From Octopus sinensis (Eukaryota): DNA of 64,000 nt. The notes beneath the pieces were generated by a model. The model was given only the letters and a program-made list of their open reading frames with translations. It had not been told where the DNA came from and made no database searches. Position 1 is the first letter of the stretch; each line of letters opens with the position of its first letter. The translations under genes and the position numbers were made by a program. The stretch is from contig NC_043012.1 in assembly GCF_006345805.1 (NCBI RefSeq), positions 9,176,001 through 9,240,000 on the forward strand, given 5' to 3'. Below are positions 1 to 64,000 of this stretch, one piece after another.

Positions 1-270
1 ACAGACGCCACAAAATTTTCTGCCCTTATCAAACGGAAAGGATACAGACAATGTGGACCATTCCAGCTTGAAAGTTATATTGCTGTCCTTAAGGCACCAA
101 ACTAATTTACTTAGTCCTGTGCTTTGTTGTTTTCTCTTATCTCGGAAAGTTGAATAATGATTGGAAATTCTCTAGGATAATTTAGATGTAGTCGCCCCAA
201 TGTAGAAGAAGACACCGGTACCAGAAGAAATGTTACACTGGTAAATGGAATTGCTGGACAAGAACTTTAA
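1..270 (-). pseudogene. Penelope-like retroelement GIY-YIG endonuclease fragment (runs off window start)
   Basis: Manual minus-strand translation: NSIYQCNISSGTGVFFYIGATTSKLS*RISNHYSTFRDKRKQQSTGLSKLVWCLKDSNITFKLEW...PFDKGRKFCGVC. Shows the GIY...YIG motif, R/H motif, ST.LSK..W.LKD block and downstream CxxC typical of PLE endonucleases; one in-frame stop. Confidence 0.8.
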
Positions 271-518
271 TCTGTTAGGGTTTACCTCCGAGACTAAGAC
301 GGAGTGGAGTCAGGAAATGTTGATACAGCTGGAAGATCCAATCGAAACAGGGGATAGGAAATGATAAGATTGAAAAACGCTATTATAGATTGTGCCTAAC
401 TAAAAACGATCACAGCCACATCATCGAAACAGACCAGATGGAACCGGGCTTAGCTACTAGTGTTCTATAAATTCCACAGTCTTGGTTTTGTTGTCTCATA
501 TTATTTAACCTATATATA

Positions 519-579
<61 letters not shown>

Positions 580-786
580 TAGTTAGTTAGTTAGTTAGTT
601 AATTTGGCTCAAAAGCAAATAGCAAGGCCATGTAGGGGGACATGGAGTTAAGTACAGGGTGGTGTTCATGTAAAGAGTTCAGGCCACTTGAAGTCAAGGA
701 AGGCTTTGAACAAAGCGGTCGTCGGCATCTTCACCATCTCGTCTGCCAGCTTGTTCCACGGATCCGCAACCCGGACGGGGAAAGCT
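580..786 (-). mobile_element. CR1-type LINE 3' end with (TAAC)n tail
   Basis: Minus translation AFPVRVADPWNKLADEMVKMPTTALFKAFLDFKW resembles the CR1 ORF2 C-terminus (RV..WN.L....FK..LD), followed by a short 3' UTR and AACT repeats. Confidence 0.7.
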
Positions 787-968
787 ATACATATACACAC
801 GGTGGACCGCTGAAATCTACAAGTTTTTCTCATTCTCTCTCTGTTTATTCGGAGTCCGGGCTCGAAACGTAAAAGACTTATTCATTTTTGCCAAACGTTA
901 AACTAATACACTTGTTTGTTGTTCATACACCTGTCTCTGTCTTTTGTTTATCTGTAAATTTCAACTAC

Positions 969-1048
<80 letters not shown>

Positions 1049-1078
1049 GTCTATCTGTCTATCTGTCTATCTACCTAC

Positions 1079-1144
<66 letters not shown>

Positions 1145-1164
1145 GTCTATCTATCTATCTATCT

Positions 1165-1219
<55 letters not shown>

Positions 1220-1249
1220 GTCTATCTGTCTATCTGTCTATCTACCTAC

Positions 1250-1315
<66 letters not shown>

Positions 1316-1345
1316 GTCTATCTATCTATCTATCTATCTATCTAT

Positions 1346-1401
<56 letters not shown>
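969..1401. repeat. (TCTA)n microsatellite with (TC)n/(TA)n tail
   Basis: Direct reading; an interrupted block (tctgtctatctgtc...acctacct) is duplicated about 170 bp apart. Confidence 0.95.
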
Positions 1402-1912
1402 CATGCATATGCAGAAATGTTATTACTAGTACTTATATGAAATAACATATGTACACAATCAATATATACACGCACGCTCTTTTGTATAGACACACTTATA
1501 CACACTTATACGTCTATATATATATATATATATGTATATATATACTTCGAGAAGCGTCTTACGTAGATGCATTTTCTATATTTTGACTTGTACACATTTA
1601 AACGTCTTCACACTGTCTATGCAGAATCATTTGCTTATTTAGACATATGTGCGTTAATTATTTATTCATTTAACTCATTGTTACACGCACACGTTATACA
1701 GATTCACTTGTATTGAAGCACATACACGTACAAGGTGTCTGTTCATTAATCTTATCAGCTGATTGTGTCAGTAAATAAATAATGATATATTTAAAGCATT
1801 TGTAGTGAAATATAAATATACAGCAACAGAAAACCAAACCTGAACTGTAGCACTGAGAAGTCATAAGAGAATACAGTTCAACATAGGATGAAGCCGATGG
1901 TTGATATTGAAT

Positions 1913-2300
1913 GGTGGAAGCACTCCGTCGGTTACGACGATGAGGGTTCCGGTTGATCCGAATCAACGGAACAGCCTGCTCGTGAAATTAACGTGTAAGT
2001 GAATGAGCACTCCACAGACACGTGTACCCTTAACGTAGTTCTCGGGAATATTCAGCGTGACACAGAGAGTGACAAGGCCGGCCCTTTGAAATACAGGTAC
2101 AACAGAAACAGGAAGTAAGAGTGAGAGAAAGTTGTGGTGAAAGAGTACAGCAGGGATCACCACCATCCCCTGCCGGAGCGTCGTGGAGCTTTTAGGTGTT
2201 TTCGCTCAATAAACACTCACAACGTCCGGTCTGGGAATCGAAACTGCGATCCTATGACCGCGAGTCCACTGCCCCAACCATTGGGCCATTGCGCCTCCAC
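1913..2300 (-). mobile_element. tRNA(Arg)-derived SINE family B, tail type 1, with TSD
   Basis: Minus head GGAGGCGCAATGGCCCAATGGTT...GTTTCGATTCCC (A/B boxes); TSD TGATATTGAAT at 1902-1912 and 2301-2311; near-identical to 26759-27141. Confidence 0.9.
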
Positions 2301-2639
2301 TGATATTGAATACACAACATTAAAATGAGTTGGAAATTTAGTTCAAAAGGTGACTCTAAGAACAATATTATAAGCAAAACCATTAAACTGCTGTGTTGGA
2401 AAGTACTTACATAACAAAGTTATTTTGTCAGGTTTACATATCTTTTTGTTTGTTAATTTTCTTCTGTTTGTTACACTGGATAAAGAAATCAACGGATGTA
2501 CAGAGATCGGAAAGAGAAAGGGGTCGGAAGCAGATCTCGTCATTTTTGACGGGTACCACGCTAGTTTACACTATATGTATGATTTGAAGCTTAAAGTATA
2601 TATCCTTAACCTCTCTTTGATAGTTGGTATTCTCTTATT

Positions 2640-3237
2640 CTTTTACTAGATTTAGCCATTGGACTGTAGCCATATTGAAGCAGTGCCTTAAGGATTTAGC
2701 TAAACAGATCAACCTCTGTTCTTATTTTATGTGTTTCTTTTTGCCGGGGGTGTAGCCCTGTAACCAAATAGCAGTCGTCATGCGTTGGTGGAAAGGCAAA
2801 CACAAAGGTGTGCACATACATATATACATGTATATAAAGCGGTGAGCTGGCAGATACGTTAGCACGCCGGGCTAGCGGTATTTCGTCTGCCGCTACGTTC
2901 TGAGTTCAAATTCCGCCGAGGTCGACTTTGCCTTTCATCCATTCGGGGTCGATTAAATAAATGCCAGTTACGCACTGGGGTCGATGTAATCGACTTAATC
3001 CATTTGTCTGTCCTTGTTTGTCCCGTCTATGTTTAGCTTATTGTGGGAAATAAAGAATTATATATACATGTATATTCCATGGGCTTCGACACGTTTCCAC
3101 TCTACTAAATTCACTCAGAAGATACTAATCGGTTCGGGATTATAGTAGAATACACACAAAACACAACGTAGTGGGATTGAACAGCGAAGTACGAGGTTAC
3201 GAGGTGAAGTTCTTAGTCTTACAGTTATACCCGCGTC
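2640..3237 (-). mobile_element. Old diverged SINE family A copy interrupted by a family C SINE
   Basis: Diverged family A tail (2640-2820) and head (3080-3237) flank the family C insertion. Confidence 0.6.
2837..3060 (+). mobile_element. SINE family C (tRNA-like head, Meta/MESC-like central domain), monomer
   Basis: GAGTTCAAATTCC B box then GTCGACTTTGCCTTTCATCC..GGGGTCGAT; TSD TATATACATGTATAT at 2821-2835 and 3061-3075. Domain name from recall, not searched. Confidence 0.85.
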
Positions 3238-4338
3238 TGTGTTTATTTAAGAAGATATTATTTTACATTTGAAAAAATACAAAACAAACTATGAAGAGTA
3301 CTACGAATGAATAACATAAGTGTGCGTTCGTTCGATCGTTCGTTCGCTGATTTGTTTTTTGTTTGCTGTTTTAGTGGATAGTTGTGTACCCACAGCTAAC
3401 CACTAGCCTCTAAACTATGAAATAAGGAGCGGAAACTATTTTTGCTTAATCAGCGATCCAAGTGGCAGGTGGTAGTTATGAGCCATACAAGTAAAATACG
3501 CAAGCATTTTTACCCACAATTCCGTTTAATTTTACTTCGATACAAAAGGAGAGGAGGGGGCTGAGTGGCAATTAACATTCTAGTAACGCAGTGGCAGACC
3601 GAGATTTGCCACCAGCGATTTGCATGTGAAGCTATTGTTTGTGACGACTGCAATATATAAGTATTGTCTTCGACACCACATAAAGACAAAACAGCCTTTT
3701 GTGTTCAGGTGATTAAATACGCTTCAGAAAAAATATAGCTTTCAAATATAATGTTTCAACAGAGGCTATGTAAAGTACATCAGCTCCTCCATAGTAGTAA
3801 CCAATTATTATATTCTTTGTTAGCTTAATCACAATACTCACGAGAATTTCAGTATTCACAAATCTTTATTACAACAGCAAACATTTTCCCCATCTAAATA
3901 TCATTTGTGTTGTTTTTCTTCTTTATTTTCTTGTACTTGTTGGTGATTATGCTGTGTTTATTGTTACGACTTTCATATTTGCTTTTCCTGTTAGTTTCCT
4001 TGTAGCTCAGCGGTAAATAATACTGTTGCTCATTTTATAGTTTCATATAGTGTCTGTAGATGTGATTTTACTCTTCTCACCTGGTTGTATCGCACTAATC
4101 AGTACATCTAGCACATAGACTAACACACAAGTACAGAAACGAAAACGCACACACATATGCACATTCTCCATCTTTCATTGTTTTCTCTCTTATTATCTTT
4201 TCCTTTGTTTCCCTCTATCTTTCTCTCTCTCCATATATATGTACACACGCACACACACATACACACTCACATGTATATTGTTATTCAAAAAATATTTAGC
4301 TTGTTATACAGGTACATAAACATAACGAACACATATAA

Positions 4339-4390
<52 letters not shown>

Positions 4391-4698
4391 TTATATGTGT
4401 TCGTTATGTTATGTACCTGTATAACAAGCTAAATATTTATATATATATATATAACAAGCTAAATATATAATATATATATATATATTATATATATATATAT
4501 ATATACATAATACAAATAGGAAAATGAAGAAACAAATTTAGTTTGTTCATCAACTTTCGGATATTATAATGCTGGATTATTTATTCATTTAACAAGATGA
4601 GAACATCAATAGCATAGAAATATATCCTATAATTCAATACATATAAGATATAAGATAAGAATACAAATTATAAAAGTCAAAATATAAATTGATAAAAT

Positions 4699-4845
4699 CC
4701 TTATAATCACTTCTTACAGCTGTTTCAGCCTATGGCTAAAAGTAGATAATTTTATTTTCATTGCCTATACTCATACTGAGGTTGTAGGCATATAAAAATA
4801 GAGTACTTATATAAATAACCATAGGCCTCGTCAGAGGTTATACGG
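4699..4845 (-). ncRNA. Type I hammerhead ribozyme with ~100-nt extended stem II
   Basis: Minus: CCGTATAACCT-CTGACGA-GGCCTATGGTTA...TAGCCATAGGCT-GAAA-CAGCTG-TA-AGAAGTGATTATAAGG. Core intact, 12-bp proximal stem II, palindromic stem III, GUA site. Confidence 0.8.
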
Positions 4846-4931
4846 AACTTTAAAAATATCAATATTAATACATTAAACATGATACACGTATTATTTAATA
4901 TATATAAAAAAATAAACAAATATCAAAATAG

Positions 4932-4996
<65 letters not shown>

Positions 4997-4997
4997 C

Positions 4998-5800
4998 AAG
5001 TGAGATCATCCAGAACAAAGAACAACAGATGAAACGTTGGGTGGAGCACTACTACGAACTGTATGCAGGAAAAAACAAAGTTATCAAAGATGCCCTGAAC
5101 GCCATTGTGTGCTGGCCAGTCCTTGAAGAACTTGACAACGAACCATCATTTGAAGAGCTCACTGAAACGCTCTGTGGTGAATGCAATCCTGTGTCTCGGC
5201 TGGAAGAGGGGCGAAGTACCACAAGACACGAGGGATGCAGACGTCGTCACGCAGTATAAGAACAAAGGTGACAAGAGCGACTGCTGCAACTATCGCGGTA
5301 TCTCTCTCTTAAGTATCATTGACAAATTGTTTGCTAGAGTTGTACTGAAGAGGCTTCAAGTTCTCGCTGAGAGAATCTATCCGGGATCCCACTGTGGCTT
5401 CCGTGCTAACAGATCCACCATCGACATAGTCTTCTTTCTCAGGCAGCTACAGGAGAAATGCAGAGAACAACAACAACAGCCCCTGTACTTCGCATTCATA
5501 GACCTGACAAAGGCCTTTGACTTAGCAGGGAGAGCCTCCTTGCCATCCTCCACAGCAGTGAGTGCCCACCCCGACTCCTCAGTATCCTAAAGTCTTTTCA
5601 CGAAGACATGAAAGGTACTATTTTTTTCGATGGTTCAACATCAGATGCCTTCAACATCTAAAGTAGGTTGAAGCAGGGCTGGGTTCTCGCTCCAACCCTC
5701 TTTGGTATTTTCTTTGCTTTCCTTTTGAAACACGCCTTCGGTTCATCCACAGAAGGCATCTATCTTCGCACCAGGTCGGATGGGAAGCTGTCTAACTTAA
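4998..5800 (+). mobile_element. RTE (BovB-like) LINE reverse-transcriptase fragment, frameshifted
   Basis: YKNKGDKSDCCNYRGISLLS...CGFRANRSTID..LRQLQEKCREQ..PLYFAFIDLTKAFD, then LKQGWVLAPTLFGIFF in another frame. Confidence 0.9.
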
Positions 5801-7126
5801 ACAGACACAAGGCCATATCGTGTGCCTGAAAAATTAACTCCGTGGACGCCGTCCTTCAGTAGTCAATAATGAAATATTGAAATACACAGTGGAAGCTAAT
5901 CTTAGGACTACTGTTCGAGCTCTTCTCAATAAGTTAAAGATTTCGTTTTTGCAGTTTGCTCTTTTCTTTTTGTGCGAAATGAACGGGGATCTGCTATGAA
6001 AAATGAGTCCTTCATGACAACAGCAAAAGATCTTTGCAATAGCTAGATGCTGAAGAGCCACCTGAACACTTTTCACTCTCTTTACATTCCACAAAGTTTA
6101 TGGTTACTGCTTCGTGCTACTGTCGAGGAATCAGCCATTATTCGTTTCTGTAGCCAAGAGAGACATTAACATCTTACTCCTAGTGTCAGCAAAGTGAGGA
6201 AATGAATTCTAAATTAGGCAGGAAACACCAAGTATAAGCATGACTATGGCTGACCCCCACCATCGAAATCAGACCAAATCAAAGTTACAGTAGCTTAATT
6301 ATGAAATATTAGATCGTTATCCACCATCTCCAGACTTTTCGCCGACAGACTATTATTATCTTGCTATCTTGAACTTTTCAACCATTACGAAAAGTATGAA
6401 AGTAGTGATAACAGCATTTGAACGATTTATAGCTTCAAATAAAGTTTCCCCAATATATTGGGGAAAAAGTTATTGAATCTAATGCAATCTATTTTGATTA
6501 ATAAATAAGGATTATATATAGTGTTTTCTTATTCATTTCTAAGGGGCTATTTCGTATGTGAGATTTTCTTATTTCTCTGCTTCAGTTTATTAAACATCTT
6601 TTAAAATTGTATTTTCAAACCTTCTTTCATACATATTTCCACTCGTGCGGTACGTTACAACTTCACTTTGTTATATATATATATATATACATATATATAT
6701 CAATAATAACAAAGGGTAAAATTAATTAATTAAGAAGAAATCAATAATTTCACCAAGTAGAAATTATATATATATATAAATATATATATAGGGAGAGAGA
6801 GACTGAGAGGGAGAGAGAGAAAGAGACAGACAGATAGAAAAAGAAAAAATGGAGTATCGTTTATCATTTAGTTGAACAAAAAAAATATGAAGTTATTTGG
6901 AGTAACAAATATGGCGTCCATTTACTGGAATCGGTGTCCTTATGGTGCACTTTTATTATGATAAATTGTAGTCAACTTGTGTTTGCTTTGAAAAGAGTCT
7001 TTGCTTTGTTTTAAAGAATATTATTTAAGAACATATTATTAGGAAGAATATATCTTATCTATAGATTCAGTTTAGTCTTTTCCTATTTTTGTCTATTCAT
7101 ATTTACATAGGTATGTGTGGTGTGTC

Positions 7127-7129
<3 letters not shown>

Positions 7130-7210
<81 letters not shown>

Positions 7211-7615
7211 AGTGCACATATATGTATGTATATAAGTATATATATATGTGCATATATGTGTATATAAGTATATATATATATATATATCTTCATATATATG
7301 TACAGATATATGTATGTTATGAATAAGTGAGTATATAGAACATAGATATATATAGCATATATATATATTATATATATATATCTATTATATATATTACATA
7401 TATATGGACATATATACATACATGAATACATACATATTCGTATATCTATACACACATGCATACATACATGTTAGTATATATATATATATATATGAATATT
7501 TATATAACATATACATACATATATGCATACATGCATACATTTACTATTCGTATAAGTATACATGCATATATACACACATACATACATATATACATACATA
7601 TACACACAAACATAC

Positions 7616-7647
<32 letters not shown>

Positions 7648-7664
7648 TATATATAATATATATA

Positions 7665-7704
<40 letters not shown>

Positions 7705-7995
7705 TATGACATATATACATACATGAATACATACATATTCGTATATCTATACACACATGCATACATACATGTTCGTATATATATATATATATATGAATAT
7801 TTATATAACATATACATACATATATGCATACATGCATACATACCTATTCGTATAAGTATACATGCATATATACACACATACATACATATATACATACATA
7901 TACACATACATACATACATACATACATACATACTACATACATATATATATATATGTATATATATACATGTGTATACATACGTGCATACATATATG
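7130..7995. repeat. Compound (TA)n/(TACA)n tract containing a ~300-bp tandem duplication
   Basis: acatatatacatacatgaatacatacatattcgtatatctatacacac occurs at about 7408 and about 7710. Confidence 0.85.
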
Positions 7996-8627
7996 GTTAC
8001 TGCTCCATCTTCACAGAAGACTGCTGTATTTCAGTATTGTCAGTAATATTTCTCACTTTACATGTCTTGTCCATGACTGCTCAGATGACTGTTGAATCAT
8101 GCAGCGGATCTGTGTTGCTTGAAACATTGATGTCAGACGAAAAGTGTAACTTGCACAAGGTTCATGAGGTTACTTTGTAGGATAAGGTGTTCCCCCCACA
8201 TCAAAGTTACATACAATTTTGCCTTGAAGTTGAACCTTCTCACTGACTAGGTCTACACATGTCGACACTTTTACACCGACATAGAGCTCCAATAAATTGA
8301 ATGATAAATGAATTCACCATAAAGAGATGTCTGTACCTCATTGGAATATTTTGATAAAACCTTGAGCAGCACGTGTACCATTCTATGTGTCTTCGTGGTT
8401 AGTACCTGGTGACAGGCGGAAGAGAGATGACTTAGAGAAAACTGCAGTTTCCCGTCTCCTATAAGGATGTTGTGACAATTGCTAGGAGTTCAATGGCCCC
8501 AGTGGTTTCAACGAGCGTTTCTCAAGTATTGCCTTTTCATCCTGCAGAGTGTCCAATATAAATCTCCCTCTTACCAGCTTGGTAGTATTGCAGGTCTAAT
8601 TACCAAATGCTCGACCATGGTGCAGGT

Positions 8628-8674
<47 letters not shown>

Positions 8675-8676
<2 letters not shown>

Positions 8677-8974
8677 CGTGATCACGTGACTGACCAGACC
8701 ATTAGATGTTGCTACACATCGCTGGTCACAATGGGTTCGCATTGTTTTAGCCTTCGAGTGACGCCACCTCGCTGGCTAAGCGAGCAGGCCAACAGAAGAA
8801 TGAAAGAAAGAGTGGTGAAAGAGTACAGCAGGGATCACCCCCCCCCCTGCCGGAGCCTCGTGGAGCTTTTAGGTGTGTTCGCTCAATAAACACACACAAC
8901 GCCCGGTCTGGCAATCGAAACCGCGATCCTATGACCGCGAGTCCGCTGCCCTAACCACAGGGCCATTGCGCCTC

Positions 8975-8977
<3 letters not shown>
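8675..8977 (-). mobile_element. SINE family B, tail type 2, embedded in (TA)n
   Basis: Same tRNA head as 1913-2300 but a different 3' half ending CACGTGATCACGTC. Confidence 0.9.
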
Positions 8978-9055
<78 letters not shown>

Positions 9056-9479
9056 CATACATACATACATACATACATACATACATACATACATACAACA
9101 CATACTTACATACATACATACATATATATATATATATTATATATATATATATATTTATATACATACATATATATGTATGTACATATGTATCATGTTTGTT
9201 TACACATTCACACATACACACGCACACACATACATATTTAATCATTTTTGCTTAACAATAATACACTACGAAAGTATAGAGCAACCCATCAGATTAATAT
9301 AAAATTGTTTTATTATAACTGAACATAAAAATAAACATTAACATTAATATATGTGTAAAATGTTATATCAAATTAAAAATTAAATTTTGTGGATGAACAA
9401 GTCTCCGTTCCTATATTATTATTAATATATATATAATATATAATAAATAATATATATGTATCTATATATATTACAAAGG

Positions 9480-9576
<97 letters not shown>

Positions 9577-9609
9577 ATTTAAAAAAGGAGATGTGGAACA
9601 CGAGTTGTG

Positions 9610-9937
9610 ATATATAAAAAAGGGAAATGAAGAAAATGCTGACAAAATAATTTAAGTAAGGGAGAGTGTATTTAATTAGGTGAAAGTTCTTTTTACCGGT
9701 TGCGCATTTCTTATGCTTATCAAAAGATATTTTTAGAGAGATAGAGTTCCTTTCTGATAGATTTTTTCTCTTATCAGATAAGAGAAAAAATCTATCAGAA
9801 GGAACTCTATCTCTCTTAAAAAAATCTTTTGATAAGCATAACAAATGCGCAACCGGTAAAAAGAACTTTCACCTAATTAAATACACTCTCCCTTACTTAA
9901 ATTATTTTGTCAGCATTTTCTTCATTTCCTTTATATA
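9610..9937. repeat. ~330-bp near-perfect palindrome (fold-back), centre 9776
   Basis: Arms gaaatgaagaaaatgctgac...ctcttatc / gataagag...gtcagcattttcttcatttc; (TA)n on both sides. Confidence 0.95.
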
Positions 9938-10426
9938 TATATATATATATATTTACACACACACACACCAACAGTAAACAACATGAAATACGAAAACAAA
10001 TAAGTTATATATGCTAACAACGGGAGAAAGAATGGAAAACAGGACAAATAACACGAAGAACGACACTTCATCTGTTGTCGGCTGCTTATCTACTCCTCAT
10101 TTTGAGCATTGAACGACAATATGAGTCTTCGAAGACAGTTGCTCCCATAAATATCTAAATACAATTTTGGATTTATGGAGGGTCAGGGTTGGGAAAAGTG
10201 GAGACGTACAAGGAAACCGAACGAAAACAAACATGGAGGGTCGTTAGACCAGAACGAGGGTAAAATAGCGAATGCTGGAGAAATATTTTCTTTGAAAAGA
10301 GAAAAGATACAAGGGAGGGAAAACGTCCAGTCCTTTGTACGTCTTGGAGGAAAAGCAAGATGGTCACGTGAGGAAAAGAACGATGGACGCTGATCCCGTG
10401 TGAGTAACGAGAGTGAGAGTGAGAGA

Positions 10427-10473
<47 letters not shown>

Positions 10474-10796
10474 AACGGCGGAGGGGACAAAAAGGTAATT
10501 AGATGGGGAAGGAAACAGTATAGAGTAGAGCCGCATCAAAAAAGGTTAAGATATACTATCTTGGAAACGGATGCGTGGCGTTTAGTTGAATAATAATATA
10601 ACTAATATATATATATATTTTTTTTTTTATATATGTATATATATAAATATAAATATATATATATGTATATATGTATATATATATATAATGTATGTATATA
10701 TGCATTTATATATATATATATATCTATATATATGTATATATGTAAATATAAATATATATGTATATATGTATATATATATAATGTATGTATATATAC

Positions 10797-11001
10797 ATTT
10801 GTGTGTCTGTGTTTGTCATCCCATCATCGCTTGACAACAGATGTTGGCGTGTTTATGTCATCGTAACTTAGCTGTTTGGCAAAAGGAAACAATAGAATAA
10901 GTACTAGGCTTATAAATAATAAGTCCTGGGATCGATTTGCTCGACTAAAAGCGGTACTCCACCATGGCCACGTTGAAATGACTGAAACAAGTAAAAGAAA
11001 A
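10797..11001 (+). mobile_element. SINE family A, 3' half
   Basis: Matches the family A tail (...atggccacgttgaaatgactgaaacaagtaaaag). Confidence 0.85.
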
Positions 11002-11188
11002 GTATATATATATATACGTAACCGCACATTTTTCGCGGATCATCCCAGTCAAAAGGTCGTTGACCTTACTATGTTTTCTTGGTGGCAGATCCTGCAGCAT
11101 AAATACCACCTACACACAGGATTGGCCTTCATCCTCATAACGTAGGCAGATATCCAGATATTTATATAGCTTACAATCTCCAATATAT

Positions 11189-11224
<36 letters not shown>

Positions 11225-11687
11225 ATTTTCACACGTTGGAAGTCGTCATAAAATTGCTATTTATAGAAACTGTCAGCTAAAGTAAACTAAACTATAGTTA
11301 TTCCAGATATTGATTAAATGTTTTCTTAACAGGAATTTTAAACGTTCATTAGATAAATACAGTCTGCAGATTTGAAAAGTTAAATTCAACCGGGAGATAT
11401 TTATATATCTCCTATTTATAAACTGTCTGTCGATATACAGTATTCTATTAAATGTAGACAGAGGTTAACTAGACACGCGTACACACAATACAATCGGTAG
11501 ATACTGAGAAAGGAAACTTGTAGATATACACTAGATAGTCACTGCTAAAAGATATTGAATAGAAAGATACAATCAATACAACTGATGAACAGTGAATCTG
11601 TAAGATGTTGACACCATCCAACTTCGAGTTTCTTCAATTGTTTAGCACTATCCAACTTCGAGTTGATTTTTATTCTTTTTTTTAAAA

Positions 11688-12079
11688 CTCTTTTACTTGT
11701 TTCAGTCATTTGACTGCGGCCATGCTGGAGCACCGCCTTTAGTCGAGCAAATCGACCCCGGGACTTATTCTTTGTAAGCCCAGTACTTATTATATCGGTC
11801 TCTTTTGCCGAACCGCTAAGTGACGGGGACGTAAACACACCAGCATCGGTTGTCAAGCAATGCTAGGGGGACAAACACAGACACACAAACACACACACGC
11901 ATATAATATATATACATATATACGACAGGCTTCTTTCAGTTTCCGTCTACCAAATCAACAAGGCATTGGTTGGCCTAGGGCTATAGCAGAAGACACTTGC
12001 CCAAGATGCCACGCAGTGGGACTGAACCCGCAACCATGTGGTTGGTTAGCAAGCTACTTACCACACAGCCACTCCTGCG
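11688..12079 (-). mobile_element. SINE family A, full length (tRNA head, CORE-like segment, internal microsatellite)
   Basis: Minus head GCGCAGGAGTGGCTGTGTGG...GGTTCAGTCCC; CORE-like GGCATCTTGGGCAAGTG; tail (AGTAAAAG)n. Confidence 0.9.
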
Positions 12080-12469
12080 CTAGCAAAAATTAAAAGAAAC
12101 GAAATGCGTTTCTTTGTTAAATTACGATTCGAATTAACCATGGAACACACGTGACTCTGAAATGTTGAAATGTTTTGGAAATACAGAAAGTTGGTACTTA
12201 ATTTGGGAGTATTTTGGTATTTCACGATCATTCAGAACAGCGTCTTCAGTGAAACAACTCAAGTGAGATTAACCTGTAATGTCCTTGATAGGTTACGTTG
12301 TAAACACATGTTCTTGCTGCTATGGTGTGTGTGTTCACTTTACTGGCTGATATTGCTATTGCAGTCGAATATCTTGCTGAAGAACATTAAGATGTGAGAA
12401 TTACAATATTGAATATTGTTGCCACAAATGAATCGTCACGGAATTCTAAGAGAATGTCTTAAGTAATGC

Positions 12470-12506
12470 CATCATCATCATCATCATCATCATCAACATC
12501 ACCACC

Positions 12507-12562
<56 letters not shown>

Positions 12563-12570
12563 ATCATCAT

Positions 12571-12619
<49 letters not shown>

Positions 12620-12850
12620 GTCATCACCACCATCATCATCATAATCTTTTAACGTTCACGCCTTATGCTGGCTTGGCCTTGAGGTTTTGACAAAATCCGA
12701 GGACTGCATCGTGCTCTAACATCTGTTTCGGTAAGATTTTTACGGCTTGATGCTCTTCCTGACATCAGCCTCTTTACTGCGTATCTTTTGGGTCCTTCTT
12801 TTCGCGCCACCAGTACTAGTGCGGTCGCCATGAAACCTGCGGTACTACGA
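12470..12850 (-). mobile_element. Degenerate RTE-type 3' tail with (GAT)n microsatellite
   Basis: The (CAT)n tract abuts ttttacggcttgatgctcttcctgac, resembling the reverse complement of RTE-associated 3' ends. Confidence 0.45.
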
Positions 12851-13577
12851 ACCTCAGAGGAGGCGATTATTCTAGGATTAGGAGACAAAGGGTTAAATTA
12901 TGAGTGAAATGGCCAGGGCCGAACAATTTCTTGCTGTAGAGAACGTACATGGATACTCAAATTTCACAAGAGAGTGTAGGGAGTTGTTCAGGATGGAGAG
13001 GGAAGGAATAAAATGGCGATGATGAGGCGCCTGTATGGACCCTCAAGATACAAGGTGAACGGACGTGAATGAGGATAGATGAACCGAGTGTGTGTGGATA
13101 AAGGTAGTAACAGCACTGCTGGGTTGAGTTATCATAAGCTCCCGAAGGTGGTTGGCATGCATATCATGTGAATATGCTTTCTGTATCGATGATTAGGTCG
13201 TGGTTGGATGATCCAACTACTGCAGAGATACTCAGATATTGGTAATAGCAATCGCTTGTTTAGGTTATCTATACAGATTTTGTTACGACGTTTCCTATTT
13301 GAGACGCCTGATGCAAACAATAACATTAAGATCCAAGATAAAAAATGGGCAATGAACTTATATGCCATGTTTCAGGAGCTTTCTTCCCTTTCGTCACACC
13401 CCTAAAACCCTCTACTCTGCCCACGTCAAAACTCCTGTCGTTACCATTCCCAAGATAACTGTAGACTTGGCCCACGCAGCACCAATTACAAGGGACGCTG
13501 CCCCCTGTTTTTCATCCTACCTTATGCGGTAGACTTGTTAAGGAACCTGTCCATATGATATAACGGGAAAATAATGC

Positions 13578-14020
13578 CCTCACCTTCACCCCAAATACTG
13601 TCCTAAATAAAGAGCACGTGGTCCTGATTCTAAATATGGATGCACAAAAAGCAACGGATGCTCCTTCTTACATCCTAAACTGTGACCCAAATTTTGTGTC
13701 ACTAAGGATATATCTGAACCTAGAATGCAACTTACAACATCTGAAGGTACAAAACGAACGAAAAATAACAATAAACGACAGCAGATATTTTTATTAAATG
13801 GAATGATCAATCAAGTAGTTTTATTAGAATCCACCTAATTATTTCGGTAATTATCTTTTTATTACGTATAAAGGGAAATAAAGACGCTGCAAAAATACAT
13901 TTTAAAATTTATTGTTACTATTCGAGCTAAGAAGGACCATCCGTTGCTTTTTGTGCATCCATATTTAGAATCAGGACCACGTGCTCTTTATTTAGGACAG
14001 TATTTGGGGTGAAGGTGAGG
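13578..14020. repeat. 93-bp inverted repeats (13578-13670 / 13928-14020) around a 257-bp spacer
   Basis: Arms are reverse complements with one visible mismatch; the right arm abuts a family A SINE head. Confidence 0.9.
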
Positions 14021-14438
14021 CGCAGGAGTGGCTGTGTGGTAAGTAGCTTGCTAACCAACCACATGGTTCAGGGTTCAGTCCCACTGCGTGGCATCTTGGG
14101 CAAGTGTCTTCTGCTATAGCCCCGGGCCGACCAATGCCTTGTGAGTGGATTTGGTAGACGGAAACTGAAAGAAGCCTGTCGTATATATGTATATATATAT
14201 ATATGTATGTGTATGTGTATGTTTGTGTGTCTGTGTTTGTCCCCCTAGCATTGCTTGACAACCGATGCTGGTGTGTTTATGTCCCCGTTACTTAGCGGTT
14301 CGGCAAAAGAGACCGATAGAATAAGTACTGGGCTTACAAAGAATAAGTCCTGGCGTCGATTTGCTCGACTAAAGGCGGTGCTCCAGCATGGCCGCAGTCA
14401 AAATGACTGAAACAAGTAAAAGAGTAAAAGAGTAAAGA
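14019..14438 (+). mobile_element. SINE family A, full length
   Basis: ggcgcaggagtggctgtgtgg...gaaacaagtaaaagagtaaaagag. Confidence 0.92.
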
Positions 14439-14550
14439 GAGTATTACCGTTATGATGTCTTTTCGTGTCCTAATTAATAGCGGCAGAATTAGTGTTAATA
14501 GGATTAATATACGTAATGTTTTTATAGTCTGCTTCAAGTAAGACAGAGTT

Positions 14551-14840
14551 ATGCCGAACTGCTAAGTTACGGGGACGTAAACACCAGCATCGGTTGTCAA
14601 GCGATGTGGGGAGGACAGACACAGACACACAAACATACACACACATTCATATATATATATATATATATGCATATATACGACGGGCTTCTTTCAGTTTCCG
14701 TCTACCAAATCCACTCACAAGGCTTTGGTCGGCCCAAGGCTATAGTAGAAGACAATTTCCCAAGGTGCCACGCAGTGGGACTGAACCCGGAACCATGATG
14801 TTCGTAAGCAAGCTACTTACCACACAGCCACTCCTGCGCC
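14551..14840 (-). mobile_element. SINE family A, 3'-truncated
   Basis: Reverse complement of the family A head and middle. Confidence 0.88.
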
Positions 14841-15237
14841 TGTTGTTTTAAATTTGCCACAGAAAGTGATATACGTTTGTGGTGGCTAATGGTGGTGGGA
14901 CGCCTGAGTGCCAAGGGTCGGCAGCCCGAAAAAGTTTGGGAACCACCGTTTTAAGTTTTACCAGGTCGTGATTGCCAGTCAGTGGGTATTGCACAGACGG
15001 GTACAAATGTATGTAATAATCAATATGAAAGTTTGTGGAAGAGTTTGATAAACTCAGTTGGTGTGTGAAATGAAGAATCTAACGTAGCGGGGCTTTTGAG
15101 TTTTAAAGATAGAAAAATAGAGAAATATAATGTTGTAGGTAAGTATGTAAGAAGAAATCGAAATGAAGGAGCGATATGAGGCCGAAAGGGAATAAGAATG
15201 GGAAAATCAAAAGAGAATAGAAAGAGAGATTCCCATA

Positions 15238-15662
15238 GGCGCAAGAGTGGCTGTGTGGTAAGTAGCTTGCTAACCAACCACATGGTTCTGGGTTCAATCC
15301 CACTGCGTGGCATCTTGGGCAAGTGTCTTCTGCTATAGCCCCGGGCCGACCAATGCCTTGTGAGTGGATTTGGTAGACGGAAACTGAAAGAAGCCGTCGT
15401 ATAGATATATATATATATTATATATATATATTATGTGTGTGTGTGTGTTTGTGTGTCTGTGTTTGTCCCCCTAGCATTGCTTGACACCGATGCTGGTGTG
15501 GTTTACGTCCCCGTAACTTAGCGGTTCGGCAAAAAGGGACGATAGAATAAGTACTGGACTTACAAAGAATAAGTCCCGGGGTCGATTTGCTCGACTAAAG
15601 GCGGTGCTCCAGCATGGCCGCAGTCAAATGGCTGAAACAAGTAAAAGAGTAAAAGAGTAAAG
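15238..15662 (+). mobile_element. SINE family A, full length
   Basis: Same sequence as 14019-14438. Confidence 0.92.
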
Positions 15663-16498
15663 AGAGAGAGAGAGAGAGAGAGAGTAAGGTGGTGTGAGAG
15701 GATGATAGGGTTAGAGAAAAGCAAGAAGGAAGAAGGTAGTAACCTTCTCGTTTCGTTCTCCTCGCTGACCCTCTCACACCGCATCTCTCTTTCTCTCTCT
15801 CTCGGCTTCTCCTTTCTCTCCGATAGAACTCCTCCGTTTATTTCATTTCATTGACTTCAATAAAACAAGACGTTTTTTTTTTCTTTTCATACTCAAAGGT
15901 GACTGTCTGAAGCCTTCGATTATTCATTATTCATAATTCCCCGTAAATAAACCCGACTTCAGAGTAATTGCCGCTGAAGCTGAACATCAGCAGATTGCAT
16001 TCAGTGTATGTATGTGTGCCCTGCTTGAGTGTACGCGTCTGTTTGTGCGCGCGTAGATAAAACAGCGAAATGTTCCTATATGTATATGTATCTGGTGACG
16101 GTGGGTTTATTAAGTGTGTATAATACATTACATGTACCTGGCTATGTAGCAACAGCCGGCTTTAATGCCTTTATTATTATGAAAGAACTCTGTGATAACA
16201 GCAGGGTGGACATAAGTGTATGGACAATGTAATTTATAATATAAAATATATAAAATATAATATATAAAATATAATATATAAAATATAATATATAAAATAA
16301 AATATAATAGAATACAACTTGTAATTTAGTTACAAGCCAGGTTGCCACAGGAATAATGTCTCAATATCTTAACCACGTTAGATTCCCATATTGCTATCAT
16401 CACGTTTAATGGTGTTTAAAGCTGCGTACATTTTGGTTTTAGGTCCCATAAAGTATCAATAAAGCATCATAAAACTGAAAATAACAACATATATATAC

Positions 16499-16572
<74 letters not shown>

Positions 16573-16575
16573 TCT

Positions 16576-16693
16576 TATATAGAAGGGGCTTCTACAGGAC
16601 TAGAACTGTTTCATTCAGAGAAATCTTCAGGAAGCTTCCTGAAGATTTCTCTTGAATGAAACAGTTCTAGTCCTGTAGAAGCTCCTTCTATAT
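16576..16693. ncRNA. Head-to-head palindromic pair of type I hammerhead ribozymes
   Basis: Plus: AGCTTC-CTGAAGA-TTTCTCTTGAAT-GAAA-CAG(TTCTAGTC)CTG-TA-GAAGCT then AATAAA; mirror copy on the minus strand; centre GAAGCTTC at 16631-16638. Confidence 0.78.
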
Positions 16694-16763
16694 AATAAAT
16701 TAATTTTACTCTACTATGTATTGAGTACCTTATTTACTGTGGTTAACCCCGAATCAACCCGGG

Positions 16764-16846
<83 letters not shown>

Positions 16847-17043
16847 GTATATTATATATATGTATGTATTAAATTTAATATAAACAGCTAGGCGCAATAT
16901 AATACCATAAAGGAGAAAAATTTATCGCCACTAATTGTGACTGGGGGCTGAAACACCTATATTGCAAGAAATAGAGTTAAAAACTCTTGATGCGTAAGAA
17001 GCGTGCAATACACACACACACACACACACACACAACACACACA

Positions 17044-17077
<34 letters not shown>

Positions 17078-17144
17078 TATATTATATATATATATATATA
17101 TATTATATGTATATATACATACATACATATAATACACACACACA

Positions 17145-17189
<45 letters not shown>

Positions 17190-17198
17190 ATATATATA

Positions 17199-18033
17199 CA
17201 GAGATGCGATGGGTAAATTGCCGCCATTTTATATTTTAAATTTCGCGAATGCGCACTGTTTGTTTTTGATTTTGTCGACTACACAGTATAGTAGGGTCAG
17301 TTGGGCACCGTTTGTATGAAAAACAAAACAATGACGCAATTCTATCTGCCAGAAATTTGCAAATGATATGATGCACTGCTTTGCATTCGTGCCGGAATCT
17401 CCAATATGAACATTTCAGAGTGTTTGGGTGTCAATCTGAGGACATGTACCGAGAGTGATATAAAATCAAAACCTCCAGTCAACATCATGGTGATGGCCGC
17501 GTTATGCTTTTCATTCATCTTCCCACACGGATTGAACAGGGAAGCCTACATAAAGTTCCTGGAGGAGGTAGTGCTGCTCTGGGTCAAGAGGGTGGCTGCT
17601 GGAAGACCTTATGACTGGCAACAGGATTATGCACCATACCATACAATGAGAACCCAGTCATGGGTATGAGACAATTTCTACCACCACATCGCCCCTAAAA
17701 TCTGGTCGCCTAACTCCCCAGACTTCAACCCCCTTAATTATAATGTGTAGGGTGCAGGTGAGCGAGAAACCAACAAAACTTCTTGTAACACCAAAGATGA
17801 ACTGAAGGCAAGGATTATGGCAGCATTCACCAACTTAAATAAAGTGACCGCGTCAGAAGAGTTGCAGGAGATTCCGACGTCGTCTGGAGGCCGTGGTTAA
17901 AGCCAATGGCGATTTTACTTTGGTATTTCAGGATATTTTTATGTAATTTTGGTAAATATATCTTTTAAAATGAGGTGTCAGTGTTATTTTCATTTTTGCA
18001 TAATTTAGACGACAGTTTATTCACCGCACCCAA
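17199..18033 (+). mobile_element. Degenerate maT/DD37D-like Tc1/mariner transposon
   Basis: WQQDYAPYHT...WSPNSPDFNPL(N)Y...RRRLEAVVKANGDF with about 36-37 residue spacing; imperfect TIRs gatgcgatgggtaaattgccg / cgacagtttattcaccgcacc; TA flanks. Confidence 0.8.
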
Positions 18034-18038
18034 TATAC

Positions 18039-18731
18039 ATTCTTTTATTCTTTTACTTGTTTCAGTTATTTGACTGCGGCCATGCTGGAGCACTGGCTTT
18101 AGTCGAGCAAATCGACCTCAGGACTTATTCTTTGTAAGCCTAGTACTTATTCTATCTGTTCTTTTGCCGAACCGCTAGGTTACTGGGACGTAAACTCACC
18201 AGCATAGGTTGTTAAGCGATGGTGGTGGGACAAACACACACAAACAAATACACACGCATACACACACAGACAGACAGACACACACATATATATATATATA
18301 TACACATGAATATATGAGTGGGTGTGTGGTAAGAAACTTGCTTCCTAACCACACGTTACCGGATTGAATCCTACTGCTTGACACCTTGGGTTAATGTCTT
18401 CTAATATAGCCTGGGGCCAACCAAAGCCTTGTGAGTGGGTTTGGAAGAGGGAAACTAAAAGAAGCCCGTCGTGTATATATATATGTGTGTGTGTCTGTGT
18501 GTATGTGTGTGTGTGTGTGTGCTTGCATGTCTGAGTTTCTCCCCCCCACCATCGCTTTGACAACCGATGTTGGTGTGTTTACGTTCCCGTAACTTGGCGG
18601 TTTGGCAAAAAATACCGACAGAAGAAGCACTAGGCCAACAAAGAATAAGTCCTGTGGTCGATTTATTTGACTAAACGCAGTGCTGCAGCATGGCCGCACT
18701 CAAATGACAGAAACAAGTAAACGAGTAAAAA
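18039..18731. mobile_element. Two family A SINEs (minus 3' half 18039-18300; plus diverged full 18312-18731)
   Basis: Sequence match to family A. Confidence 0.85.
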
Positions 18732-19343
18732 TAGTATATATATGTGCGTGTGTGTGTGTGTGGTGTGTGTGTGTGTGTGTGTGTGTGTGGTGTGTCTATG
18801 AACGCCTGCCTGCTAGTATATATACTGTGTGCCTGTACGTCTCTATTATATGTGCACCTCTATACGTGTGTGTGCGTCTTTGAGCGTGTAGTTGGACGTT
18901 TGTGTATATGTGAGTACATGCATTTTTAACTGTACGTATATATGCGTATGCTTTCCCTGTTTATCTGTGCATGTATATATGTGGGTGTGCGTGCGTGCGT
19001 GCGTGTTTGTATATATAGGTATATATAGTAGTCAAATGGTGTATGTATGTGTGCATGTGTATCGCTCTATATATTTATACGTTTGTATACTAGTCAGCTG
19101 TTATGAACAATTTAATTGAAATAAAAAGACTATATTAAACTGTAGCAAAAACAATAACATAAACACCTTCATCATTAACCTCCTCCTCCTCCTCCTCCTC
19201 CTTCTCCTCCTCCTCCTCCTCCTCATCATCATCATCATCATTATCATCATCATCATTATCATCATCATCATCATATCCACCACCACTACTACCCCACCAC
19301 CACCACCACCACCACCACCACCACCACCACCACCACCACTACC

Positions 19344-19375
<32 letters not shown>

Positions 19376-20037
19376 CGGTATAAAATAAGGATGAATAAGA
19401 AAAAAGGCGATGGTGGATCGGAGTGGAAGTTATGCTTCAATGTTTCTTAGATTTTTGTTGGTGGGCGGTATGAGAGGAGAGTCTTGGCAGAGAAAATAGT
19501 AACAGGTTTTTGTATCAAAAATCCACACGAAACTGGAAGCTTGCATTTTTATTCGGTACAGAAACAATCAATATTGCCACTAATCTAATATATAATACTC
19601 ACCGAAATTAAAGAACCGCAATATACGTACTTAGTGCCTCACTAATATCACAAACGCAGCAAAACAGCTGTTAGGTATATTAAATTCATGATAGCAACAG
19701 CAGAGCCATATTAAATTAGACCAAAATGTCTTTATTGAGTTGTCGCAAACTGCTTAAATCTTCACGTATCTTCCTCTCCCTCTCTCTCTCTCTATCTCTC
19801 TCTCTCTCTACACACATACACCTGCACCACACACATACATACACGAACACACTCATATGTAGGTATATACAAACATATATACAGCAGCACTCTTAGTTTT
19901 ACCCTGTTTTACATTCTTATTTTCCTCACTCCGCGGTTTATATACACACAAAGAATGTAAATATATCTTTAAATAGAAACATACCCACACCACACATAGA
20001 CGCAAACGTAGATACATGCATATATATCTATACATAA

Positions 20038-20140
20038 ATAAGTACCAGTTTCGCACTGGGGTCGGTGTAATCGACTTAATCCCTTTGTCTGTCCTTGTTT
20101 GTCCCCTCTATGCTTAGCCCCTTATAGGAAATAAAGAAAT
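20038..20140 (+). mobile_element. SINE family C, 3' fragment
   Basis: aagtaccagtttcgcactggggtc...ttagccccttataggaaataaagaaat. Confidence 0.8.
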
Positions 20141-21230
20141 ATATATATCTATACACACATTTATGCATGCTTACCCACACAAGTGTACATACGAACACAT
20201 ACACACAAATACACGCACATATATACACACATACATACGCATAAACATACATATACATATACACATACATTACCGAACGTGAGAAATTTCACATCAGTCT
20301 CTCTCAATGCGTGGATTATTTCTCCGGTACCCGATACAGAATGGTACAGGTACCTAGTGCCGGATACATCCTGTAACGGCATTTGTAAAAAGGTACCCTT
20401 AACTAGTGGACATTGAAGCGGATTTAAAAATCTGATTTTGACAGCTCTCTTGTATATCCTAAACCTCTGACCAATAATTATATTTGTTGCTCTTGTACCC
20501 TTATCAGCATCTAGATTATTCGATGAGACACTATTTGAATGCTGAGCCGTTGATGTTAATCACGAACACTATTAACTATCATCCAAAATCTTCGTATCAT
20601 TAGTGGCTTTGACAGAAACAAAAGGGACAGATATTAACCATCATTATAAATGATTTTCAATGTCTTCGTATCTCTTCTTTAAACAACAGCCAGTCATCAC
20701 TTATTTCCATAAAATGACAATTGTAATTCTGATATAATTTTGAAACCCGTTTAAAAATGGAATTTGCTCTGATGAAACCTAAAAGAAGCTGAAATGTGTA
20801 TTCAATTGCATTAAGCAAAAAAGTACAAAGTGGTTTAGTTACGTTATAATATTTTTTCCCTATGTGTATGAAATAAATTGCAAGGAAGAAAATGAACTTT
20901 GTTATTAAAAATTAAGGAAGTACATAAAGAACATACACACTATGAACATAATTTTATAGATAAAAGGGAAAATGAAAACATCGGCGTTGAACTAATGAGT
21001 AGTCTCCAAATACTATATATGCATTATAACTTTAGAGATTTATCTGTGATTATCAGCCTACTTGGTCATGTGACTAATTGTCTCAGTGTTAGTTAGGTGA
21101 AGCTGAGTGTCACATGATCAGAAAGGACGCAGCTAATTTTTGAAAATTAAAATGAAATGCTATTAAAATGATCACACGTAAAACATTCCAGAAGTTTAGC
21201 TCGTGACAGATACATATTTATACGGACATA

Positions 21231-21283
<53 letters not shown>

Positions 21284-21514
21284 CACACACATACACACAC
21301 AGACACACATCATGAACTATTAATCCCTAAACTATTTTCTTCGTTTTTCTTTCGTTCTCTCTCCCCTTTTCCCCCTCTTAATCCTTTCTTTCGAAGAGTG
21401 TAGGCTCCAAACGTCAAAAACTTTTCCATTCTTCCCAAGTATTAACCTAATACACCTGCTTGTTGCTCGTTCACCTGCCTTTTGTTTTCTGAAAATAAGA
21501 AATACATACATACA

Positions 21515-21557
<43 letters not shown>

Positions 21558-21668
21558 GTATGTGTATATATATATATATACACACAAACATACATAGATA
21601 TATATATATACATACATATATACATATATATGTTTCCATATACATATATATGTATGTATGTTTGGGTG

Positions 21669-21706
<38 letters not shown>

Positions 21707-21779
21707 AACATACATACATATATATGTATATGGAAACATATATATGTATATATGTATATATATAGATATATACATACAC

Positions 21780-21813
<34 letters not shown>

Positions 21814-22184
21814 AATACACACACACACACATATATATATATATAAATATATATATGCATATATAAATATATATATACATATATACATATATACATACAC
21901 ACACATATATATGTATATAGAAGCAAAATATCAAAAAATATAAAAAACAAAACAAGTCAAAAGGACTTGTGGACAGTAAATGTATTAGGTTGGGGCTCAG
22001 TTTAAGTTCTAAACAGAAGATGTGTGTGACGTATCGAGCAAGGGTCTTCCTCAGAATGCGGAATGGTCTAGAAGAGAAGGAAAAGAATAGGCCGAGAAAA
22101 TGTACGTGTGAGGCTTCATGGCTGAAGTCGCACATATACAGAGAGACAGACGGACACACACACACACGCGCACACCCACACGCG

Positions 22185-22225
<41 letters not shown>

Positions 22226-22514
22226 GTGTGTGTGTTTGTGCGTGGTGCAATGTTTACGAAAAATACAAATAAACGACAACACACACAAAAAAAGAGGTAG
22301 AAAACTTAATGTAGAGTTGGTATTACTTTGACGCTCATAAAATGGGGTGAAAAAGAAAGGAAATGGATTAACGTTTCGAATATTCACTTTTCTGCCAAAT
22401 GATTGGATAATCAACGAGAGATTAGACGGAAAAAGAACATTGGCGAAATGCACGTATGCCCTATTGTTACGGCATGTTGAATATCCGATGTGAGTGTGTG
22501 TATATATATATATA

Positions 22515-22911
<397 letters not shown>

Positions 22912-22973
22912 GTGTGTGTTGTGTGTGTGTGTGTGCGTGTGTGTGTGTGTGTGTTTGGAGGCGCAATGGCCCA

Positions 22974-23233
22974 GTCGGTATCTTTTGCCGATCCGGTGTG
23001 TTACAGGGATGTAAACAGACCAACATCAGTTGTCAAGCGATGGTGGTGGGACAAACACAGATACACAAACACACACACATATACGACGGGCTTCTTTCAG
23101 TTTCCGTCTGCCAAATTCACTCACAAGGTTTTGGTTGGACCGAGACTATAGTAGAAGACATTTGCCCAAGGTGCCACGCAGTGGAACTGAACCCGGAACA
23201 ATGTGGTTGGTAAGGAAGCTACTTACCACACAG
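22974..23233 (-). mobile_element. SINE family A, partial
   Basis: Reverse complement of the family A middle and head. Confidence 0.85.
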
Positions 23234-23791
23234 TGACATGCATGTGTAAGAGAGTGAAAAAGAGAGAGATAGTGTGTGCTTGTGTTTGTGTGTCTCTGTG
23301 TGCACGTGTGTGTGTGCGTGTGTGTGTGTGCATAGTTATAGTGTAGTACGATCTGAAAGAGCCTGGTACAGGAAGTTAGTAAGCATCAAGCATATACACA
23401 ATTTCGTTTTTATGAAAACAAGCAGAAAATATACGATAAAGAAAATTTAATAATAAGCGTATGTTATACACTTCGTCCTATATATCGAAATCGATACATC
23501 TATAATGCCTGGCCTACTGTTTTTCCCCTCTGGCGCTGGTAGTCTAACTACAATTAAGCTAACTGGATATTTGACTTAGCGTTTTCCACCTACCAATTTA
23601 CTGTGAACAAATTAGTGACTCATTTATCCTTCTCTGTACGACGATGTAAACAACTGTAGGTAATTGGACCTGAGGCTTAGCTAAACCGTTTTTATCTGTG
23701 TTATAAATAATTTAAAATGCATGAAGTTTAGCTTTGAAACACATGTAGTTTTTATTTATCTTTTGATATGCCTTATTCCCTACATTCTTTG

Positions 23792-23837
<46 letters not shown>

Positions 23838-24790
23838 AAGTTATATTATTTTCCACGAGTAGAAATATAGGAGAAAAAGAAGTTGAAAAGGCACCGAGAA
23901 TAGTTAAAATATTTTTTATTAATCTATTTAAAGTTTTAACCGCCTTAAAGTGTTTTAGTTGAAGAAATCGACACTAGGACTTATTCTTTTTGCAAGTCTA
24001 GTACTTATCTTTTGCAAGTCTAGTATGGATATGTGTATGAATATAATCCTCATGTGTTAAGTGTATACGTTTTTTCTATCACTTATAATTTTATAATAAT
24101 TTTCTCCTTCATATATTCGTTTTTGTTCCTACTTTTTTTCTGATTGTCTCCCGTACCCCTAGCTAGTTTTTGAGTAAGGTAACTCTCTCGAATACATCGG
24201 CCGGACTTGTCTGTGATCGATGTATTTTCCTTTTTAAGTTCTCTTTGTTTTTTCTCTGCTTGTATTCGTTTTTCTTGTTTCAGCTCAGAGCTGCGGCCAT
24301 GCTGATGCACCGTACATTTTTACTTAAATATGGTAACTTTTTTCAAACATGGTCTTGCCTATCACTTTTAGCCTCGTGTAATATATATATATATATTTTG
24401 GTTTTTCCATATTAATATGTATATGTATAACTCTCTATGGTTTTTCTGCTAGTGCTCCTGTTACGTTATTTTCTACTAATACATACGTGGCCCTGTTTAC
24501 ATTATACTTCGTCTCAACCTGTTGCAATTTTTAAAACATATTCGTTAGATTTTTATTCTAATTTTTATGTTATAGTTTACTGCACATATAGACGTCCATA
24601 CACATTGATATGTCTGTCTGTTTTCGCTTTCATCTCTCTCACTATTATTATTACTGTTATTTTTCCCCTTTACAACTTGCTTGTAAATATCTGATTTTTC
24701 CCTATTACCCCTTTTGTATTTCCCCTTATTATATCTTATTTTAATTTACTTTATTTTATTAAACCTTTTTTGATGTCCTTCCAAAAATCC

Positions 24791-24897
24791 TTCAAACTGA
24801 TGAGAATGACAATGCATAAATATAATTATAATTACTATGATTATAATTTTTTTCTAACATATTTGTATTGTCCTTTGAAACGCACGTATGCATTGAA
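24791..24897 (+). ncRNA. Hammerhead-like motif with long stem II (stem I degenerate)
   Basis: TTCAAA-CTGATGA-GAATGACAATGCA...TGTATTGTCCTTT-GAAA-CGCACG-TA-TGCATTGAA. Confidence 0.55.
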
Positions 24898-24997
24898 TCC
24901 TATTTTGTATTAAATCTAATTTTGATGCAACATCCTTTTCCTTCTCCATAGTTTTATAATTGTTTATGGTATATGTATACCTATAACGATATTTTTC

Positions 24998-25062
<65 letters not shown>

Positions 25063-25697
25063 CGGAGAGAGTGAGTGAGAGGATATTTCATCTACTAACT
25101 AGAGCTGTTAAGTGCCATCTCGAGTTTATTATATGTTGTTAGACATGCTTTATTTTTATTGTGATTTCCCTTCGTTTTATTATCCTTTTATGAAAATTCT
25201 ACTCAGTTGTCAATCAAAACGTTCTCTTACTAACTTAGAATTCAGTTTTATCCGCTTCAAACAACTTTCTTTAAAATATTTCTCTAGTTATTTTCTAATT
25301 AGATGCCAGCCGAGTCTCCAAATATTTGCTGTCATTGTGTTATGTATGCCAAACGTCTCAACAGATGGCGCCGCTCTGTTTACTGCTTAGTCTCTGCAAC
25401 ATAACTCAGGTGTTGTTTCACTTTCTATTTTATTTTATTTTATTTTTTGCCTTTTTTCTCTTCTCTACGTTTTGTCGTTTTTCAAAGTGGTTTCACATGC
25501 AAAGTTAAATAACTTCAAATGTAAAGTCACAGATAACACTTAAGAAGGCATATCTCTCTACATACACATTTATACGTGCTTACGCATGTACACACACACA
25601 CGTGCGCGCACACATGCACATACACACCCACACACAATATATATATGCCTACACAGACACAGACACAGACGAACGTATATATATATATATATATATA

Positions 25698-25731
<34 letters not shown>

Positions 25732-26758
25732 CGTACGTACATACATACATACATACATATATATATATATATATTATATATATATATATATATCTATATA
25801 TATATATATATAAATAAATGCACACATACGCAAATAATCGTATCTTTTATCTTTTAACTTTTACTTGCTTCAGTCATTAGTTGTGGCCATGCCTGGGGCA
25901 CCGTCTTGAAGAATTTTTAGTCGAATGAGAATTATGTTGTGGGTCCTTGGAATACTCAGCCACTTACACGTTAATGCGGGTGTAGGTAATTCTCTGTCCT
26001 ACTCGTCGCATGATGGGGATCATCCACGACGACGACGACGACCACCACCACCACCACCAGCAGCTGCACCACCACCACCACCACCACCACCGTTAGAAGA
26101 ATAGCAGGAAATATGATGGGGAATATATATAACAATTCCTTTGATCTCTATTTCGTTGTATTTTTCAATAGTAAACCGTATAATATTTCATTTGCCACTA
26201 AGGATAATGAATAAGATATCTAGGTACTCTAGAATTCAAGAGTGGGAAAACGTTTCCTGTGTCTGTTAGTAACCTTGCGAGATTAGTGATTCTGTTTTTC
26301 ACCTCATGAGATACCCATTTGCCTATACACAGTCGGCAGTTTGTGTCATTTCTCTAGAGTTCACGTATTTATTATGAAAGTAGTCACGCTATCTAATGGT
26401 ATCTCGGTGTTGGTGCACCTTGACTACTCAAGGATGTGCAGGTTAAAATGGAAACAGTTGCACACAATGTTGCAGCAGAGGAGCAACCAGGAATAATGAT
26501 GTGGATGAGACCCTTCCACTTAGAGTGTTAGGAGTTAAAGGTCGAAACACTTGCGAGAGTTTAACACCTAAAGTATGAACAAAGTTATCCCAATATCCGC
26601 CGGTCCTTTCAGCAGGTTCTCTAGCAATAAACATGTGATCGGCCTCTAGTTATTAAATTCACTTCTCTTTGTCTTATATTTCAACATAAAACCGTTCCTT
26701 CGTTTTCCCTAGTTTCTTAACTAACCAGTAAGCATCTTTATAGCAACACCTATAGATA

Positions 26759-27141
26759 GTAGGAGCACTCCGTCAGTTGCGACGATGAGGGTCCCAGCTG
26801 ATACGATCAACGGAACAGCTTGCTCGTGATATTAACGTGCAAGTGGCTGAGCACTCCACAGACACGTGTACCCTTAACGTAGTTCTCGAGGAGATTCAGC
26901 GTGACACAGATTGTGACAAGGCTGGCCCTTTGAAATACAAGTACAAGAGAAACAGGAAGAAAGAGTGAGAGAAATTTGTGGTGAAAGAGTACAGCAGGGT
27001 TCACCACCACACCCTCCCGGAGCCTCGTGGAGCTTTAGGTGTTTTCGCTCAATAAACACTCACAATGCCCGGTCTGGGAATCGAAACCGCGATCCTCCGA
27101 CCACGAGTCCGCTGCCCTAACCACTGGGCCATTGCGCCTCC
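26759..27141 (-). mobile_element. SINE family B, tail type 1, with TSD
   Basis: TSD ACACCTATAGATA at 26746-26758 and 27142-27154. Confidence 0.92.
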
Positions 27142-28225
27142 ACACCTATAGATAACATATCTTGTCAAAAAGGTGAGTCAGCAAGTTTTGAAACCCACAC
27201 AGACACGAAAGCTTCACAAATTAGTAATTTGTGCGTTTCTTGTGTTTTCGTAACAGCAAATGCATGTGAACCCGCTTTGTTGTGCTTTGATAATGATATT
27301 CTCGTTGTTAACTCTTAAGTCGTCATTGCATCTCTGTTTCTTATTTCCAATGCTTAATCAATAGTGTTTACTCAACCGCATTTCTCACTTCATTTGCTGT
27401 CTTTCTTTTATTCAGTTAAGTTGTTGATAGATTAGCCTTCTATTGTTTCTAAACATTCTTTAGATCGTTTGATCTACACTAACTATTTACTCATTCTGTC
27501 CGCCTCCGTCCATTTTCGTTTTATTTCTTTTATTAGAATCCTTTTATCTTATTCTTTATTTCCTTTCCGATAGTTTATGCATTTTGTTTTCGTTGTTCTC
27601 GTAGAAACAAATAAAACAAAGATTTCCTTTCATATATTCCAGTTATTTTACTTATCAATTCAGTAATTTTGCTGTGGCGATTGTTTTTATTATTCTTTTG
27701 TTTTTTACTATAATTTATATTCAATAAATCCTATTTATACGCCAGCTACAACTCCATAATATAACACAATTAGTAAAAGTCACGTTATTTTCCAAGGTTA
27801 TCATTAACTCTTCTCCCTTCTACATGTCATCGTCAGTTCTCATGTAACCTTTATGATGGTAATCTTTTACGGTAATGCTTCCTTATTTCTGTACGACTTT
27901 TTAAATCATTATTTTATCTAAAGAGTTCCTTTGCCATCTGTAACACTTTCAAAACATGTAATCAATATTCATTAACAGCAATCTTTTATTATTCCAATTC
28001 CTTTGTCATTCATACAATGACATTGTGGGTTTTCTTTCCTTTTGATCTTATACTTTCAGTGTTATTTCGCAAATCTTTTTATTATATACTTTCAATACAC
28101 GACAGAGATCGGCTCTGTGCAATGGTGTTTCTTTCGATCGAGTGGTTTTCATCTTTATCCGTTTACCAGTTTCGCACTTTCAGCTGATTCTCGACTATCG
28201 TAGTTAAACACCTCCACCAGACCCA

Positions 28226-28342
28226 TGGGTGCCGCAGTTTCACACCACTAGCTGATCCTTGGGTGCCGCAGTTTCACACCACTAGCTGATCCTTGGGTGC
28301 CGCAGTTTCACACCACTAGCTGATCCTTGGGTGCCGCAGTTT
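28226..28342. repeat. 34-bp minisatellite, about 3.5 near-perfect copies; degenerate units continue to ~28565
   Basis: Unit tgggtgccgcagtttcacaccactagctgatcct. Confidence 0.9.
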
Positions 28343-29484
28343 AACCCCTTCACCTAGTCCATGGGTGGTCACGGTTTGGCTCATCCTGATTATGTTTGAT
28401 TGTCATGGTTTGATACTTGTACCTAATCTATTGAAGCTGCAGTTTAACTGTGATCTGGTCCTTGGGGGTCATGGTATAACACCTCTGCTTGGTTCTTTGA
28501 TACCGCAATTTAGCTCCCCCACCTGTTTTGGGGGTACCGTGGTTTAACACTCTACTTGATCTTTGGTTGCACTCAGTGACTGAATCATTTCTATTCTAAA
28601 TATTTCTCTGGTATGTAAATAGCTTCCTTCTTTCGACCAACTAGTCTTAAAAATTCTGAAAAGAACCTTGGCATTTACCGTTTCCTCTTAACCTAGCATC
28701 AACAATTTCTAAGCAACGGGAAAAAACAACAAGAACAATAAAAAAACTGTCTACTACATGATTGTACTATTTTTCGATTTTTGTTGTGAATGTATAGAAC
28801 TCTAACAGTTTTAGCAATATTTTTGCCTTTTTCCGTTTTTTCCTTTTCTCAAGACATTTCTTATTATGAAGGATTATTCCTTTATTTAAATGTGATCTGA
28901 AACAAAGATCTGTACCCACAGTTGTCAAAGTTCTGAATCCGAGCAATTTGGTGCATTTAATGTTAACATTTTCAATCCCCACATTTTGGATATCTATATT
29001 TCCAGATGTTAATGTTTTAATAAAATACTTCCATTTTTCTGTGGAAGACAGCGCGATGCTTTCTTTTTCTTTACCTATAACCATTTTACCTACATATGTC
29101 CTTTAACCATGCTCACTTTACCAGCATCACTAAGGCAGTAAGCTAACAACCACCAGCATATATTTCATACTTTTCCCATGATATTTGTAGTTTCATTTTC
29201 AATTAAGTTTCCAGATTTGAGTTTTTTGCTATTTTTATTTATTAATTTTCCATTATTAGAAGGTAAGCTTTTGGCTTTTAATATTTTCTCTTAATTAGAT
29301 TTTTCATTATTACTGTTTTTTTACCAACTTAGCTATTTTATAACATTCCTTCTCCCCTTCCTCCCCTTCGTCCTCCTGTCTTCCGTCTTCTCCCCTTCCT
29401 CCTCCTCCCCATCCTCCCCATCCTCCTTCTCCTCTTTCTCTTCTTTTCCCCTTCCTCCTTCTACTTCCCCCCTTCCCAATCCCC

Positions 29485-29968
29485 TAGATTGTTAGGTATT
29501 TTCTTGGATTCTCTCTGTGCCAACATGCTACATTCACTTACTATATGAGTAATGCTTTCTTTTTTTGATTTGTATAATCTTCACTGGGAATCTATTTGGT
29601 TTTTATCAATCTCGGCTTTTATCCAATTAGTCCTTAATGTTTGATCTTGTGCAGCTACTAACGGATTTTCTGTCTCCCTCTTCATCTCTCCTTCCTGCAA
29701 CCATAACCGCGTCTCCTTACTACTATTTGCTGCAACTATCTTTGTGAATCTACCATGCAATGCCTTCTCCTGCCAGTCAGATAATTTCTGTTCTTTTTTC
29801 TGGTTCAAACTTCGTTTGTATTTTTTGTTTCCCTATGTCTTGCTGTGACCCTAACAGCTTTTAATAAACTTTCTGTTACCTATATAGGCGTCTATATCTA
29901 CTCTAGCTAACTGATATTAACCCCTTCCTCTTTCCTTTCTAGGTAGGTGTAATCTTGCTACTCCTGCT
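29485..29968 (-). mobile_element. R4/Dong-clade non-LTR retrotransposon C-terminal fragment
   Basis: RLHLPRKERGRG...WQEKALHGRF...WLQEGEMKRETE...AAQDQTLRTNW; abuts an (ATT/ATC)n tract. Confidence 0.8.
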
Positions 29969-30002
29969 ATCATCATCATCATCACCATTATTATTATTAT
30001 TA

Positions 30003-30060
<58 letters not shown>

Positions 30061-30097
30061 CATCATCATCATCATTATTATTATTATTATTATTATT

Positions 30098-30183
<86 letters not shown>

Positions 30184-30185
<2 letters not shown>

Positions 30186-30361
30186 GTTTGACTTTTGCTT
30201 TATATTTGTACAAGTTGGCTCCAAGTCTCACCCGGAGACCTCAAGAGACAACAGGTTGGAAGTTCACGTTGTTGTTATGCCTAGTGTGCCATATATTTGG
30301 TTGTTTTTTGTGTTGTACTGGTGGATATCTGAAAAAATGTTTGTTTTAAACCTTGAGATTA

Positions 30362-30362
<1 letters not shown>
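30184..30362 (-). mobile_element. Probable R4/Dong-type 3' UTR inserted in (AAT)n
   Basis: A unique 180-bp segment flanked by (ATT)n on both sides, with a stem-loop-rich 3' end; family assignment is inference. Confidence 0.5.
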
Positions 30363-30425
<63 letters not shown>

Positions 30426-31077
30426 TATTACGCAACAAGAAGGTATACTGATATACAGCTCTGTATGTTTTTTTTGTTTAAACTCACCATTTTCCACTGT
30501 CTTTGGTCCCTGTTTGTATGATTCCCACTCCCTTTCTTAAGAAGTGTGCACCAGCTTATTTCTTAGAGTGTAGATGTTTCTATATCAATAGATGGACACT
30601 ATATTTTTTCCCGGAATCTACAAAATCGTAATTTTTCTGGAAAAACTGTTGCCGAACAGTTCCATAATGATATTCAAAGTAACAAAACAAGAGATTGAGA
30701 ATATATAAAAAAAACAGGAAATGTTGCAGAGGGAATGTAATATGGATTCTCTTTTACGAAGCTGAGCGTTCTCGAGGCTCAGAAATGGACAATAATGTCG
30801 TTGTTATGGTGACCAAACCAATTAAGCCAATTACTGATACTAGCAAACACAAAAGAAATACCACTAAGACTACTGGCACCACCATCACAACGACGGCGGC
30901 CACGACGACGACGACGACGACGACCACCACCACCACCACCACGGCCAACACTATCGCCATCACCACCATCACCCTCACCTCATCCACCATACCACCACAC
31001 TCATCAAGCCCACATCAACCACCATCAACATCAATACTTGCAACAACATTTACAGTGAGAACATAAAAGAAGTACTA

Positions 31078-31278
31078 GAGTTCTATATTTAAGAGATGAG
31101 GAATTATGTACATTATTTACTTTACTTACAATCAACGGATATTTGTCCTCATCTTGTTTGTTGTTAACACAGCGTTTCGGCTGATATACTCTCCAGCCTT
31201 CTTCAGGTGTCTTGGGGAAATTTCGAACCTGGGTTCTCATTCCTAAGGTATTTTTTGATAGTATTATTATTATTATTA

Positions 31279-31319
<41 letters not shown>

Positions 31320-31399
31320 GTGTTCAGGACACTGCCTGGAATCGAACTCGGAATCTTGGGGTTAGTAGCCCGCGCTCTTAACTACTACGCCATATTCCC
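31078..31399 (-). mobile_element. Composite element: tRNA-like Pol III head + (AAT)n + hammerhead-bearing PLE-like tail
   Basis: A box TGGCGTAGTAG (31392-31382); B box GAGTTCGATTCC (31349-31338); (AAT)n 31319-31263; HHR 31211-31166. Confidence 0.65.
31166..31211 (-). ncRNA. Minimal type I hammerhead (cleavage-site U mutated to C in this copy)
   Basis: ACAC-CTGAAGA-A-GGCTG(GAGAGTATAT)CAGCC-GAAA-CG-CT-GTGT. Confidence 0.7.
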
Positions 31400-31689
31400 G
31401 TAGGATGAAGGTATGGCGTAGTGAATATGGCGTAGGGGGTTAAAGACGTATATAAGAATTTCCCAGATTAACGACTATAAATAATACAACACTGATCTAG
31501 TTCACAACTGTATTCTCTGTTGCTTGTCCGATCCAGCTGTAGCAATAGCAATACAAAGAAGGCCAGCTTATTTGCATGGAGTGTTAGATGTGCTCCGGCT
31601 GCTGCTGCTGCTGCTGCGCAGGTACTCGATGAAGCTGCGCCACTCGCAGTGATTCTTACCTAGTGAATGGTTCATGCCATCCAACTGCA

Positions 31690-32960
31690 TCACACGATGA
31701 GATGGACGTCCCGGTTAAATTTCTCGGTGTATTGTTCGGTTCAGATCAATACAGAAGTGGGACGACGTGACGAGCAGAGTGGACAGGTGCACCCATAAAT
31801 AGGCAGAGACGACGTTATCCCTGAAAGGTCAGGCAAAGATGGCAAATTCACACATCATCTGCATCTCATACGAGGGGTTGCTGAAAAGTTCCTGGCTCTA
31901 AGGGTGTCGCGAAAGGCCTGGCTGGAGGCTTAACCTTCCGTGTTCTTTTATGGGGCTTAGAAAAACCGAAGGACTGCTGCAATAAGTGTGTGACTCTGAG
32001 AGGGGAATATGTTCAATAAAATTATAATTAACTGATCCTCCTGTATTTTCTTTTACTCAAAGCCAGGAACTTTTCAGCATCCCCCGTAACTTAGCGGTTC
32101 GGCAAAAGATATCGATAGTATAAGTACCAGACTTACACACATACACACACAAAAAATACTAGGGTCGATACATTCGACTATAAAATTCTTCAAGGCGGTG
32201 CCCCAACATGGCCACAGTCTAATGACTGAAACGAGTAAAAGATAAAATATAAAATAAAATCCCCTCGTATTTCCGCTAAACTCTTGTCCAAGTGTCAACA
32301 GCCGGGCCTACCAAAGATGTGCGCAGAGCGACGAAACTGTGCTCCCCGAACTCGTCTTGTGCCCTAGTATTGCTGAGATGAGTGTTTTTTTCGAATACCT
32401 TCTGTCGCGTATTGGACGAATCCTGCAATCGGCTGAGTCCGTTCTGAAGATCGTTTCGTCCCATTCCTTTGACTGGGTGGGACAGGCAGTGCTTACCTAT
32501 TTGATGGCCTTAGCAAAAGAGGTGATGTACTTGACCAGATTGAAAGAGCCAAAAACAGAAACCTTCCTCTTTGGTCAAGTTCTCATCAACATTTCCAAGT
32601 TCCATTTGTAGAGGAAACTGGGAATAGAGGGAAAGGCGTTGTTTTCCAGCAAATTTGATGAAAGGTGGTGAACGATGGTCCGAGTGCACAGGCCTGCTCT
32701 AAACATGTACTTATAAACCAAGGGACGAGGATGAGAATAGGGCACTTTCCTTAGTGGTCAGGGTAATTGTTGTTTTGTGAGGTGTCTTTGAGCAGCGCCT
32801 GGCAGTCTCCTCACTTGTGTTTGAATATTCACTTCTTCGTTTTTGGTAAATTTTCGTTTTCCGCCTTCATGTAACATCATATAATTTTGTATTGTGTCGT
32901 CCCGTACCGTCCTGTACCGTCCCCAATCTATTTGTAAACCCTTAGTGGTAAATATAAAAA
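31690..32960 (+). mobile_element. Degenerate L1/Tx1-like LINE 3' region, split by a MITE
   Basis: VKFLGVLFG...KWDDVTSRVD...LSLKGQAKMAN, and downstream MALAKEVMYLTRLK. Confidence 0.55.
31869..32269 (+). mobile_element. Mariner-derived MITE whose right TIR is split by a 5'-truncated family A SINE (~32074-32260)
   Basis: TIR tacgaggggttgctgaaaagttcctggct vs agccaggaacttttcagcatcccc[SINE]cccctcgta; internal NKCVTLRGEYVQ* resembles a mariner C-terminus. Confidence 0.8.
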
Positions 32961-32974
32961 AAAATCATCATTTT

Positions 32975-33810
32975 GTTCGCACACCGGACAAAATAGTTTG
33001 CGGCAGTTCGGCCTTCTACCGTCTGAGTTCAAATTCCACCGAGGTCGATTTTGCCTTTCATCCTTTCGGGGTCAATAAAATAAGTTCCAGTCAAGTACTG
33101 GGGTCGATGTAATCGACTCACCTTCTCCCAACAAAATGTCAAGCCTTGTATAGTAGATAGAATTATTAGCACAGGGGGCTAGTAGAATCCTTAGTGTATC
33201 GGAAGAAATGTTTCGCAGCATTTCTTTCGGTTCTTTACATTCTAGGTTCAAATTTCGCCGAGATCAACTTTACTCATCATCCCTCCGGGGTCAATAGTTT
33301 GCGGCAGTTCGGCCTTCTACTAGCCAAGTACTGGGGTCGATGGAATCGGGTAATACCCTACTCCAAAACTGCTGTCCTTGTGTTTAGAATAGAAGTAAAT
33401 ATTTAGGCGTTGAGCTTGCAGACTCGTTGGAGCATCGAAAAAATTGCTTTGTGAAATTTGTTCCGGTTCCTGGTATTCTGAGTACAAAATCCCGCCGGAG
33501 TAGACTTTGCAGTTTATTCTCCCAGTGCCAATGAAATAAAGTACCAGTCAAGTACTGGGATCATTGGTACTGCCTGATACCCCCTCCCCTCAAAACTGCT
33601 GGTCTTGTAATTTATTCAGCAACCATTATTATTTTCTTTATTGAAACGGGTGTGGATAGGCAGATTTCGTCGGATGTTAGATTAGCAGGTCGTGTGGTAT
33701 TTCATTACTTTTGGTATTTTTCCGAGTTCAAACCCGTGGATCGCCGTTCATCCATCGGGGGTCAATGAAATAATTGACGATCAAAAACTGAGTTTTATCA
33801 TTGATCCCCA
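32975..33810 (+). mobile_element. Chain of about 4 older family C-related SINE copies
   Basis: Recurrent gagttcaaat...ttcatcc...ggggtcaat...ccagtcaagtactgggg. Confidence 0.7.
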
Positions 33811-33878
33811 ATCGATGCCATAACAGCCAATACACCCAGCCACATATTTCTTTTTACATTTCATTGCCAAAGTCAGGA

Positions 33879-33934
<56 letters not shown>

Positions 33935-34528
33935 AAGTCTCGAAAAATACTTTTCCATTTGAATCATGGTCTTTTCAAATATGTTCTTTCGTATATTTTA
34001 AAACTACATATTTCAATATTTATCACTGTTTTATTGTAATCGTAAAAATTATATACAAGTGTAATAACAATAAAATCGATATAGACCAATGCAGAACGAA
34101 CTAATTTCTATATTGTATCAACATTTTATTGATTTATTGGTGTTAAATATTTGTCTTTTCTCTATGTGATGTCACATGTATTTAATCTGCTATTGACACT
34201 TGTACTATTGTTATCTAGAAAAATCATATTTTCTCTCTTTCTGTACACACACATATACACACATGCTTGCTACCCCACACACGCACACACACATGCACGT
34301 ATGCACACACACACACATAATATTTAATGTTTAATTATTTTAAAAGCTTCTATCCGTTGATTTACTATTAGATGTTTGTAGTAAATCCACAATAATAAAG
34401 ATACTTCTTTGTCAAGAAGACGATAAATATTTAATAAAAAGACGTGCACGGAATGGTAAAAATATTTTTAGAAATAGTTTACATAGTTTACTACTACTAC
34501 TGCTGCTACTACTACTACTACTACAACA

Positions 34529-34599
<71 letters not shown>

Positions 34600-34794
34600 C
34601 ACCACCACTAAGTGGCATTGAGCACAGAAAGCGAGATCAATTGATACTGGAATATCTACTCTCCTCTTTCTAGTTTTACAAATGGGGGTGCGTGTTTTAC
34701 ATATAGTGAGAGATGCGTGGCTTTGGAGAGTTTTACTCTTCTTTCTAGCAAACAGGTGCATATTGAACCCTGAATTTTATATATGTATTGTATG

Positions 34795-34838
<44 letters not shown>

Positions 34839-35088
34839 TATATTATATTTATATATATATATATATTATATATATATATATTATATATAATATATATATA
34901 TAAGACTTGAACAGCCATGAACGATCGTAGTGTTATATTAATTATCCTTTTAATAATTTTGATATATATTTAAATAATATAATTAATTAATCTTTTGTAT
35001 TGGCTTAAGTTTTTCATTGTATGATTTGCCAATATTGGGTTTTAATCTCTAATTAATATAATATAATATATATATATATATATATCTA

Positions 35089-35131
<43 letters not shown>

Positions 35132-35135
35132 TATA

Positions 35136-35905
35136 AAATTGAATTTAAAATGAGGGTAAGAAATTAGATATTAATTATTAACATCGATTTCACACCAGTG
35201 TCTAGCATATATAAAACTGAAGGTTCAGTAAAATTGTATTATTACACATATAAGAGGAAACCACTATGTGGACACCCTTACGCTAGAAATAGATCCGCTA
35301 TGGTCTTACCATTAGAAATGTTCTCAAGTAAAATTTAGCTAACAACCAAAACGTAATCGAGCAAGACAAGAGAAAAAGCAATAAAAAATATGGATTATTC
35401 GCATACATGTTTCACTATCGACATATTACGTAATTTTGCTTACATAATTGTCCGTAGATCATCGGTGCGACCGTCCAGATGAATATAATTTGTAGGACTG
35501 CATACTAGGTCGTCCGCACAAAGTCAGACTTGTAAAACAGTCCTACCATTACACTCGTGCTTTCTATTTCAAATGTCCTCGTTTTGGCGCGCTAAATTAC
35601 CGAAAAACTGATGCTGCAGATAATACTTTACTGCAGTAGCCTTTGCCGGTTAGAGAACGTATTAATTCAAATTTGAATTTGAAATGAGGGTAAGAAATTA
35701 GATATTGATTTAATTAACATCGATTTTACACCAGTGGTCTAGCATATAAAAAAACTTGGTTGTTTTGCAAAATTTTTCTTGAGAACATTTCTTAGTGGTA
35801 AGGCCATAGCGGATCTATTTCTAGCGTAAGGGTGTCCACATAGTAGTTTCCCTCTAATGTGTATATAATAGAATTTTACTGAACCTTCAGTTTTTTTTTG
35901 TATGC
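35136..35905 (-). mobile_element. PLE pseudo-LTR-like element with direct and inverted partial duplications
   Basis: Segment A is repeated directly (35136-35217, 35669-35755); segment B (35205-35348) is inverted at 35756-35905; HHR in between; left end in (TA)n. Confidence 0.75.
35391..35478 (-). ncRNA. Type I hammerhead ribozyme (CCGAUGA core variant)
   Basis: TCGCA-CCGATGA-TCTACGGACA-ATTATGTAA(GCAAAA)TTACGTAAT-ATGTCGATAGT-GAAA-CATG-TA-TGCGA; distal TGGA/TCCA pairing. Confidence 0.75.
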
Positions 35906-36689
35906 TTGGTCTTGAAGCAGAGTATGTGATCCAATCTCCTCAATAGTCGAGGGGGGATACATGAAGGGCCGAACGAGATATCGTATGTCCATGCAAGGAA
36001 CTTTTCCTGTAATGAAATCGTCCACTTCTGACGAAGTCTTCAGCATCAATTTTCCTGTGAGTATTTTCAGGATTAGATCCTTAAAGACATCTTCAGGTTT
36101 GTTTTTTTGCTTCTATTTACAACAATGATGTTGATGGAGTTTGGATTCTGGGTGTTTTTTTGCTTGTTATTGAATTCTCGTTATTATTGCTTAATTATTG
36201 TGTGTTTACTGTAAGTAATAACTGCAAAGTTGCTTCCATTTACAAATTTCTCGTTTGGCAAAATGTACAAGTGTTGTTGGTGTTTTATCAAAAACCATTA
36301 CCGTTGTTGATGATGTTGTTATTAAGTGAATTTCAGTATTATTATCGGTAGAAAATTCATTATTTTTCCTTTTAAATTGTATGTGCCCTGCAGCAAAGCA
36401 CATTCATTATTTTCTTGTATATTCTCTGTTCGAACATGTTTACTAAAACTGGAGACACTTGGGGTTTTCTCTCTGTCTCTCTTTTTCCCTCTTTCTCTCC
36501 CCACTCTCTCTCTCTCTCTGTCACTTTCACATAAAGCAATTTTGTCAATTTTCACAAGGAAAATATATTTTCTCATACGAAAAAAATATGATGCAAAAAG
36601 TCCCGCTTTACTATATTGTATTTTCACATTAAATGAATGCTTTTCCATTTGGATCTTACTCAGAACACAATCTTGACAGGGCACGAACA

Positions 36690-36922
36690 AACAAGAATGA
36701 TTACACTTCATCAACCAAGAGTTGGAGGCTTCAGTGAAGAAGTTCTTCTCCTCGAACAACAAGAACTGGTATCAGCGTGGGATCATAAAAATGGAAGAAA
36801 GATGGTTTCAGACGGTGAAACACGATGGTCTCTACTTTGAATACTTGGTTGCTTTTCTTGTAACTTAACGAATAAAGCAAATAAGTTACCAAAATAATGC
36901 AAAACTTTTGACTCAACGCAAT
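36690..36922 (+). mobile_element. Mariner transposase C-terminal relic with right TIR
   Basis: NQELEASVKKFFSSNNKNWYQRGIIKMEERWFQTVKHDGLYFE, then aacttttgactcaacgcaata. Confidence 0.7.
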
Positions 36923-37799
36923 AAAAATCTCTCACGCAATTTATTCCAAAAACTCTCTTCTTTCCATTTCCTGAATATTTTTCATTGTATCTTTCTTTAG
37001 ATTCCGTGAAATATAGCATTACATTTTATATTTTATTTAAAAAAGACTAAACCAGTTAGCAGGATCTGTGAAGTTTATTCTGTGAATATAATACCCAGCA
37101 TAGAAATCCTTCTGGCGACCAGCTGATGAAGTTCATTGTTAATACCGACATAGCTAAATACTACAAATATAATTTTTCTTCCTGAAAGTTATATCTCCAT
37201 GATATCATTTCTGTCATCTAATTAATCAATTATTCACAATTAACTTATCAATAACGAAATGTGTAACAAAGAAAAAGATCTCAGATATCGCTTGTAGTCA
37301 ACTACATTTCCTTTTGTACTGATTTAAGCGAAAGACTGAAACTATACATAAATGTAAATAATTTCTTTTTACAGTGAGAAATGAATGGTGATCTGACCTT
37401 AGGTATTATATTTTCAACTGGATAAAGCAGTAGAGAACAATGTATACTTGACGGAAACAAAATGTATGAAGTATAGAGACTTAAATTAAATATTTTACCT
37501 TTGGTGAGAGGGGTTGTGTGGTGGATGAGCTTCAAAGCACTGAGGACAGAAAAACTTCATCTACGTTCTCAGGCTCCACTTTAAAAGGAAGGCGAAAGTA
37601 AGAACGAAAGAGCCTTCCTGCCTGTAAATTTGGCGGGTGACTTTGGCGAAAATGGTTAGGATGACTGGAAATACGGTTAGCATGTGCTGATCGACAAGAC
37701 AGCAGGGGTTGACCTTAGTGTTCAGGTTGATCTTGGATCTGTGGGCGTCTTTGTTTGTCTTTAGTTGGAGATTACCTTTAATCAGGAGGACTGTATCGT

Positions 37800-39780
37800 T
37801 TGTCCACTTCAGGATTCTAGCGGCTTACCCAGTTACTGCGACTGCGCGCGAGTTTATTGTCGAAATTATGTTTCTGGCATACAGTTTTGAAGCCAGTATT
37901 CTTCTCGCTCGCCACAGGTACTCTCTTTTTGTCTTTTCCTTCATGTTGTAGTGTTTGAGTCCATCTGCCTCAAGTACTCCTGGGTATTTATAGCTGGATT
38001 GAGGTTGAATCGCCTTCATCGTTTCACAACTTGACAATCATATGTCTTCTGTCCTGACAGGCTTTCCTCGTCTCATCACCATCGTAGCACATTTTGAGGC
38101 TCTAACCTCCATCATAATACCATTAGAGAAAATCCGCACAGAATGGACCAGGTTGTCTAGTTCTGCCTCATTTTTCGTGAATAGTATCAGCTCATCCATG
38201 AATAACAAGTGGATAGTTTTCCCTTACCGTTTCCCAGGTCATACACCAACTTTGTTTTCTGTAGTATTTCACTCAAGGCGATCATTCCCAGCACGAAGAT
38301 CAGTGGGGACACACTGTTCCTTGGAAGATTCATGTCTTGATTTTCACATCTACTAGATTCCCGGCTGTCAATTCCGTTCTTCAGCACTTCATGCTATTCC
38401 CTATAAGGCTTCTCATATTTACTGTTACTCCGTACATCTCGATTCTTCTTATTATTCAGGAATGTGATATCATATCGTATACTTTACGATAGTCAACCCA
38501 TACCGTGCCATGCCACGTTTGTGTCTTCACCTGCAGTGTCCTGATAATTAGATTATCAATTAACACCTGATCCTTCGTTCCCCAGCTCCTCTTTCGGAAT
38601 CCTTTCTGTTCAGCAGGTAGCAGCCTACATTTTTCCAAGTATCTATACAGTTTACCGGCCAAAGCACCTGACATTAGCTTCCACATCAACGGAAGGCACG
38701 CTATTGATCTAAAGTTGGGTTCAACATTTCACTTTTCAGGATCCTTGGCACTTAACAACGTCTATCCTTTTGTCATCCAGCTGTTTATTGAACCTTCCTG
38801 GAAATACTCATCTAGGTATTGCACTATCCTTTCACAGAGTCCTCTCAGCTTCCTCATCCAATAACCATGGACCCCATCCGATCCTATGCTCTTTCAGTTT
38901 GAGAATTTTCTTAAACGCTTTTTTTTTTATTCTGTTGTTATCTTTATGCCTTCTTGGACTTCTGTATTTCTTAACCTATCTTGGATTTCATACTGTTACT
39001 CCGCTTCATCATTATGCTCTACAGGTTGGTCTCAGATCCCTCTCCAGAATGCCCTGCGTTCTTCTGCATCTGGTATCATTGTTAAGTGTAATTGCCCATC
39101 TAGTTCCTGAAACAGTTTCTTCTCATTTGCGTCAACAATCTGTTTAGCCTAATTGTTTTGTTTTATTGTCATATCCTCCCAGTTTTGCTTTGATTGCTTC
39201 TACTCTTTGTTTCAGTTCTAATATCTCATCATACCATTTATCTCTTATTCTATATTTTCCTTCCAGCATTATTCTTATGTTTTCGTTCTGCAATTCTCAT
39301 CCGCTAAATCTATAAACTTGTCCTAAATGTCTTATCAACTTTGTTTCTCACAAATTCGTCGACGCCAGTTTGTTCTCTTCTTTCGTATCCAACTCTATCT
39401 GCAGCAACCATAGTTGCAGACCAAATAATCTTGTTAGCTTCAGTTATATTTCTCGTCTGGAATAGCCCAAGGACCGAAAATATCTTTTCGGTTTATTCTT
39501 TGAGCTTGCATCAATCAATGTACCTCAGATTGATGGGTGCTTGATCCTGGTCTTCTCTAATATATCGGCACAGCATCTTCGCTATGTCTTGTTGGTCATC
39601 ATCGTATTCTTGTGATAGCTCTTCCCATTACTTCTGCTAGCATTTACATTTACACTTTGCTCTTCGTCTTCACTGCCGCCATATATTCCTCTGTTCTCTC
39701 TGGGTACATTATCTGTTGGTGAAGTGTTATTTCTATTTTCTACTTATGTCTTCAATTTCCATGCGTATTAGCTACGCTTT
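37800..39780 (-). mobile_element. Degenerate R4/Dong-clade LINE (RT domain)
   Basis: MWKLMSG...LLPAEQKGFRKRSWGTKDQVLID...WVDYRKVYDMISHS; SYKYPGVLE...SKLYARNIISTINSRAV; abuts (AAT)n/(GAT)n. Confidence 0.85.
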
Positions 39781-39822
39781 TGCTCTTATAATAATAATAA
39801 TGACGACGACGACGACGACGAC

Positions 39823-39867
<45 letters not shown>

Positions 39868-39869
39868 GG

Positions 39870-39906
<37 letters not shown>

Positions 39907-39925
39907 AATAATAATAATCGTTATT

Positions 39926-40730
39926 AAGGTGGCAAGCTGGCAGAATCGCTAGCATGCCGGGCGAAATGCTTAGCGGTATTTCGTCTGCCGTTACGTTCTG
40001 AGTTCAAATACCGCCAAGGTTGACTTTGCCTTTCATCCTTTCGGGGTCGATAAATTAAGTACCAGTTACGCACTAGGGTCGATATAATCGATTTAATCCG
40101 TTTGTCTGTCCTTGTTTGTCCTCTCTATGTTTAGCCCCTTGTGGGTAGTAAAGAAATCGGTATTTCGTCTGCCGTTACGTTCTGAGTTCAAATTCCGTCG
40201 AGGTCGACTTTGCCTTTCATCCTTTCGGGGTCGATAAATTAAGTACCAGTTACGCACTGGGGTCGATATAATCGACTTAATCCGTTTGTCTGTCCTTGTT
40301 TGTGATCTCTGTGTTTAGCCCCTTGTGGGTAGTAAAGAAATAGGTATTTCGTCTGTCTTTACGTTCTGAGTTCAAATGTCACCGATGTCGACTTTGCCTT
40401 TCATCCTTTCGGGGTCGATAAATTAACTACCAGTCAAGTGCTGGGGTCGATGTAATCGACTCATCCCAACCCCCCACAAAATTTCAGGTATTGTGCCTAT
40501 AGTAGAAAGGATTATTATTATCAGGCTGACGGACAGTAGAATTGTGAGAGCGCCGGACAAAATTCTTTGCGACGTTTGTGCAGGTATTTTATGTTCTGAG
40601 TTCAAATCCTGCTGAAGGCAATTTTGCTTTATATCCTTACACAGTCGCCATAAATAAAATACCAGGACTATGGTCAATGCTATCGGTTAACTCCTTCACT
40701 CAAAATTGCAGGCCTTGCAAATAAATTTGA
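39926..40730 (+). mobile_element. Family C SINE tandem array (184-bp period) plus older copies
   Basis: GGTATTTCGTC restarts at 39975, 40159 and 40343. Confidence 0.9.
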
Positions 40731-40866
40731 AGCTACTACTACTACTCTACTACTACTACTACTACTACTACTCCAACACTACTACTGCTGCAACAACAAC
40801 AACTAGTATTACTACCCCTGCTGCTACTGCTGTTACTGCTGCTGCTCCTACTACCACTTGTACTAC

Positions 40867-40900
<34 letters not shown>

Positions 40901-40917
40901 ACTGCTGTTACTGCTGT

Positions 40918-40950
<33 letters not shown>

Positions 40951-40990
40951 TACTAGTGCTCTGCTGCGGATACTGCTGTTACTGCTGCTG

Positions 40991-41029
<39 letters not shown>

Positions 41030-41944
41030 ATTCTATTTTGGAGCTAGGCAATGTTGCCATGAAATACGATGTATGTAGAATTGAGCTGGATTAGGAATCC
41101 TTCTGGCTGACTGGGTACTTTATGATACACGACAAATACAATGTTTTTGTTACAGTCAATGCTTTAGAGGGAATTTTTGTGGTAGAGAAGATATTGTTTC
41201 TGGAGCAATCATCGTAAAACATACATGTTTACCAATTTCTTTGTTTATCCTCCATGTCATCTGAACTATCATGACTCTGAAGTACCAATTAGTTTCCCCT
41301 GTTTACTTAACCAGTCGGTATCGAACCGAGTTTGGGATCGATAATTGATTTAAGTGCTGCAGAATGAACGGTTACCATTTTAATATCGGTTAAATAAATT
41401 TGATTAATATTTCCAGAATTAATTGACAGAACGAAACCATCTGCTCATAGCATATTGGAAGGAATCACATAAAAATATTGATAACAACAACAACAACAAC
41501 AGCTACAAAACCAACAATAATAATTATTATTATTGGAACGAAATTCTTCGCCGAGAGTCTAGATTTGGAAACTCTTCAAATTGAGATTTAATTTAGAAGC
41601 GAGAAAGAAAAGATCCCTTTCGGTTCATTACTAATGCATTTTAAAGTATTATCCAACAGCAACAGCTAACTTTTAAATACGCTTTTAAGCTCCTTTAACA
41701 TGGTTTTTATAGCTTTTAAAGACGGAGCGTTGCGCTTAAATATTTTAACGACATATTTATTTGCTTAGAAGTATAGAAAAAGGAGTAAAAATAACATTAT
41801 AAAATCATTATAATTAAATGACGGAAACGAGTTTGTGTCCTCACTGCATGTAGTCAAAAGCAAGCGAGTAAGGTTTAGTCGAATAAAGCCATCTTAAGTC
41901 ATCTAAACCCGAAGATCTGGGTTCATTTTAGGTTGAAGCTAACT

Positions 41945-41984
<40 letters not shown>

Positions 41985-42130
41985 AATATCTATATGCATA
42001 TATTTTATTTATATTTTATTTATTACACTATTGTATGACTGAGTGCCCTCGCGTCGATTCGATTCGATTCGTTGAGTTTCGTTTCGTTTCTTCTTCTTCT
42101 CTAAGCTGGTTTATATATATATATATATAC

Positions 42131-42546
42131 ATTTCTTTACTACCCACAAGGGGCTAAACACAGAGGGGACAAACAAGGACAGACAAAAGGATTAAGTCGG
42201 TTACATCGACCCCAGTGCGTAATTGGTACTTAATTTATCGACCCCGAAAGGTTGAAAGGCACAGTCGACCTCGGCGGAATTTGAACTCAGAACGTAGCGG
42301 CAGACGGAATACCTATTTCTTTACTACCCACAAGGGGCTAAACACAGAGAGGACAAACAAAGACAGACAAACGGATTAAGTCGATTATATCGACCCCAGT
42401 GCGTAACTGGTACTTATTTAATCGACCCCGAAAGTATGAAAGGCAAATTCGACCTCGGCGGAATTTGAACTCGGAACGTAACGGCAGACGAAATACCGCT
42501 AAGCATCTCGCCCGGCGCGCTAAAGTTTCTGCCAGCTCGCCGCCTT
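42131..42546 (-). mobile_element. Family C SINE dimer
   Basis: Head plus two bodies; junction AAGAAATA|GGTATT at about 42312. Confidence 0.9.
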
Positions 42547-43489
42547 TCATGAAAATATATATTTAAGGTAATTAAAGGCACGGTTAATAACAAGTTGTTA
42601 AAGAAGATATTATTAAATTGCAGTAAATCCAGGTGAAAACAGCTTGCATGTAAATACATAATCGGTTGAAATGATCTTTTTGAGGAAAATATTGATCATA
42701 TTAAAATAAGAAAATATGAAATTCACATCGAGTTCATAATTAAATTTGATTAAATTATGAACTAAAATGTGAAATTTCTGTTTTTTGCTTTTAATTCTAA
42801 AACTACACATACACACACATACACAAGCGCGTATACACAAACACACAGTCACTCATGCGCATATGCATATGCATATACTTATATAAGACAAAATGTGATA
42901 AACTCAAGCTTATATCATTTGGGAATGTAATGCAAGAAAGTGTTCCCCTGATAATCCGTTGTGGTTAAGCATCCAATTGCATTCGGAACATCCAGTGTAG
43001 AGGTTGGAGCAACTATAACGGCGAAACGGACGTAAGGAACTAATATTGATAAACATGTGTTTATCATAATTTCTCATACATTTTCTGTGTATATCATAAC
43101 TAGTAGTACATTAAGGTAGTAACGAAACCACTATACTAGAAGTAGAGTATCTGATGATAATTTACGTGGAGTTCTAATCGAATAGTACAGCATTATATAT
43201 CCATTACTGCCGATCTTACCAATCTGTTTTGCACTAGTGATTCAAAAGATGTTAGGTAACAGTCCGATTATGTAACACTGCGCTCTGCAGAGTTGGTAGT
43301 TATGGAAGAAAATATGGTGACTGCTCTCTATTGTTGGAGCTGAAAAGACACATACCATTTTTCCTTCGGAAGCAAACAGCCTCTGTGGTGTTGTAAGCCT
43401 AAAAAAGTTTTCTGAAAACATGTGTGTGGTGTAGGGGTTGGAGCGTTTTAGGGATGGAATGTGTACACACACACACACATATGCATATT

Positions 43490-43520
<31 letters not shown>

Positions 43521-43527
43521 AATATAT

Positions 43528-43559
<32 letters not shown>

Positions 43560-44359
43560 CAATATGTTACATTACTCGGTAGTCAAGATATATATATATA
43601 TATATATCTATACAATATGTTACATTACTCGGTAGTCAAGATATATATATATATATATATATTAATAAATAAAACATATGCATATATATATAAACATATA
43701 TGTACGTACCTACCTCTACATGTACATATACACGCATATATGAGTACAGGACACCAAAAAGTCGTCGAACACAATGAGAAACGAAAACATAGACACAAAC
43801 CCAAGGAACTGGACATTTTTTAAAAACAACAAAAAATAGAGTACAGGACAATTAACACAAAGAAAAAACCCTTCTTCAGTCGCTATGGTTTCATCTACTC
43901 TACGTTTCGAAGGTATATGCAGAGAGAGAAAGAAAGAGGGGCGGGAGAGGGGAGAGAGAAGGTGTAGACATATATAACAAATACATAATAGCGTACATAC
44001 TTTATTTTAAAAAATCGTGAATGAGAAAATGAAATGACACGTGTTAATCATGGCTGGAAGTGTAGGCATAAAACTCTGCTAAGTCGGAACAATGCTGTTC
44101 TTGGATTGGTTATTTATTCAATTATCTATATTCTTTGATTCCTCTATTCCTCATTTCTGTAATATATATTTATAATCTCGAGGTAAGTAATTGGGAATTG
44201 TATGACTTTTTAATATATCCGTTATTTTTATATTTTCGAAGAAAAAAAGATTGTTTAGGGTTAGTTGTGTCATACGTAGTTCTGGGAGATCTATTCTCCC
44301 TTTTTCTCCTTCTCTCTATGAGCTGTGGGGAGGGGTGGAATACATTGTATTCTTCGACT

Positions 44360-44832
44360 TGAGTGGTAAGGAGAGTAAAAAGAACTGCTCTCTCAAGAAC
44401 GGGTGGTGAAGAGGGTGGAACTGTTGTATGAAGATAGTGTGAATAAAGGATGGTGCGATGGATAGAAAAAAATGTTCTTCGAGGATATTGTGTATAATGG
44501 GTATTGGAGAATGGAAGTGTTCTTTGGGGTTGTATGAATAGTGAACAATGGGTGGGGGTGGATAGAAGGAAATGTTCTTTTGGGATAATATAAATAACGG
44601 GTAGAGGGGTAGGTAGAAAGAGCTGTTCTCTCAGGACAGTAAAAATACGGGTGGTAGGATGAGTAGAGTAATGTTTTTTAGTGGTAATAGAGAGTATAAC
44701 AGGTATTAGGGGAGGGTAGTTATTCTATAGGGATGGTGTGAATAACGGGTATTAGGGAGGGGCAACTGTTGTATGGGGAGGCTGTGAGTAACGGGTAGTA
44801 GGGAAAAGTGACTGTTGTATAGGGATGATGTA
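44360..44832. repeat. Degenerate ~42-bp purine-rich minisatellite
   Basis: Recurrent aataacgggta...ctgttgtat.ggga units. Confidence 0.6.
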
Positions 44833-45022
44833 ACTATCGTGTGGTGGTGAGGGTTGTTACTAAACTCAATGATATTTCTCGCGAAGATTATTGAAAAAGA
44901 TAAAAAATAGTAGAATTTTGCAATTTTAGGGAAACAAAGAAAAGGGATCCTTGAAATATGAAATAACAAATATACGTTTTTGCATACATATTGTCATACA
45001 TGTAAAGAAATACGTATATGCA

Positions 45023-45076
<54 letters not shown>

Positions 45077-45396
45077 CGTACACCCTTGCACAAACTAATA
45101 CATACACACAAAGAAACAGACAAATATAGATATTCAGAGAGACACATACCCGAACACAAAAACAAAAACAAGCACACACATATATAGATACTAATTAAAT
45201 TCACATAAACAGAATAAAACACAGGTACACACATGGAGAGAGTAACAATAGATGTGCAAATGAATATGCATGTATACAATCATACATAAACTCGTATGCA
45301 CGCAAATATTTATACAAAAAAGTATAAACGTAAACAAACTCGCACTCATATATTTATATTTATATATATACACACCTCTCTCTCTCTCTCTCTATA

Positions 45397-45447
<51 letters not shown>

Positions 45448-45635
45448 AATTAGTAAATAAATGGCACAACAAAGTACCGATATTTACTGGAAATAGCGAA
45501 CGTAAAATTACGACGCTAATGTGTAGCTTCACCGCGTATGTATTAGTAAAAATGCGTGTGTGCAACAAAATAGAGAAAAAAAACCGTCTTACCTCCAGGG
45601 AGAACATCTGAAAGATGAAACACCGGAAAATGGAT

Positions 45636-45713
45636 AATGTGGTACCTGCAGGTTTCAGGTTTTGCAAGATATGTCTCTCACCATATTTGCTTTACCTTCT
45701 TCAGCCAAACATA
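45636..45713 (-). ncRNA. Type I hammerhead ribozyme, fully paired
   Basis: ATGTTTGG-CTGAAGA-AGGT AAA GCAA ATATG(GTGAGAGA)CATAT C TTGC AAA ACCT-GAAA-CCTGCAGG-TA-CCACAT. Confidence 0.85.
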
Positions 45714-45760
45714 TACCAAGACGAAACTACGATGTTACCACATAAATACTAACATACGGC

Positions 45761-45849
<89 letters not shown>

Positions 45850-45850
45850 T

Positions 45851-46189
45851 GTGTGAAGGCGCACGGCTCAGTGGTTAGAGCGTCGAGCTTGCGACCGTGA
45901 GGTTGTGAGTTCGATTCCCGGACCGGGCTGCGTGTTGTGATCTTGAGCAAGACACTTTATTTCACGTTGCTCCAGTTCACTCAGCTGTAGGAATGAGTTG
46001 CAATGTGACTGGTGCAGAGCTGTATCGGCCCCTTTGCCTTTCCCTTGGATAACATCGGGTATGGACAGGAGGGGCTGGTATGCATGGGTGACTGCTGGCC
46101 TTCTATAAACAACCTTGCTCGACTTGTACGTCGGAGGGTAACTTTCTAGGTACAATCCCATGGTCATTTATGACCGAAGTGGTCGCCCC
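45851..46189 (+). mobile_element. tRNA-derived CORE-type SINE (family D)
   Basis: A box CGGCTCAGTGG, B box GAGTTCGATTCC, then CORE-like GTGATCTTGAGCAAGACACTTTA...CACTCAGCTGTAGGAATG. Confidence 0.8.
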
Positions 46190-46237
46190 ATATATAGAAG
46201 TATATACATATAAATACATATATATGAATCTCTCTCT

Positions 46238-46325
<88 letters not shown>

Positions 46326-46533
46326 TATATATATATATATATATAATTGACATAGGATACAATTTTTTTCGGGAAAAAATTTTTATCAATGGCCAGCATA
46401 TCAAAAAATGCCTTTAAAGGTAAAATTTATACATAAGTTACAAGATAAGGGCAGAAGAAAAATTCTAATGCCAGATACGCCGAAACAAAAAAATTGTCGA
46501 TAACCATTAAATTTAAACTTATGTATATATATT

Positions 46534-46602
<69 letters not shown>

Positions 46603-47463
46603 TATACAGACACTTACACATACATAAATTGAAGAACTTTAGAATGCATAAAGAGAGAGTTAAGCATATTTTATCTTTAATAAAATGTAATGACGACGAG
46701 GAAGAAATGAATAAAAAAATATATAAATAGATAAACAACGAAAGAAAAAAAATCTCATCAGAATAATAGATATTTAAATAATGGATTTGGAAGAAAGTTT
46801 TATGTGTAATTTATCCAATAAACAACGCTGACAATGGTGGTTCTACCGTGTAGAAGAAGGAGAAGCAGTGACATTAAATTTATGATTATGAACATCTATC
46901 ATCTTATTTATGCATGGACTAATTCGATTTCTGTGAACATTTAATTTACTTTCGATTGTCGGCTGGGTTACAAGAGAAGGAAATTATTGCAATGATAAGT
47001 GAGTAAATATTGATTGCTTATACTAGCAGCGCTAGAAAATGGGAGGAAAGGGATTGCAGTATTTCTTTACCAATTCCTAATTAAAATGTTCTGGTGTCAC
47101 ATCCAGACGCTATCGATTTTGCTTTTCATCTTTAGAATATTCTTGAAATATACGGCATTAATCGGTAAAATTTTTTTTCCATTGCAAAGCTATGCCAAAT
47201 ATCCACTTAAATCTTATTATGAGGTGGAATTGTGAAATGGCGAAATAGTGGAATTGTTTGCGCGTTGGGAGAAAAATGCTTAGCAGTATTTCATATAGTC
47301 TTACATTCTACGTTCAAATAGCGCTGAGGGCAGCTTTTCCTTTCATTCTTTTCGGGGTCGATAAAAGCAGTACTGGGCTCCATGTAATTGACTAGTTCCA
47401 ACCTACCCCACCCGATTCTAAGTCTTATGCTAATAGTAGGAGTGGCTGTGTGGCAAGTAGCAA

Positions 47464-47857
47464 GGCGCAGGAGTGGCTGTGTGATAAGTAGCTTGCTTAC
47501 CAACCAAATGGTTCTGGGTTCAGTCCCACTGCGTGGCACCTTCGACAAGTGTCTTCTACTATAGCCTCGGGCCGACCAAAGCCTTGTGCGTAGATTTGGT
47601 AGACGGAAACTGAAAGAGGCCCGTCGTATATATGTATGTGTGTGTATATGTTTGTGTGTCTGCATTTGTCCCCCAAACATCGCTTGACAACCGATGGTAG
47701 TGTGTTCACACTCCCGTAACCTAACGGTTCGACAAAAGAGACCGATAGGATAAGTAATAGGCTTCCAAAGAATAAGTCCTGGGTCAATTTTCTCGACTAA
47801 AGGCGGTGCTCCAGCATGGTCGCAGTCAAATGACTGAAACAAGTAAAAGAGAAATAA
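47464..47857 (+). mobile_element. SINE family A, full length, with a short head duplication at 47438-47460, between old family C copies
   Basis: Sequence match; aggagtggctgtgtg is repeated. Confidence 0.9.
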
Positions 47858-48522
47858 AAGCGTAGAAAGTATTATTTATTAGAGTCGCAAACGGTGGCAA
47901 GATGGCGAAATCATTGGGGAGTTGGAATACAAATTCTTTTGTGGTATTTGTTCAAACTCCGGATACTCTAAGTTCAAATCCTGCGGAGGTCGATTTTTTC
48001 CGATACCCCTCATCTCTCTAGAGTTGATAAAATAAGGTTGTAATCAATCAAGTAGCGGGGTCGAAACAAACGGCTAAACTGTGTCCCCTCAAAATTGCTG
48101 GCGTTCTACCAAACTTAGAAACAGTCATTTGAAGTTGTAGAAACAGCGAAGTATTGAGTAACGCGAACCCTTTCTTCGTCATCCCATTCATCTAAGGATG
48201 AAATAAAAGAAGCTAAGTTATCGACTGTTATCATTGTTTACTCCAGGTCAGCCACGATAAAGCTTGTGACCGTTCTGTATTTCATTCCGGAGATGTATCC
48301 AAACTACGTTATTTAACGTTGCATTTTAAAGATTAATTCGGCTCATTTTGCTCAGTAAAGCAAGCACGCATATCGAGAATGCAATTTGTTAAACGAAAAT
48401 ATATTCGCCATGCTGGACCACTGAAATCTACAAATCTTTTTCATCCTCTCTCTTATTCCTTTCTGTTGTTCACACACCTGTTTTCGTCTTATGTTTTCTA
48501 TAAATTTCAAATATATATATAT

Positions 48523-48920
48523 AGGCGCAGGAGTGGCTGTGTGGTAAGTAGCTTGCTTACCAACCACATGGTTCCGGGTTCAGTCCCACTGTGTGGCACC
48601 TTGGGCAAGTGTCTTCTACTGTAGCCTCAGGCTGACCAAAGCCTTGTGATTGGATTTGGTAGACGGAAACTGAAAGAAGCTCGTCGTATATATGTATATA
48701 TATGTGTGTTTGTGTGTCTGTGCCTGTCCCCTGAGCATTGCTTGACAACCGATGCTGGTGTGTTTATGTCCCCGTTACTTAGCGGTTCGGCAAAAAGAGA
48801 CCGATAGAATAAGTACTGGGCTTACAAAGAATAAGTCCCGGGGTCGAGTTGCTCGATTAAAGGCGGTGCTCCAGCATGGCCGTAGTCAAATGACTGAAAC
48901 AAGTAAAAGAGTAAAAGAGT
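48523..48920 (+). mobile_element. SINE family A, full length
   Basis: Sequence match. Confidence 0.92.
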
Positions 48921-49528
48921 ATATACACATACACGAATGAGTGGACAAACAAAAGAAAAGGGCTCTCAGCACATTTATTAGGCGTTACAAGTATTATTCG
49001 AAACAGTTTGATTCCGTGCTATTTAAAGTTTCACTGGCCCCTAACGGAACCTGTCTCCTCATGCTGGTGGAATAGACGAATGAATGAAGAGGCCCAGGAA
49101 GTCCAAGGCAACTGAACAAACGAAAGAAAAATACTAATGGCAAGTAGACATCCTAAGAGGTGCACATAGAAAAAAATGTGGGTGGGGCACACTTTAAAGA
49201 CATGTTAAAGTAATTTCTCTATTTTTGGAGAGATATTTCATACTGATATAAGACACCTTGTCTCCTGGTAAATCTTGATAAAAAAATATACGGTTGGTGA
49301 TCACCTTGAATTCTATGTCTATGTGGAGTGGCATATCTCAGAATAACATCACTTCACTATACTTTGAGATCTATTGTGGTGTATTTATGGCACATATTTT
49401 CTGCTGGTCATACCTGTGCTTGTATAGATTCTTGGTGAAAAACGTGCAGCGAAGACATTATTAATTATTTCTTCGTAATATTTTCTTCTCCTTTCACTTC
49501 TTCATCGTCGCCATCGTTGACCTTCTCC

Positions 49529-49600
<72 letters not shown>

Positions 49601-49628
49601 TATAATAATAATAGTAATGATAATAATA

Positions 49629-49706
<78 letters not shown>

Positions 49707-49738
49707 TAATAATAATAATAATAATAATAATGATAATA

Positions 49739-49774
<36 letters not shown>

Positions 49775-49782
49775 GTAATGAT

Positions 49783-49831
<49 letters not shown>

Positions 49832-49866
49832 GTAATGATTATAATAATAATAATAATGGTAATGAT

Positions 49867-49898
<32 letters not shown>

Positions 49899-49950
49899 GA
49901 AGAAGAATGATAATAATAATATTTATGATTATAGTAATTATTATTACTAT
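49529..49950. repeat. Long (AAT)n microsatellite
   Basis: Direct reading. Confidence 0.95.
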
Positions 49951-50385
49951 CATTTCGTTTGTACAAGGTTTCTTGGTAATGTTTTTTCTTGTTATCAATC
50001 AGTAAAGTTTTGAGATATTTATGTCCGATTCCCTTTCTCCATACCTGGCAATTTGGGATATAATTGAAATAGGGATTCCTTATCTTTGACATGAATTATT
50101 TCCAATAAAGCAATAATTTCCATCCTTCTTTTCTTTTTTATTTACTTCAAAACCATTTGTCCTACACATTTAGCATATTTATTAATTCATTGATAAGAAT
50201 TTGTCATTTATATCATTCAGATATTTTCTACGACAAAGTTCTCTTAAGCCACGACGCTTTTTTACGTTGCTTTAATTCCAAATTTATATGCATCAATGGA
50301 AGGCAACATCGATATATTGCAGTTTTGTTTAATACAGAAATAATTGGATTGGGCTTCGCTCCTGTGATCTAAAAGGATTATCCTC

Positions 50386-50965
50386 GCTATCAGTTAAAAG
50401 TGGGAAGCAAACTATCAGTTAAAACTATAATCTACACTACTAGTTAAAAGTATAACCACACTATTATACAATAAATGTATGGTCCACACTATCAGTTAAA
50501 ATCATAATCCACACCATCAGTTAAAAATATAACACACATTATCAGTTGAACGCTTAGTCAGCATTATCAGTTGAAAGTATAACCCACACTATCATTTAAA
50601 ACTATAATCAACAGTATTAGTTAAAAGTATAAACCACACTAAAGTTAAAAGTATAATTCACACTATCAACTTACTCTATAATCTACCCTATCAGTTAAAA
50701 CTATAATCCACTCTATCTGTTGAAACTATGACCCACACTATCATTTAAATGCATAGTATACACTATCAGTTAAATGTATAATATACACTACCAGTTAAAA
50801 GTATACCCAAAATATTAATTAAAATTATAATCAACACTATCAGTTAGCTGTATAATCCACACTATTAGTTTATAAATCCACACTATCGATTAAAAGTATA
50901 AATCCACACTATCAGCTAACAGTATAATCTCTATCAGTCATAACTCTAACTTGCACTGTTAGTCA
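50386..50965. repeat. Diverged ~25-bp tandem minisatellite (over 20 units)
   Basis: Consensus about ATCAGTTAAAAGTATAATCCACACT. Confidence 0.9.
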
Positions 50966-52759
50966 AAACAACATTATTACTTAAGACAGTTGAACCTTGT
51001 TGATAGCCATATGTTATTGTCAGAGCGAATAGTAAATAGGTTGGACGTGGATTTAGATTTTTTTAAGCCAAAGAAAATTTACATAAGGTCGTATTGCTAT
51101 GTGTATGTATTTATGGTGTGGTTAGTTGCAGTGAGAGGACTAGATAAAGGCACAGAAGCTGGCGGGATTTCTTCAATTCAATGGATATTTGACGTAGATG
51201 CATCTCTTGTCGTAAGATTCCTTCCAGATTTTGTTTGAAATGAAATATCACTGCACTATTTTGACGCAAGAGTTTGACTAAAATGTTTTTAAGGAGCATC
51301 CATCCCCATACGGCAGTACTCATTTATCACTGTTCTTAGATCTACTTTAAGAATTATATTAAGCGTTTTGTATCAATGCATATTAATTCTTGTTTATTCT
51401 AAGATTTTATTAATATAGATCCCGATCAGTTTCCTCAAACTCCAGGTCTTGCCGTATTTGGGCTCTGTCTCCTAAAGTTCATTTGAGATACGTTATTTTA
51501 GCTTCCGAGTTCAGTCCCCATCGGGACACCATAAACTGCCTCTAATGCCTCCATTCAGTGAATGAAACGATTCAACAAAATAATCCAAGCGCTCAGAAAT
51601 ATTTTACAGAATATTCGTTATATTTGGTAACAGCAATATAAGTTCAGGAATTCAGGTTACAGCTGAAGAAACTTTCTGACATTATATAAGTTAAATAATC
51701 GAGTAGAGATTATTTTTGGCTTAAAAAAATCTCGTCGATTTTGTGTTGAAATCCTATGTAAGACATCTGTTGTCAATAGCAAATGGCAAACCATCTGGGA
51801 ATGTTTAATGTGATTAAAAAAACATTTACTGTGGCAGATATATTTGTTTACTTGTCTCTTTAAGCGTTGCTTCTTATACCATCACCTTCTCGTCTGTCCA
51901 TTTATTTACATAACATTCAATGTTAGTATTATAACGGGATCTAAGTTGACAACTGAAATAAGTTATAACTAATCACATATTTTACACACAAACTACAACA
52001 CGAATATTCTAATTCTTAGATGTCTTGCAAACAACTTGCACATGCAAGTGCTACCAGTTAAAAGCTCCGTATATCGGAAGCTAGCAAGTGTATGGGGTCA
52101 TCAGGAGAGAATGCGCGCCGTTTCGGGGCCTACCTCTCGACGGCATCAATGCGCACCGGCCCCCCTCACTGATATGAGGCCTCGCTTGCTAGATCAGCTG
52201 GTTATGAAGATCTCAATATACTTCTAGCCATCGCTCATCGTCTCTTTTTAACCAAATCCAGTGGCTAGCCTTCTCCACTGTATATTGGATATCAGTCATG
52301 GTGGTATTGACTTTACGATGAGTTAGGCCTAGCGATAACAACTTCGTAATTAATTTATCAAAAGTGTGTAAATATAGGTGGGCGTTAGTTGTACATCATA
52401 ATAGACTACACATATAAATCAGTTTAATTGACCAACTAAATTTTCTTCAGTCACCCAACGCCAATTGTTATTGAATTTATAACTGTAACGGAGAAGCATT
52501 TCTGAAAGTAGCGTGGGAGGAATTCCAACCACGTTTTGTGGTTCTCTGCCTCAAAAGCTCATTTATTGTTTTAATATTATCATGTATCATTCTAGCAAAT
52601 TTATTAGGCTATTCAGTCATTGTACTTCTGCTTGTTAACTTCGTAATCAAACCCTCTTTCGAAAAAATCTTGGAGGCATTACCAGCAACAAGGAATGCAT
52701 GGGTGTATATCTTGTAAGCCAGAGGGCAACAACAGCATTGACAGAGAGAGTAGCCTGTC

Positions 52760-53430
52760 TAGCCTAGAAGGATATGCATTCGCTATCCAGGAATAGGAGA
52801 GAGTTATTAAATGCCTGGTAAACAAACGAGACAAAGATAGCACTAACCTTCCACGTTGTGGTAGAAAATTCGGCTATGCTATACAAGTGTGGAAGATATC
52901 ACTCACATCATCAGCAACTGCCCCAAAATGTCTACGAGATACTACCTGCCTCTAAGGCATGATATAGTTGCAAAGACTATTTACAATGCAGGAAGGACTG
53001 CTCTGATGTCCTTGCAGGTGGACTATTTCTATAAAAACAGCAATTCGGTGCAAACGTTAACAGATCTGATACCGTTTTGTACAAGAGTCATGCACTGTAG
53101 GAACATGTGTCATGCACTGTAGGAACATGAATCAGGCACCGTTGTACATGCCAGCTGGCCAGCGGTTGAAAATTTGGAAAAGAGAACATTTATGGTGAAT
53201 TAATGCGGAACTTACAGCTGTTGTACGTAACTACAGATTTTCATTTATGTCTATCATCATAGCCACATTAGGCTATTTACCTACAGATTTACAAACAAAA
53301 TTTAGAAGTACTGGGTTTTTCGAAGAAAGAGCAAGAGAAATTGAGGCGCATTTTCCAAATCCAGTATATTAGCGTTACAGTGAATGTTCGCGAGACATTC
53401 CAAAGATTCTTCATCTGGGATTCTGTAAAT
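52760..53430 (+). mobile_element. R4/Dong-like C-terminal zinc-knuckle/REL endonuclease relic
   Basis: LEGYAFAIQE...EDITHIISNCPKMSTRYYLPLRHDIVAK...YGELMRNLQLLY. Confidence 0.75.
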
Positions 53431-53601
53431 GAATAGCTACATATACTTGGCCGCATGAATCGACAGTTCAACCTACACACCTAGTCAACCGTATATTTAC
53501 AAACATCAAGAGTTCTCTTGACTTAAACAATTTTGTTGCTTTGTAAGCGCTCGGCTCAAGCTCTTAGAAAGAACTTAGAATAAACTCAAAGAAAACACAC
53601 A

Positions 53602-53637
<36 letters not shown>

Positions 53638-53727
53638 CACGCATAGATATACACGCACAGACACACATACACTCACGCACGCACACACACAAACACACAC
53701 ATGGAGTGAATGGTAATTTACATGAAC

Positions 53728-54177
53728 AGAAGGCAGCGAGCTGGCAGCAACGTTAGCACACCGGGTGAAATGCTTTGTGGTATTTCGTCCGCTGCTGCGT
53801 TCTGAGTTCAAATTCCGCCGAGGTCGACTTTGCCTTTCATCCTTTCGGTGTCGATTAAATAACTACCAGTTACGCACTGGGGTCGATATAATCGACTTAG
53901 TCCGTTTGTTTGTCCTTGTTTGTACCTTCTATGTTTAGCCCCTTGTGGGCAGTAAAGAAATAGGTATTTCGTCTGTGGGTCAGTAAAGAAATAGGTATTT
54001 CGTTTGCCGCTACGTTCTGAGTTCAAATTCCGCCGAGGTCGACTTTGCCTTCCATCCTTTCGAGGACGATTAAATAAGTACCAGTTACGCACTGTGGTTG
54101 ATATAATCGACTTAATCCGTTTGTCTGTCCTTGTTTGTCCTCTCTGTGTTTAGCTCTTTGTGGGTAGCAAAGAAATA
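53728..54177 (+). mobile_element. Family C SINE dimer bounded by one 16-bp TSD
   Basis: GGTAATTTACATGAAC at 53712-53727 and 54178-54193. Confidence 0.92.
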
Positions 54178-54486
54178 GGTAATTTACATGAACCGTAGTG
54201 AAGTCAGCATAGTAATCTCAACTCTGCAATATAGATTTATATTCTTTAGTCTTGAATACTTTCCCTCCTATTTGTATACTCAGTGACACCCCCTCCCGTA
54301 TCTATATGTATTAGTGTGTGCCTATGTGTAATTAATTGTGTGTAGTATGTGGTATTAGATCAAAAGTAACACAAAATTGTAAATGATTGAGTAGTCACTA
54401 AACATTATTTAATAAGTTATCTCTTTCTCTCTATCTGCCCACCTACCGATCTATCTATATATATATATATATATATATATATCTTC

Positions 54487-54894
54487 TATGTATGTATGTA
54501 TGTATGTATGTATGTATGTATGTATGTATGTATGTATGTATGTATGTATGTATGTGTGTATGTATGTATGTATGTGTGTATGTATTTATGTATGTATTTA
54601 TGCATGTATGTGTATGCATGTAAGTATGCATGTATGTATGTATGTGTATGTATGTATGTATGTATGTATGTATGCATGCATGCATGCATGTATGTATGTA
54701 TGTATGTATGTATGTATGTATGTATGCATGCATGTATGTATGTATGTATGTATGTATGCATGCATGTATGTATGTATGTATGTATGTATTTATATATGTA
54801 TTTATGTATGTATGCATGTATGTGTATGCATGTAAGTATGCATGTATGTATGTATGTATGTATGTGTATGTATGTATGTATGTATGTATGTATC

Positions 54895-54930
<36 letters not shown>

Positions 54931-54935
54931 TCTAT
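54487..54935. repeat. (TATG)n microsatellite with an internal higher-order duplication
   Basis: Direct reading; catgtatgtgtatgcatgtaagtatgcatg occurs twice. Confidence 0.9.
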
Positions 54936-55604
54936 GTGTGCGTATACATGTATATACATGTACTCACACACACACACACACATATATATATATAAATGCA
55001 TGCACACATATACAAACTGTTTTGTATCACCACCTAAAGTCACTTCCCATGTATGAATAGATTAGCTGTAACCAAGAGACGTGGGAGGCCGTGCCATCAT
55101 AAATCATATCTTGACAACGATGTTTAATTAATCCCAGTGCTTTGAGAAGTTTTTAAATATACGACGAGCTCACAGGCTCTGAAAATTACATTTAATAAAA
55201 ATCATAAATAATAAAAGATTAACTTCAGGCTTTACGCACATACCGATGTATATGTGCCTCGTTATTTGTGTCTATGTATGTAACAATGTTAATTTTCCTG
55301 TTATGCATAATTTTACAACTGTTATTTTTATTATACATATTGATAAGTATGTACACGCGGTTTGTATATATGATAAGTTGATCGTTATTAAGTATGAATT
55401 TGTTATTTATGAATATATATATTGAACACACAGTTCTATATTTAAGAGATATATCGAACATGTTTCAAAATGCTTTTTGTTTCGTTATATTCATACCTTT
55501 ATTCAGATTCTTCAATATATCATCGACACAGAAAATTAATAGGTTGTTAAACTCTAACAGGTTATTACATTGCGGGAAATCTGGTGGAGAAAGTTTGCAT
55601 ATAT

Positions 55605-55983
55605 ATATGAATATGAGGGAGAATCCACTATGTGGACACCCATACGCTAAAAAGAGATCCGCATGAGTCTCAACCACTAAGAATTGTTCTCAAGAAAAAT
55701 TTAGCACATCATTAACAATTGTATGGGGTTAATCTGTATTTTGTTATTTTTCATTAGTCCTGCTCGCTTACGTTCATGGTGTGCTAAATTTTTCTCGAGA
55801 ACAATTCTTAGTGGTTGAGACTCATGCGGATCTCTTTTTAGCGTAAGGGCGTCCACAGAGTGGATTCTCTCTCATATTTATGTATTAATAATATTTACTG
55901 AATCTCAGTTTTTATGCGCTAAGCCACTGGTGTTAAATTGATGTTATTAAATTAATATCCAATTTTTTCACCCTCATTTTGAC
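55605..55983 (+). mobile_element. Relative of the 35.1-kb element with ~105-bp inverted repeats (55611-55716 / 55772-55881)
   Basis: Shares ccactatgtggacaccc.tacgcta...gatccgc and caccctcatttt; ends in (TA)n. Confidence 0.8.
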
Positions 55984-56430
55984 TATATATATATATATAT
56001 ATATATATACATTCACACATATACACACAATAGGCTAAAAAAATCCTTAACACCAGCACATATTTGGAATGAAATGCAGGGAAGCATAAATATCACAAAG
56101 ATGCATTATTTAATTACTTTTAACAACCGTTTCATTAGGAGTACGGATAACTAATTCCATAATTACGTAATCAAGCTAATTAATTATTATAAGTCAATTA
56201 AATTTAAAGTAATGCTTATGCCAAATCATATGGAATAGTACCGCTGGTAGTTGAAATAGGAGAAAAGAATCAAAATGTATCAATATGTGGTCGAGAAAAT
56301 AATTTAATCCTTATCTCTGCCTCGTTCCAGTTATGGTCCTACTTCGCGGTACCTTCTATTCTAGCCTGGGTTTCATCAATGGCTCGTGAGTAAAATTTCT
56401 AAAAGCAAACTTTACCTAATCTCGTCGACG

Positions 56431-56548
<118 letters not shown>

Positions 56549-56764
56549 CTGTCTGTCTGTCTGTCTGCCTTCCTGCCTTCCTGCCTGTCTGTCTGTTTGT
56601 CTGTCTGCCTGTTTCTCTGTCTGTTTATCTATCTATCTACTTACCTATCTGTCTATCTATCCGCCAGATCACCCAACCAACCAACCAACCATCCATCCCT
56701 CCATCTGCCCGTCCATCCGTCCGTCCGTCCGTCCGTCCGTCCGTCAGTCCGTCCGTCTCTGTAT

Positions 56765-57200
56765 TAGTGTTGCTGGTTCACCTGTTGAATCTGGAGAAAG
56801 GGGTCATAAGGTACCCGTGGTCTTCACCGGCGTAGCTAAAACGGCGAGATGGTTGTCAATAATGTTCATCATTAACTCTGTAAGTCAACGCTTGTCTAAG
56901 AGATACGAGCTGAGAGGGAATCCCCGAGATTCTGACATTCTGGTGATGGAGAAGTGGGCGAGGTTAGTGAAATCTGATACGAAAAGACCGACCCACGAGT
57001 TAACAGTAGGGGGAAGTCCTTAGGCGGACAGTTTCGATAAGAGAATGGCATGATTGTCACGATGACCGCTTTACTGATGCCGAGAGCGACAACATAGCTT
57101 TCATCTAATTTCTCCAAGGGGTAAGAACTCACTGACGGATGACGGAGGAGAATATATCAACGGTGGGTCTGGTTTTACGGAAAAGGTATTGGTACTCATT
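56765..57200 (-). mobile_element. Degenerate Jockey/CR1-group RT fragment
   Basis: QYLFRKTRPT...ESYVVALGISKA resembles QYGFR..RST / VALDISKAFD. Confidence 0.6.
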
Positions 57201-57213
57201 AAGAGCGGGAGAG

Positions 57214-57275
<62 letters not shown>

Positions 57276-58021
57276 AGGGCAATGGAAAGTATCGTTAATG
57301 ATACTTCATTACCTTAAAGAGAGTAAAAGTGAGAGTGATAATGCGATAGGGCGATAAATATCAAGATCACAGGGGAGGCGCTTTCGCATCTTGCGAATGG
57401 AATATTTTACAGTGTATTTCCAAAGATCAATATAACTACATATACAGAGAGAAAGAAAAACAGAGGCAGAGACAGAGAGAGAAAGCGGGAAAGAGAGAGA
57501 GAGGAGGCAAAGGGAGAGAAGAGAGAGCGGGGAGAGAGACATAGAAAGAGTCATAGAAAGAGTGAGGGAGAGAGAAAGAGAGAGAGAGAGGGAGAGAGAG
57601 AGAGAGAGTAATGGAAGATTTTGTTGTTCTGGGGGAAAATGTTTTTACTCGTATAATATTTCGTTATGTAAAAAAGATAACTGACTTTGATAAAATTAGT
57701 GCTTGGCTGAAATAAAAGCTGTATTCAATGAGATGGAGGTGCTCTAGCATGGCCACAGTCCAATGCCAGTGTCTAGTTAAAAAAATATCATGCAGTGCAA
57801 CGCCTTTATCAAATGGTCGCTTATGATAATTACATTCGATACATCTGAATGTGTTTGAGTCATACAAACAGAGACATTATTTATTGCACGTATATTAGCC
57901 AGGCAATCAATCTTTTTTCACCTCAATGTTATATAATTATGATGAGGATTACGAGTAGATGCCAATAGTAATGGAATGTGTCGGTTACAATGGAATGTAC
58001 GCTGAATGTAATTTTCCTTCT

Positions 58022-58254
58022 TTTCTTTTACTTGTTTCAGTCATTTCAGAGCTGCCATGCTGGAGCACCGCCTATTAGTCGAACAAATCGACCTTAGGAC
58101 TTATTCTTTGTAAGACTAGTACTTATTCTATCGCTAGGTCACGGGGACTTAAGCGCGCCAACATCGGTTGTCAAGCGATGGAGGGGGGGGATAAACACAC
58201 ACACACACACAAACATATTTACATAAACAAATACAGATATATATATATATATAC

Positions 58255-58311
<57 letters not shown>

Positions 58312-58450
58312 CTCACCAAATCGACTCACAAAGCTTTGTTCGGCCCGAGGCTATCGTAGAAGACACTTGTCAAGGTGCCACGCAGTGGGACTGAGACCGG
58401 AACCATGCGATTAGTAAGCGAGCTACTTACCACACAGCCACTCCTGCGCC
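58022..58450 (-). mobile_element. SINE family A
   Basis: Sequence match. Confidence 0.88.
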
Positions 58451-58579
58451 TAATTATATATATATATATATATAATGCATATACACACACACACACATAA
58501 GTATATATACATTGATATATGTACACACATACGTATAGATAGATATACACAGACATGCAGTAAGTAAATTTAAACCTTT

Positions 58580-59200
58580 AATTTTCAAAATCTTTTATTT
58601 AATACGCAAAGTGAAGAATTGAAATGTAATCGATAGGTAGGTCTACATACTTTAGTGTTTAGTTGACTTTCCCTTTTGCAGTTTTTAATTCAGAAACTCT
58701 TTTTGGCATTGAACTGATGAGCTTTGTGATGTCTCTTGTGGAATTTCTGCTCACTTTTCATGCAACAATCGAAACAATTCATCTTTAGATTTAGGTTTCT
58801 GTCGAGTTTTTCCTTTAGCTCTATCTAGTATGCTCCAAAGATCTTCAGTTGGGTTCATGTCAGGAAATTGGTTCGGCCAAGGAAGCTTTTTGATCCCATT
58901 TTCAGTCAGCAATTGTTGATTCCTTTTCGCTGTGTGGCATGGAGCCCCATCTTCCATGAATAAAAACTCATTTTTCGTTATGTTATCGTGTGAATACATT
59001 GGAAGTAGTCTTTGATTAAGTATTTCGATGTATGTTTCAGAGTTTATGGTTCCAACACATTCGATCAGCTCAGAACGACCATTGCTGGGGACAGCTCCCC
59101 ATACCATTACAGAGATACCGTCATGTTTCACAGTTGGTTGGAGGCGAGAATTCAGATGTAGGATTTCTGTGTTTGCACATGCGTATGACGTCCCCATAAT
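58580..59200 (-). mobile_element. Tc1 (DD34E) transposase C-terminal fragment
   Basis: VKHDGISVMVWG...FMEDGAPCHTAK...WPNQFPDMNPTEDLW; D-x34-E counted. Confidence 0.9.
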
Positions 59201-59886
59201 AACGTCGAACACCAGATAAATCGAAGTGATAGGTAGTACTATGATGAAATACGAGGCGGTAGATGGAGTAAAAATTAACTAGAAGAATTAACAGGGAGAA
59301 GTGGATTTGCAGCTAGACACCTTGAGTGGCAACACCATACCGTCCAATAGCGACGTTGGATGCTGGACAGTATGAGTGGATTAAATTGTTCGGGATTCGG
59401 TCCAAACCTCCAGGTGTACAAGAACTGGAGAAAACAGGGTGACTAGTTTTATCTAGTAACGAAATGAGACGAAACTGTCCCTGAAGGTTCGAGCGAGGGA
59501 GACGAATGCGAACATCACATCCGTCATCTACTATCAGCGCCTGACAGTCGTATCTCGTCCCGCCTATGTCGTTTTACGTTCTGTGTTCAAATCTTACGCG
59601 CATGAAAGTTGCCTTTTACCTTCCGAGAGTTGATAAAAATAAAATATCAGTTTAATAATGGGATAAATGGAATCGAATAGCTCCCTTAGCTCAAAATTGC
59701 TAACATTGTGTCTAAATTTAAAAAAAATATTATGGATTTAGCTGATGAGTAACTGAACTGGTATAATGGTAAAACGACAGAGAAAATTGAGGTAACCGTT
59801 TGACATTGTAGAGGTACATATAAAATGGCGAGAAGTAGCTGGTAACACACACACACACACACACACAACACACACACACACACACA

Positions 59887-59923
<37 letters not shown>

Positions 59924-59952
59924 ACACATACACACACACACACACACAGACA

Positions 59953-60020
<68 letters not shown>

Positions 60021-60042
60021 TTGAAAGAAGGTTTGAAAATGA

Positions 60043-60127
60043 AATTTTTGAAGATGTTTATTGATTTGACCGGTTTCACTTTCTTAAAAAAGTGAAATCG
60101 GTCAAGTCAATAAACATCTTTAAAATT
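60043..60127. repeat. 85-bp palindrome of a hammerhead 3' half plus AATAAA
   Basis: Each arm reads outward AAAGT-GAAA-(C/T)CGG-TC-AA(A/G)TC-AATAAA-CATCTT; lies between (CA)n and (TA)n. Confidence 0.8.
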
Positions 60128-61398
60128 GAATTAAAATTGAATATATATATATGTGGTGTTTAGTCATTTCCATGTTGTGTATGCGAATTATGCCCGTGTC
60201 GAATTTACTTTTCATCTCTCCGGACTCTGTAAAGCGGCTATCAATTTTTGTGGGTTATAAAATCGATTTCTCTCCATATTTCATCGCATTTTACTTATGA
60301 CAGGACTTATCTGTATTGGGGAATTATTTGCATTTCTTGTGATAGTAGTTGTTGTAGTCCAAGTCGCATTAGGTGTAGTCGTCTTAGTGGCATTAGTAGT
60401 AGTAATCGTGGATGCGAAAAGAACAAGATGGAATAAATCGATACATCTGTTGCACACAACTATAAAATAAAAAAATAAAATAAAAATGGCAGCTTTAGGA
60501 AATTGATTTTTCCGGTGGCAGACGGAAAAAATAAAACATTGTGATTTTAGAAAATATTCAGTTATTTTTGATAATAAAAGAAAAAAATGAAACTTACTTT
60601 GTGAGATTTGACACTTATTTTAACACTCTTTCAACAACTAATGCCCAACAAAAGACAGAGGAGTAAAAGGAAAAATGGATTTCTAAAACGTTTTATTAAA
60701 ATCTTTGACGAAAATAGACGCGGACAAAGAAGACTAATAACAGTGAAAAAGGATTTGTAATGTGGTGGTGGGAGTGTGTCAGTATAGCTTATGATGAATA
60801 CTATTGGTCACGTTCAAGCTGAATAGCTAATACCATAATTCTGTCAGTGCTACACTGAATGTTCGCAAGATCAAGGATATGACGGGGGAATTGAGGACTT
60901 GTAGAATAGAAGAAAATCACCATTGATGCATCGTTGAGCAGTTCATGTCAAAGTATTATTTGGGGGATTTGAAATAGAGGTTTCCCTTCCCACCTTCCTG
61001 TGTTGGTTGGCGTTAGGGGTATCGCAGCCATTATCTGACCTTCGTGCAATTACTGCGTACGAGAAATGTAGTATTAAATAAAAATGGAGTTATTTCGGAA
61101 TGTTGGCTGATTTTTTATTATTTTTTTTTTAAAGTTACTCTGCAAACTGAGATGTAATTCCGGTGAAAGAATCCTGGGATAAAAGAATACAGGGGAGAAA
61201 AGGGGGGTTATTCGAAGTTTCAGAACAAAGGATTTGTGACCAAACTATGACAGTAAAAGAAAGGATAGATGGCTGACAGATTAGAGATTAAAAAATCGTT
61301 CGAGGGTTGAGTTTGGAGCAACAACAACAACAACAACAACAACAATAATACTAATACTAATACTAATAAAATTAAAAATAATAATGATGATGATGATG

Positions 61399-61449
<51 letters not shown>

Positions 61450-61471
61450 TAATAATAATAATAATAATAAT

Positions 61472-62025
61472 GCCCTGATGCAGTACCAGGCAGTGGCTCT
61501 CATGGCTTTTGATCTTAACTGATTGGAAGTGTTATCATGTACATTGTTTTGTCTTGGTATAAAAGACGGGCTACAGCAAATATTCTGCTCAATACCACAG
61601 ATTTGCTTGTCAGTTGTTTGACATTAACCAGTTGAGCATGTCCCTTAGTGGCTGACGATATGTGCATCTCTGATCACGAGCAGAAGTAGTGGGGGAGCAT
61701 CATAGCTATGTGTTGAGAGGGATTCTTTGGGGTTTGAATAATTCACCTCTGGAAACATGGGTGGTTCTTTCAACATCCTTAAACAATCCTTATTCAGGGA
61801 CCTTTTGAGCGGGATGGGTTACTCGACCTGAAGAAAATTCTAACTGGGCCCTACCTGCAAGGTCATGTGCTGTTTATCTTGATATGAAATCACCATGTCG
61901 CGCACATATGGTTGTGATGCATGTGCCTGGTGTACCCTTATCAGACGGGTAGTCATGATGGGTATATTGGGCTTCGTATATTTTACCCCAGTGTCACTTT
62001 GATGGCATGAACTGCTCTCTCACTC
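61472..62025. mobile_element. ~555-bp non-coding insertion within (AAT)n
   Basis: Sharp (AAT)n boundaries on both sides, higher GC than the flanks, no ORF. Confidence 0.55.
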
Positions 62026-62084
62026 AATAATAATAATAATTATAATAGTAATAATAATGATATTGATAGAATGTAAAACAAAAA

Positions 62085-62480
62085 CAAAAACAGGAAAACT
62101 TGAAGGTGATATCGAGACTGGCAAGAAAAGCCACTGCACGGGGCCATACTCCAAACGTGCTGGGGAAGCTGATGTAGATAGTAGAACTCCTCAGAGGCTG
62201 GAGAGTGCTGGCTTGAAAGCCGAAACTGAAGGATTTATCCCAGCAGCACAAGATCAGAGCCTTCTCACACAGAACTGTCAGCTAACGACAAACTTTCACT
62301 CTGCAATGACAGCAGAACTGTTACAAAAGGTTTTCCTCCTTGGCACGGCCAGAATAATCAGGAAAATATAAGTCGAAAAGAACAGGTAGCATGGTACTGT
62401 AGGCTGCAAGCAGCAAGCCCGCTACGCATGTAAAACTCCAAGAGTTCCAACAAAATCTGAGAAAAGAGAAAAATAATAAT
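62085..62480 (+). mobile_element. Internally deleted R4/Dong 3' end
   Basis: AGLKAETEGFIPAAQDQSL...LQKVFLLGTARIIRK, then UTR and aataataat. Confidence 0.8.
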
Positions 62481-62759
62481 GATTATAATGAATCAATTTA
62501 CTCTATCAAATTTCTTTTGTCACAATCTGTGTCGTTCATCGATAAAGTCACTAAAGGACTTTGTCAGACTAATCGATTAATTAGTTAAACGATTGATAAT
62601 AAAACTTAAGGGAAACAACCAGTGCGTGTGCTTGTATTGGCAGTGCGATCATCCTAAAATACAATAATATCAGTTTCAAAACACAATTTCACACCAAGTA
62701 TCTCGCAGAATAAATATAAAAATGTCTAAAAGCAATGTAAAAATGTGTGTAGCATTGGT

Positions 62760-63460
62760 TATGGAAGAATTAAAACAAAGAATGATTGCGAAAATAACTA
62801 AGGTTAAACGATATGAACAACGAATAAATCTACAAACAACTGTATATCCATTAAGGAATAGGAAAAAAATGTACAACCGGAGTTAATTGGAAATATCCGT
62901 AATGAAAGAGTGGTTCCTAATGGATAAGGAAGTAAGAAGTTCTGGAATGGCATTTGGGGGATAGAAGCAAGAACACAATGCGAAAGCTAAATGAATAAAA
63001 GAAGTAAAACAGAGAAACGCAAAATGATGTAAAAGTTTATAAAATGGTGGTTAGCAAACACTACCGTTTAATCTCCAACTGGAAAACATCGAACGGTATT
63101 TAAAGTTACTGGTGAAAGAAATTGAGATCAATGTACGGAAAAATTGCCTTAAATCTAGATAATAGTTTTTGTAATGAACCGCCACCCTTGTGCTTGAAAT
63201 ATGGGAAAATCATTCTGTGATAAAAAGAATCGGAAAAAAAAAGAGAAGTAATTGATAATTTTCGTCCAGAATGGTGTATTGCACTTAGGTGTAAATTACA
63301 AACCGGAATGGTGACAAAAAGTATGTATTAACACTTTGAGTCATAGCAATTCGAGCAAAAGAACGAAACAGTTGTAAAAACAACAGTGCAAAAACCAATA
63401 ACTGATTGACAAATTAATACTGAAAGATTACAAGAAAAGACATATCTATTTAGTAATGGT
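62760..63460 (+). mobile_element. Highly degenerate R4/Dong RT-upstream region
   Basis: FWNGIWG...HNAKAK*IKEVK...SNWKT motifs with many stops. Confidence 0.5.
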
Positions 63461-64000
63461 GTCGAGGCATGGCATTATGGTTAACAAGTTTGCTTTGGCT
63501 TGATTTTAGGTTCAGTCCCACTGCATGGGCAAGTGCGTTTTACTGTAGCCTCGGGCCGAATAATACCATATGAGTGAATTTGGTGGGCGAAACTGTGGAA
63601 GAACGTTGCGTGTATATATATATATATTATATATATATATATATACAAGAGTATACAGATTTATATACAGAGACAAGTCTGTTTACATGCTAAAGAGTGC
63701 AGTTAAACCCAAACCACGAAAAATATCATTCTAATTAACGAGCTAATAAAGTAATTTGTCATCCGTAGTTCATCAGTGTGATCGCTAAAGGAATGCATAA
63801 CTATGTAGCTTTAATTCGTACCGAACACCCATGCGAGCTCCCAACTTTAAACATTATGGATTCAAATCAAGCGCGCAGGCGCAGTCACATAGCCAAGTAG
63901 CAAATAATAAATTTAAATTGTGTGCCATATGGCCTCAGAATTATAAAAAAAATTACTGTGTAAATTATAGGGGTAAAACTATTAGAATAATTTTCTTACC

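Follow-up and report, generated by a model that had tools for sequence, protein, structure and literature searches.

An (AT)n tract within a 64,000-nucleotide stretch of the Octopus sinensis genome (NC_043012.1, positions 9,176,001 to 9,240,000; hereafter the window) contains two copies of one repeat in head-to-head orientation, with a tail on the right copy only. The palindrome that they form is real, as are the two type I hammerhead motifs that meet at its centre on opposite strands, and their occurrence is beyond chance. The locus is very probably a stub-sized insertion, into the (AT)n tract, of a hammerhead-bearing pLTR from a high-copy and probably Penelope-like retroelement (PLE). The paired motifs are most likely not a purpose-built double ribozyme; they appear to be a by-product of where the join fell.

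Structure of the palindrome

A preliminary description of the window had claimed a palindrome at 16576..16770. It is present, at the limits given in Table 1, and its arms differ at three places: the right arm has an extra T within loop II (16652/3), T16683 stands against the mirror base G16587, and there is a single change close to the outer end. The outer end of the left arm is the mirror image of the short 3′ end of the repeat family (about 16698-16700), where this arm stops, and the right arm runs on to the family's long end through a tail (16701-16769) that terminates in a small A/C-rich stem-loop in the predicted fold. No second copy of the family was found elsewhere in the 64-kb window.

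Table 1. Coordinates of the palindrome, its flanks and the hammerhead motifs (positions in the window)
Feature	Position	Strand	Details and basis
Near-perfect palindrome	16572-16698		Centre between 16634 and 16635; 95% identity over 128 columns
Perfect spacerless core of the palindrome, 36 bp	16617-16652		Centre AG/CT between 16634 and 16635
Left arm, inverted tail-less repeat copy	16572..16634	minus	Arm alignment and contig ends
Right arm, to the family's short 3′ end (16700/16704)	16635..16700	plus	Contig ends and arm alignment
One-sided tail of 65-70 nt, up to the long 3′ end of the family	16701..16769	plus	Contig ends
(AT)n microsatellite, left side of target	16486..16571		
(AT)n microsatellite, right side of target	16770..16846		
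Type I hammerhead motif	16633..16683	plus	Descriptor; predicted cut between 16677 and 16678
Type I hammerhead motif	16588..16635	minus	Core from 16630; predicted cut between 16593 and 16592

Other repeats surround the locus. A decayed mariner-like transposase was read by eye to the right of the palindrome (about 17200-18030). A SINE-like repeat of roughly 420 bp with internal (AT)n/(GT)n occurs in many copies (14018-14841, 15237-15660, 18034-18726 and others), and we take these copies to resemble octopus SINEs. A tandem repeat family of roughly 184 bp lies at 39.9-40.5, 42.1-42.6 and 53.7-54.2 kb.

Hammerhead motifs

A strict hammerhead descriptor matched the window twice, at +16639 and -16630, and matched none of 100 block-wise dinucleotide shuffles. 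The two matches are mirror copies and hence count as one event. Of the features of a type I hammerhead, a CUGANGA core, GAAA, a UH triplet, stems I to III and an open stem I were found. In the plus motif, stem I comprises six base pairs (AGCTTC at 16633-16638 with GAAGCT at 16678-16683), the core reads CTGAAGA (16639-16645) and GAAA (16658-16661), and stem II begins with U16646·U16657 (U10.1·U11.1), followed by three base pairs and a four-nucleotide loop. Stem III (ACAG/CTGT) has four base pairs and an eight-nucleotide loop containing CTAG, and the cleavage triplet predicted from the sequence is GUA, at A16677. The minus motif has the same core and a stem III of four base pairs, with only five base pairs in stem I and only three nucleotides in loop II.

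The standard 10.1-11.1 pair, usually G-C, is absent and U·U stands in its place. This non-canonical pair at the base of stem II had been pointed out in the preliminary description, together with its recurrence at 35.4 kb, and both observations are correct: at 35.4 kb, U35458 follows the core and stands opposite a U before GAAA. The motif there belongs to a different family: U4 is changed to C in its core (CCGATGA), its stem II is long, and its stem III has two base pairs. Natural hammerheads with this U·U variant have already been reported, according to the available text of PMC3088659 and PMC7229834.

No Rfam hammerhead model matched either motif, even at E 10, and no Rfam family was matched at gathering scores. 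Those matches that Rfam returned by E-value were generic miRNA-like hairpins far below threshold and were rejected. Identification of the motifs therefore rests on the descriptor. The palindrome centre had been proposed to provide a common stem I 5′ strand for both motifs; a shared part does exist, and it extends only over AGCT (16633-16636), where the two stem I 5′ strands overlap.

Predicted folding of the palindrome and its halves

RNA spanning the full palindrome was predicted to fold into a 58-bp hairpin, of -99 kcal/mol for the plus strand and -95 kcal/mol for the minus strand (z about -20). When the three ribozyme stems were imposed on this RNA, the predicted cost was 72 kcal/mol (plus) or 70 kcal/mol (minus). 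When the RNA was made to start at 16625 instead of 16629, the predicted probability of the three-stem fold fell from 1e-2 to 2e-6, and for RNAs starting 8-10 nt to the left of 16633 the ribozyme fold was predicted at 1e-6 or less. Whichever strand is transcribed, the antisense arm is made ahead of the motif; the ribozyme would therefore be expected never to form in read-through RNA, and in the folding model neither strand of the full palindrome should cleave.

For the plus half alone, all three stems formed with a predicted probability of 2e-2, a marginal value from a model that omits core contacts. Pair probabilities for stems I and III in this half were predicted at 0.8-0.97 and about 0.5. 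The minus half alone was worse than the plus half, at 5e-4 for all three stems. Stem III and its loop were predicted to pair with a second copy at -12.8 kcal/mol, against -1.4 kcal/mol as a hairpin, and intermolecular pairing of this kind would be consistent with dimer-type activity.

These predictions bear on two earlier suggestions. A complete ribozyme with a 4-bp stem III was said to be encoded by either strand; this is so in the sequence, but the full-length RNA would be blocked from adopting the fold (ddG about 70 kcal/mol). A read-through transcript was also suggested to form a hairpin of ~55 bp that competes with the ribozyme. A long hairpin is indeed predicted, with a length of 58 bp, and instead of merely competing it would abolish the ribozyme fold by the same ddG. 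Judged from the modelled folds, the locus is probably a dead copy, and could at most be a source of a dsRNA hairpin on read-through. The available part of PMC3681739 already describes siRNA from Penelope inverted repeats, with ADAR/Dicer-type processing of PLE inverted repeats.

The repeat family in public sequencing runs

The repeat stretch was partly present in 20 of 24 listed public runs, drawn from 10 studies with six organism labels. Contigs from four of the 20 positive runs (X1, X2, X6 and X9) were aligned to the stretch, and 8310, 1654, 1003 and 99 contigs in the four runs fitted it. The family is a very high-copy animal repeat of about 16633-16769. Summed depth, which is not a copy number although it makes the abundance of the repeat plain, was maximal over the core, with 3.2 million in X1 compared with 0.12 million at 16621-16627. 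Depth over the left arm is ambiguous, 829 of the 8310 X1 contigs fitting two places. Pattern scans for relatives gave 0 matches in metagenome contigs and 0 matches in viral contigs.

The ends of the family were located from loose contig ends, taken from 24 of 91 loose-end rows. (AT)n was found behind 16700 in at least 20, 16 and 14 contigs (X1, X2 and X6), behind 16704 in contigs of X1 and X9, and a few letters behind 16765 in at least 49, 25, 16 and 3 contigs of the four runs. The contig ends at 16700/16704 and about 16769 therefore indicate a family with two 3′ ends, 65-70 nt apart. Before 16633, different upstream sequence was found in at least 28, 20, 5 and 1 contigs of the four runs. In X1 and X9 this upstream sequence ends in GTTAACT. 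The stem I 5′ strand native to the family is therefore AGCTTC, and AGCT is all that the two motifs have in common.

The letter change A16713G was seen in all four runs. RNA editing was rejected as its cause, since the DNA-like runs share the change, and it is a common letter of the family. The left arm shows a single A-to-G difference (16587), indistinguishable from an ordinary transition. None of the 20 positive runs is recorded as an RNA run; X9, guessed to be one, had no depth at 16572-16585, which has no bearing either way on expression.

Joints between inverted copies

Fixation of the inversion point across copies had been raised as a question in the preliminary description, and the contigs answer it in the negative. 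At least eight other left-to-right joints were found, leading from 16614-16618 to 16654-16664 or 16728. The eight joints listed all skip both half-cores, with depths of 2 to 1135, and one among them is common to X1 and X6. One joint is complex, containing 16 intervening letters that resemble the family's own 3′ end. Of the 32 listed pieces, five cross the centre; all five contain gap letters (5-12 each), and none crosses it unchanged. A single go-back (head-to-tail) joint, 16694 to 16633 in X1, represents a partial tandem. Because contigs built from short words break where a palindrome is perfect, these counts under-represent perfect junctions. Some of the joints may also have arisen by later central deletion within palindromes and not as independent integration joints.

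In X2, the loose-end consensus before 16633 (20 contigs, agreement 0.59) was compared by eye with a fold-back whose centre would lie 4 nt upstream of that in the window, and 13 of the final 15 letters of the consensus agreed. The probability of such a match by chance is about 3e-5 to 3e-4, allowing for 30 offsets. The earlier idea of a fold-back or template switch at the 5′ end of the ribozyme agrees with an inversion near the hammerhead 5′ edge, but a simple self fold-back alone would leave unexplained the stop of the left arm at the family's second 3′ end.

The same layout of (AT)n, arm, arm plus tail and (AT)n recurs at 9.6-9.9 kb and, without a ribozyme, at 55.6-56.0 kb. The 55.6-kb pair starts downstream of the ribozyme, which indicates that inversion needs no ribozyme. 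It is a head-to-head pair of the 35.4-kb hammerhead family (55610-55985), with a non-palindromic spacer, (AT)n at both ends and a one-sided extension of about 100 nt on its right side. That second hammerhead family lies on the minus strand at 35135-35890, with its core at 35465 and CATG in stem III, and extends as far as the (AT)n at 35135. Beside the hammerhead lie part of a tail (35669-35747) and a piece that is inverted and has no tail (35756-35890).

Further inverted repeats were observed in the window. At 9580-9935, a 309-bp palindrome of 96% identity lies between (AT)n tracts, with an extension of about 45 nt on the left only; no hammerhead was found in it, and it probably represents one more family, the third, of this kind. 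Two smaller inverted repeats were seen at 60051-60120 (arms of about 35 bp, no spacer) and at 4293-4435 (47-bp arms flanking an (AT)n centre).

Probable origin of the locus

The locus shows the signature of PLE integration. It consists of an inverted 5′-truncated pLTR with a palindromic head-to-head junction, it has a one-ended tail and belongs to a family with two 3′ ends, and its target is AT-rich microsatellite DNA, since (AT)n flanks the locus on either side and also follows the family ends in the four runs. The accessible text of PMC8557442 describes an inverted 5′-truncated PLE copy, a tail of 30-40 bp often at one end and a bias towards (TA)n; that of PMC3846280 describes palindromes (18 and 38 bp) where pLTRs have their 5′ ends, head-to-head arrangement as the common form, and an overlap of 15 bp between inverted and direct pLTR. 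Membership of the family among the PLEs is probable. Against it stand the failure to link the family to a reverse transcriptase or GIY-YIG frame among those scanned, the tail, which measures 65-70 nt where 30-40 bp have been published, and the lack of an Rfam hammerhead match. No target-site duplication was visible, and the (AT)n flanks would hide one.

The window holds 440 frames of at least 55 residues, of which 299 are non-repetitive; the 145 longest of these were scanned with Pfam. Among the 145 scanned frames there was no reverse transcriptase or GIY-YIG frame that could be linked to the family, and no host exon above the Pfam cut-off. Pfam gave only an RVT_1 fragment (5099-5587), which we take to be RTE/LINE-like, and a DDE_3 transposase fragment (58754-59278).

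A PLE insertion could have produced this structure as follows. The element's endonuclease would nick both strands of the AT tract, and two cDNAs would be started, one from each of two RNA start sites. Synthesis of both would halt close to the hammerhead's 5′ edge, and the self-complementary AGCT in stem I would serve to join the 3′ ends of the two cDNAs. In RNA that crosses the centre, the upstream arm would pair with the whole motif and lock off both hammerheads. As described in the available portion of PMC11167929, a PLE protein for which a dimer is predicted cuts AT-rich DNA, extends the two strands and begins reverse transcription at two sites, the interval between them corresponding to the tail. 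Alternatively, one cDNA may prime itself, the intermediate being resolved by the endonuclease at the AT-rich short end; self-priming with endonuclease resolution was proposed in PMC3846280 and PMC8557442, as far as their available text goes. Given a PLE origin, we judge that two cDNAs joined at AGCT have a slightly better than even chance of being the route taken, and that self-priming is a credible but less probable one.

Several of these features would also be expected of a non-LTR retrozyme monomer, that is, a SINE-like non-autonomous element with a type I hammerhead and a circular RNA intermediate, inverted at insertion. The family is short, very abundant and non-coding, it is of type I with U·U as in axolotl HHR_Amex2 (PMC7229834, available part), and one head-to-tail joint (16694 to 16633) was seen. 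The window, however, contains no tandem array of hammerhead units, the ends lie at 16633, 16700/16704 and 16769 and not at the cut site 16677, and the two alternative 3′ ends and the inversion fit PLE integration; we therefore regard a retrozyme as unlikely. In its accessible part, a preprint (10.64898/2026.07.22.740005) argues that animal retrozymes are non-autonomous PLE derivatives and ties them to PLE pLTRs, and on that argument a retrozyme origin comes close to the reading preferred here.

We consider it very improbable that the locus is a selected bidirectional or conditional ribozyme, one that cleaves if transcribed from the centre and on read-through is silenced or feeds ADAR/Dicer. 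The joints vary and mostly delete the core, the minus motif is short of one stem I pair and one loop II base and reaches only 5e-4 against 2e-2 for the plus motif, and a start 8-10 nt to the left of 16633 already brings the ribozyme fold to 1e-6 or less. Both cores are intact despite arm divergence of about 5%, but three differences in about 64 columns are too few to show selection; the predicted pairing of stems I and III in the plus half (0.8-0.97 and about 0.5), and the promoters of two directions suggested for pLTRs in the available text of PMC3846280, would accord with such a ribozyme. A fold-back artefact of assembly or library preparation has an equally slight chance of being correct. 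The exact junction is spanned by no listed contig, as might be expected of an artefact, and short-word contigs also break at perfect palindromes. The left arm, however, ends at a natural family end, the flanks beyond the AT repeats and the tail are unmirrored, and the arms differ at three places. In addition, contigs cover the outer end of the left arm (depth 351, 19 and 53 at 16572-16578 in X1, X2 and X6), and similar joints occur in public runs.

Within the preferred PLE reading, a further and rather doubtful suggestion is that the template RNA begins at the 5′ edge of the hammerhead, so that inversions would cluster there, and that short self-complementary words in stem I and immediately before it (AGCT, CTAG) join the two cDNAs that a dimeric reverse transcriptase makes from the two start sites. 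The X2 loose-end consensus described above is a lead in this direction. If this were true, stem I would double as a cDNA-joining signal, and with thousands of genomic copies both twin priming and the role of the PLE hammerhead could be tested in vivo. With the native upstream letters, the centre (16633-16635) follows TAG (TAG/C), a weak signal resembling a 3′ splice site. In D. virilis Penelope, according to the available part of PMC4209133, an intron end maps to helix I.

Comparison with known systems

The closest resemblance is to the Adineta vaga elements Pen2, Pen2a and Pen3a, as the accessible text of PMC3846280 and PMC8557442 describes them. Like the octopus locus, they have a head-to-head arrangement with a junction palindrome (18 and 38 bp, compared with 36 bp here), a one-sided tail, an AT-rich/microsatellite target and a hammerhead in the repeat. 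The octopus locus has neither an ORF nor a third pLTR, its tail measures 65-70 nt and not 30-40, and its arms each keep a whole hammerhead, the two overlapping in stem I.

The available part of PMC4209133 reports pLTR hammerheads, as well as pairs that occupy opposite strands at distances of 100-700 bp. The Schistosoma min-HHRs described there resemble the octopus pair in having two close type I motifs on opposite strands, read as truncated PLEs, an additional or unpaired base where stem II begins, and a palindromic word in loop III. In the window the distance between the motifs is zero, and they have a short stem II (3 bp) and, at 4 bp, a longer stem III than the min-HHRs.

Axolotl HHR_Amex2 (PMC7229834) and the U10.1·U11.1 variants of PMC3088659, as far as these sources were available, share type I with U·U, and a weak monomer would be expected. 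HHR_Amex2 lies in a 350-bp tandem repeat, whereas the octopus motif lies outside any such repeat. In the Drosophila Penelope siRNA loci (available part of PMC3681739), as here, an inverted repeat would yield dsRNA if read through; the octopus hairpin measures only 58 bp and is a sequence-based prediction.

Published accounts already include the U·U mismatch at stem II, pairs of hammerheads on opposite strands, and siRNA derived from inverted repeats of PLEs; the locus departs from the published cases in its tail of 65-70 nt and in the zero distance between its motifs. No published hammerhead pair overlapping in stem I was found in a search that had most subscription papers and supplements outside its scope.

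Implications

The locus provides a further, probable example of the PLE mode of integration. It also calls for caution, as a ribozyme on both strands can arise as a by-product of inversion. An abundant family with two 3′ ends, a long tail and many inversion points could be used to test two primed cDNAs against self-priming, and also to test the idea that the hammerhead's 5′ edge is where the template begins.

What the first reader, a model, noticed from the sequence alone, without database searches (positions are those of the whole stretch)
31078..31449. Candidate tRNA-headed SINE carrying a Penelope-type hammerhead ribozyme tail
Seen: on the minus strand, one colinear unit made of a tRNA-like head with A/B boxes, an (AAT)n linker, a minimal type I HHR (short palindromic-type stem III, A inserted after the core), then ATG...GTAAGT...ATAG. 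The head is duplicated in inverted orientation just upstream (31412-31449). Established: minimal HHRs and inverted 5' duplications are hallmarks of PLEs; SINEs borrow the 3' end of their autonomous partner; Schistosoma Sm-alpha is a Pol III repeat with an HHR. Inference: a SINE mobilised by a PLE rather than a LINE.
Basis: partly seen in the sequence, partly recalled or inferred. Interest (0 to 1): 0.9.

Follow-up and report, generated by a model that had tools for sequence, protein, structure and literature searches.

The report
Penelope retroelement with built-in tRNA promoter
This repeat is the end piece of a protein-coding jumping gene that has taken up a tRNA-type promoter, so the end piece seems to copy itself by the thousands like a SINE, and the same promoter may even drive the whole jumping gene.

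Summary
The unit is real and repeated: 4,938 exact hits for a head 20-mer, and 77 of 90 sampled heads have the hammerhead (HHR) tail colinear. It is not a separate SINE that borrowed a tail. The whole head-(AAT)n-HHR unit is the pseudo-LTR of a Penelope/Poseidon-type element: it follows the ORF stop by 29 nt in 24 of 29 endonuclease loci, and the 'tail' is the start of the 838-codon ORF. Yet most copies begin at the tRNA-like head: 48 of 86 5' ends lie at -17..+5, about 13 times the upstream truncation rate. They end at two sites about 36 nt apart, the PLE signature. No diagnostic variant separates short from long copies. The majority 2.5-kb unit has no TTTT run; only 1 of 71 related PLE segments lacks one. 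Best reading (0.6): a PLE that captured a Pol III promoter, making its terminal repeat a built-in SINE. Pol III activity is untested and RNA-seq was uninformative. This copy's HHR carries a U16.1-to-C change; the family core is intact. Eight paper searches found no such element. The scan noted a different tRNA-bearing, PLE-patterned repeat elsewhere (e1-7810660).

The parts
31411..31446 (+). Two short nested inverted copies of the first ~25 nt of the head (PLE-type 5' inversion)
   Evidence: pair I2 (13-nt arms 31385-31397 / 31423-31435, 100%); the longer copy shares this copy's variant at head +4
31324..31404 (-). tRNA-derived head with 5 nt of leader; tRNA +1 at 31399; in the autonomous element it starts 29 nt after the ORF stop codon
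   Evidence: aligns end to end with the genome's own tRNAs (39-47 of 73 identical, best tRNA-Arg-TCT among 15 distinct genes); not called by ARAGORN
31382..31392 (-). A box (one departure from the family majority in this copy)
   Evidence: box consensus recalled
31338..31349 (-). B box
   Evidence: box consensus recalled
31262..31323 (-). (AAT)n linker of variable length, part of the autonomous element's pseudo-LTR
31241..31261 (-). Conserved leader between the AAT tract and the first in-frame ATG
   Evidence: 8,800 exact hits for a 20-mer here
31079..31240 (-). First ~54 codons of the PLE ORF (ATG at 31240), open in this copy; contains the HHR and both preferred 3' ends
   Evidence: translation; same stretch runs straight into the RT ORF in full-length copies
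31166..31211 (-). Minimal type I hammerhead inside the coding sequence; extra A at 31199; U16.1 changed to C at 31172; putative cleavage after 31171
   Evidence: architecture as in PMC4209133
31083..31152 (-). Second ATG (31152) and a possible 47-nt GT..AG intron (31129-31083) that would rejoin the main frame; unproven
   Evidence: no such joint among the 15 joints listed of 50
31076..31080 (-). 3' end of this copy, at the distal of the family's two preferred 3' ends (about ORF nt 165)

Best explanation
The 330-nt unit is a solo pseudo-LTR of an endonuclease-bearing Penelope/Poseidon retrotransposon whose master copy carries a tRNA-derived type 2 Pol III promoter between the ORF stop and the HHR. 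SHOWN: the element's layout is [head-(AAT)n-ATG-HHR] ORF (RT, GIY-YIG) [head-(AAT)n-ATG-HHR-first ~130 or ~165 nt of ORF]; most copies start at the head. INFERRED: Pol III starts a few bases upstream of the head. The RNA then holds the ORF-start region where the PLE protein binds and starts reverse transcription at one of two internal sites, as shown in vitro for the anole Poseidon. The endonuclease cuts AT-rich DNA, reverse transcription runs to the RNA 5' end, and cDNA ends join by microhomology or through the short palindrome at the head, giving the inversions. Every solo pseudo-LTR thus has promoter plus RT-recognition site and can act as a SINE of the same family. INFERRED, weaker: because the 2.5-kb unit has no T4 run, the same promoter may also make the full-length, protein-coding RNA. 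The HHR is inherited from the PLE, probably needs a dimer or the protein, and is probably impaired in this copy.
For: Linkage: head colinear ~170 nt after the endonuclease match in 24 of 29 loci found by a protein search; tail runs into the ORF in L113, L120, L127, L139; 52 exact hits span that junction. Step at the head: exact 20-mer counts are 831 at -145, 896 at -27, 4,938 inside the head, 8,800 after the AAT tract. In 86 genome-order loci (90 less 4 duplicates) 48 5' ends lie at -17..+5; rate 0.043 per nt against 0.003 upstream and 0.007 at +6..+27. The pile-up holds without inversions: 18 of 43 non-inverted copies end at -8..+5, against 18 over the next 550 nt. Six of 30 junction loci are partial tandems in which an ORF fragment is joined to a unit starting at -7..+6 of the head. 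PLE signature: 3' ends near tail 148 or 184 in 38 of 41 short and 18 of 20 long copies, matching the 30-40 bp optional 'tail' between two RT start sites in PMC11167929. T4: 0 in 2,546 nt of the majority unit (codon shuffles mean 2.9-3.0, P 0.02-0.03); 10 in 2,064 nt of another PLE family of this genome with similar T content (binomial P 3.5e-4); single copies 0.38 per kb over 87 kb against a median of 3.9 per kb in 71 related PLE segments, 1 of which had none.
Against: No direct evidence of Pol III transcription. Three RNA-seq runs of one study show both strands equally, no sharp starts or ends, and about 100-fold lower depth in the ORF beyond the pseudo-LTR, as expected from copies embedded in host transcripts. 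The 29-nt spacer can pair with the head (-17.2 kcal/mol over 60 nt), so a structure-driven truncation hot spot is possible. The T4 deficit is modest against codon shuffles, G4 runs are also absent, the protein and its closest relatives are Phe-poor (2.2-2.5%), and one relative without a tRNA module also has no T4 in 1,980 nt of ORF, though its 3' UTR has several (L325). Tail-only copies outnumber head-bearing ones (8,800 vs 4,938; only 8 of 29 best tail hits have a colinear head), so ordinary 5' truncation at the AAT tract is also common. Copies are 6-7% diverged at non-CpG sites, so the family may be inactive.
Confidence: 0.6

Rival explanations
1. Ordinary 5'-truncated PLE copies. The tRNA module is a passive relic of an old insertion, the element is transcribed by Pol II, and cDNAs stop or switch template at the head because of the palindrome and hairpin there, or because a tRNA-processing nuclease cuts the RNA.
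For: Spacer and head form a hairpin; many junctions are inversions centred on the palindrome (loose ends); no diagnostic base and similar divergence in short and long copies (6.2 vs 7.2%, P 0.18).
Against: An RT should stall on entering a hairpin from its 3' foot (+17..+30; recalled), where the rate is only 0.007 per nt; 18 non-inverted copies still end at -8..+5; the ends spread on both sides of +1 and the acceptor stem is degenerate, which fits RNase P poorly; the T4 deficit has no explanation under Pol II.
Confidence: 0.27
2. A true, independent SINE family: short copies descend from their own master loci, and the ORF-linked form arose when such a SINE was inserted behind the ORF stop and replaced the 3' UTR.
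For: The spacer resembles a decayed inverted copy of the head's first 27 nt (shuffle P 0.055), as if the master formed by a head-first insertion with its 5' inversion; related PLEs have a T-rich 3' UTR and no B box within 350 nt upstream of the HHR (0 of 29 HHR hits); short copies outnumber long ones about five to one.
Against: No position distinguishes 48 short from 22 long copies beyond nominal P values (smallest 0.023, uncorrected, over about 260 positions); every part of the short unit is in the autonomous element. This may describe the origin, but not a separate lineage today.
Confidence: 0.11
3. Chance adjacency: a tRNA SINE with an (AAT)n tail into which a PLE end inserted at this one locus.
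For: The anole Poseidon endonuclease prefers ATT; an earlier scan note reports such a one-off chimera in another genome (e1-7811937, unchecked).
Against: 77 of 90 heads have the same tail colinear; the 13 without it share no other body.
Confidence: 0.02

Closest known systems
Penelope/Poseidon PLEs, especially Poseidon of Anolis carolinensis (PAc; PMC11167929, parts 1-2 of 4 read)
   Same: Single RT plus C-terminal GIY-YIG ORF, pseudo-LTRs, partial tandems and inversions, HHR overlapping the ORF start, two 3' ends inside the first ~170 nt of the ORF.
   Different: The pseudo-LTR here holds a tRNA-derived A/B-box module and an (AAT)n tract; most copies start at that module; the unit lacks T4 runs. 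The promoter described for Penelope overlaps a spliceosomal intron (PMC8557442, passages).
tRNA-derived SINEs (definition in SINEBase, PMC3531059, passages)
   Same: Short (<700 bp) copies, tRNA-derived head, internal A and B boxes, no coding capacity, RT-recognition region from an autonomous element.
   Different: Partner is a PLE, not a LINE; no 3' simple-repeat tail (the repeat is internal); the autonomous element contains the whole unit; no separate lineage detected.
Cassandra, Helenus, Ajax ('TRIMp3'; PMC10886601, passages)
   Same: A small-RNA-derived Pol III promoter inside a terminal repeat, proposed to come from a SINE insertion.
   Different: Those are non-autonomous LTR elements, and that paper argues their autonomous partners must use Pol II. 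Here the module sits in the terminal repeat of the protein-coding element itself.
Schistosoma Sm-alpha / Sj-alpha and non-LTR retrozymes (PMC6765202, PMC7229834, PMC4918200, passages)
   Same: Pol III or tRNA sequence together with a type I HHR in a short repeat; PLEs proposed as the mobiliser.
   Different: Those carry canonical HHRs, occur as tandem repeats, and their partner is only proposed. Here the HHR is the minimal PLE type, copies are dispersed, and the partner is identified by contiguous sequence.
Non-autonomous Chlamys elements such as MRC1 (PMC8557442, passages)
   Same: Short elements mobilised by a PLE and sharing its 3' end.
   Different: No tRNA head is mentioned in the passages read; they are distinct families rather than the pseudo-LTR itself.

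Membership tests
EN+ PLE, Penelope/Poseidon clade | Single ORF with RT followed by a C-terminal GIY-YIG endonuclease | tested here: met
   551-aa open frame in L094; majority frame open for 838 codons; relatives at 56-68% identity hit RVT_1 at E 1e-11 and GIY-YIG weakly (E 0.23); L094 itself hit no Pfam model
EN+ PLE, Penelope/Poseidon clade | DKG motif; two Cys inside the GIY-YIG core with downstream His (CCHH); no extra CX2-5CxxC finger in the RT-EN linker | tested here: met
   against the criteria in PMC8557442; no tree with named Poseidon references was built
EN+ PLE, Penelope/Poseidon clade | Pseudo-LTRs with partial-tandem and inverted copies | tested here: met
   L139, L266, L271 direct; inverted 5' pieces in 45 of 90 loci
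EN+ PLE, Penelope/Poseidon clade | Optional 30-40 bp 3' 'tail' (two 3' ends) | tested here: met
   3' ends cluster near tail positions 148 and 184
EN+ PLE, Penelope/Poseidon clade | Minimal HHR in the pseudo-LTR | tested here: met
   family majority intact; this copy has U16.1 changed to C
EN+ PLE, Penelope/Poseidon clade | Spliceosomal intron near the 5' end (present in some) | tested here: inconclusive
   a 47-nt GT..AG would rejoin the frame, but the frame is open without it and no such joint is among those listed (low depth on the ORF side)
SINE (SINEBase definition) | Short (<700 bp), non-coding, head derived from a Pol III RNA | tested here: met
   about 270-330 nt; head aligns to host tRNAs with A and B boxes
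SINE (SINEBase definition) | Transcribed by Pol III from the internal promoter | not testable with these tools
   indirect only: 5' ends pile up at -17..+5, no T4 in the unit; RNA-seq uninformative
SINE (SINEBase definition) | Reverse transcribed by a partner LINE | tested here: not met
   the contiguous partner is a PLE and the insertion marks are PLE-type
SINE (SINEBase definition) | 3' tail of simple repeats | tested here: not met
   copies end inside ORF sequence; the (AAT)n is internal
SINE (SINEBase definition) | A family distinct from its autonomous partner | tested here: not met
   no diagnostic base between 48 short and 22 long copies; small sample from one contig
PLE minimal hammerhead | Core CUGANGA / GAAAC-GUH, extra base between 9 and 10.1, G10.1-C11.1, palindromic 15.2-16.2 | tested here: met
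   met by the family majority (criteria from PMC4209133); not met at 16.1 in the window copy
PLE minimal hammerhead | Self-cleavage (dimeric or protein-assisted) | not testable with these tools
   no sharp RNA ends
Non-LTR retrozyme | Canonical type I HHR in short tandem repeats | tested here: not met
   minimal HHR; dispersed, 5'-truncated or inverted copies

The most novel reading that the evidence does not exclude
An autonomous, protein-coding retrotransposon transcribed end to end by RNA polymerase III: the captured tRNA promoter drives both the short SINE-like RNA and the 2.8-kb coding RNA, the ORF has been purged of T4 terminators, and the uncapped RNA is translated unspliced from the ATG upstream of the hammerhead, possibly helped by the A-rich (AAU/AAC)n leader. 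It would also show a SINE and its partner as one element.
Probability: 0.3. Interest if true: 0.9.

Novelty: new variant of a known kind. Interest (0 to 1): 0.72.

Why it matters
SINEs are defined as LINE-dependent, and PLEs as partners of Pol III/HHR repeats have so far only been proposed in the papers read. Here the partner is physically contiguous with the SINE-like unit, and thousands of short copies carry the two-site PLE 3' signature. It offers a direct route for the birth of a SINE: a Pol III promoter captured in a terminal repeat that already holds the RT-recognition site. It also makes two open questions testable in one family: what promoter drives a PLE, and whether Pol III can make the coding RNA of an autonomous retrotransposon. 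Practically, short copies would be annotated as tRNA-SINEs and long ones as Penelope, hiding that they are one element.

Tried and rejected
Rfam at the gathering score and ARAGORN found nothing in the window; ARAGORN also found nothing in 4 of 4 other family loci. Pfam gave no family for the L094 protein and PDB only weak RT hits (E 0.14 or worse). Sequencing runs: no RNA holder listed on record. Reads of three RNA runs and contigs of one guessed-RNA run were laid on L274: no sharp start or end, no strand bias, no GT..AG joint among the 15 of 50 joints shown; this does not test Pol III. The parent tRNA was not fixed: only 15 distinct genes were compared, and the margin is small (47 vs 46 of 73). 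A search for a tRNA module in relatives found no A+B box pair in 80 metagenome PLE loci and no B box upstream of 29 HHR hits; DNA of the closest relatives (P0001, P0003, P0005) could not be fetched, so whether they share the module is open. No diagnostic variants for a short-copy subfamily. The intron reading was considered and left unproven. One locus (L079) was wrongly oriented, so the endonuclease-linkage count is taken. Target-site duplications were not examined. Eight paper searches found no PLE with a tRNA-derived promoter and no PLE-mobilised SINE; Repbase, Dfam, subscription papers (including Ohshima and Okada 1994 on octopus SINEs, seen only as a reference title) and supplements were not seen, so the family may already be deposited there.

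Full report
Setting. The window is G000:C16:9176001-9240000 in a 2.72-Gb genome. I take it to be an octopus from recalled SINE sequence and genome size; this was not tested.

Observation. The parts are in place on the minus strand: inverted head fragments (31411-31446), a tRNA-like head (+1 at 31399; A box 31392-31382; B box 31349-31338), (AAT)n (31323-31262) and a tail ending at about 31078 that holds a minimal type I hammerhead (31211-31166; stems I and II fold). Rfam and ARAGORN call nothing. The head aligns end to end with the genome's own tRNAs at 39-47 of 73 identities, best tRNA-Arg-TCT among 15 distinct genes; the parent is not fixed. This copy departs from the family at three points of interest: GTAAGT for the majority GTAAAT, one A-box base, and U16.1 to C in the HHR. 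The family core is intact, with most losses at CpG sites.

It is a family. An exact head 20-mer occurs 4,938 times; at 6-7% divergence that implies very roughly 15,000-20,000 heads (inference). Of the first 90 hits in genome order, 77 have the tail colinear; the other 13 stop in or near the AAT tract and share no other body. Chance adjacency is excluded.

The autonomous element contains the whole unit. One tail locus (L016) had a GIY-YIG fragment upstream. Searching the genome with that protein gave 29 further loci, of which 24 carry the head about 170 nt downstream, colinear (one only as a 24-nt piece), mostly followed by (AAT)n and the tail; three more join to the tail without the head, and two have neither. 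Walking upstream showed the tail running straight into the ORF in L113, L120, L127 and L139; L139 is a pseudo-LTR-ORF-pseudo-LTR partial tandem. The majority frame is open for 838 codons from the ATG that corresponds to 31240, and the stop lies 29 nt before the next head. So the 'tail' is the start of the ORF, with the HHR inside coding sequence, as in the anole Poseidon (PMC11167929). Relatives P0003 and P0149 begin with a homologous extension through the HHR-encoded residues, which favours this ATG over the ATG-plus-intron reading, although that splice would also rejoin the frame. The protein has DKG, YVDD, the Cys pair inside GIY-YIG and no linker zinc finger, which fits Penelope/Poseidon by the criteria in PMC8557442. 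Its named relatives include barnacle proteins in a cluster at 53% identity.

Most copies start at the head. Exact 20-mer counts along the element are 831 (-145), 896 (-27), 4,938 (head) and 8,800 (after the AAT tract); only 52 hits span the tail-ORF junction (a 22-mer). Among 86 loci (90 less L157, L169, L171, L172 as duplicates), 5' ends fall at +6..+27 in 12, -17..+5 in 48, -18..-200 in 12 and further up in 14. Rates per nt are 0.007, 0.043, 0.003 and 0.003. Ends scored at -12..-17 are mostly inversions centred on a short palindrome at the head. Among 43 non-inverted copies, 18 still end at -8..+5. In six of 30 junction loci an ORF fragment is joined to a unit starting at -7..+6. A Pol III start a few bases upstream of the mature tRNA 5' end (recalled) would give this pattern.

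PLE mobilisation of short copies. 3' ends cluster near tail positions 148 and 184 (about ORF nt 129 and 165): 21 and 17 of 41 short copies, 12 and 6 of 20 long copies. This matches the optional 30-40 bp tail between two RT start sites (PMC11167929; PMC8557442). Inverted 5' pieces were flagged in 27 of 48 short and 4 of 22 long copies. No base distinguishes short from long copies (smallest P 0.023, uncorrected), and divergence is similar (6.2 vs 7.2%).

T4 runs. The majority unit has none in 2,546 nt (codon-shuffle mean 2.9-3.0, P 0.02-0.03). A second PLE family of this genome with similar T content has 10 in 2,064 nt. Single copies of the target family carry 0.38 per kb (33 in 87 kb), against a median of 3.9 per kb in 71 related PLE segments of at least 1,200 nt from 80 metagenome loci; 1 of 71 had none, and 1 of 45 at 19-25% T. 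Against this: G4 is also absent, the protein and its nearest relatives are Phe-poor, and the one T4-free relative has no tRNA module, although its 3' UTR is T-rich. The signal is suggestive only.

RNA. Three raw RNA runs of one study (coded organism B, about 6% of each read) cover the pseudo-LTR at depths of about 1,000-1,800 per mate direction and the ORF beyond at under 20, on both strands equally, with no sharp starts or ends and no GT..AG joint among 15 of 50 joints shown. Loose ends fall at the first 3' end site and at the head palindrome. This mirrors copy number in host transcripts and neither supports nor refutes Pol III.

Mechanism and rivals. Best reading (0.6): a PLE with a captured Pol III promoter whose solo pseudo-LTR acts as a built-in SINE. 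The main rival (0.27) is structure-driven truncation: spacer and head can form a -17.2 kcal/mol hairpin. An independent SINE lineage (0.11) is not seen today but may describe the origin, since the spacer looks like a decayed inverted copy of the head start (P 0.055) and relatives lack the module (0 of 29 HHR hits with a B box upstream).

Literature. Read: PMC11167929 and PMC4209133 (parts 1-2 of 4 each); passages of PMC8557442, PMC10886601, PMC3531059, PMC6765202, PMC7229834, PMC4918200, PMC8969392 and PMC6962438. Closest are Poseidon PAc, tRNA SINEs, Cassandra/Helenus/Ajax and Schistosoma Sm-alpha. Eight searches found no PLE with a tRNA-derived promoter; Repbase, Dfam, supplements and subscription papers were not seen.

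Verdict. Observation confirmed; interpretation partly supported. By the SINEBase definition it is not a SINE family, but the short copies appear to work like SINEs driven by a PLE. New variant of a known kind; interest 0.72.

Noticed in passing
window 31874-32084: 29-nt inverted repeats (90% complementary) 153 nt apart; looks like a small terminal-inverted-repeat DNA transposon (mariner-like, label recalled).
   Followed up: no
window 39974-40461, 42131-42497, 53779-54181: Head-to-tail arrays (period 184-215) of a different abundant SINE-like repeat; tandem arrangement is unusual for a SINE and was not examined.
   Followed up: no
L059:10-247 and L291-L320: A second, younger PLE family (Neptune-like, label recalled) with open frames up to 796 aa; a different minimal HHR lies in L059; used only as the T4 control.
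   Followed up: partly
L091-L093 (G000 C9560 and C4:104.35 Mb): A complex insertion of this family (ORF fragment flanked by inverted pseudo-LTRs) is itself repeated in a 4.6-kb tandem array.
   Followed up: partly
head, about +6 to +14 (window 31393-31385): The A box contains ATG followed after one codon by a stop: a two-codon upstream ORF in any head-initiated RNA.
   Followed up: no
window 31240-31218 and 31152-31130: The two candidate start codons open similar peptides (both Met-Arg-Thr), possibly an old short duplication.
   Followed up: no
P0006 cluster: Close protein relatives (53% identity) are barnacle proteins, nearer than the other PLE family of this genome; possible horizontal transfer among marine animals.
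   Followed up: no
L103: LTR-retrotransposon-like protease/RT frame of 562 aa and a 449-aa gag-like frame next to the 4.6-kb array.
   Followed up: no

What the first reader, a model, noticed from the sequence alone, without database searches (positions are those of the whole stretch)
39926..54193. Family C SINE forms head+(body)n arrays with a nucleotide-precise junction
Seen: three separate loci (39.9, 42.1 and 53.7 kb) restart at the same site, AAAGAAAT(A/C)|GGTATT(T/C)CG; the period is 184 bp at 39.9 kb. The 3' end GAAATA is complementary to TATTTC at the restart. At 53.7 kb one 16-bp TSD encloses the whole dimer and begins with GGTA, the start of a next unit. At 40.3 kb the last body has an older tail. 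Inference: rolling-circle or template-jump reverse transcription of a circularised SINE RNA, or self-targeted insertion.
Basis: partly seen in the sequence, partly recalled or inferred. Interest (0 to 1): 0.7.

Follow-up and report, generated by a model that had tools for sequence, protein, structure and literature searches.

The report
Octopus SINE growing in-register tandem arrays
A short jumping-gene family, most likely from an octopus, often occurs as one promoter head followed by two or three bodies joined at exactly the same base, probably because the join is inherited through RNA and new bodies are added in register by base pairing, not because the RNA is a circle.

Summary
Observation real, with corrections. 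A monomer and a 5'-truncated copy with 15-16-bp TSDs end at that same 3' base, so only the restart needs explaining. Named protein hits are Octopus bimaculoides. Rolling circle from one RNA is disfavoured: the two units at 42.1 kb differ at 5 family-polymorphic sites (p<1e-4), the last unit at 40.3 kb is another subfamily, and the 3'-end/restart pairing has predicted probability about 0. No position-specific mutations indicate a single dimeric master (5 units). The restart is the first base after the loop of a 13-bp head hairpin, and both datable switches fall inside that 13-nt arm. Best reading: an inherited junction; array transcripts read into the next unit, prime TPRT with that sequence (TSD starting GGTAATTT) and add bodies in register by self-insertion or template switching. 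Similar SINE arrays are published for squamates and a clam; the mechanism rests on three loci. New variant of a known kind.

The parts
39926..39974 (+). Locus A head (49 nt) with A-box-like motif at head position 13 and 5' arm of the head hairpin; T at head position 21 as in 4 of 4 old copies aligned, A in 3 of 3 other young heads
   Evidence: A/B-box consensus recalled
39975..40158 (+). Unit A1, young body (B-box, central domain, 65-nt young tail)
40159..40342 (+). Unit A2, young body
40343..40521 (+). Unit A3, body of the other (old-tail) subfamily from unit position 14 on, ending in ATT repeats
   Evidence: same translated signature in named O. bimaculoides proteins P0002, P0003, P0013
42498..42546 (-). 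Locus B head
42485..42514 (-). 13-bp head hairpin with TAGC loop; its 3' arm is unit positions 1-13, so the restart is the first base after the loop
42314..42497 (-). Unit B1
42131..42313 (-). Unit B2, ends in a TA run, no TSD found
53712..53727 (+). 5' TSD of locus C (16 bp, begins GGTAATTT)
53730..53778 (+). Locus C head
53779..53962 (+). Unit C1
53963..53993 (+). 31-bp mini-unit: unit positions 1-11/13 joined over a TG microhomology to the last 18-20 nt of the tail
53994..54177 (+). Unit C2
54178..54193 (+). 3' TSD of locus C
2836..3059 (+). Monomeric young copy with 16-bp TSD beginning ATATAT (2820-2835, 3060-3075) and an 8-nt deletion in the 5' arm of the head hairpin
20035..20140 (+). 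5'-truncated young copy with 15-bp TSD beginning ATATAT (20020-20034, 20141-20155)

Best explanation
This is a tRNA-type SINE mobilised by target-primed reverse transcription (shown by TSDs and 5' truncation). The tail-to-position-50 junction arose once or a few times and is now inherited, because arrays are transcribed from the single head and retrotransposed as multimers (inferred). RNA from an array reads past a tail into GGUAUUU, a leaky Pol III terminator-like signal that monomers lack next to their tail; this extension pairs with the nicked target and sets where reverse transcription starts (inferred from the locus C TSD). The best partners for that extension are the family's own restart sites, so new bodies are added in register inside existing copies: either the cDNA is primed in a genomic copy and its 5' end anneals to the homologous host sequence (self-insertion, about 0.55 of this reading), or the reverse transcriptase stalls at the head hairpin and switches by homology to an internal unit of another array RNA (about 0.45). 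Either way the junction is regenerated exactly, the head is not duplicated, and neighbouring units can come from different subfamilies.
For: Same 3' end in monomer, truncated copy and arrays, with 16, 15 and 16-bp TSDs; background for abutting 15-nt repeats 82 of 20000. TSD start follows what lies downstream of the tail: ATATAT in 2 of 2 non-array copies, GGTAATTT in the 1 array with a TSD; GGTA has frequency 0.0028 and GGTA(A)TTT 0.0002 per site in the window. B1 and B2 differ at 5 of 16 sites where both alleles are each carried by at least 2 other copies, p 4e-6 to 6e-5 against independent decay of one template. In locus A the switch from young to old subfamily lies within unit positions 1-13 of 119 homologous; the mini-unit breakpoint is also at 11-13; positions 1-13 are exactly the hairpin arm. 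A's head groups with old copies at position 21. No T4 run in A or C and only one, late, in B, so Pol III can read through arrays. Precedent: read-through target sequence fixes the RT start of R2Ol (PMC6795142, passages); upstream homology gives precise 5' junctions in R1/R2 (PMC2718515, passages); TATTT terminates 42% of B2 transcripts in transfected cells (PMC8466645, passages).
Against: Three loci and one informative TSD. A1/A2 and C1/C2 do not reject a single template (p 0.10-0.21 and 0.04-0.09). Polymorphic sites were defined on the same 8 copies, A1 and A2 are not independent, and gene conversion could give the same mosaic. Self-insertion with a 15-16-bp stagger would leave old-type bases at A1 positions 14-16; they are young-type, so trimming must be assumed. 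The position-21 marker is one base and is not clean outside the window: P0003 (old tail) translates as the A form and P0001 (young tail, unnamed record) as the T form. The mini-unit is equally a 30-31-bp slippage duplication and shares a C with C1. The same TATTT lies in the first unit and would cut output. Loci A and B have no TSD. No partner LINE with either tail was found in the window.
Confidence: 0.5

Rival explanations
1. Ordinary route: one founding internal duplication in a master copy, retrotransposition of multimers, then DNA-level unequal crossing-over, slippage and gene conversion that change unit number and mix alleles. No preference for self-insertion or hairpin-driven switching.
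For: Explains identical junctions, the enclosing TSD and its GGTA start by inheritance alone; the mini-unit looks like slippage; A1/A2 are among the closest pairs (10 of 184); unequal recombination is the published explanation for squamate and clam SINE arrays (PMC10702118, PMC11481361).
Against: C1/C2 differ at 21 of 184 and B1/B2 at 16, as much as between loci (9-22), so they are not recent local duplications; B1/B2 carry different lineage alleles; the locus A crossover falls in the first 13 of 119 nt (about 0.11 if uniform).
Confidence: 0.27
2. RNA-level joining: the head is cut in its apical loop, giving a 5'-OH fragment that starts at G50, which is joined to the 3' end of another SINE RNA by ligation or by end-to-end template jumping of the reverse transcriptase; the chimaera is then inserted.
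For: Restart is exactly the first base after a 4-nt loop in a hairpin also predicted in old copies; gives mosaic units, a switch exactly at the junction and one enclosing TSD. RtcB ligation before retrotransposition is shown for U6/L1 (PMC6789731, abstract); R2 template jumping is described in PMC2718515 (passages).
Against: Needs RNA ending precisely at GAAAUA, whereas no terminator lies there (first T4 at +202 for the monomer); does not predict the GGTA-starting TSD; diverged relatives seem to restart elsewhere in the head, about positions 18-26 (inferred from translations of 3 unnamed records).
Confidence: 0.13
3. One reading: a 184-nt circular RNA closed by GAAAUA/UAUUUC pairing is copied by rolling-circle reverse transcription.
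For: Exact period; A1/A2 are compatible with one template; a circle would present GGUA after the tail, fitting the locus C TSD.
Against: B1/B2 and A2/A3 come from different lineages; the closing pair is not predicted in linear or circular folds; GAAAT also occurs in the 5' arm of the head hairpin, which accounts for the complementarity; no Rfam match at gathering score in the window and no hammerhead core motif in the unit (motif recalled); a circle has no head, yet all 3 arrays start with one.
Confidence: 0.06
4. All arrays descend from one fixed dimeric or trimeric master, as Alu does.
For: 3 of 4 near-full-length young copies in the window are arrays; one TSD encloses locus C.
Against: 0 columns separate first from terminal units; unit number and last unit differ among loci; monomer and truncated copies exist; tree of 7 units has no supported branch.
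Confidence: 0.04

Closest known systems
SINE-derived satellites (sSat) of squamates, e.g. sSat3Gja1 and sSat3Ati2 (PMC10702118, parts 1-4 of 5 read)
   Same: Tandem unit shorter than the SINE with fixed ends across loci; leading unit extends to the SINE 5' end; some units cover end of head, body and LINE-derived region (130-215 nt).
   Different: sSats were scored from 4 or more middle units, reach hundreds, homogenise and tend to be subtelomeric; here arrays have 2-3 units, are dispersed (3 in 14 kb), mix lineages and one has a TSD, pointing to retrotransposition rather than satellite growth.
TSD-(SINE)n-TSD arrays of the clam Scapharca/Anadara 'S. broughtonii' (PMC11481361, section 15 and passages read; genus expansion recalled)
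   Same: Mollusc tRNA SINE; one TSD pair around the array; only the first unit has a full head, later units share one head truncation.
   Different: There internal units are also 3'-truncated and only the last has a full tail; here every young unit has a full, retrotransposition-competent tail. No self-priming signature was described in the passages read.
Head-to-tail SINE multimers: Dip, B2, Ves (PMC8466645, passages)
   Same: A large share of copies in multimers; origin by insertion into another copy or by multimer retrotransposition left open by the authors.
   Different: Described as full SINE units joined tail to head; here later units lack the first 49 nt and the join is internal.
R1/R2 rDNA-specific LINEs (PMC6795142, PMC2718515, passages)
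   Same: Works-like model: read-through target sequence anneals to the primer; upstream homology gives exact 5' junctions.
   Different: Autonomous, with a site-specific endonuclease and a host-gene target; here a non-autonomous element whose proposed target is itself, with no enzyme identified.
Octopus tRNA-derived SINEs OK, OR1, OR2 (Ohshima and Okada 1994; seen only as citations; the name OK is recalled)
   Same: Same genus-level host and element class.
   Different: Sequences could not be read, so identity with any of them is untested.

Membership tests
tRNA-derived SINE (SINEBase definition, PMC3531059 passages) | Short (<1 kb), non-coding, interspersed | tested here: met
   233-nt monomer; copies at 7 regions of the window; frames broken by stops
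tRNA-derived SINE (SINEBase definition) | Pol III A and B boxes in a 5' head | tested here: met
   A-box-like at head position 13, B-box-like at 77 in 3 heads and 69 in the monomer; consensus recalled; spacing unusually long
tRNA-derived SINE (SINEBase definition) | At least 60% identity to a tRNA species | tested here: inconclusive
   ARAGORN 0 genes; Rfam no tRNA hit up to E 10 over locus B; resemblance to tRNA-Gln is recalled only
tRNA-derived SINE (SINEBase definition) | [quoted passage not shown] | not testable with these tools
   No animal genome collection; high density in the window and exonised copies in 4 named O. bimaculoides proteins suggest it
TPRT-mobilised retroposon | Variable TSDs, fixed 3' end, 5' truncation | tested here: met
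   3 of 5 young-family loci have 15-16-bp TSDs; one is 5'-truncated
TPRT-mobilised retroposon | Partner LINE sharing the 3' tail | tested here: inconclusive
   No LINE with either tail in the window; genome not searchable
SINE-derived satellite (sSat) | Tandem unit is a fixed part of a SINE, with one extended terminal unit | tested here: met
SINE-derived satellite (sSat) | At least four middle monomers, within-array homogenisation | tested here: not met
   2-3 units; within-array mismatches 10, 16, 21 of 184 versus 9-22 overall
Fixed dimeric SINE (Alu-like) | Constant unit number with position-specific diagnostic mutations | tested here: not met
   0 diagnostic columns; unit number varies; small sample
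Ribozyme-bearing circular-RNA retroposon (retrozyme; recalled) | Self-cleaving ribozyme in each unit | tested here: not met
   No Rfam hit; no hammerhead core motif on either strand; unknown ribozyme classes not excluded
Ribozyme-bearing circular-RNA retroposon (retrozyme; recalled) | Monomer-length circular RNA in vivo | not testable with these tools
   Needs RNA experiments
Meta, CORE, V or Ceph central-domain superfamilies | Shared conserved central domain | tested here: inconclusive
   No exact 9-11-nt body motif in supplements of PMC5804259, PMC5786205, PMC11481361; no likeness by eye to bivalve Meta/V/CORE rows in 3 of 4 parts of the PMC4824008 supplement; no alignment test run

The most novel reading that the evidence does not exclude
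The tRNA-like head of this SINE is cut at the apex of its extended anticodon-like hairpin, and the freed body is ligated or template-jumped onto SINE 3' ends (sometimes its own, making circles); the resulting junction then supplies a terminator and a primer-binding sequence that steer further insertions into the family's own copies. The 184-nt body would be a headless parasite that spreads by capturing the promoters of resident SINEs, including those of an older subfamily.
Probability: 0.13. Interest if true: 0.8.

Novelty: new variant of a known kind. Interest (0 to 1): 0.48.

Why it matters
SINEs make up about 11.6% of the O. vulgaris genome (PMC13282606). If a leading family grows by adding bodies inside its own copies, copy counts and age landscapes built on monomer consensus sequences are biased, and the family is a natural, high-copy test of how far RNA-DNA pairing, rather than the endonuclease, chooses SINE insertion sites. 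It would also offer a retrotransposition route from dispersed SINEs to satellite seeds, a step that the squamate and clam papers attribute to unequal recombination. All of this can be tested on public assemblies.

Tried and rejected
Rfam: nothing at gathering score in 64 kb; one chance hit at E 0.36 over locus B. ARAGORN: 0. Folding z-scores of monomer and dimer are unremarkable (-1.31, 0.15). GTDB genome-contig scans for the junction and for a body motif: 0 and 0. Protein searches with junction-spanning translations: 1 hit, 12 hits, 4 of 24 candidates, 0 of 13; none carries the exact position-50 junction, so genome-wide frequency is unmeasured. Source look-up for 10 of these proteins could not be made. 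LTR/TRIM-like tandem rejected: ends differ and TSDs are 15-16 bp with 5' truncation. Tree of 7 units unresolved. Partner LINE search in the window negative. A paper search on an 11-nt motif returned only unrelated primer matches. Viral and metagenome contig collections stayed unchecked; phage, plasmid and E. coli collections were not searched because the element is animal. Not-in-print claim rests on searches (listings) and the papers read; Repbase, Dfam, the 1994 octopus paper, SINEBase supplements and bioRxiv supplements were not seen and may already hold this family as a multimer.
Full report
Context. The window is AT-rich animal DNA full of microsatellites. Translations of the element hit four named proteins, all Octopus bimaculoides, that contain exonised copies, so the host is most likely an octopus; the species was not determined. 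The family occurs at 7 regions of the window, with more diverged relatives at 33.0-33.6, 40.5, 47.2 and 59.6 kb.

Observation. The junction motif occurs 5 times, all exact, against 0.01 expected. Locus A (39926-40521) is head + two young 184-bp bodies + one body with another tail. Locus B (42131-42546, minus strand) is head + two bodies. Locus C (53730-54177) is head + body + 31-bp mini-unit + body inside a 16-bp TSD at 53712-53727 and 54178-54193. Both end at the same base as array units. The left side of the junction is therefore just the normal retrotransposition end; only the restart at position 50 needs explaining. Loci A and B have no TSD.

Structure at the restart. Position 50 is the first base after a 4-nt loop of a 13-bp hairpin (-16 kcal/mol as RNA); unit positions 1-13 pair with the head at probability 0.8-1.0 in B and C and 0.3-0.7 in A, and the hairpin is lost in the monomer, which has an 8-nt deletion there. 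A consensus fold of 7 heads, 4 of them old, keeps it, with few double-sided changes (3 of 24 pairs), so conservation is suggestive only. The tail end and the 5' arm of the hairpin share GAAAT, which accounts for the complementarity. No ribozyme was found.

Relationships among units. Within-array mismatches are 10, 16 and 21 of 184; all pairs span 9-22. No column separates 3 first units from 2 terminal young units, and the tree has no supported branch. B1 and B2 differ at 16 sites, 5 of them sites where each allele is carried by at least two other copies (p 4e-6 to 6e-5 under one template decaying independently); the same test is not significant for A1/A2 (0.10-0.21) and borderline for C1/C2 (0.04-0.09). 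Caveats: sites were defined on these 8 copies, A1 and A2 are not independent, and gene conversion mimics the signal. The last unit of A differs from all young units from position 14 on and shares several of these bases and its tail type with the old copy at 33 kb; its translated signature recurs in named O. bimaculoides proteins P0002, P0003 and P0013, so it represents a real subfamily. The young-to-old switch lies in positions 1-13 of 119. A's head has T at position 21 like 4 of 4 old copies and unlike 3 of 3 other young heads, but P0003 and P0001 show that this marker is not clean. That this subfamily is older is inferred from the higher divergence of its relatives.

Priming signature. The two non-array TSDs start ATATAT; the array TSD starts GGTAATTT, a one-base-bulge match to the next unit's start (site frequency 0.0002, GGTA alone 0.0028). 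The simplest reading is that the template RNA ran into a further unit and paired with the primer. 3'-end/TSD correlation is documented for RTE-type SINEs (PMC6007223, passages) and read-through pairing for R2Ol (PMC6795142, passages). Arrays contain almost no T4 run, while the restart carries TATTT, a 42-50% terminator in mammalian tests (PMC8466645, passages); its action in octopus is inference. An endonuclease preference could also explain this one TSD.

Mechanism. Shown: TPRT mobility, identical junctions, mosaic units in B, subfamily switch in A, hairpin position. Inferred: array transcripts are the source of the junction; their GGUAUUU extension favours priming at the family's own restart sites; the 5' side is closed by homology (as for R1/R2 with upstream target sequence, PMC2718515, passages), or the enzyme stalls at the hairpin and switches to an internal unit of another RNA. 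The mini-unit has exactly the form of a 5'-truncated self-insertion with an 11-13-bp TSD, but is formally identical to a slippage duplication and shares a base with C1, so it does not decide. I give this family of explanations 0.5, plain inheritance plus DNA recombination 0.27, loop cleavage with ligation or end-to-end jumping 0.13 (analogy: RtcB and U6/L1, PMC6789731, abstract only), rolling circle 0.06, one fixed master 0.04.

Outside evidence. No animal genome could be searched. None of 14 protein hits carries the exact junction. Three unnamed, diverged records (P0006, P0010, P0012) translate as a young-like tail joined to a partly truncated head at about positions 18-26 (my reading, uncertain by several bases, organism unknown). 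This suggests that such joins arose more than once and that position 50 is not the only restart among relatives, which cuts against a unique cleavage site. GTDB scans were empty.

Comparison and novelty. Arrays of a fixed SINE fragment with one complete end are published for squamates (PMC10702118, parts 1-4 of 5) and, with one enclosing TSD and a shared head truncation, for a clam (PMC11481361, section 15); full-length multimers are common for Dip and B2. The architecture is therefore a known kind. I found no description of it in octopus, nor of a self-priming junction, in searches, in part 1 of 3 and the supplement search of the O. vulgaris repeat paper, or in passages of PMC4824008, PMC5804259, PMC4758252, PMC5786205 and PMC3531059; Repbase, Dfam and the 1994 octopus SINE paper were not seen. 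Verdict: real feature, new variant of a known kind, interest 0.48.

Noticed in passing
window 32984-33610: Three to four old-tail relatives of the SINE in direct tandem with near-complete heads and ATT-type spacers; another follows locus A directly at 40520-40720. The old subfamily seems to insert into ATT tails, unlike the TA-targeting young one.
   Followed up: partly
window 32995-33018 and 33296-33319: A 24-bp exact copy of the head/body boundary of the first old element sits inside the body of the second, 301 bp downstream; looks like a templated insertion or local conversion near the same hairpin region.
   Followed up: no
window 2862-2875: The only monomeric young copy has lost 8 nt of the 5' arm of the head hairpin, while all three copies with an intact hairpin are arrays. 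One case only, but it fits a role for the hairpin.
   Followed up: partly
window 38000-39800 (-) and 62003-62480 (+): Degraded LINE-like coding fragments; the first lies just upstream of locus A. Resemblance to R4/Dong elements is recalled; Pfam gave no hit for the pieces tested.
   Followed up: partly
window 5099-5590 (+): Reverse transcriptase fragment, Pfam RVT_1 E 4.8e-11; RTE-like by recall.
   Followed up: partly
window 58751-59278 (-): DDE_3 transposase fragment, E 1.7e-10, Tc1/mariner-like.
   Followed up: partly
window, 23 regions between 1911 and 63644: A second, more abundant repeat family (cluster inflated by microsatellites); at 47439-47500 its head is partly duplicated.
   Followed up: no
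window 28202-28367, 44696-44825, 50370-50929: Minisatellites of period 34 (3.4 copies, 100% match), 46 and 25 (22.5 copies).
   Followed up: no
proteins P0002, P0013, P0014: Antisense copies of this SINE are annotated as coding exons in O. bimaculoides models of an aminopeptidase-like, a kelch-like and a PLAT-domain protein; exonisation or gene-model artefact.
   Followed up: no

What the first reader, a model, noticed from the sequence alone, without database searches (positions are those of the whole stretch)
45446..45762. Textbook hammerhead followed by ATG micro-exon and 106-nt intron, all inside (TA)n
Seen (minus strand): a fully paired HHR, then tttcag|ATGTTCTCCCTGGAG|GTAAGA (45607-45593), a TACTAAT branch-like motif, and TTTCCAG at 45487. 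Established: PLEs are unusual retroelements that retain introns near the 5' end. Inference: a solo pseudo-LTR whose splice sites could be exonised by a host transcript.
Basis: partly seen in the sequence, partly recalled or inferred. Interest (0 to 1): 0.75.

Follow-up and report, generated by a model that had tools for sequence, protein, structure and literature searches.

The report
Penelope-borne retrozyme with evolving hammerhead
This is a shortened copy of a 430-base jumping repeat, present about a thousand times in this genome, that carries a predicted self-cutting RNA and likely borrows the enzymes of Penelope-type elements; its intron-like signals are conserved but were not seen to be spliced.

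Summary
The motifs are there. A complete type I hammerhead core (cut 45643/45642), the ATG micro-exon, donor, TACTAAT and acceptor all lie where stated; stem I is bulged, not fully paired. The stretch is a 5'-truncated monomer of a protein-free ~430-bp unit with about 1,100 copies. All 22 sampled insertions end in (TA)n, with tails, tandems and inversions: the Penelope-like (PLE) footprint. No ORF-bearing parent was found in 230 loci. It is best read as a non-LTR retrozyme moved in trans by a PLE. Copies form one rooted ladder of subfamilies (~37% end to end) whose RNA fold covaries, and in which stem III shrank to the minimal PLE form and regrew by a 6-nt duplication. Donor and acceptor are invariant along the ladder, but the branch motif and upstream AG are not. 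No spliced join appeared in 8 of 8 runs, no intron-less genomic copy exists, and splicing would give MFSLE-stop. Exonisation is unsupported. The acceptor pairs across the unit junction, around the fixed 3' end, which suggests a testable reason for PLE intron retention. The scan had not noted this family elsewhere.

The parts
45445..45757 (-). 5'-truncated monomer (unit positions 119-433) of the ~431-bp tandem unit, youngest subfamily H
   Evidence: 98% to the natural unit of L008; 42 matches at 96-100% among 40 of 1202 candidates scored
45758..45763 (-). 6 nt at the 5' junction that do not match the family (filler)
45393..45445 (.). (TA)n tract at the fixed 3' end (target)
   Evidence: 22 of 22 sampled insertions have (TA)n within 30 nt of the 3' end
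45764..45825 (.). (TA)n tract at the truncated 5' end
45637..45712 (-). type I hammerhead: stem I 45712-45705 with 45642-45637, core 45704-45698, stem II 45697-45694 with 45660-45657, GAAA and stem III 45656-45644
   Evidence: double changes in stems I and II among copies
45642..45643 (-). predicted self-cleavage site after GUA
   Evidence: cleavage itself untested
45593..45607 (-). 15-nt ATG 'micro-exon'; ATG lies in hairpin 45617-45605, its 3' half pairs with 45630-45623
45587..45594 (-). 5' splice-site-like AG|GTAAGA, invariant in all 8 subfamily majorities
   Evidence: chance about 0.011 against the alignment's own background
45487..45592 (-). 106-nt GT..AG intron-like segment, never seen removed
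45542..45548 (-). TACTAAT branch-like motif; one strand of a helix with 45754-45747; only in the young subfamilies
45483..45493 (-). acceptor-like TTTCCAG|TAAA; in tandem or circular RNA it is predicted to pair (11 bp) with the start of the next unit, a partner this truncated copy lacks
45463..45478 (-). small conserved hairpin just before the fixed 3' end
   Evidence: (helix 20)

Best explanation
The stretch is a 5'-truncated copy of a protein-free, ~430-bp hammerhead-bearing repeat (a non-LTR retrozyme) that is likely copied into (TA)n tracts by the reverse transcriptase and GIY-YIG endonuclease of a Penelope-like element acting in trans. Shown: the copy number, tandem unit, fixed 3' ends in (TA)n, ~60-nt tails, 5' truncations and inversions, the ladder of subfamilies and the covarying fold. 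Inferred: tandem copies are transcribed; the hammerheads cut after GUA/GUC, most efficiently as a dimer through the palindromic stem III; monomers may circularise; the PLE protein binds the structured domain around the unit junction and starts reverse transcription at two sites (unit end, and ~60 nt further on), giving the two observed 3' ends. Only unspliced RNA is copied. The splice-like motifs are most likely kept partly as helix strands and partly as an inherited PLE 5'-intron/promoter signal; I put regular splicing at about 0.35. The window copy itself is likely a dead end: single, truncated, without the tail that pairs with its acceptor.
For: 1111 matches to the exon/donor block at <=3 mismatches, 427 exact, 430 to the 3' half of the hammerhead, controls 0. 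431-bp head-to-tail units. Of 22 distinct insertions among the first 30 exact matches: 22 end in (TA)n, 7 carry a tail to unit position 58-65, 5 are partial tandems, 8 have an inverted piece; these are the PLE traits described in PMC8557442 and PMC11167929 (passages). The genome holds many Neptune-like PLEs (5029 GIY-YIG candidates, 150 scored, ORFs of 775-883 aa with the upstream CxxC motif). Fold on 32 hand-picked copies: 111 pairs, 98.2% of cells paired, 14 pairs with double changes, 0 of 500 shuffles as high, slid controls 31-47%; stem I C-G/A-U to U-A/G-C, stem II three pairs with double changes. Lineage changes hit 40 of 238 paired vs 75 of 197 unpaired columns. Whole monomers fold better than shuffles (z -3.4 to -6.5, only 12 shuffles each). 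Contigs of probable RNA runs cross the unit junction in 5 of 8 runs.
Against: No autonomous partner sharing the 3' end was found (50 GIY-YIG loci; 230 family loci), so the driver is inferred, and Naiad PLEs also favour (TA)n (PMC8557442 passage). Cleavage is untested; single-sequence minimum-energy folds of 6 of 6 monomers do not show the complete active ribozyme, and 8 of 9 predicted Xenopus retrozyme dimers did not cleave in 10.64898/2026.07.22.740005. The runs are only guessed to be RNA and are contigs, so expression, strand and circularity are not shown. Arrays are short (at most 4 units seen), unlike the long arrays of coral or axolotl retrozymes. The structure was derived from the same alignment it was counted on, and relatedness inflates the shuffle test.
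Confidence: 0.8

Rival explanations
1. Solo or tandem pseudo-LTR of a still-present autonomous PLE, with a real 5' intron.
For: PLE footprint. Invariant donor, ATG and acceptor. An unrelated autonomous Neptune-like family here has TATAAAA, often CCACCATGG, then AG|GTAAA in its 3' repeat (13 of the 14 motif hits in 50 loci). Penelope has a 5' intron in its pLTR (PMC8557442 passage).
Against: 0 of 230 family loci continue into an ORF; PLE hits in L122/123, L147/208, L152, L219, L220, L244, L029, L267 were neighbours from other families in the four I read in full and unlinked by position or strand in the rest. The same ~430-bp unit is kept through all subfamilies. What follows the unit end is the unit start, not an ORF.
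Confidence: 0.1
2. The splice-like motifs are only helix strands of a structured RNA and are never used by the spliceosome.
For: Upstream AG+ATG, exon, +4..+8 of the donor, TACTAAT and acceptor all lie in predicted helices, several with covariation. Upstream AG is absent in class Y; TACTAAT-type motif 0/8 Z, 1/14 A, 0/14 B-F. No join in 8 of 8 runs; contigs bridge both sites unspliced. 0 intron-less copies at <=1 mismatch.
Against: The invariant block at the donor is exactly positions -2 to +6, including three unpaired bases, while flanking paired bases vary; the acceptor strand never changes while its partner does. Joint chance about 6e-4 for the two pre-named sites (columns not independent). 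In two runs of one study a contig ends exactly at the exon end (L008:1667), a weak hint.
Confidence: 0.45
3. The window copy's splice sites are exonised by a host transcript.
For: Consensus-like donor and acceptor on one strand; in this truncated copy the acceptor lacks its pairing partner.
Against: No host-gene Pfam domain in 300 of 317 window ORFs of >=55 aa (only RT and DDE remnants; short exons would be missed). No loose end at the donor among those listed (4 and 59 rows not shown). In-frame stop after the acceptor.
Confidence: 0.04
4. A SINE-like repeat moved by a LINE (RTE, CR1, L2), with the hammerhead as a passenger.
For: Fixed 3' end and 5' truncation also fit LINE-type priming (own knowledge); LINE RT remnants are common in the loci.
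Against: Two alternative 3' ends ~60 nt apart, partial tandems and 8 of 22 inversions are PLE traits; no poly(A) or LINE-like tail; covariation shows the hammerhead is under selection.
Confidence: 0.06

Closest known systems
Metazoan non-LTR retrozymes (Cervera and de la Pena 2020, PMC7229834; results and discussion read)
   Same: Tandem protein-free unit in the 150-450 bp range, low GC, type I hammerhead in each unit, short palindromic stem III, highly self-paired monomer; the mussel family is 350-390 bp and lacks loop 1-2 contacts.
   Different: Mostly dispersed monomers and short partial tandems with a clear PLE footprint (TA target, tail, inversion); long stem II; invariant splice-like sites; older subfamilies have the minimal PLE-type ribozyme. 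Circles and cleavage not shown here.
Pseudo-LTRs of EN+ PLEs (Neptune, Naiad, Penelope/Poseidon; PMC8557442, PMC4209133, PMC11167929)
   Same: (TA)n bias, 5' truncation, partial tandems, inverted 5' pieces, optional tail from two RT start sites, minimal hammerhead with palindromic 15.2-16.2.
   Different: No ORF. Tail ~60 nt rather than 30-40. The intron-like segment lies downstream of the ribozyme, whereas in D. virilis Penelope the intron ends at the 5' side of helix I.
Xenopus retrozymes as non-autonomous PLE derivatives (10.64898/2026.07.22.740005; main text through discussion read)
   Same: Proposed origin from pLTRs and mobilisation by PLE enzymes; monomers dispersed.
   Different: That work covers mainly vertebrates and explains tandems by local amplification; here the tandems arrive as partial tandems with fixed ends, and no parent pLTR was identified.
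Non-autonomous Chlamys elements such as MRC1 (PMC8557442 passage)
   Same: Short non-autonomous PLEs with head-to-tail insertions.
   Different: Those share 3' ends with known autonomous families and mostly lack hammerheads.

Membership tests
Type I hammerhead ribozyme | Core CUGANGA, GAAA, NUH with three stems, stem I open | tested here: met
Type I hammerhead ribozyme | Stems kept by compensatory change | tested here: met
   stem I 2 of 6 pairs, stem II 3 of 4 pairs with double changes
Type I hammerhead ribozyme | Rfam hammerhead model hit | tested here: not met
   the long stem II may explain it (inference)
Type I hammerhead ribozyme | Self-cleavage | not testable with these tools
   needs in vitro transcription; no raw-read RNA run was offered
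Non-LTR retrozyme | Tandem unit of a few hundred bp with a hammerhead in each unit | tested here: met
   431-bp spacing, up to 4 units
Non-LTR retrozyme | No protein, no LTR/PBS/PPT | tested here: met
   no Pfam hit in frames across the unit; no PLE ORF joined; PBS/PPT not searched for specifically
Non-LTR retrozyme | Highly self-paired monomer | tested here: met
Non-LTR retrozyme | Expressed as linear and circular monomers | tested here: inconclusive
   contigs cross the unit junction in 5 of 8 runs, one nearly closes on itself; fits tandem or circle; RNA status is a guess
EN+ PLE (autonomous) pseudo-LTR | Flanks an RT + GIY-YIG ORF | tested here: not met
   0 of 230 family loci; 0 of 50 GIY-YIG loci carry the unit; not exhaustive
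PLE-mobilised insertion | Fixed 3' end, optional tail, partial tandem, 5' inversion, (TA)n target | tested here: met
   22/22 TA, 7/22 tail, 5/22 tandem, 8/22 inverted
Spliceosomal intron | Conserved GT donor and AG acceptor | tested here: met
   invariant in 8 of 8 class majorities
Spliceosomal intron | Conserved branch point | tested here: not met
   TACTAAT-type only in G and H and 1 of 14 A; another branch site is not excluded
Spliceosomal intron | Removed from RNA | tested here: inconclusive
   no join in 8 of 8 contig sets, which drop rare forms

The most novel reading that the evidence does not exclude
A retrozyme that keeps a working spliceosomal intron whose 3' splice site is one strand of the helix that docks the Penelope reverse transcriptase: splicing destroys the docking helix, so only unspliced RNA can jump. 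That would be a cis-structural explanation of why Penelope-like elements retain introns, testable in a 430-nt RNA. The same lineage records a hammerhead going from a 1-bp stem III to the minimal dimer-only form and then, by a 6-nt duplication, to a monomer-competent form.
Probability: 0.2. Interest if true: 0.8.

Novelty: new variant of a known kind. Interest (0 to 1): 0.5.

Why it matters
Retrozymes are known, and their mobilisation by PLEs is proposed but indirect. This family carries the PLE insertion signature on a protein-free unit, which is direct genomic support. Its single ladder of subfamilies is a natural series of ribozyme variants (minimal to canonical) that can be assayed side by side, bearing on what minimal PLE hammerheads do, which PMC7761336 calls a mystery. 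Intron retention by PLEs is unexplained (PMC8557442, PMC3846280 passages: antisense template or unspliced sense template); the overlap of the acceptor with the helix around the reverse-transcription start offers a concrete test. As a single genomic copy the window stretch is ordinary.

Tried and rejected
Rfam found no hammerhead. A recalled Pfam accession for a PLE domain is not in the library. The search for an autonomous partner through 50 of 150 scored GIY-YIG loci gave only a 15-nt chance match inside one ORF family. Minimal-ribozyme and older subfamilies were fetched with 3-4 kb upstream in the hope of an ORF; all were the same unit. No RNA holder is listed as such. Four 2-mismatch hits to the exon-exon junction are unrelated to the family. 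The L160 stretch folded turned out to be an inversion junction and was discarded. Class labels were wrong (pattern slip) and were redone; one search crashed after printing its statistics and the tree was printed. A weak metallo-beta-lactamase hit at 21921-22328 is a (CA)n read-through. A recalled likeness of the plus strand to U1 snRNA was dropped: Rfam did not report U1. Earlier findings by sequence and by words: none.

Full report
Observation. The hammerhead core is complete and was the only hit of my motif scan in 128 kb, but stem I is bulged, the active fold is 4 kcal/mol above the best fold of the isolated region, that region folds no better than shuffles, and Rfam misses it.

What it is. 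A search of the own genome gave 1202 candidates, 40 scored, 42 matches at 96-100%. Many lie 431 bp apart: the window holds positions 119-433 of a head-to-tail unit. Exact counts: 427 copies of the exon/donor block, 1111 at up to 3 mismatches with two degenerate bases, 430 of the hammerhead's 3' half, 223 with a GUC site, 66 of the minimal GUA/GUU type, and 154 of an older class; all reversed controls 0. The first 30 exact matches are 22 distinct insertions: 22 end in (TA)n, 7 run on ~60 nt into the next unit, 5 are partial tandems, 8 carry an inverted piece. Partial tandems, inverted 5' copies, an optional tail and (TA)n bias are the PLE traits in PMC8557442 (passages); PMC11167929 (passages) ties the tail to two internal RT start sites. 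The genome is rich in Neptune-like PLEs, but none of 50 GIY-YIG loci carries the unit, and none of 200 + 30 family loci continues into a PLE ORF; nearby PLE hits are other families (four read in full). The search was not exhaustive. From its repeats the genome looks like an octopus; that is recall, not a call.

Lineage. From 253 hits, 69 partial ones and duplicates were dropped, leaving 117 cores, 114 with a readable stem III. With stem III cut out, the tree is a ladder A-B-C-D/E-F-G-H; terminal branches shorten towards H, the window's class (A+B median 0.0135, n=39; G+H 0.0047, n=46; p=3e-4; tandem copies not collapsed). Adding older classes Z and Y (8 of 30 Y loci, three of them partial; 32 of 75 full units picked by hand; no full C unit) roots it Y-Z-A-B-D/E-F-G-H with bootstrap 95-100 at most class steps; Y is 37% from H and 17% diverse within. 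Stem III between GAAA and the cut triplet reads CCTAGG in Y, CCGG in Z/A/B, CCGGTCCCGG in C (a 6-nt duplication; 3 copies), 10-nt variants in D-F and CCTGCAGG in G/H. Computed hairpin energies are +2.0, +6.0, -3.3 (D), -1.8 (F), -0.4 (G/H) kcal/mol; self-duplexes -8.3 to -23.5. So the lineage passed through the minimal form that PMC4209133 (results and discussion read) describes for PLEs and then regained a monomer-capable stem. Activity is untested.

RNA structure. The alignment fold covers the whole unit. With the active ribozyme written in, 111 pairs are 98.2% paired, 14 have double changes, 0 of 500 shuffles reach this, and slid controls give 31-47%; the count of further pair types did not exceed shuffles (217 of 500). 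The structure came from the same alignment and kinship inflates the test, but the changes recur in separate branches and helices, including stems I and II. Lineage changes hit 40 of 238 paired and 75 of 197 unpaired columns; 20 of 27 changed pairs stay pairable in all classes.

The splice motifs. Against: each lies wholly or partly in a predicted helix; the upstream AG is absent in Y and TACTAAT is confined to G and H; joining exon to acceptor gives MFSLE and a stop; no join appears in 8 of 8 contig sets (8 of 24 listed runs; 7 guessed to be RNA) while contigs bridge both sites unspliced; no intron-less genomic copy at up to 1 mismatch. For: among the longest invariant runs from Y to H are TTTCCAG|TAAATAT (14), AG|GTAAGA (8, exactly -2 to +6) and ATGTTCT (7), against 165 of 248 paired and 82 of 186 unpaired invariant columns; chance 0.011 for the donor, 0.058 for the acceptor, 6e-4 together, with columns not independent. 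In individual old Y copies GGTAAG survives in 8 of 17 pattern hits, some of them off target. Two runs of one study break a contig exactly at the exon end, a weak hint. Absence of intron-less copies does not decide, since PLEs retain introns (PMC8557442, PMC3846280 passages). In natural dimer junctions the acceptor strand pairs over 11 bp with the start of the next unit, enclosing the main 3' end, and the tail ends just after the next hairpin (z -3.4 and -5.2). Splicing would remove most of that strand. This is the basis of the novel case; it is inference.

Mechanism. Most likely a non-LTR retrozyme in the sense of PMC7229834 (methods end, results, discussion read), moved by PLE enzymes as argued in 10.64898/2026.07.22.740005 (parts 1-3 of 5 read): tandem copies are transcribed, cut, perhaps circularised, and copied unspliced into (TA)n. 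The window copy is a truncated dead end. Exonisation has no support: no host domain in 300 of 317 window ORFs.

Novelty. The kind is known. I found no description of this family, of a minimal-to-canonical stem III series within one lineage, or of splice sites in retrozymes in seven paper searches (PMC7761336 passages). No supplements were read, the bioRxiv ones are closed, and Repbase/Dfam could not be searched, so the family may be catalogued there. Verdict: new variant of a known kind, interest 0.5.

Noticed in passing
L102:4919-5001 (oriented), also L035, L042, L046, L050, L054-L060, L105: An autonomous Neptune-like family has TATAAAA, in about half the copies CCACCATGG, then AG|GTAAA in its 3' repeat: a possible 5' exon and donor in a true pLTR.
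   Followed up: partly
run X11 laid on L008:1681-1808: One 234-nt contig has 20 other letters, most of them T>C on this strand (18 T>C places in the run), which looks like A-to-I hyper-editing of an antisense transcript; alleles not excluded.
   Followed up: no
run X15 laid on L008:1755-1800: Depth about 100 times higher over the acceptor/3' hairpin than at the stretch start, suggesting far more abundant relatives sharing only the 3' domain in organism B.
   Followed up: partly
window 16576-16700: Head-to-head palindromic stub in (TA)n with hammerhead-like motifs, a different family; noted earlier as e1-9596868.
   Followed up: partly
L044, L045, L049, L220: Other PLE 3' ends carry variant minimal hammerhead-like motifs ending GAAACCGGTH, the same stem III as classes Z/A/B (read by eye).
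   Followed up: no
window 45850-46190: A tRNA-like SINE-type repeat (recalled likeness) lies directly beyond the right microsatellite.
   Followed up: no
window 5099-5587, 38041-38223, 58754-59278: Reverse transcriptase remnants and a DDE_3 transposase remnant.
   Followed up: no
L013/L014/L023/L024; L179: Local duplications of 1.2 kb and 2.2 kb that each include a retrozyme insertion.
   Followed up: no
L033/L048, L040/L041: GIY-YIG hits of other kinds: a second PLE-type endonuclease family and host SLX1-like exons (label recalled).
   Followed up: no
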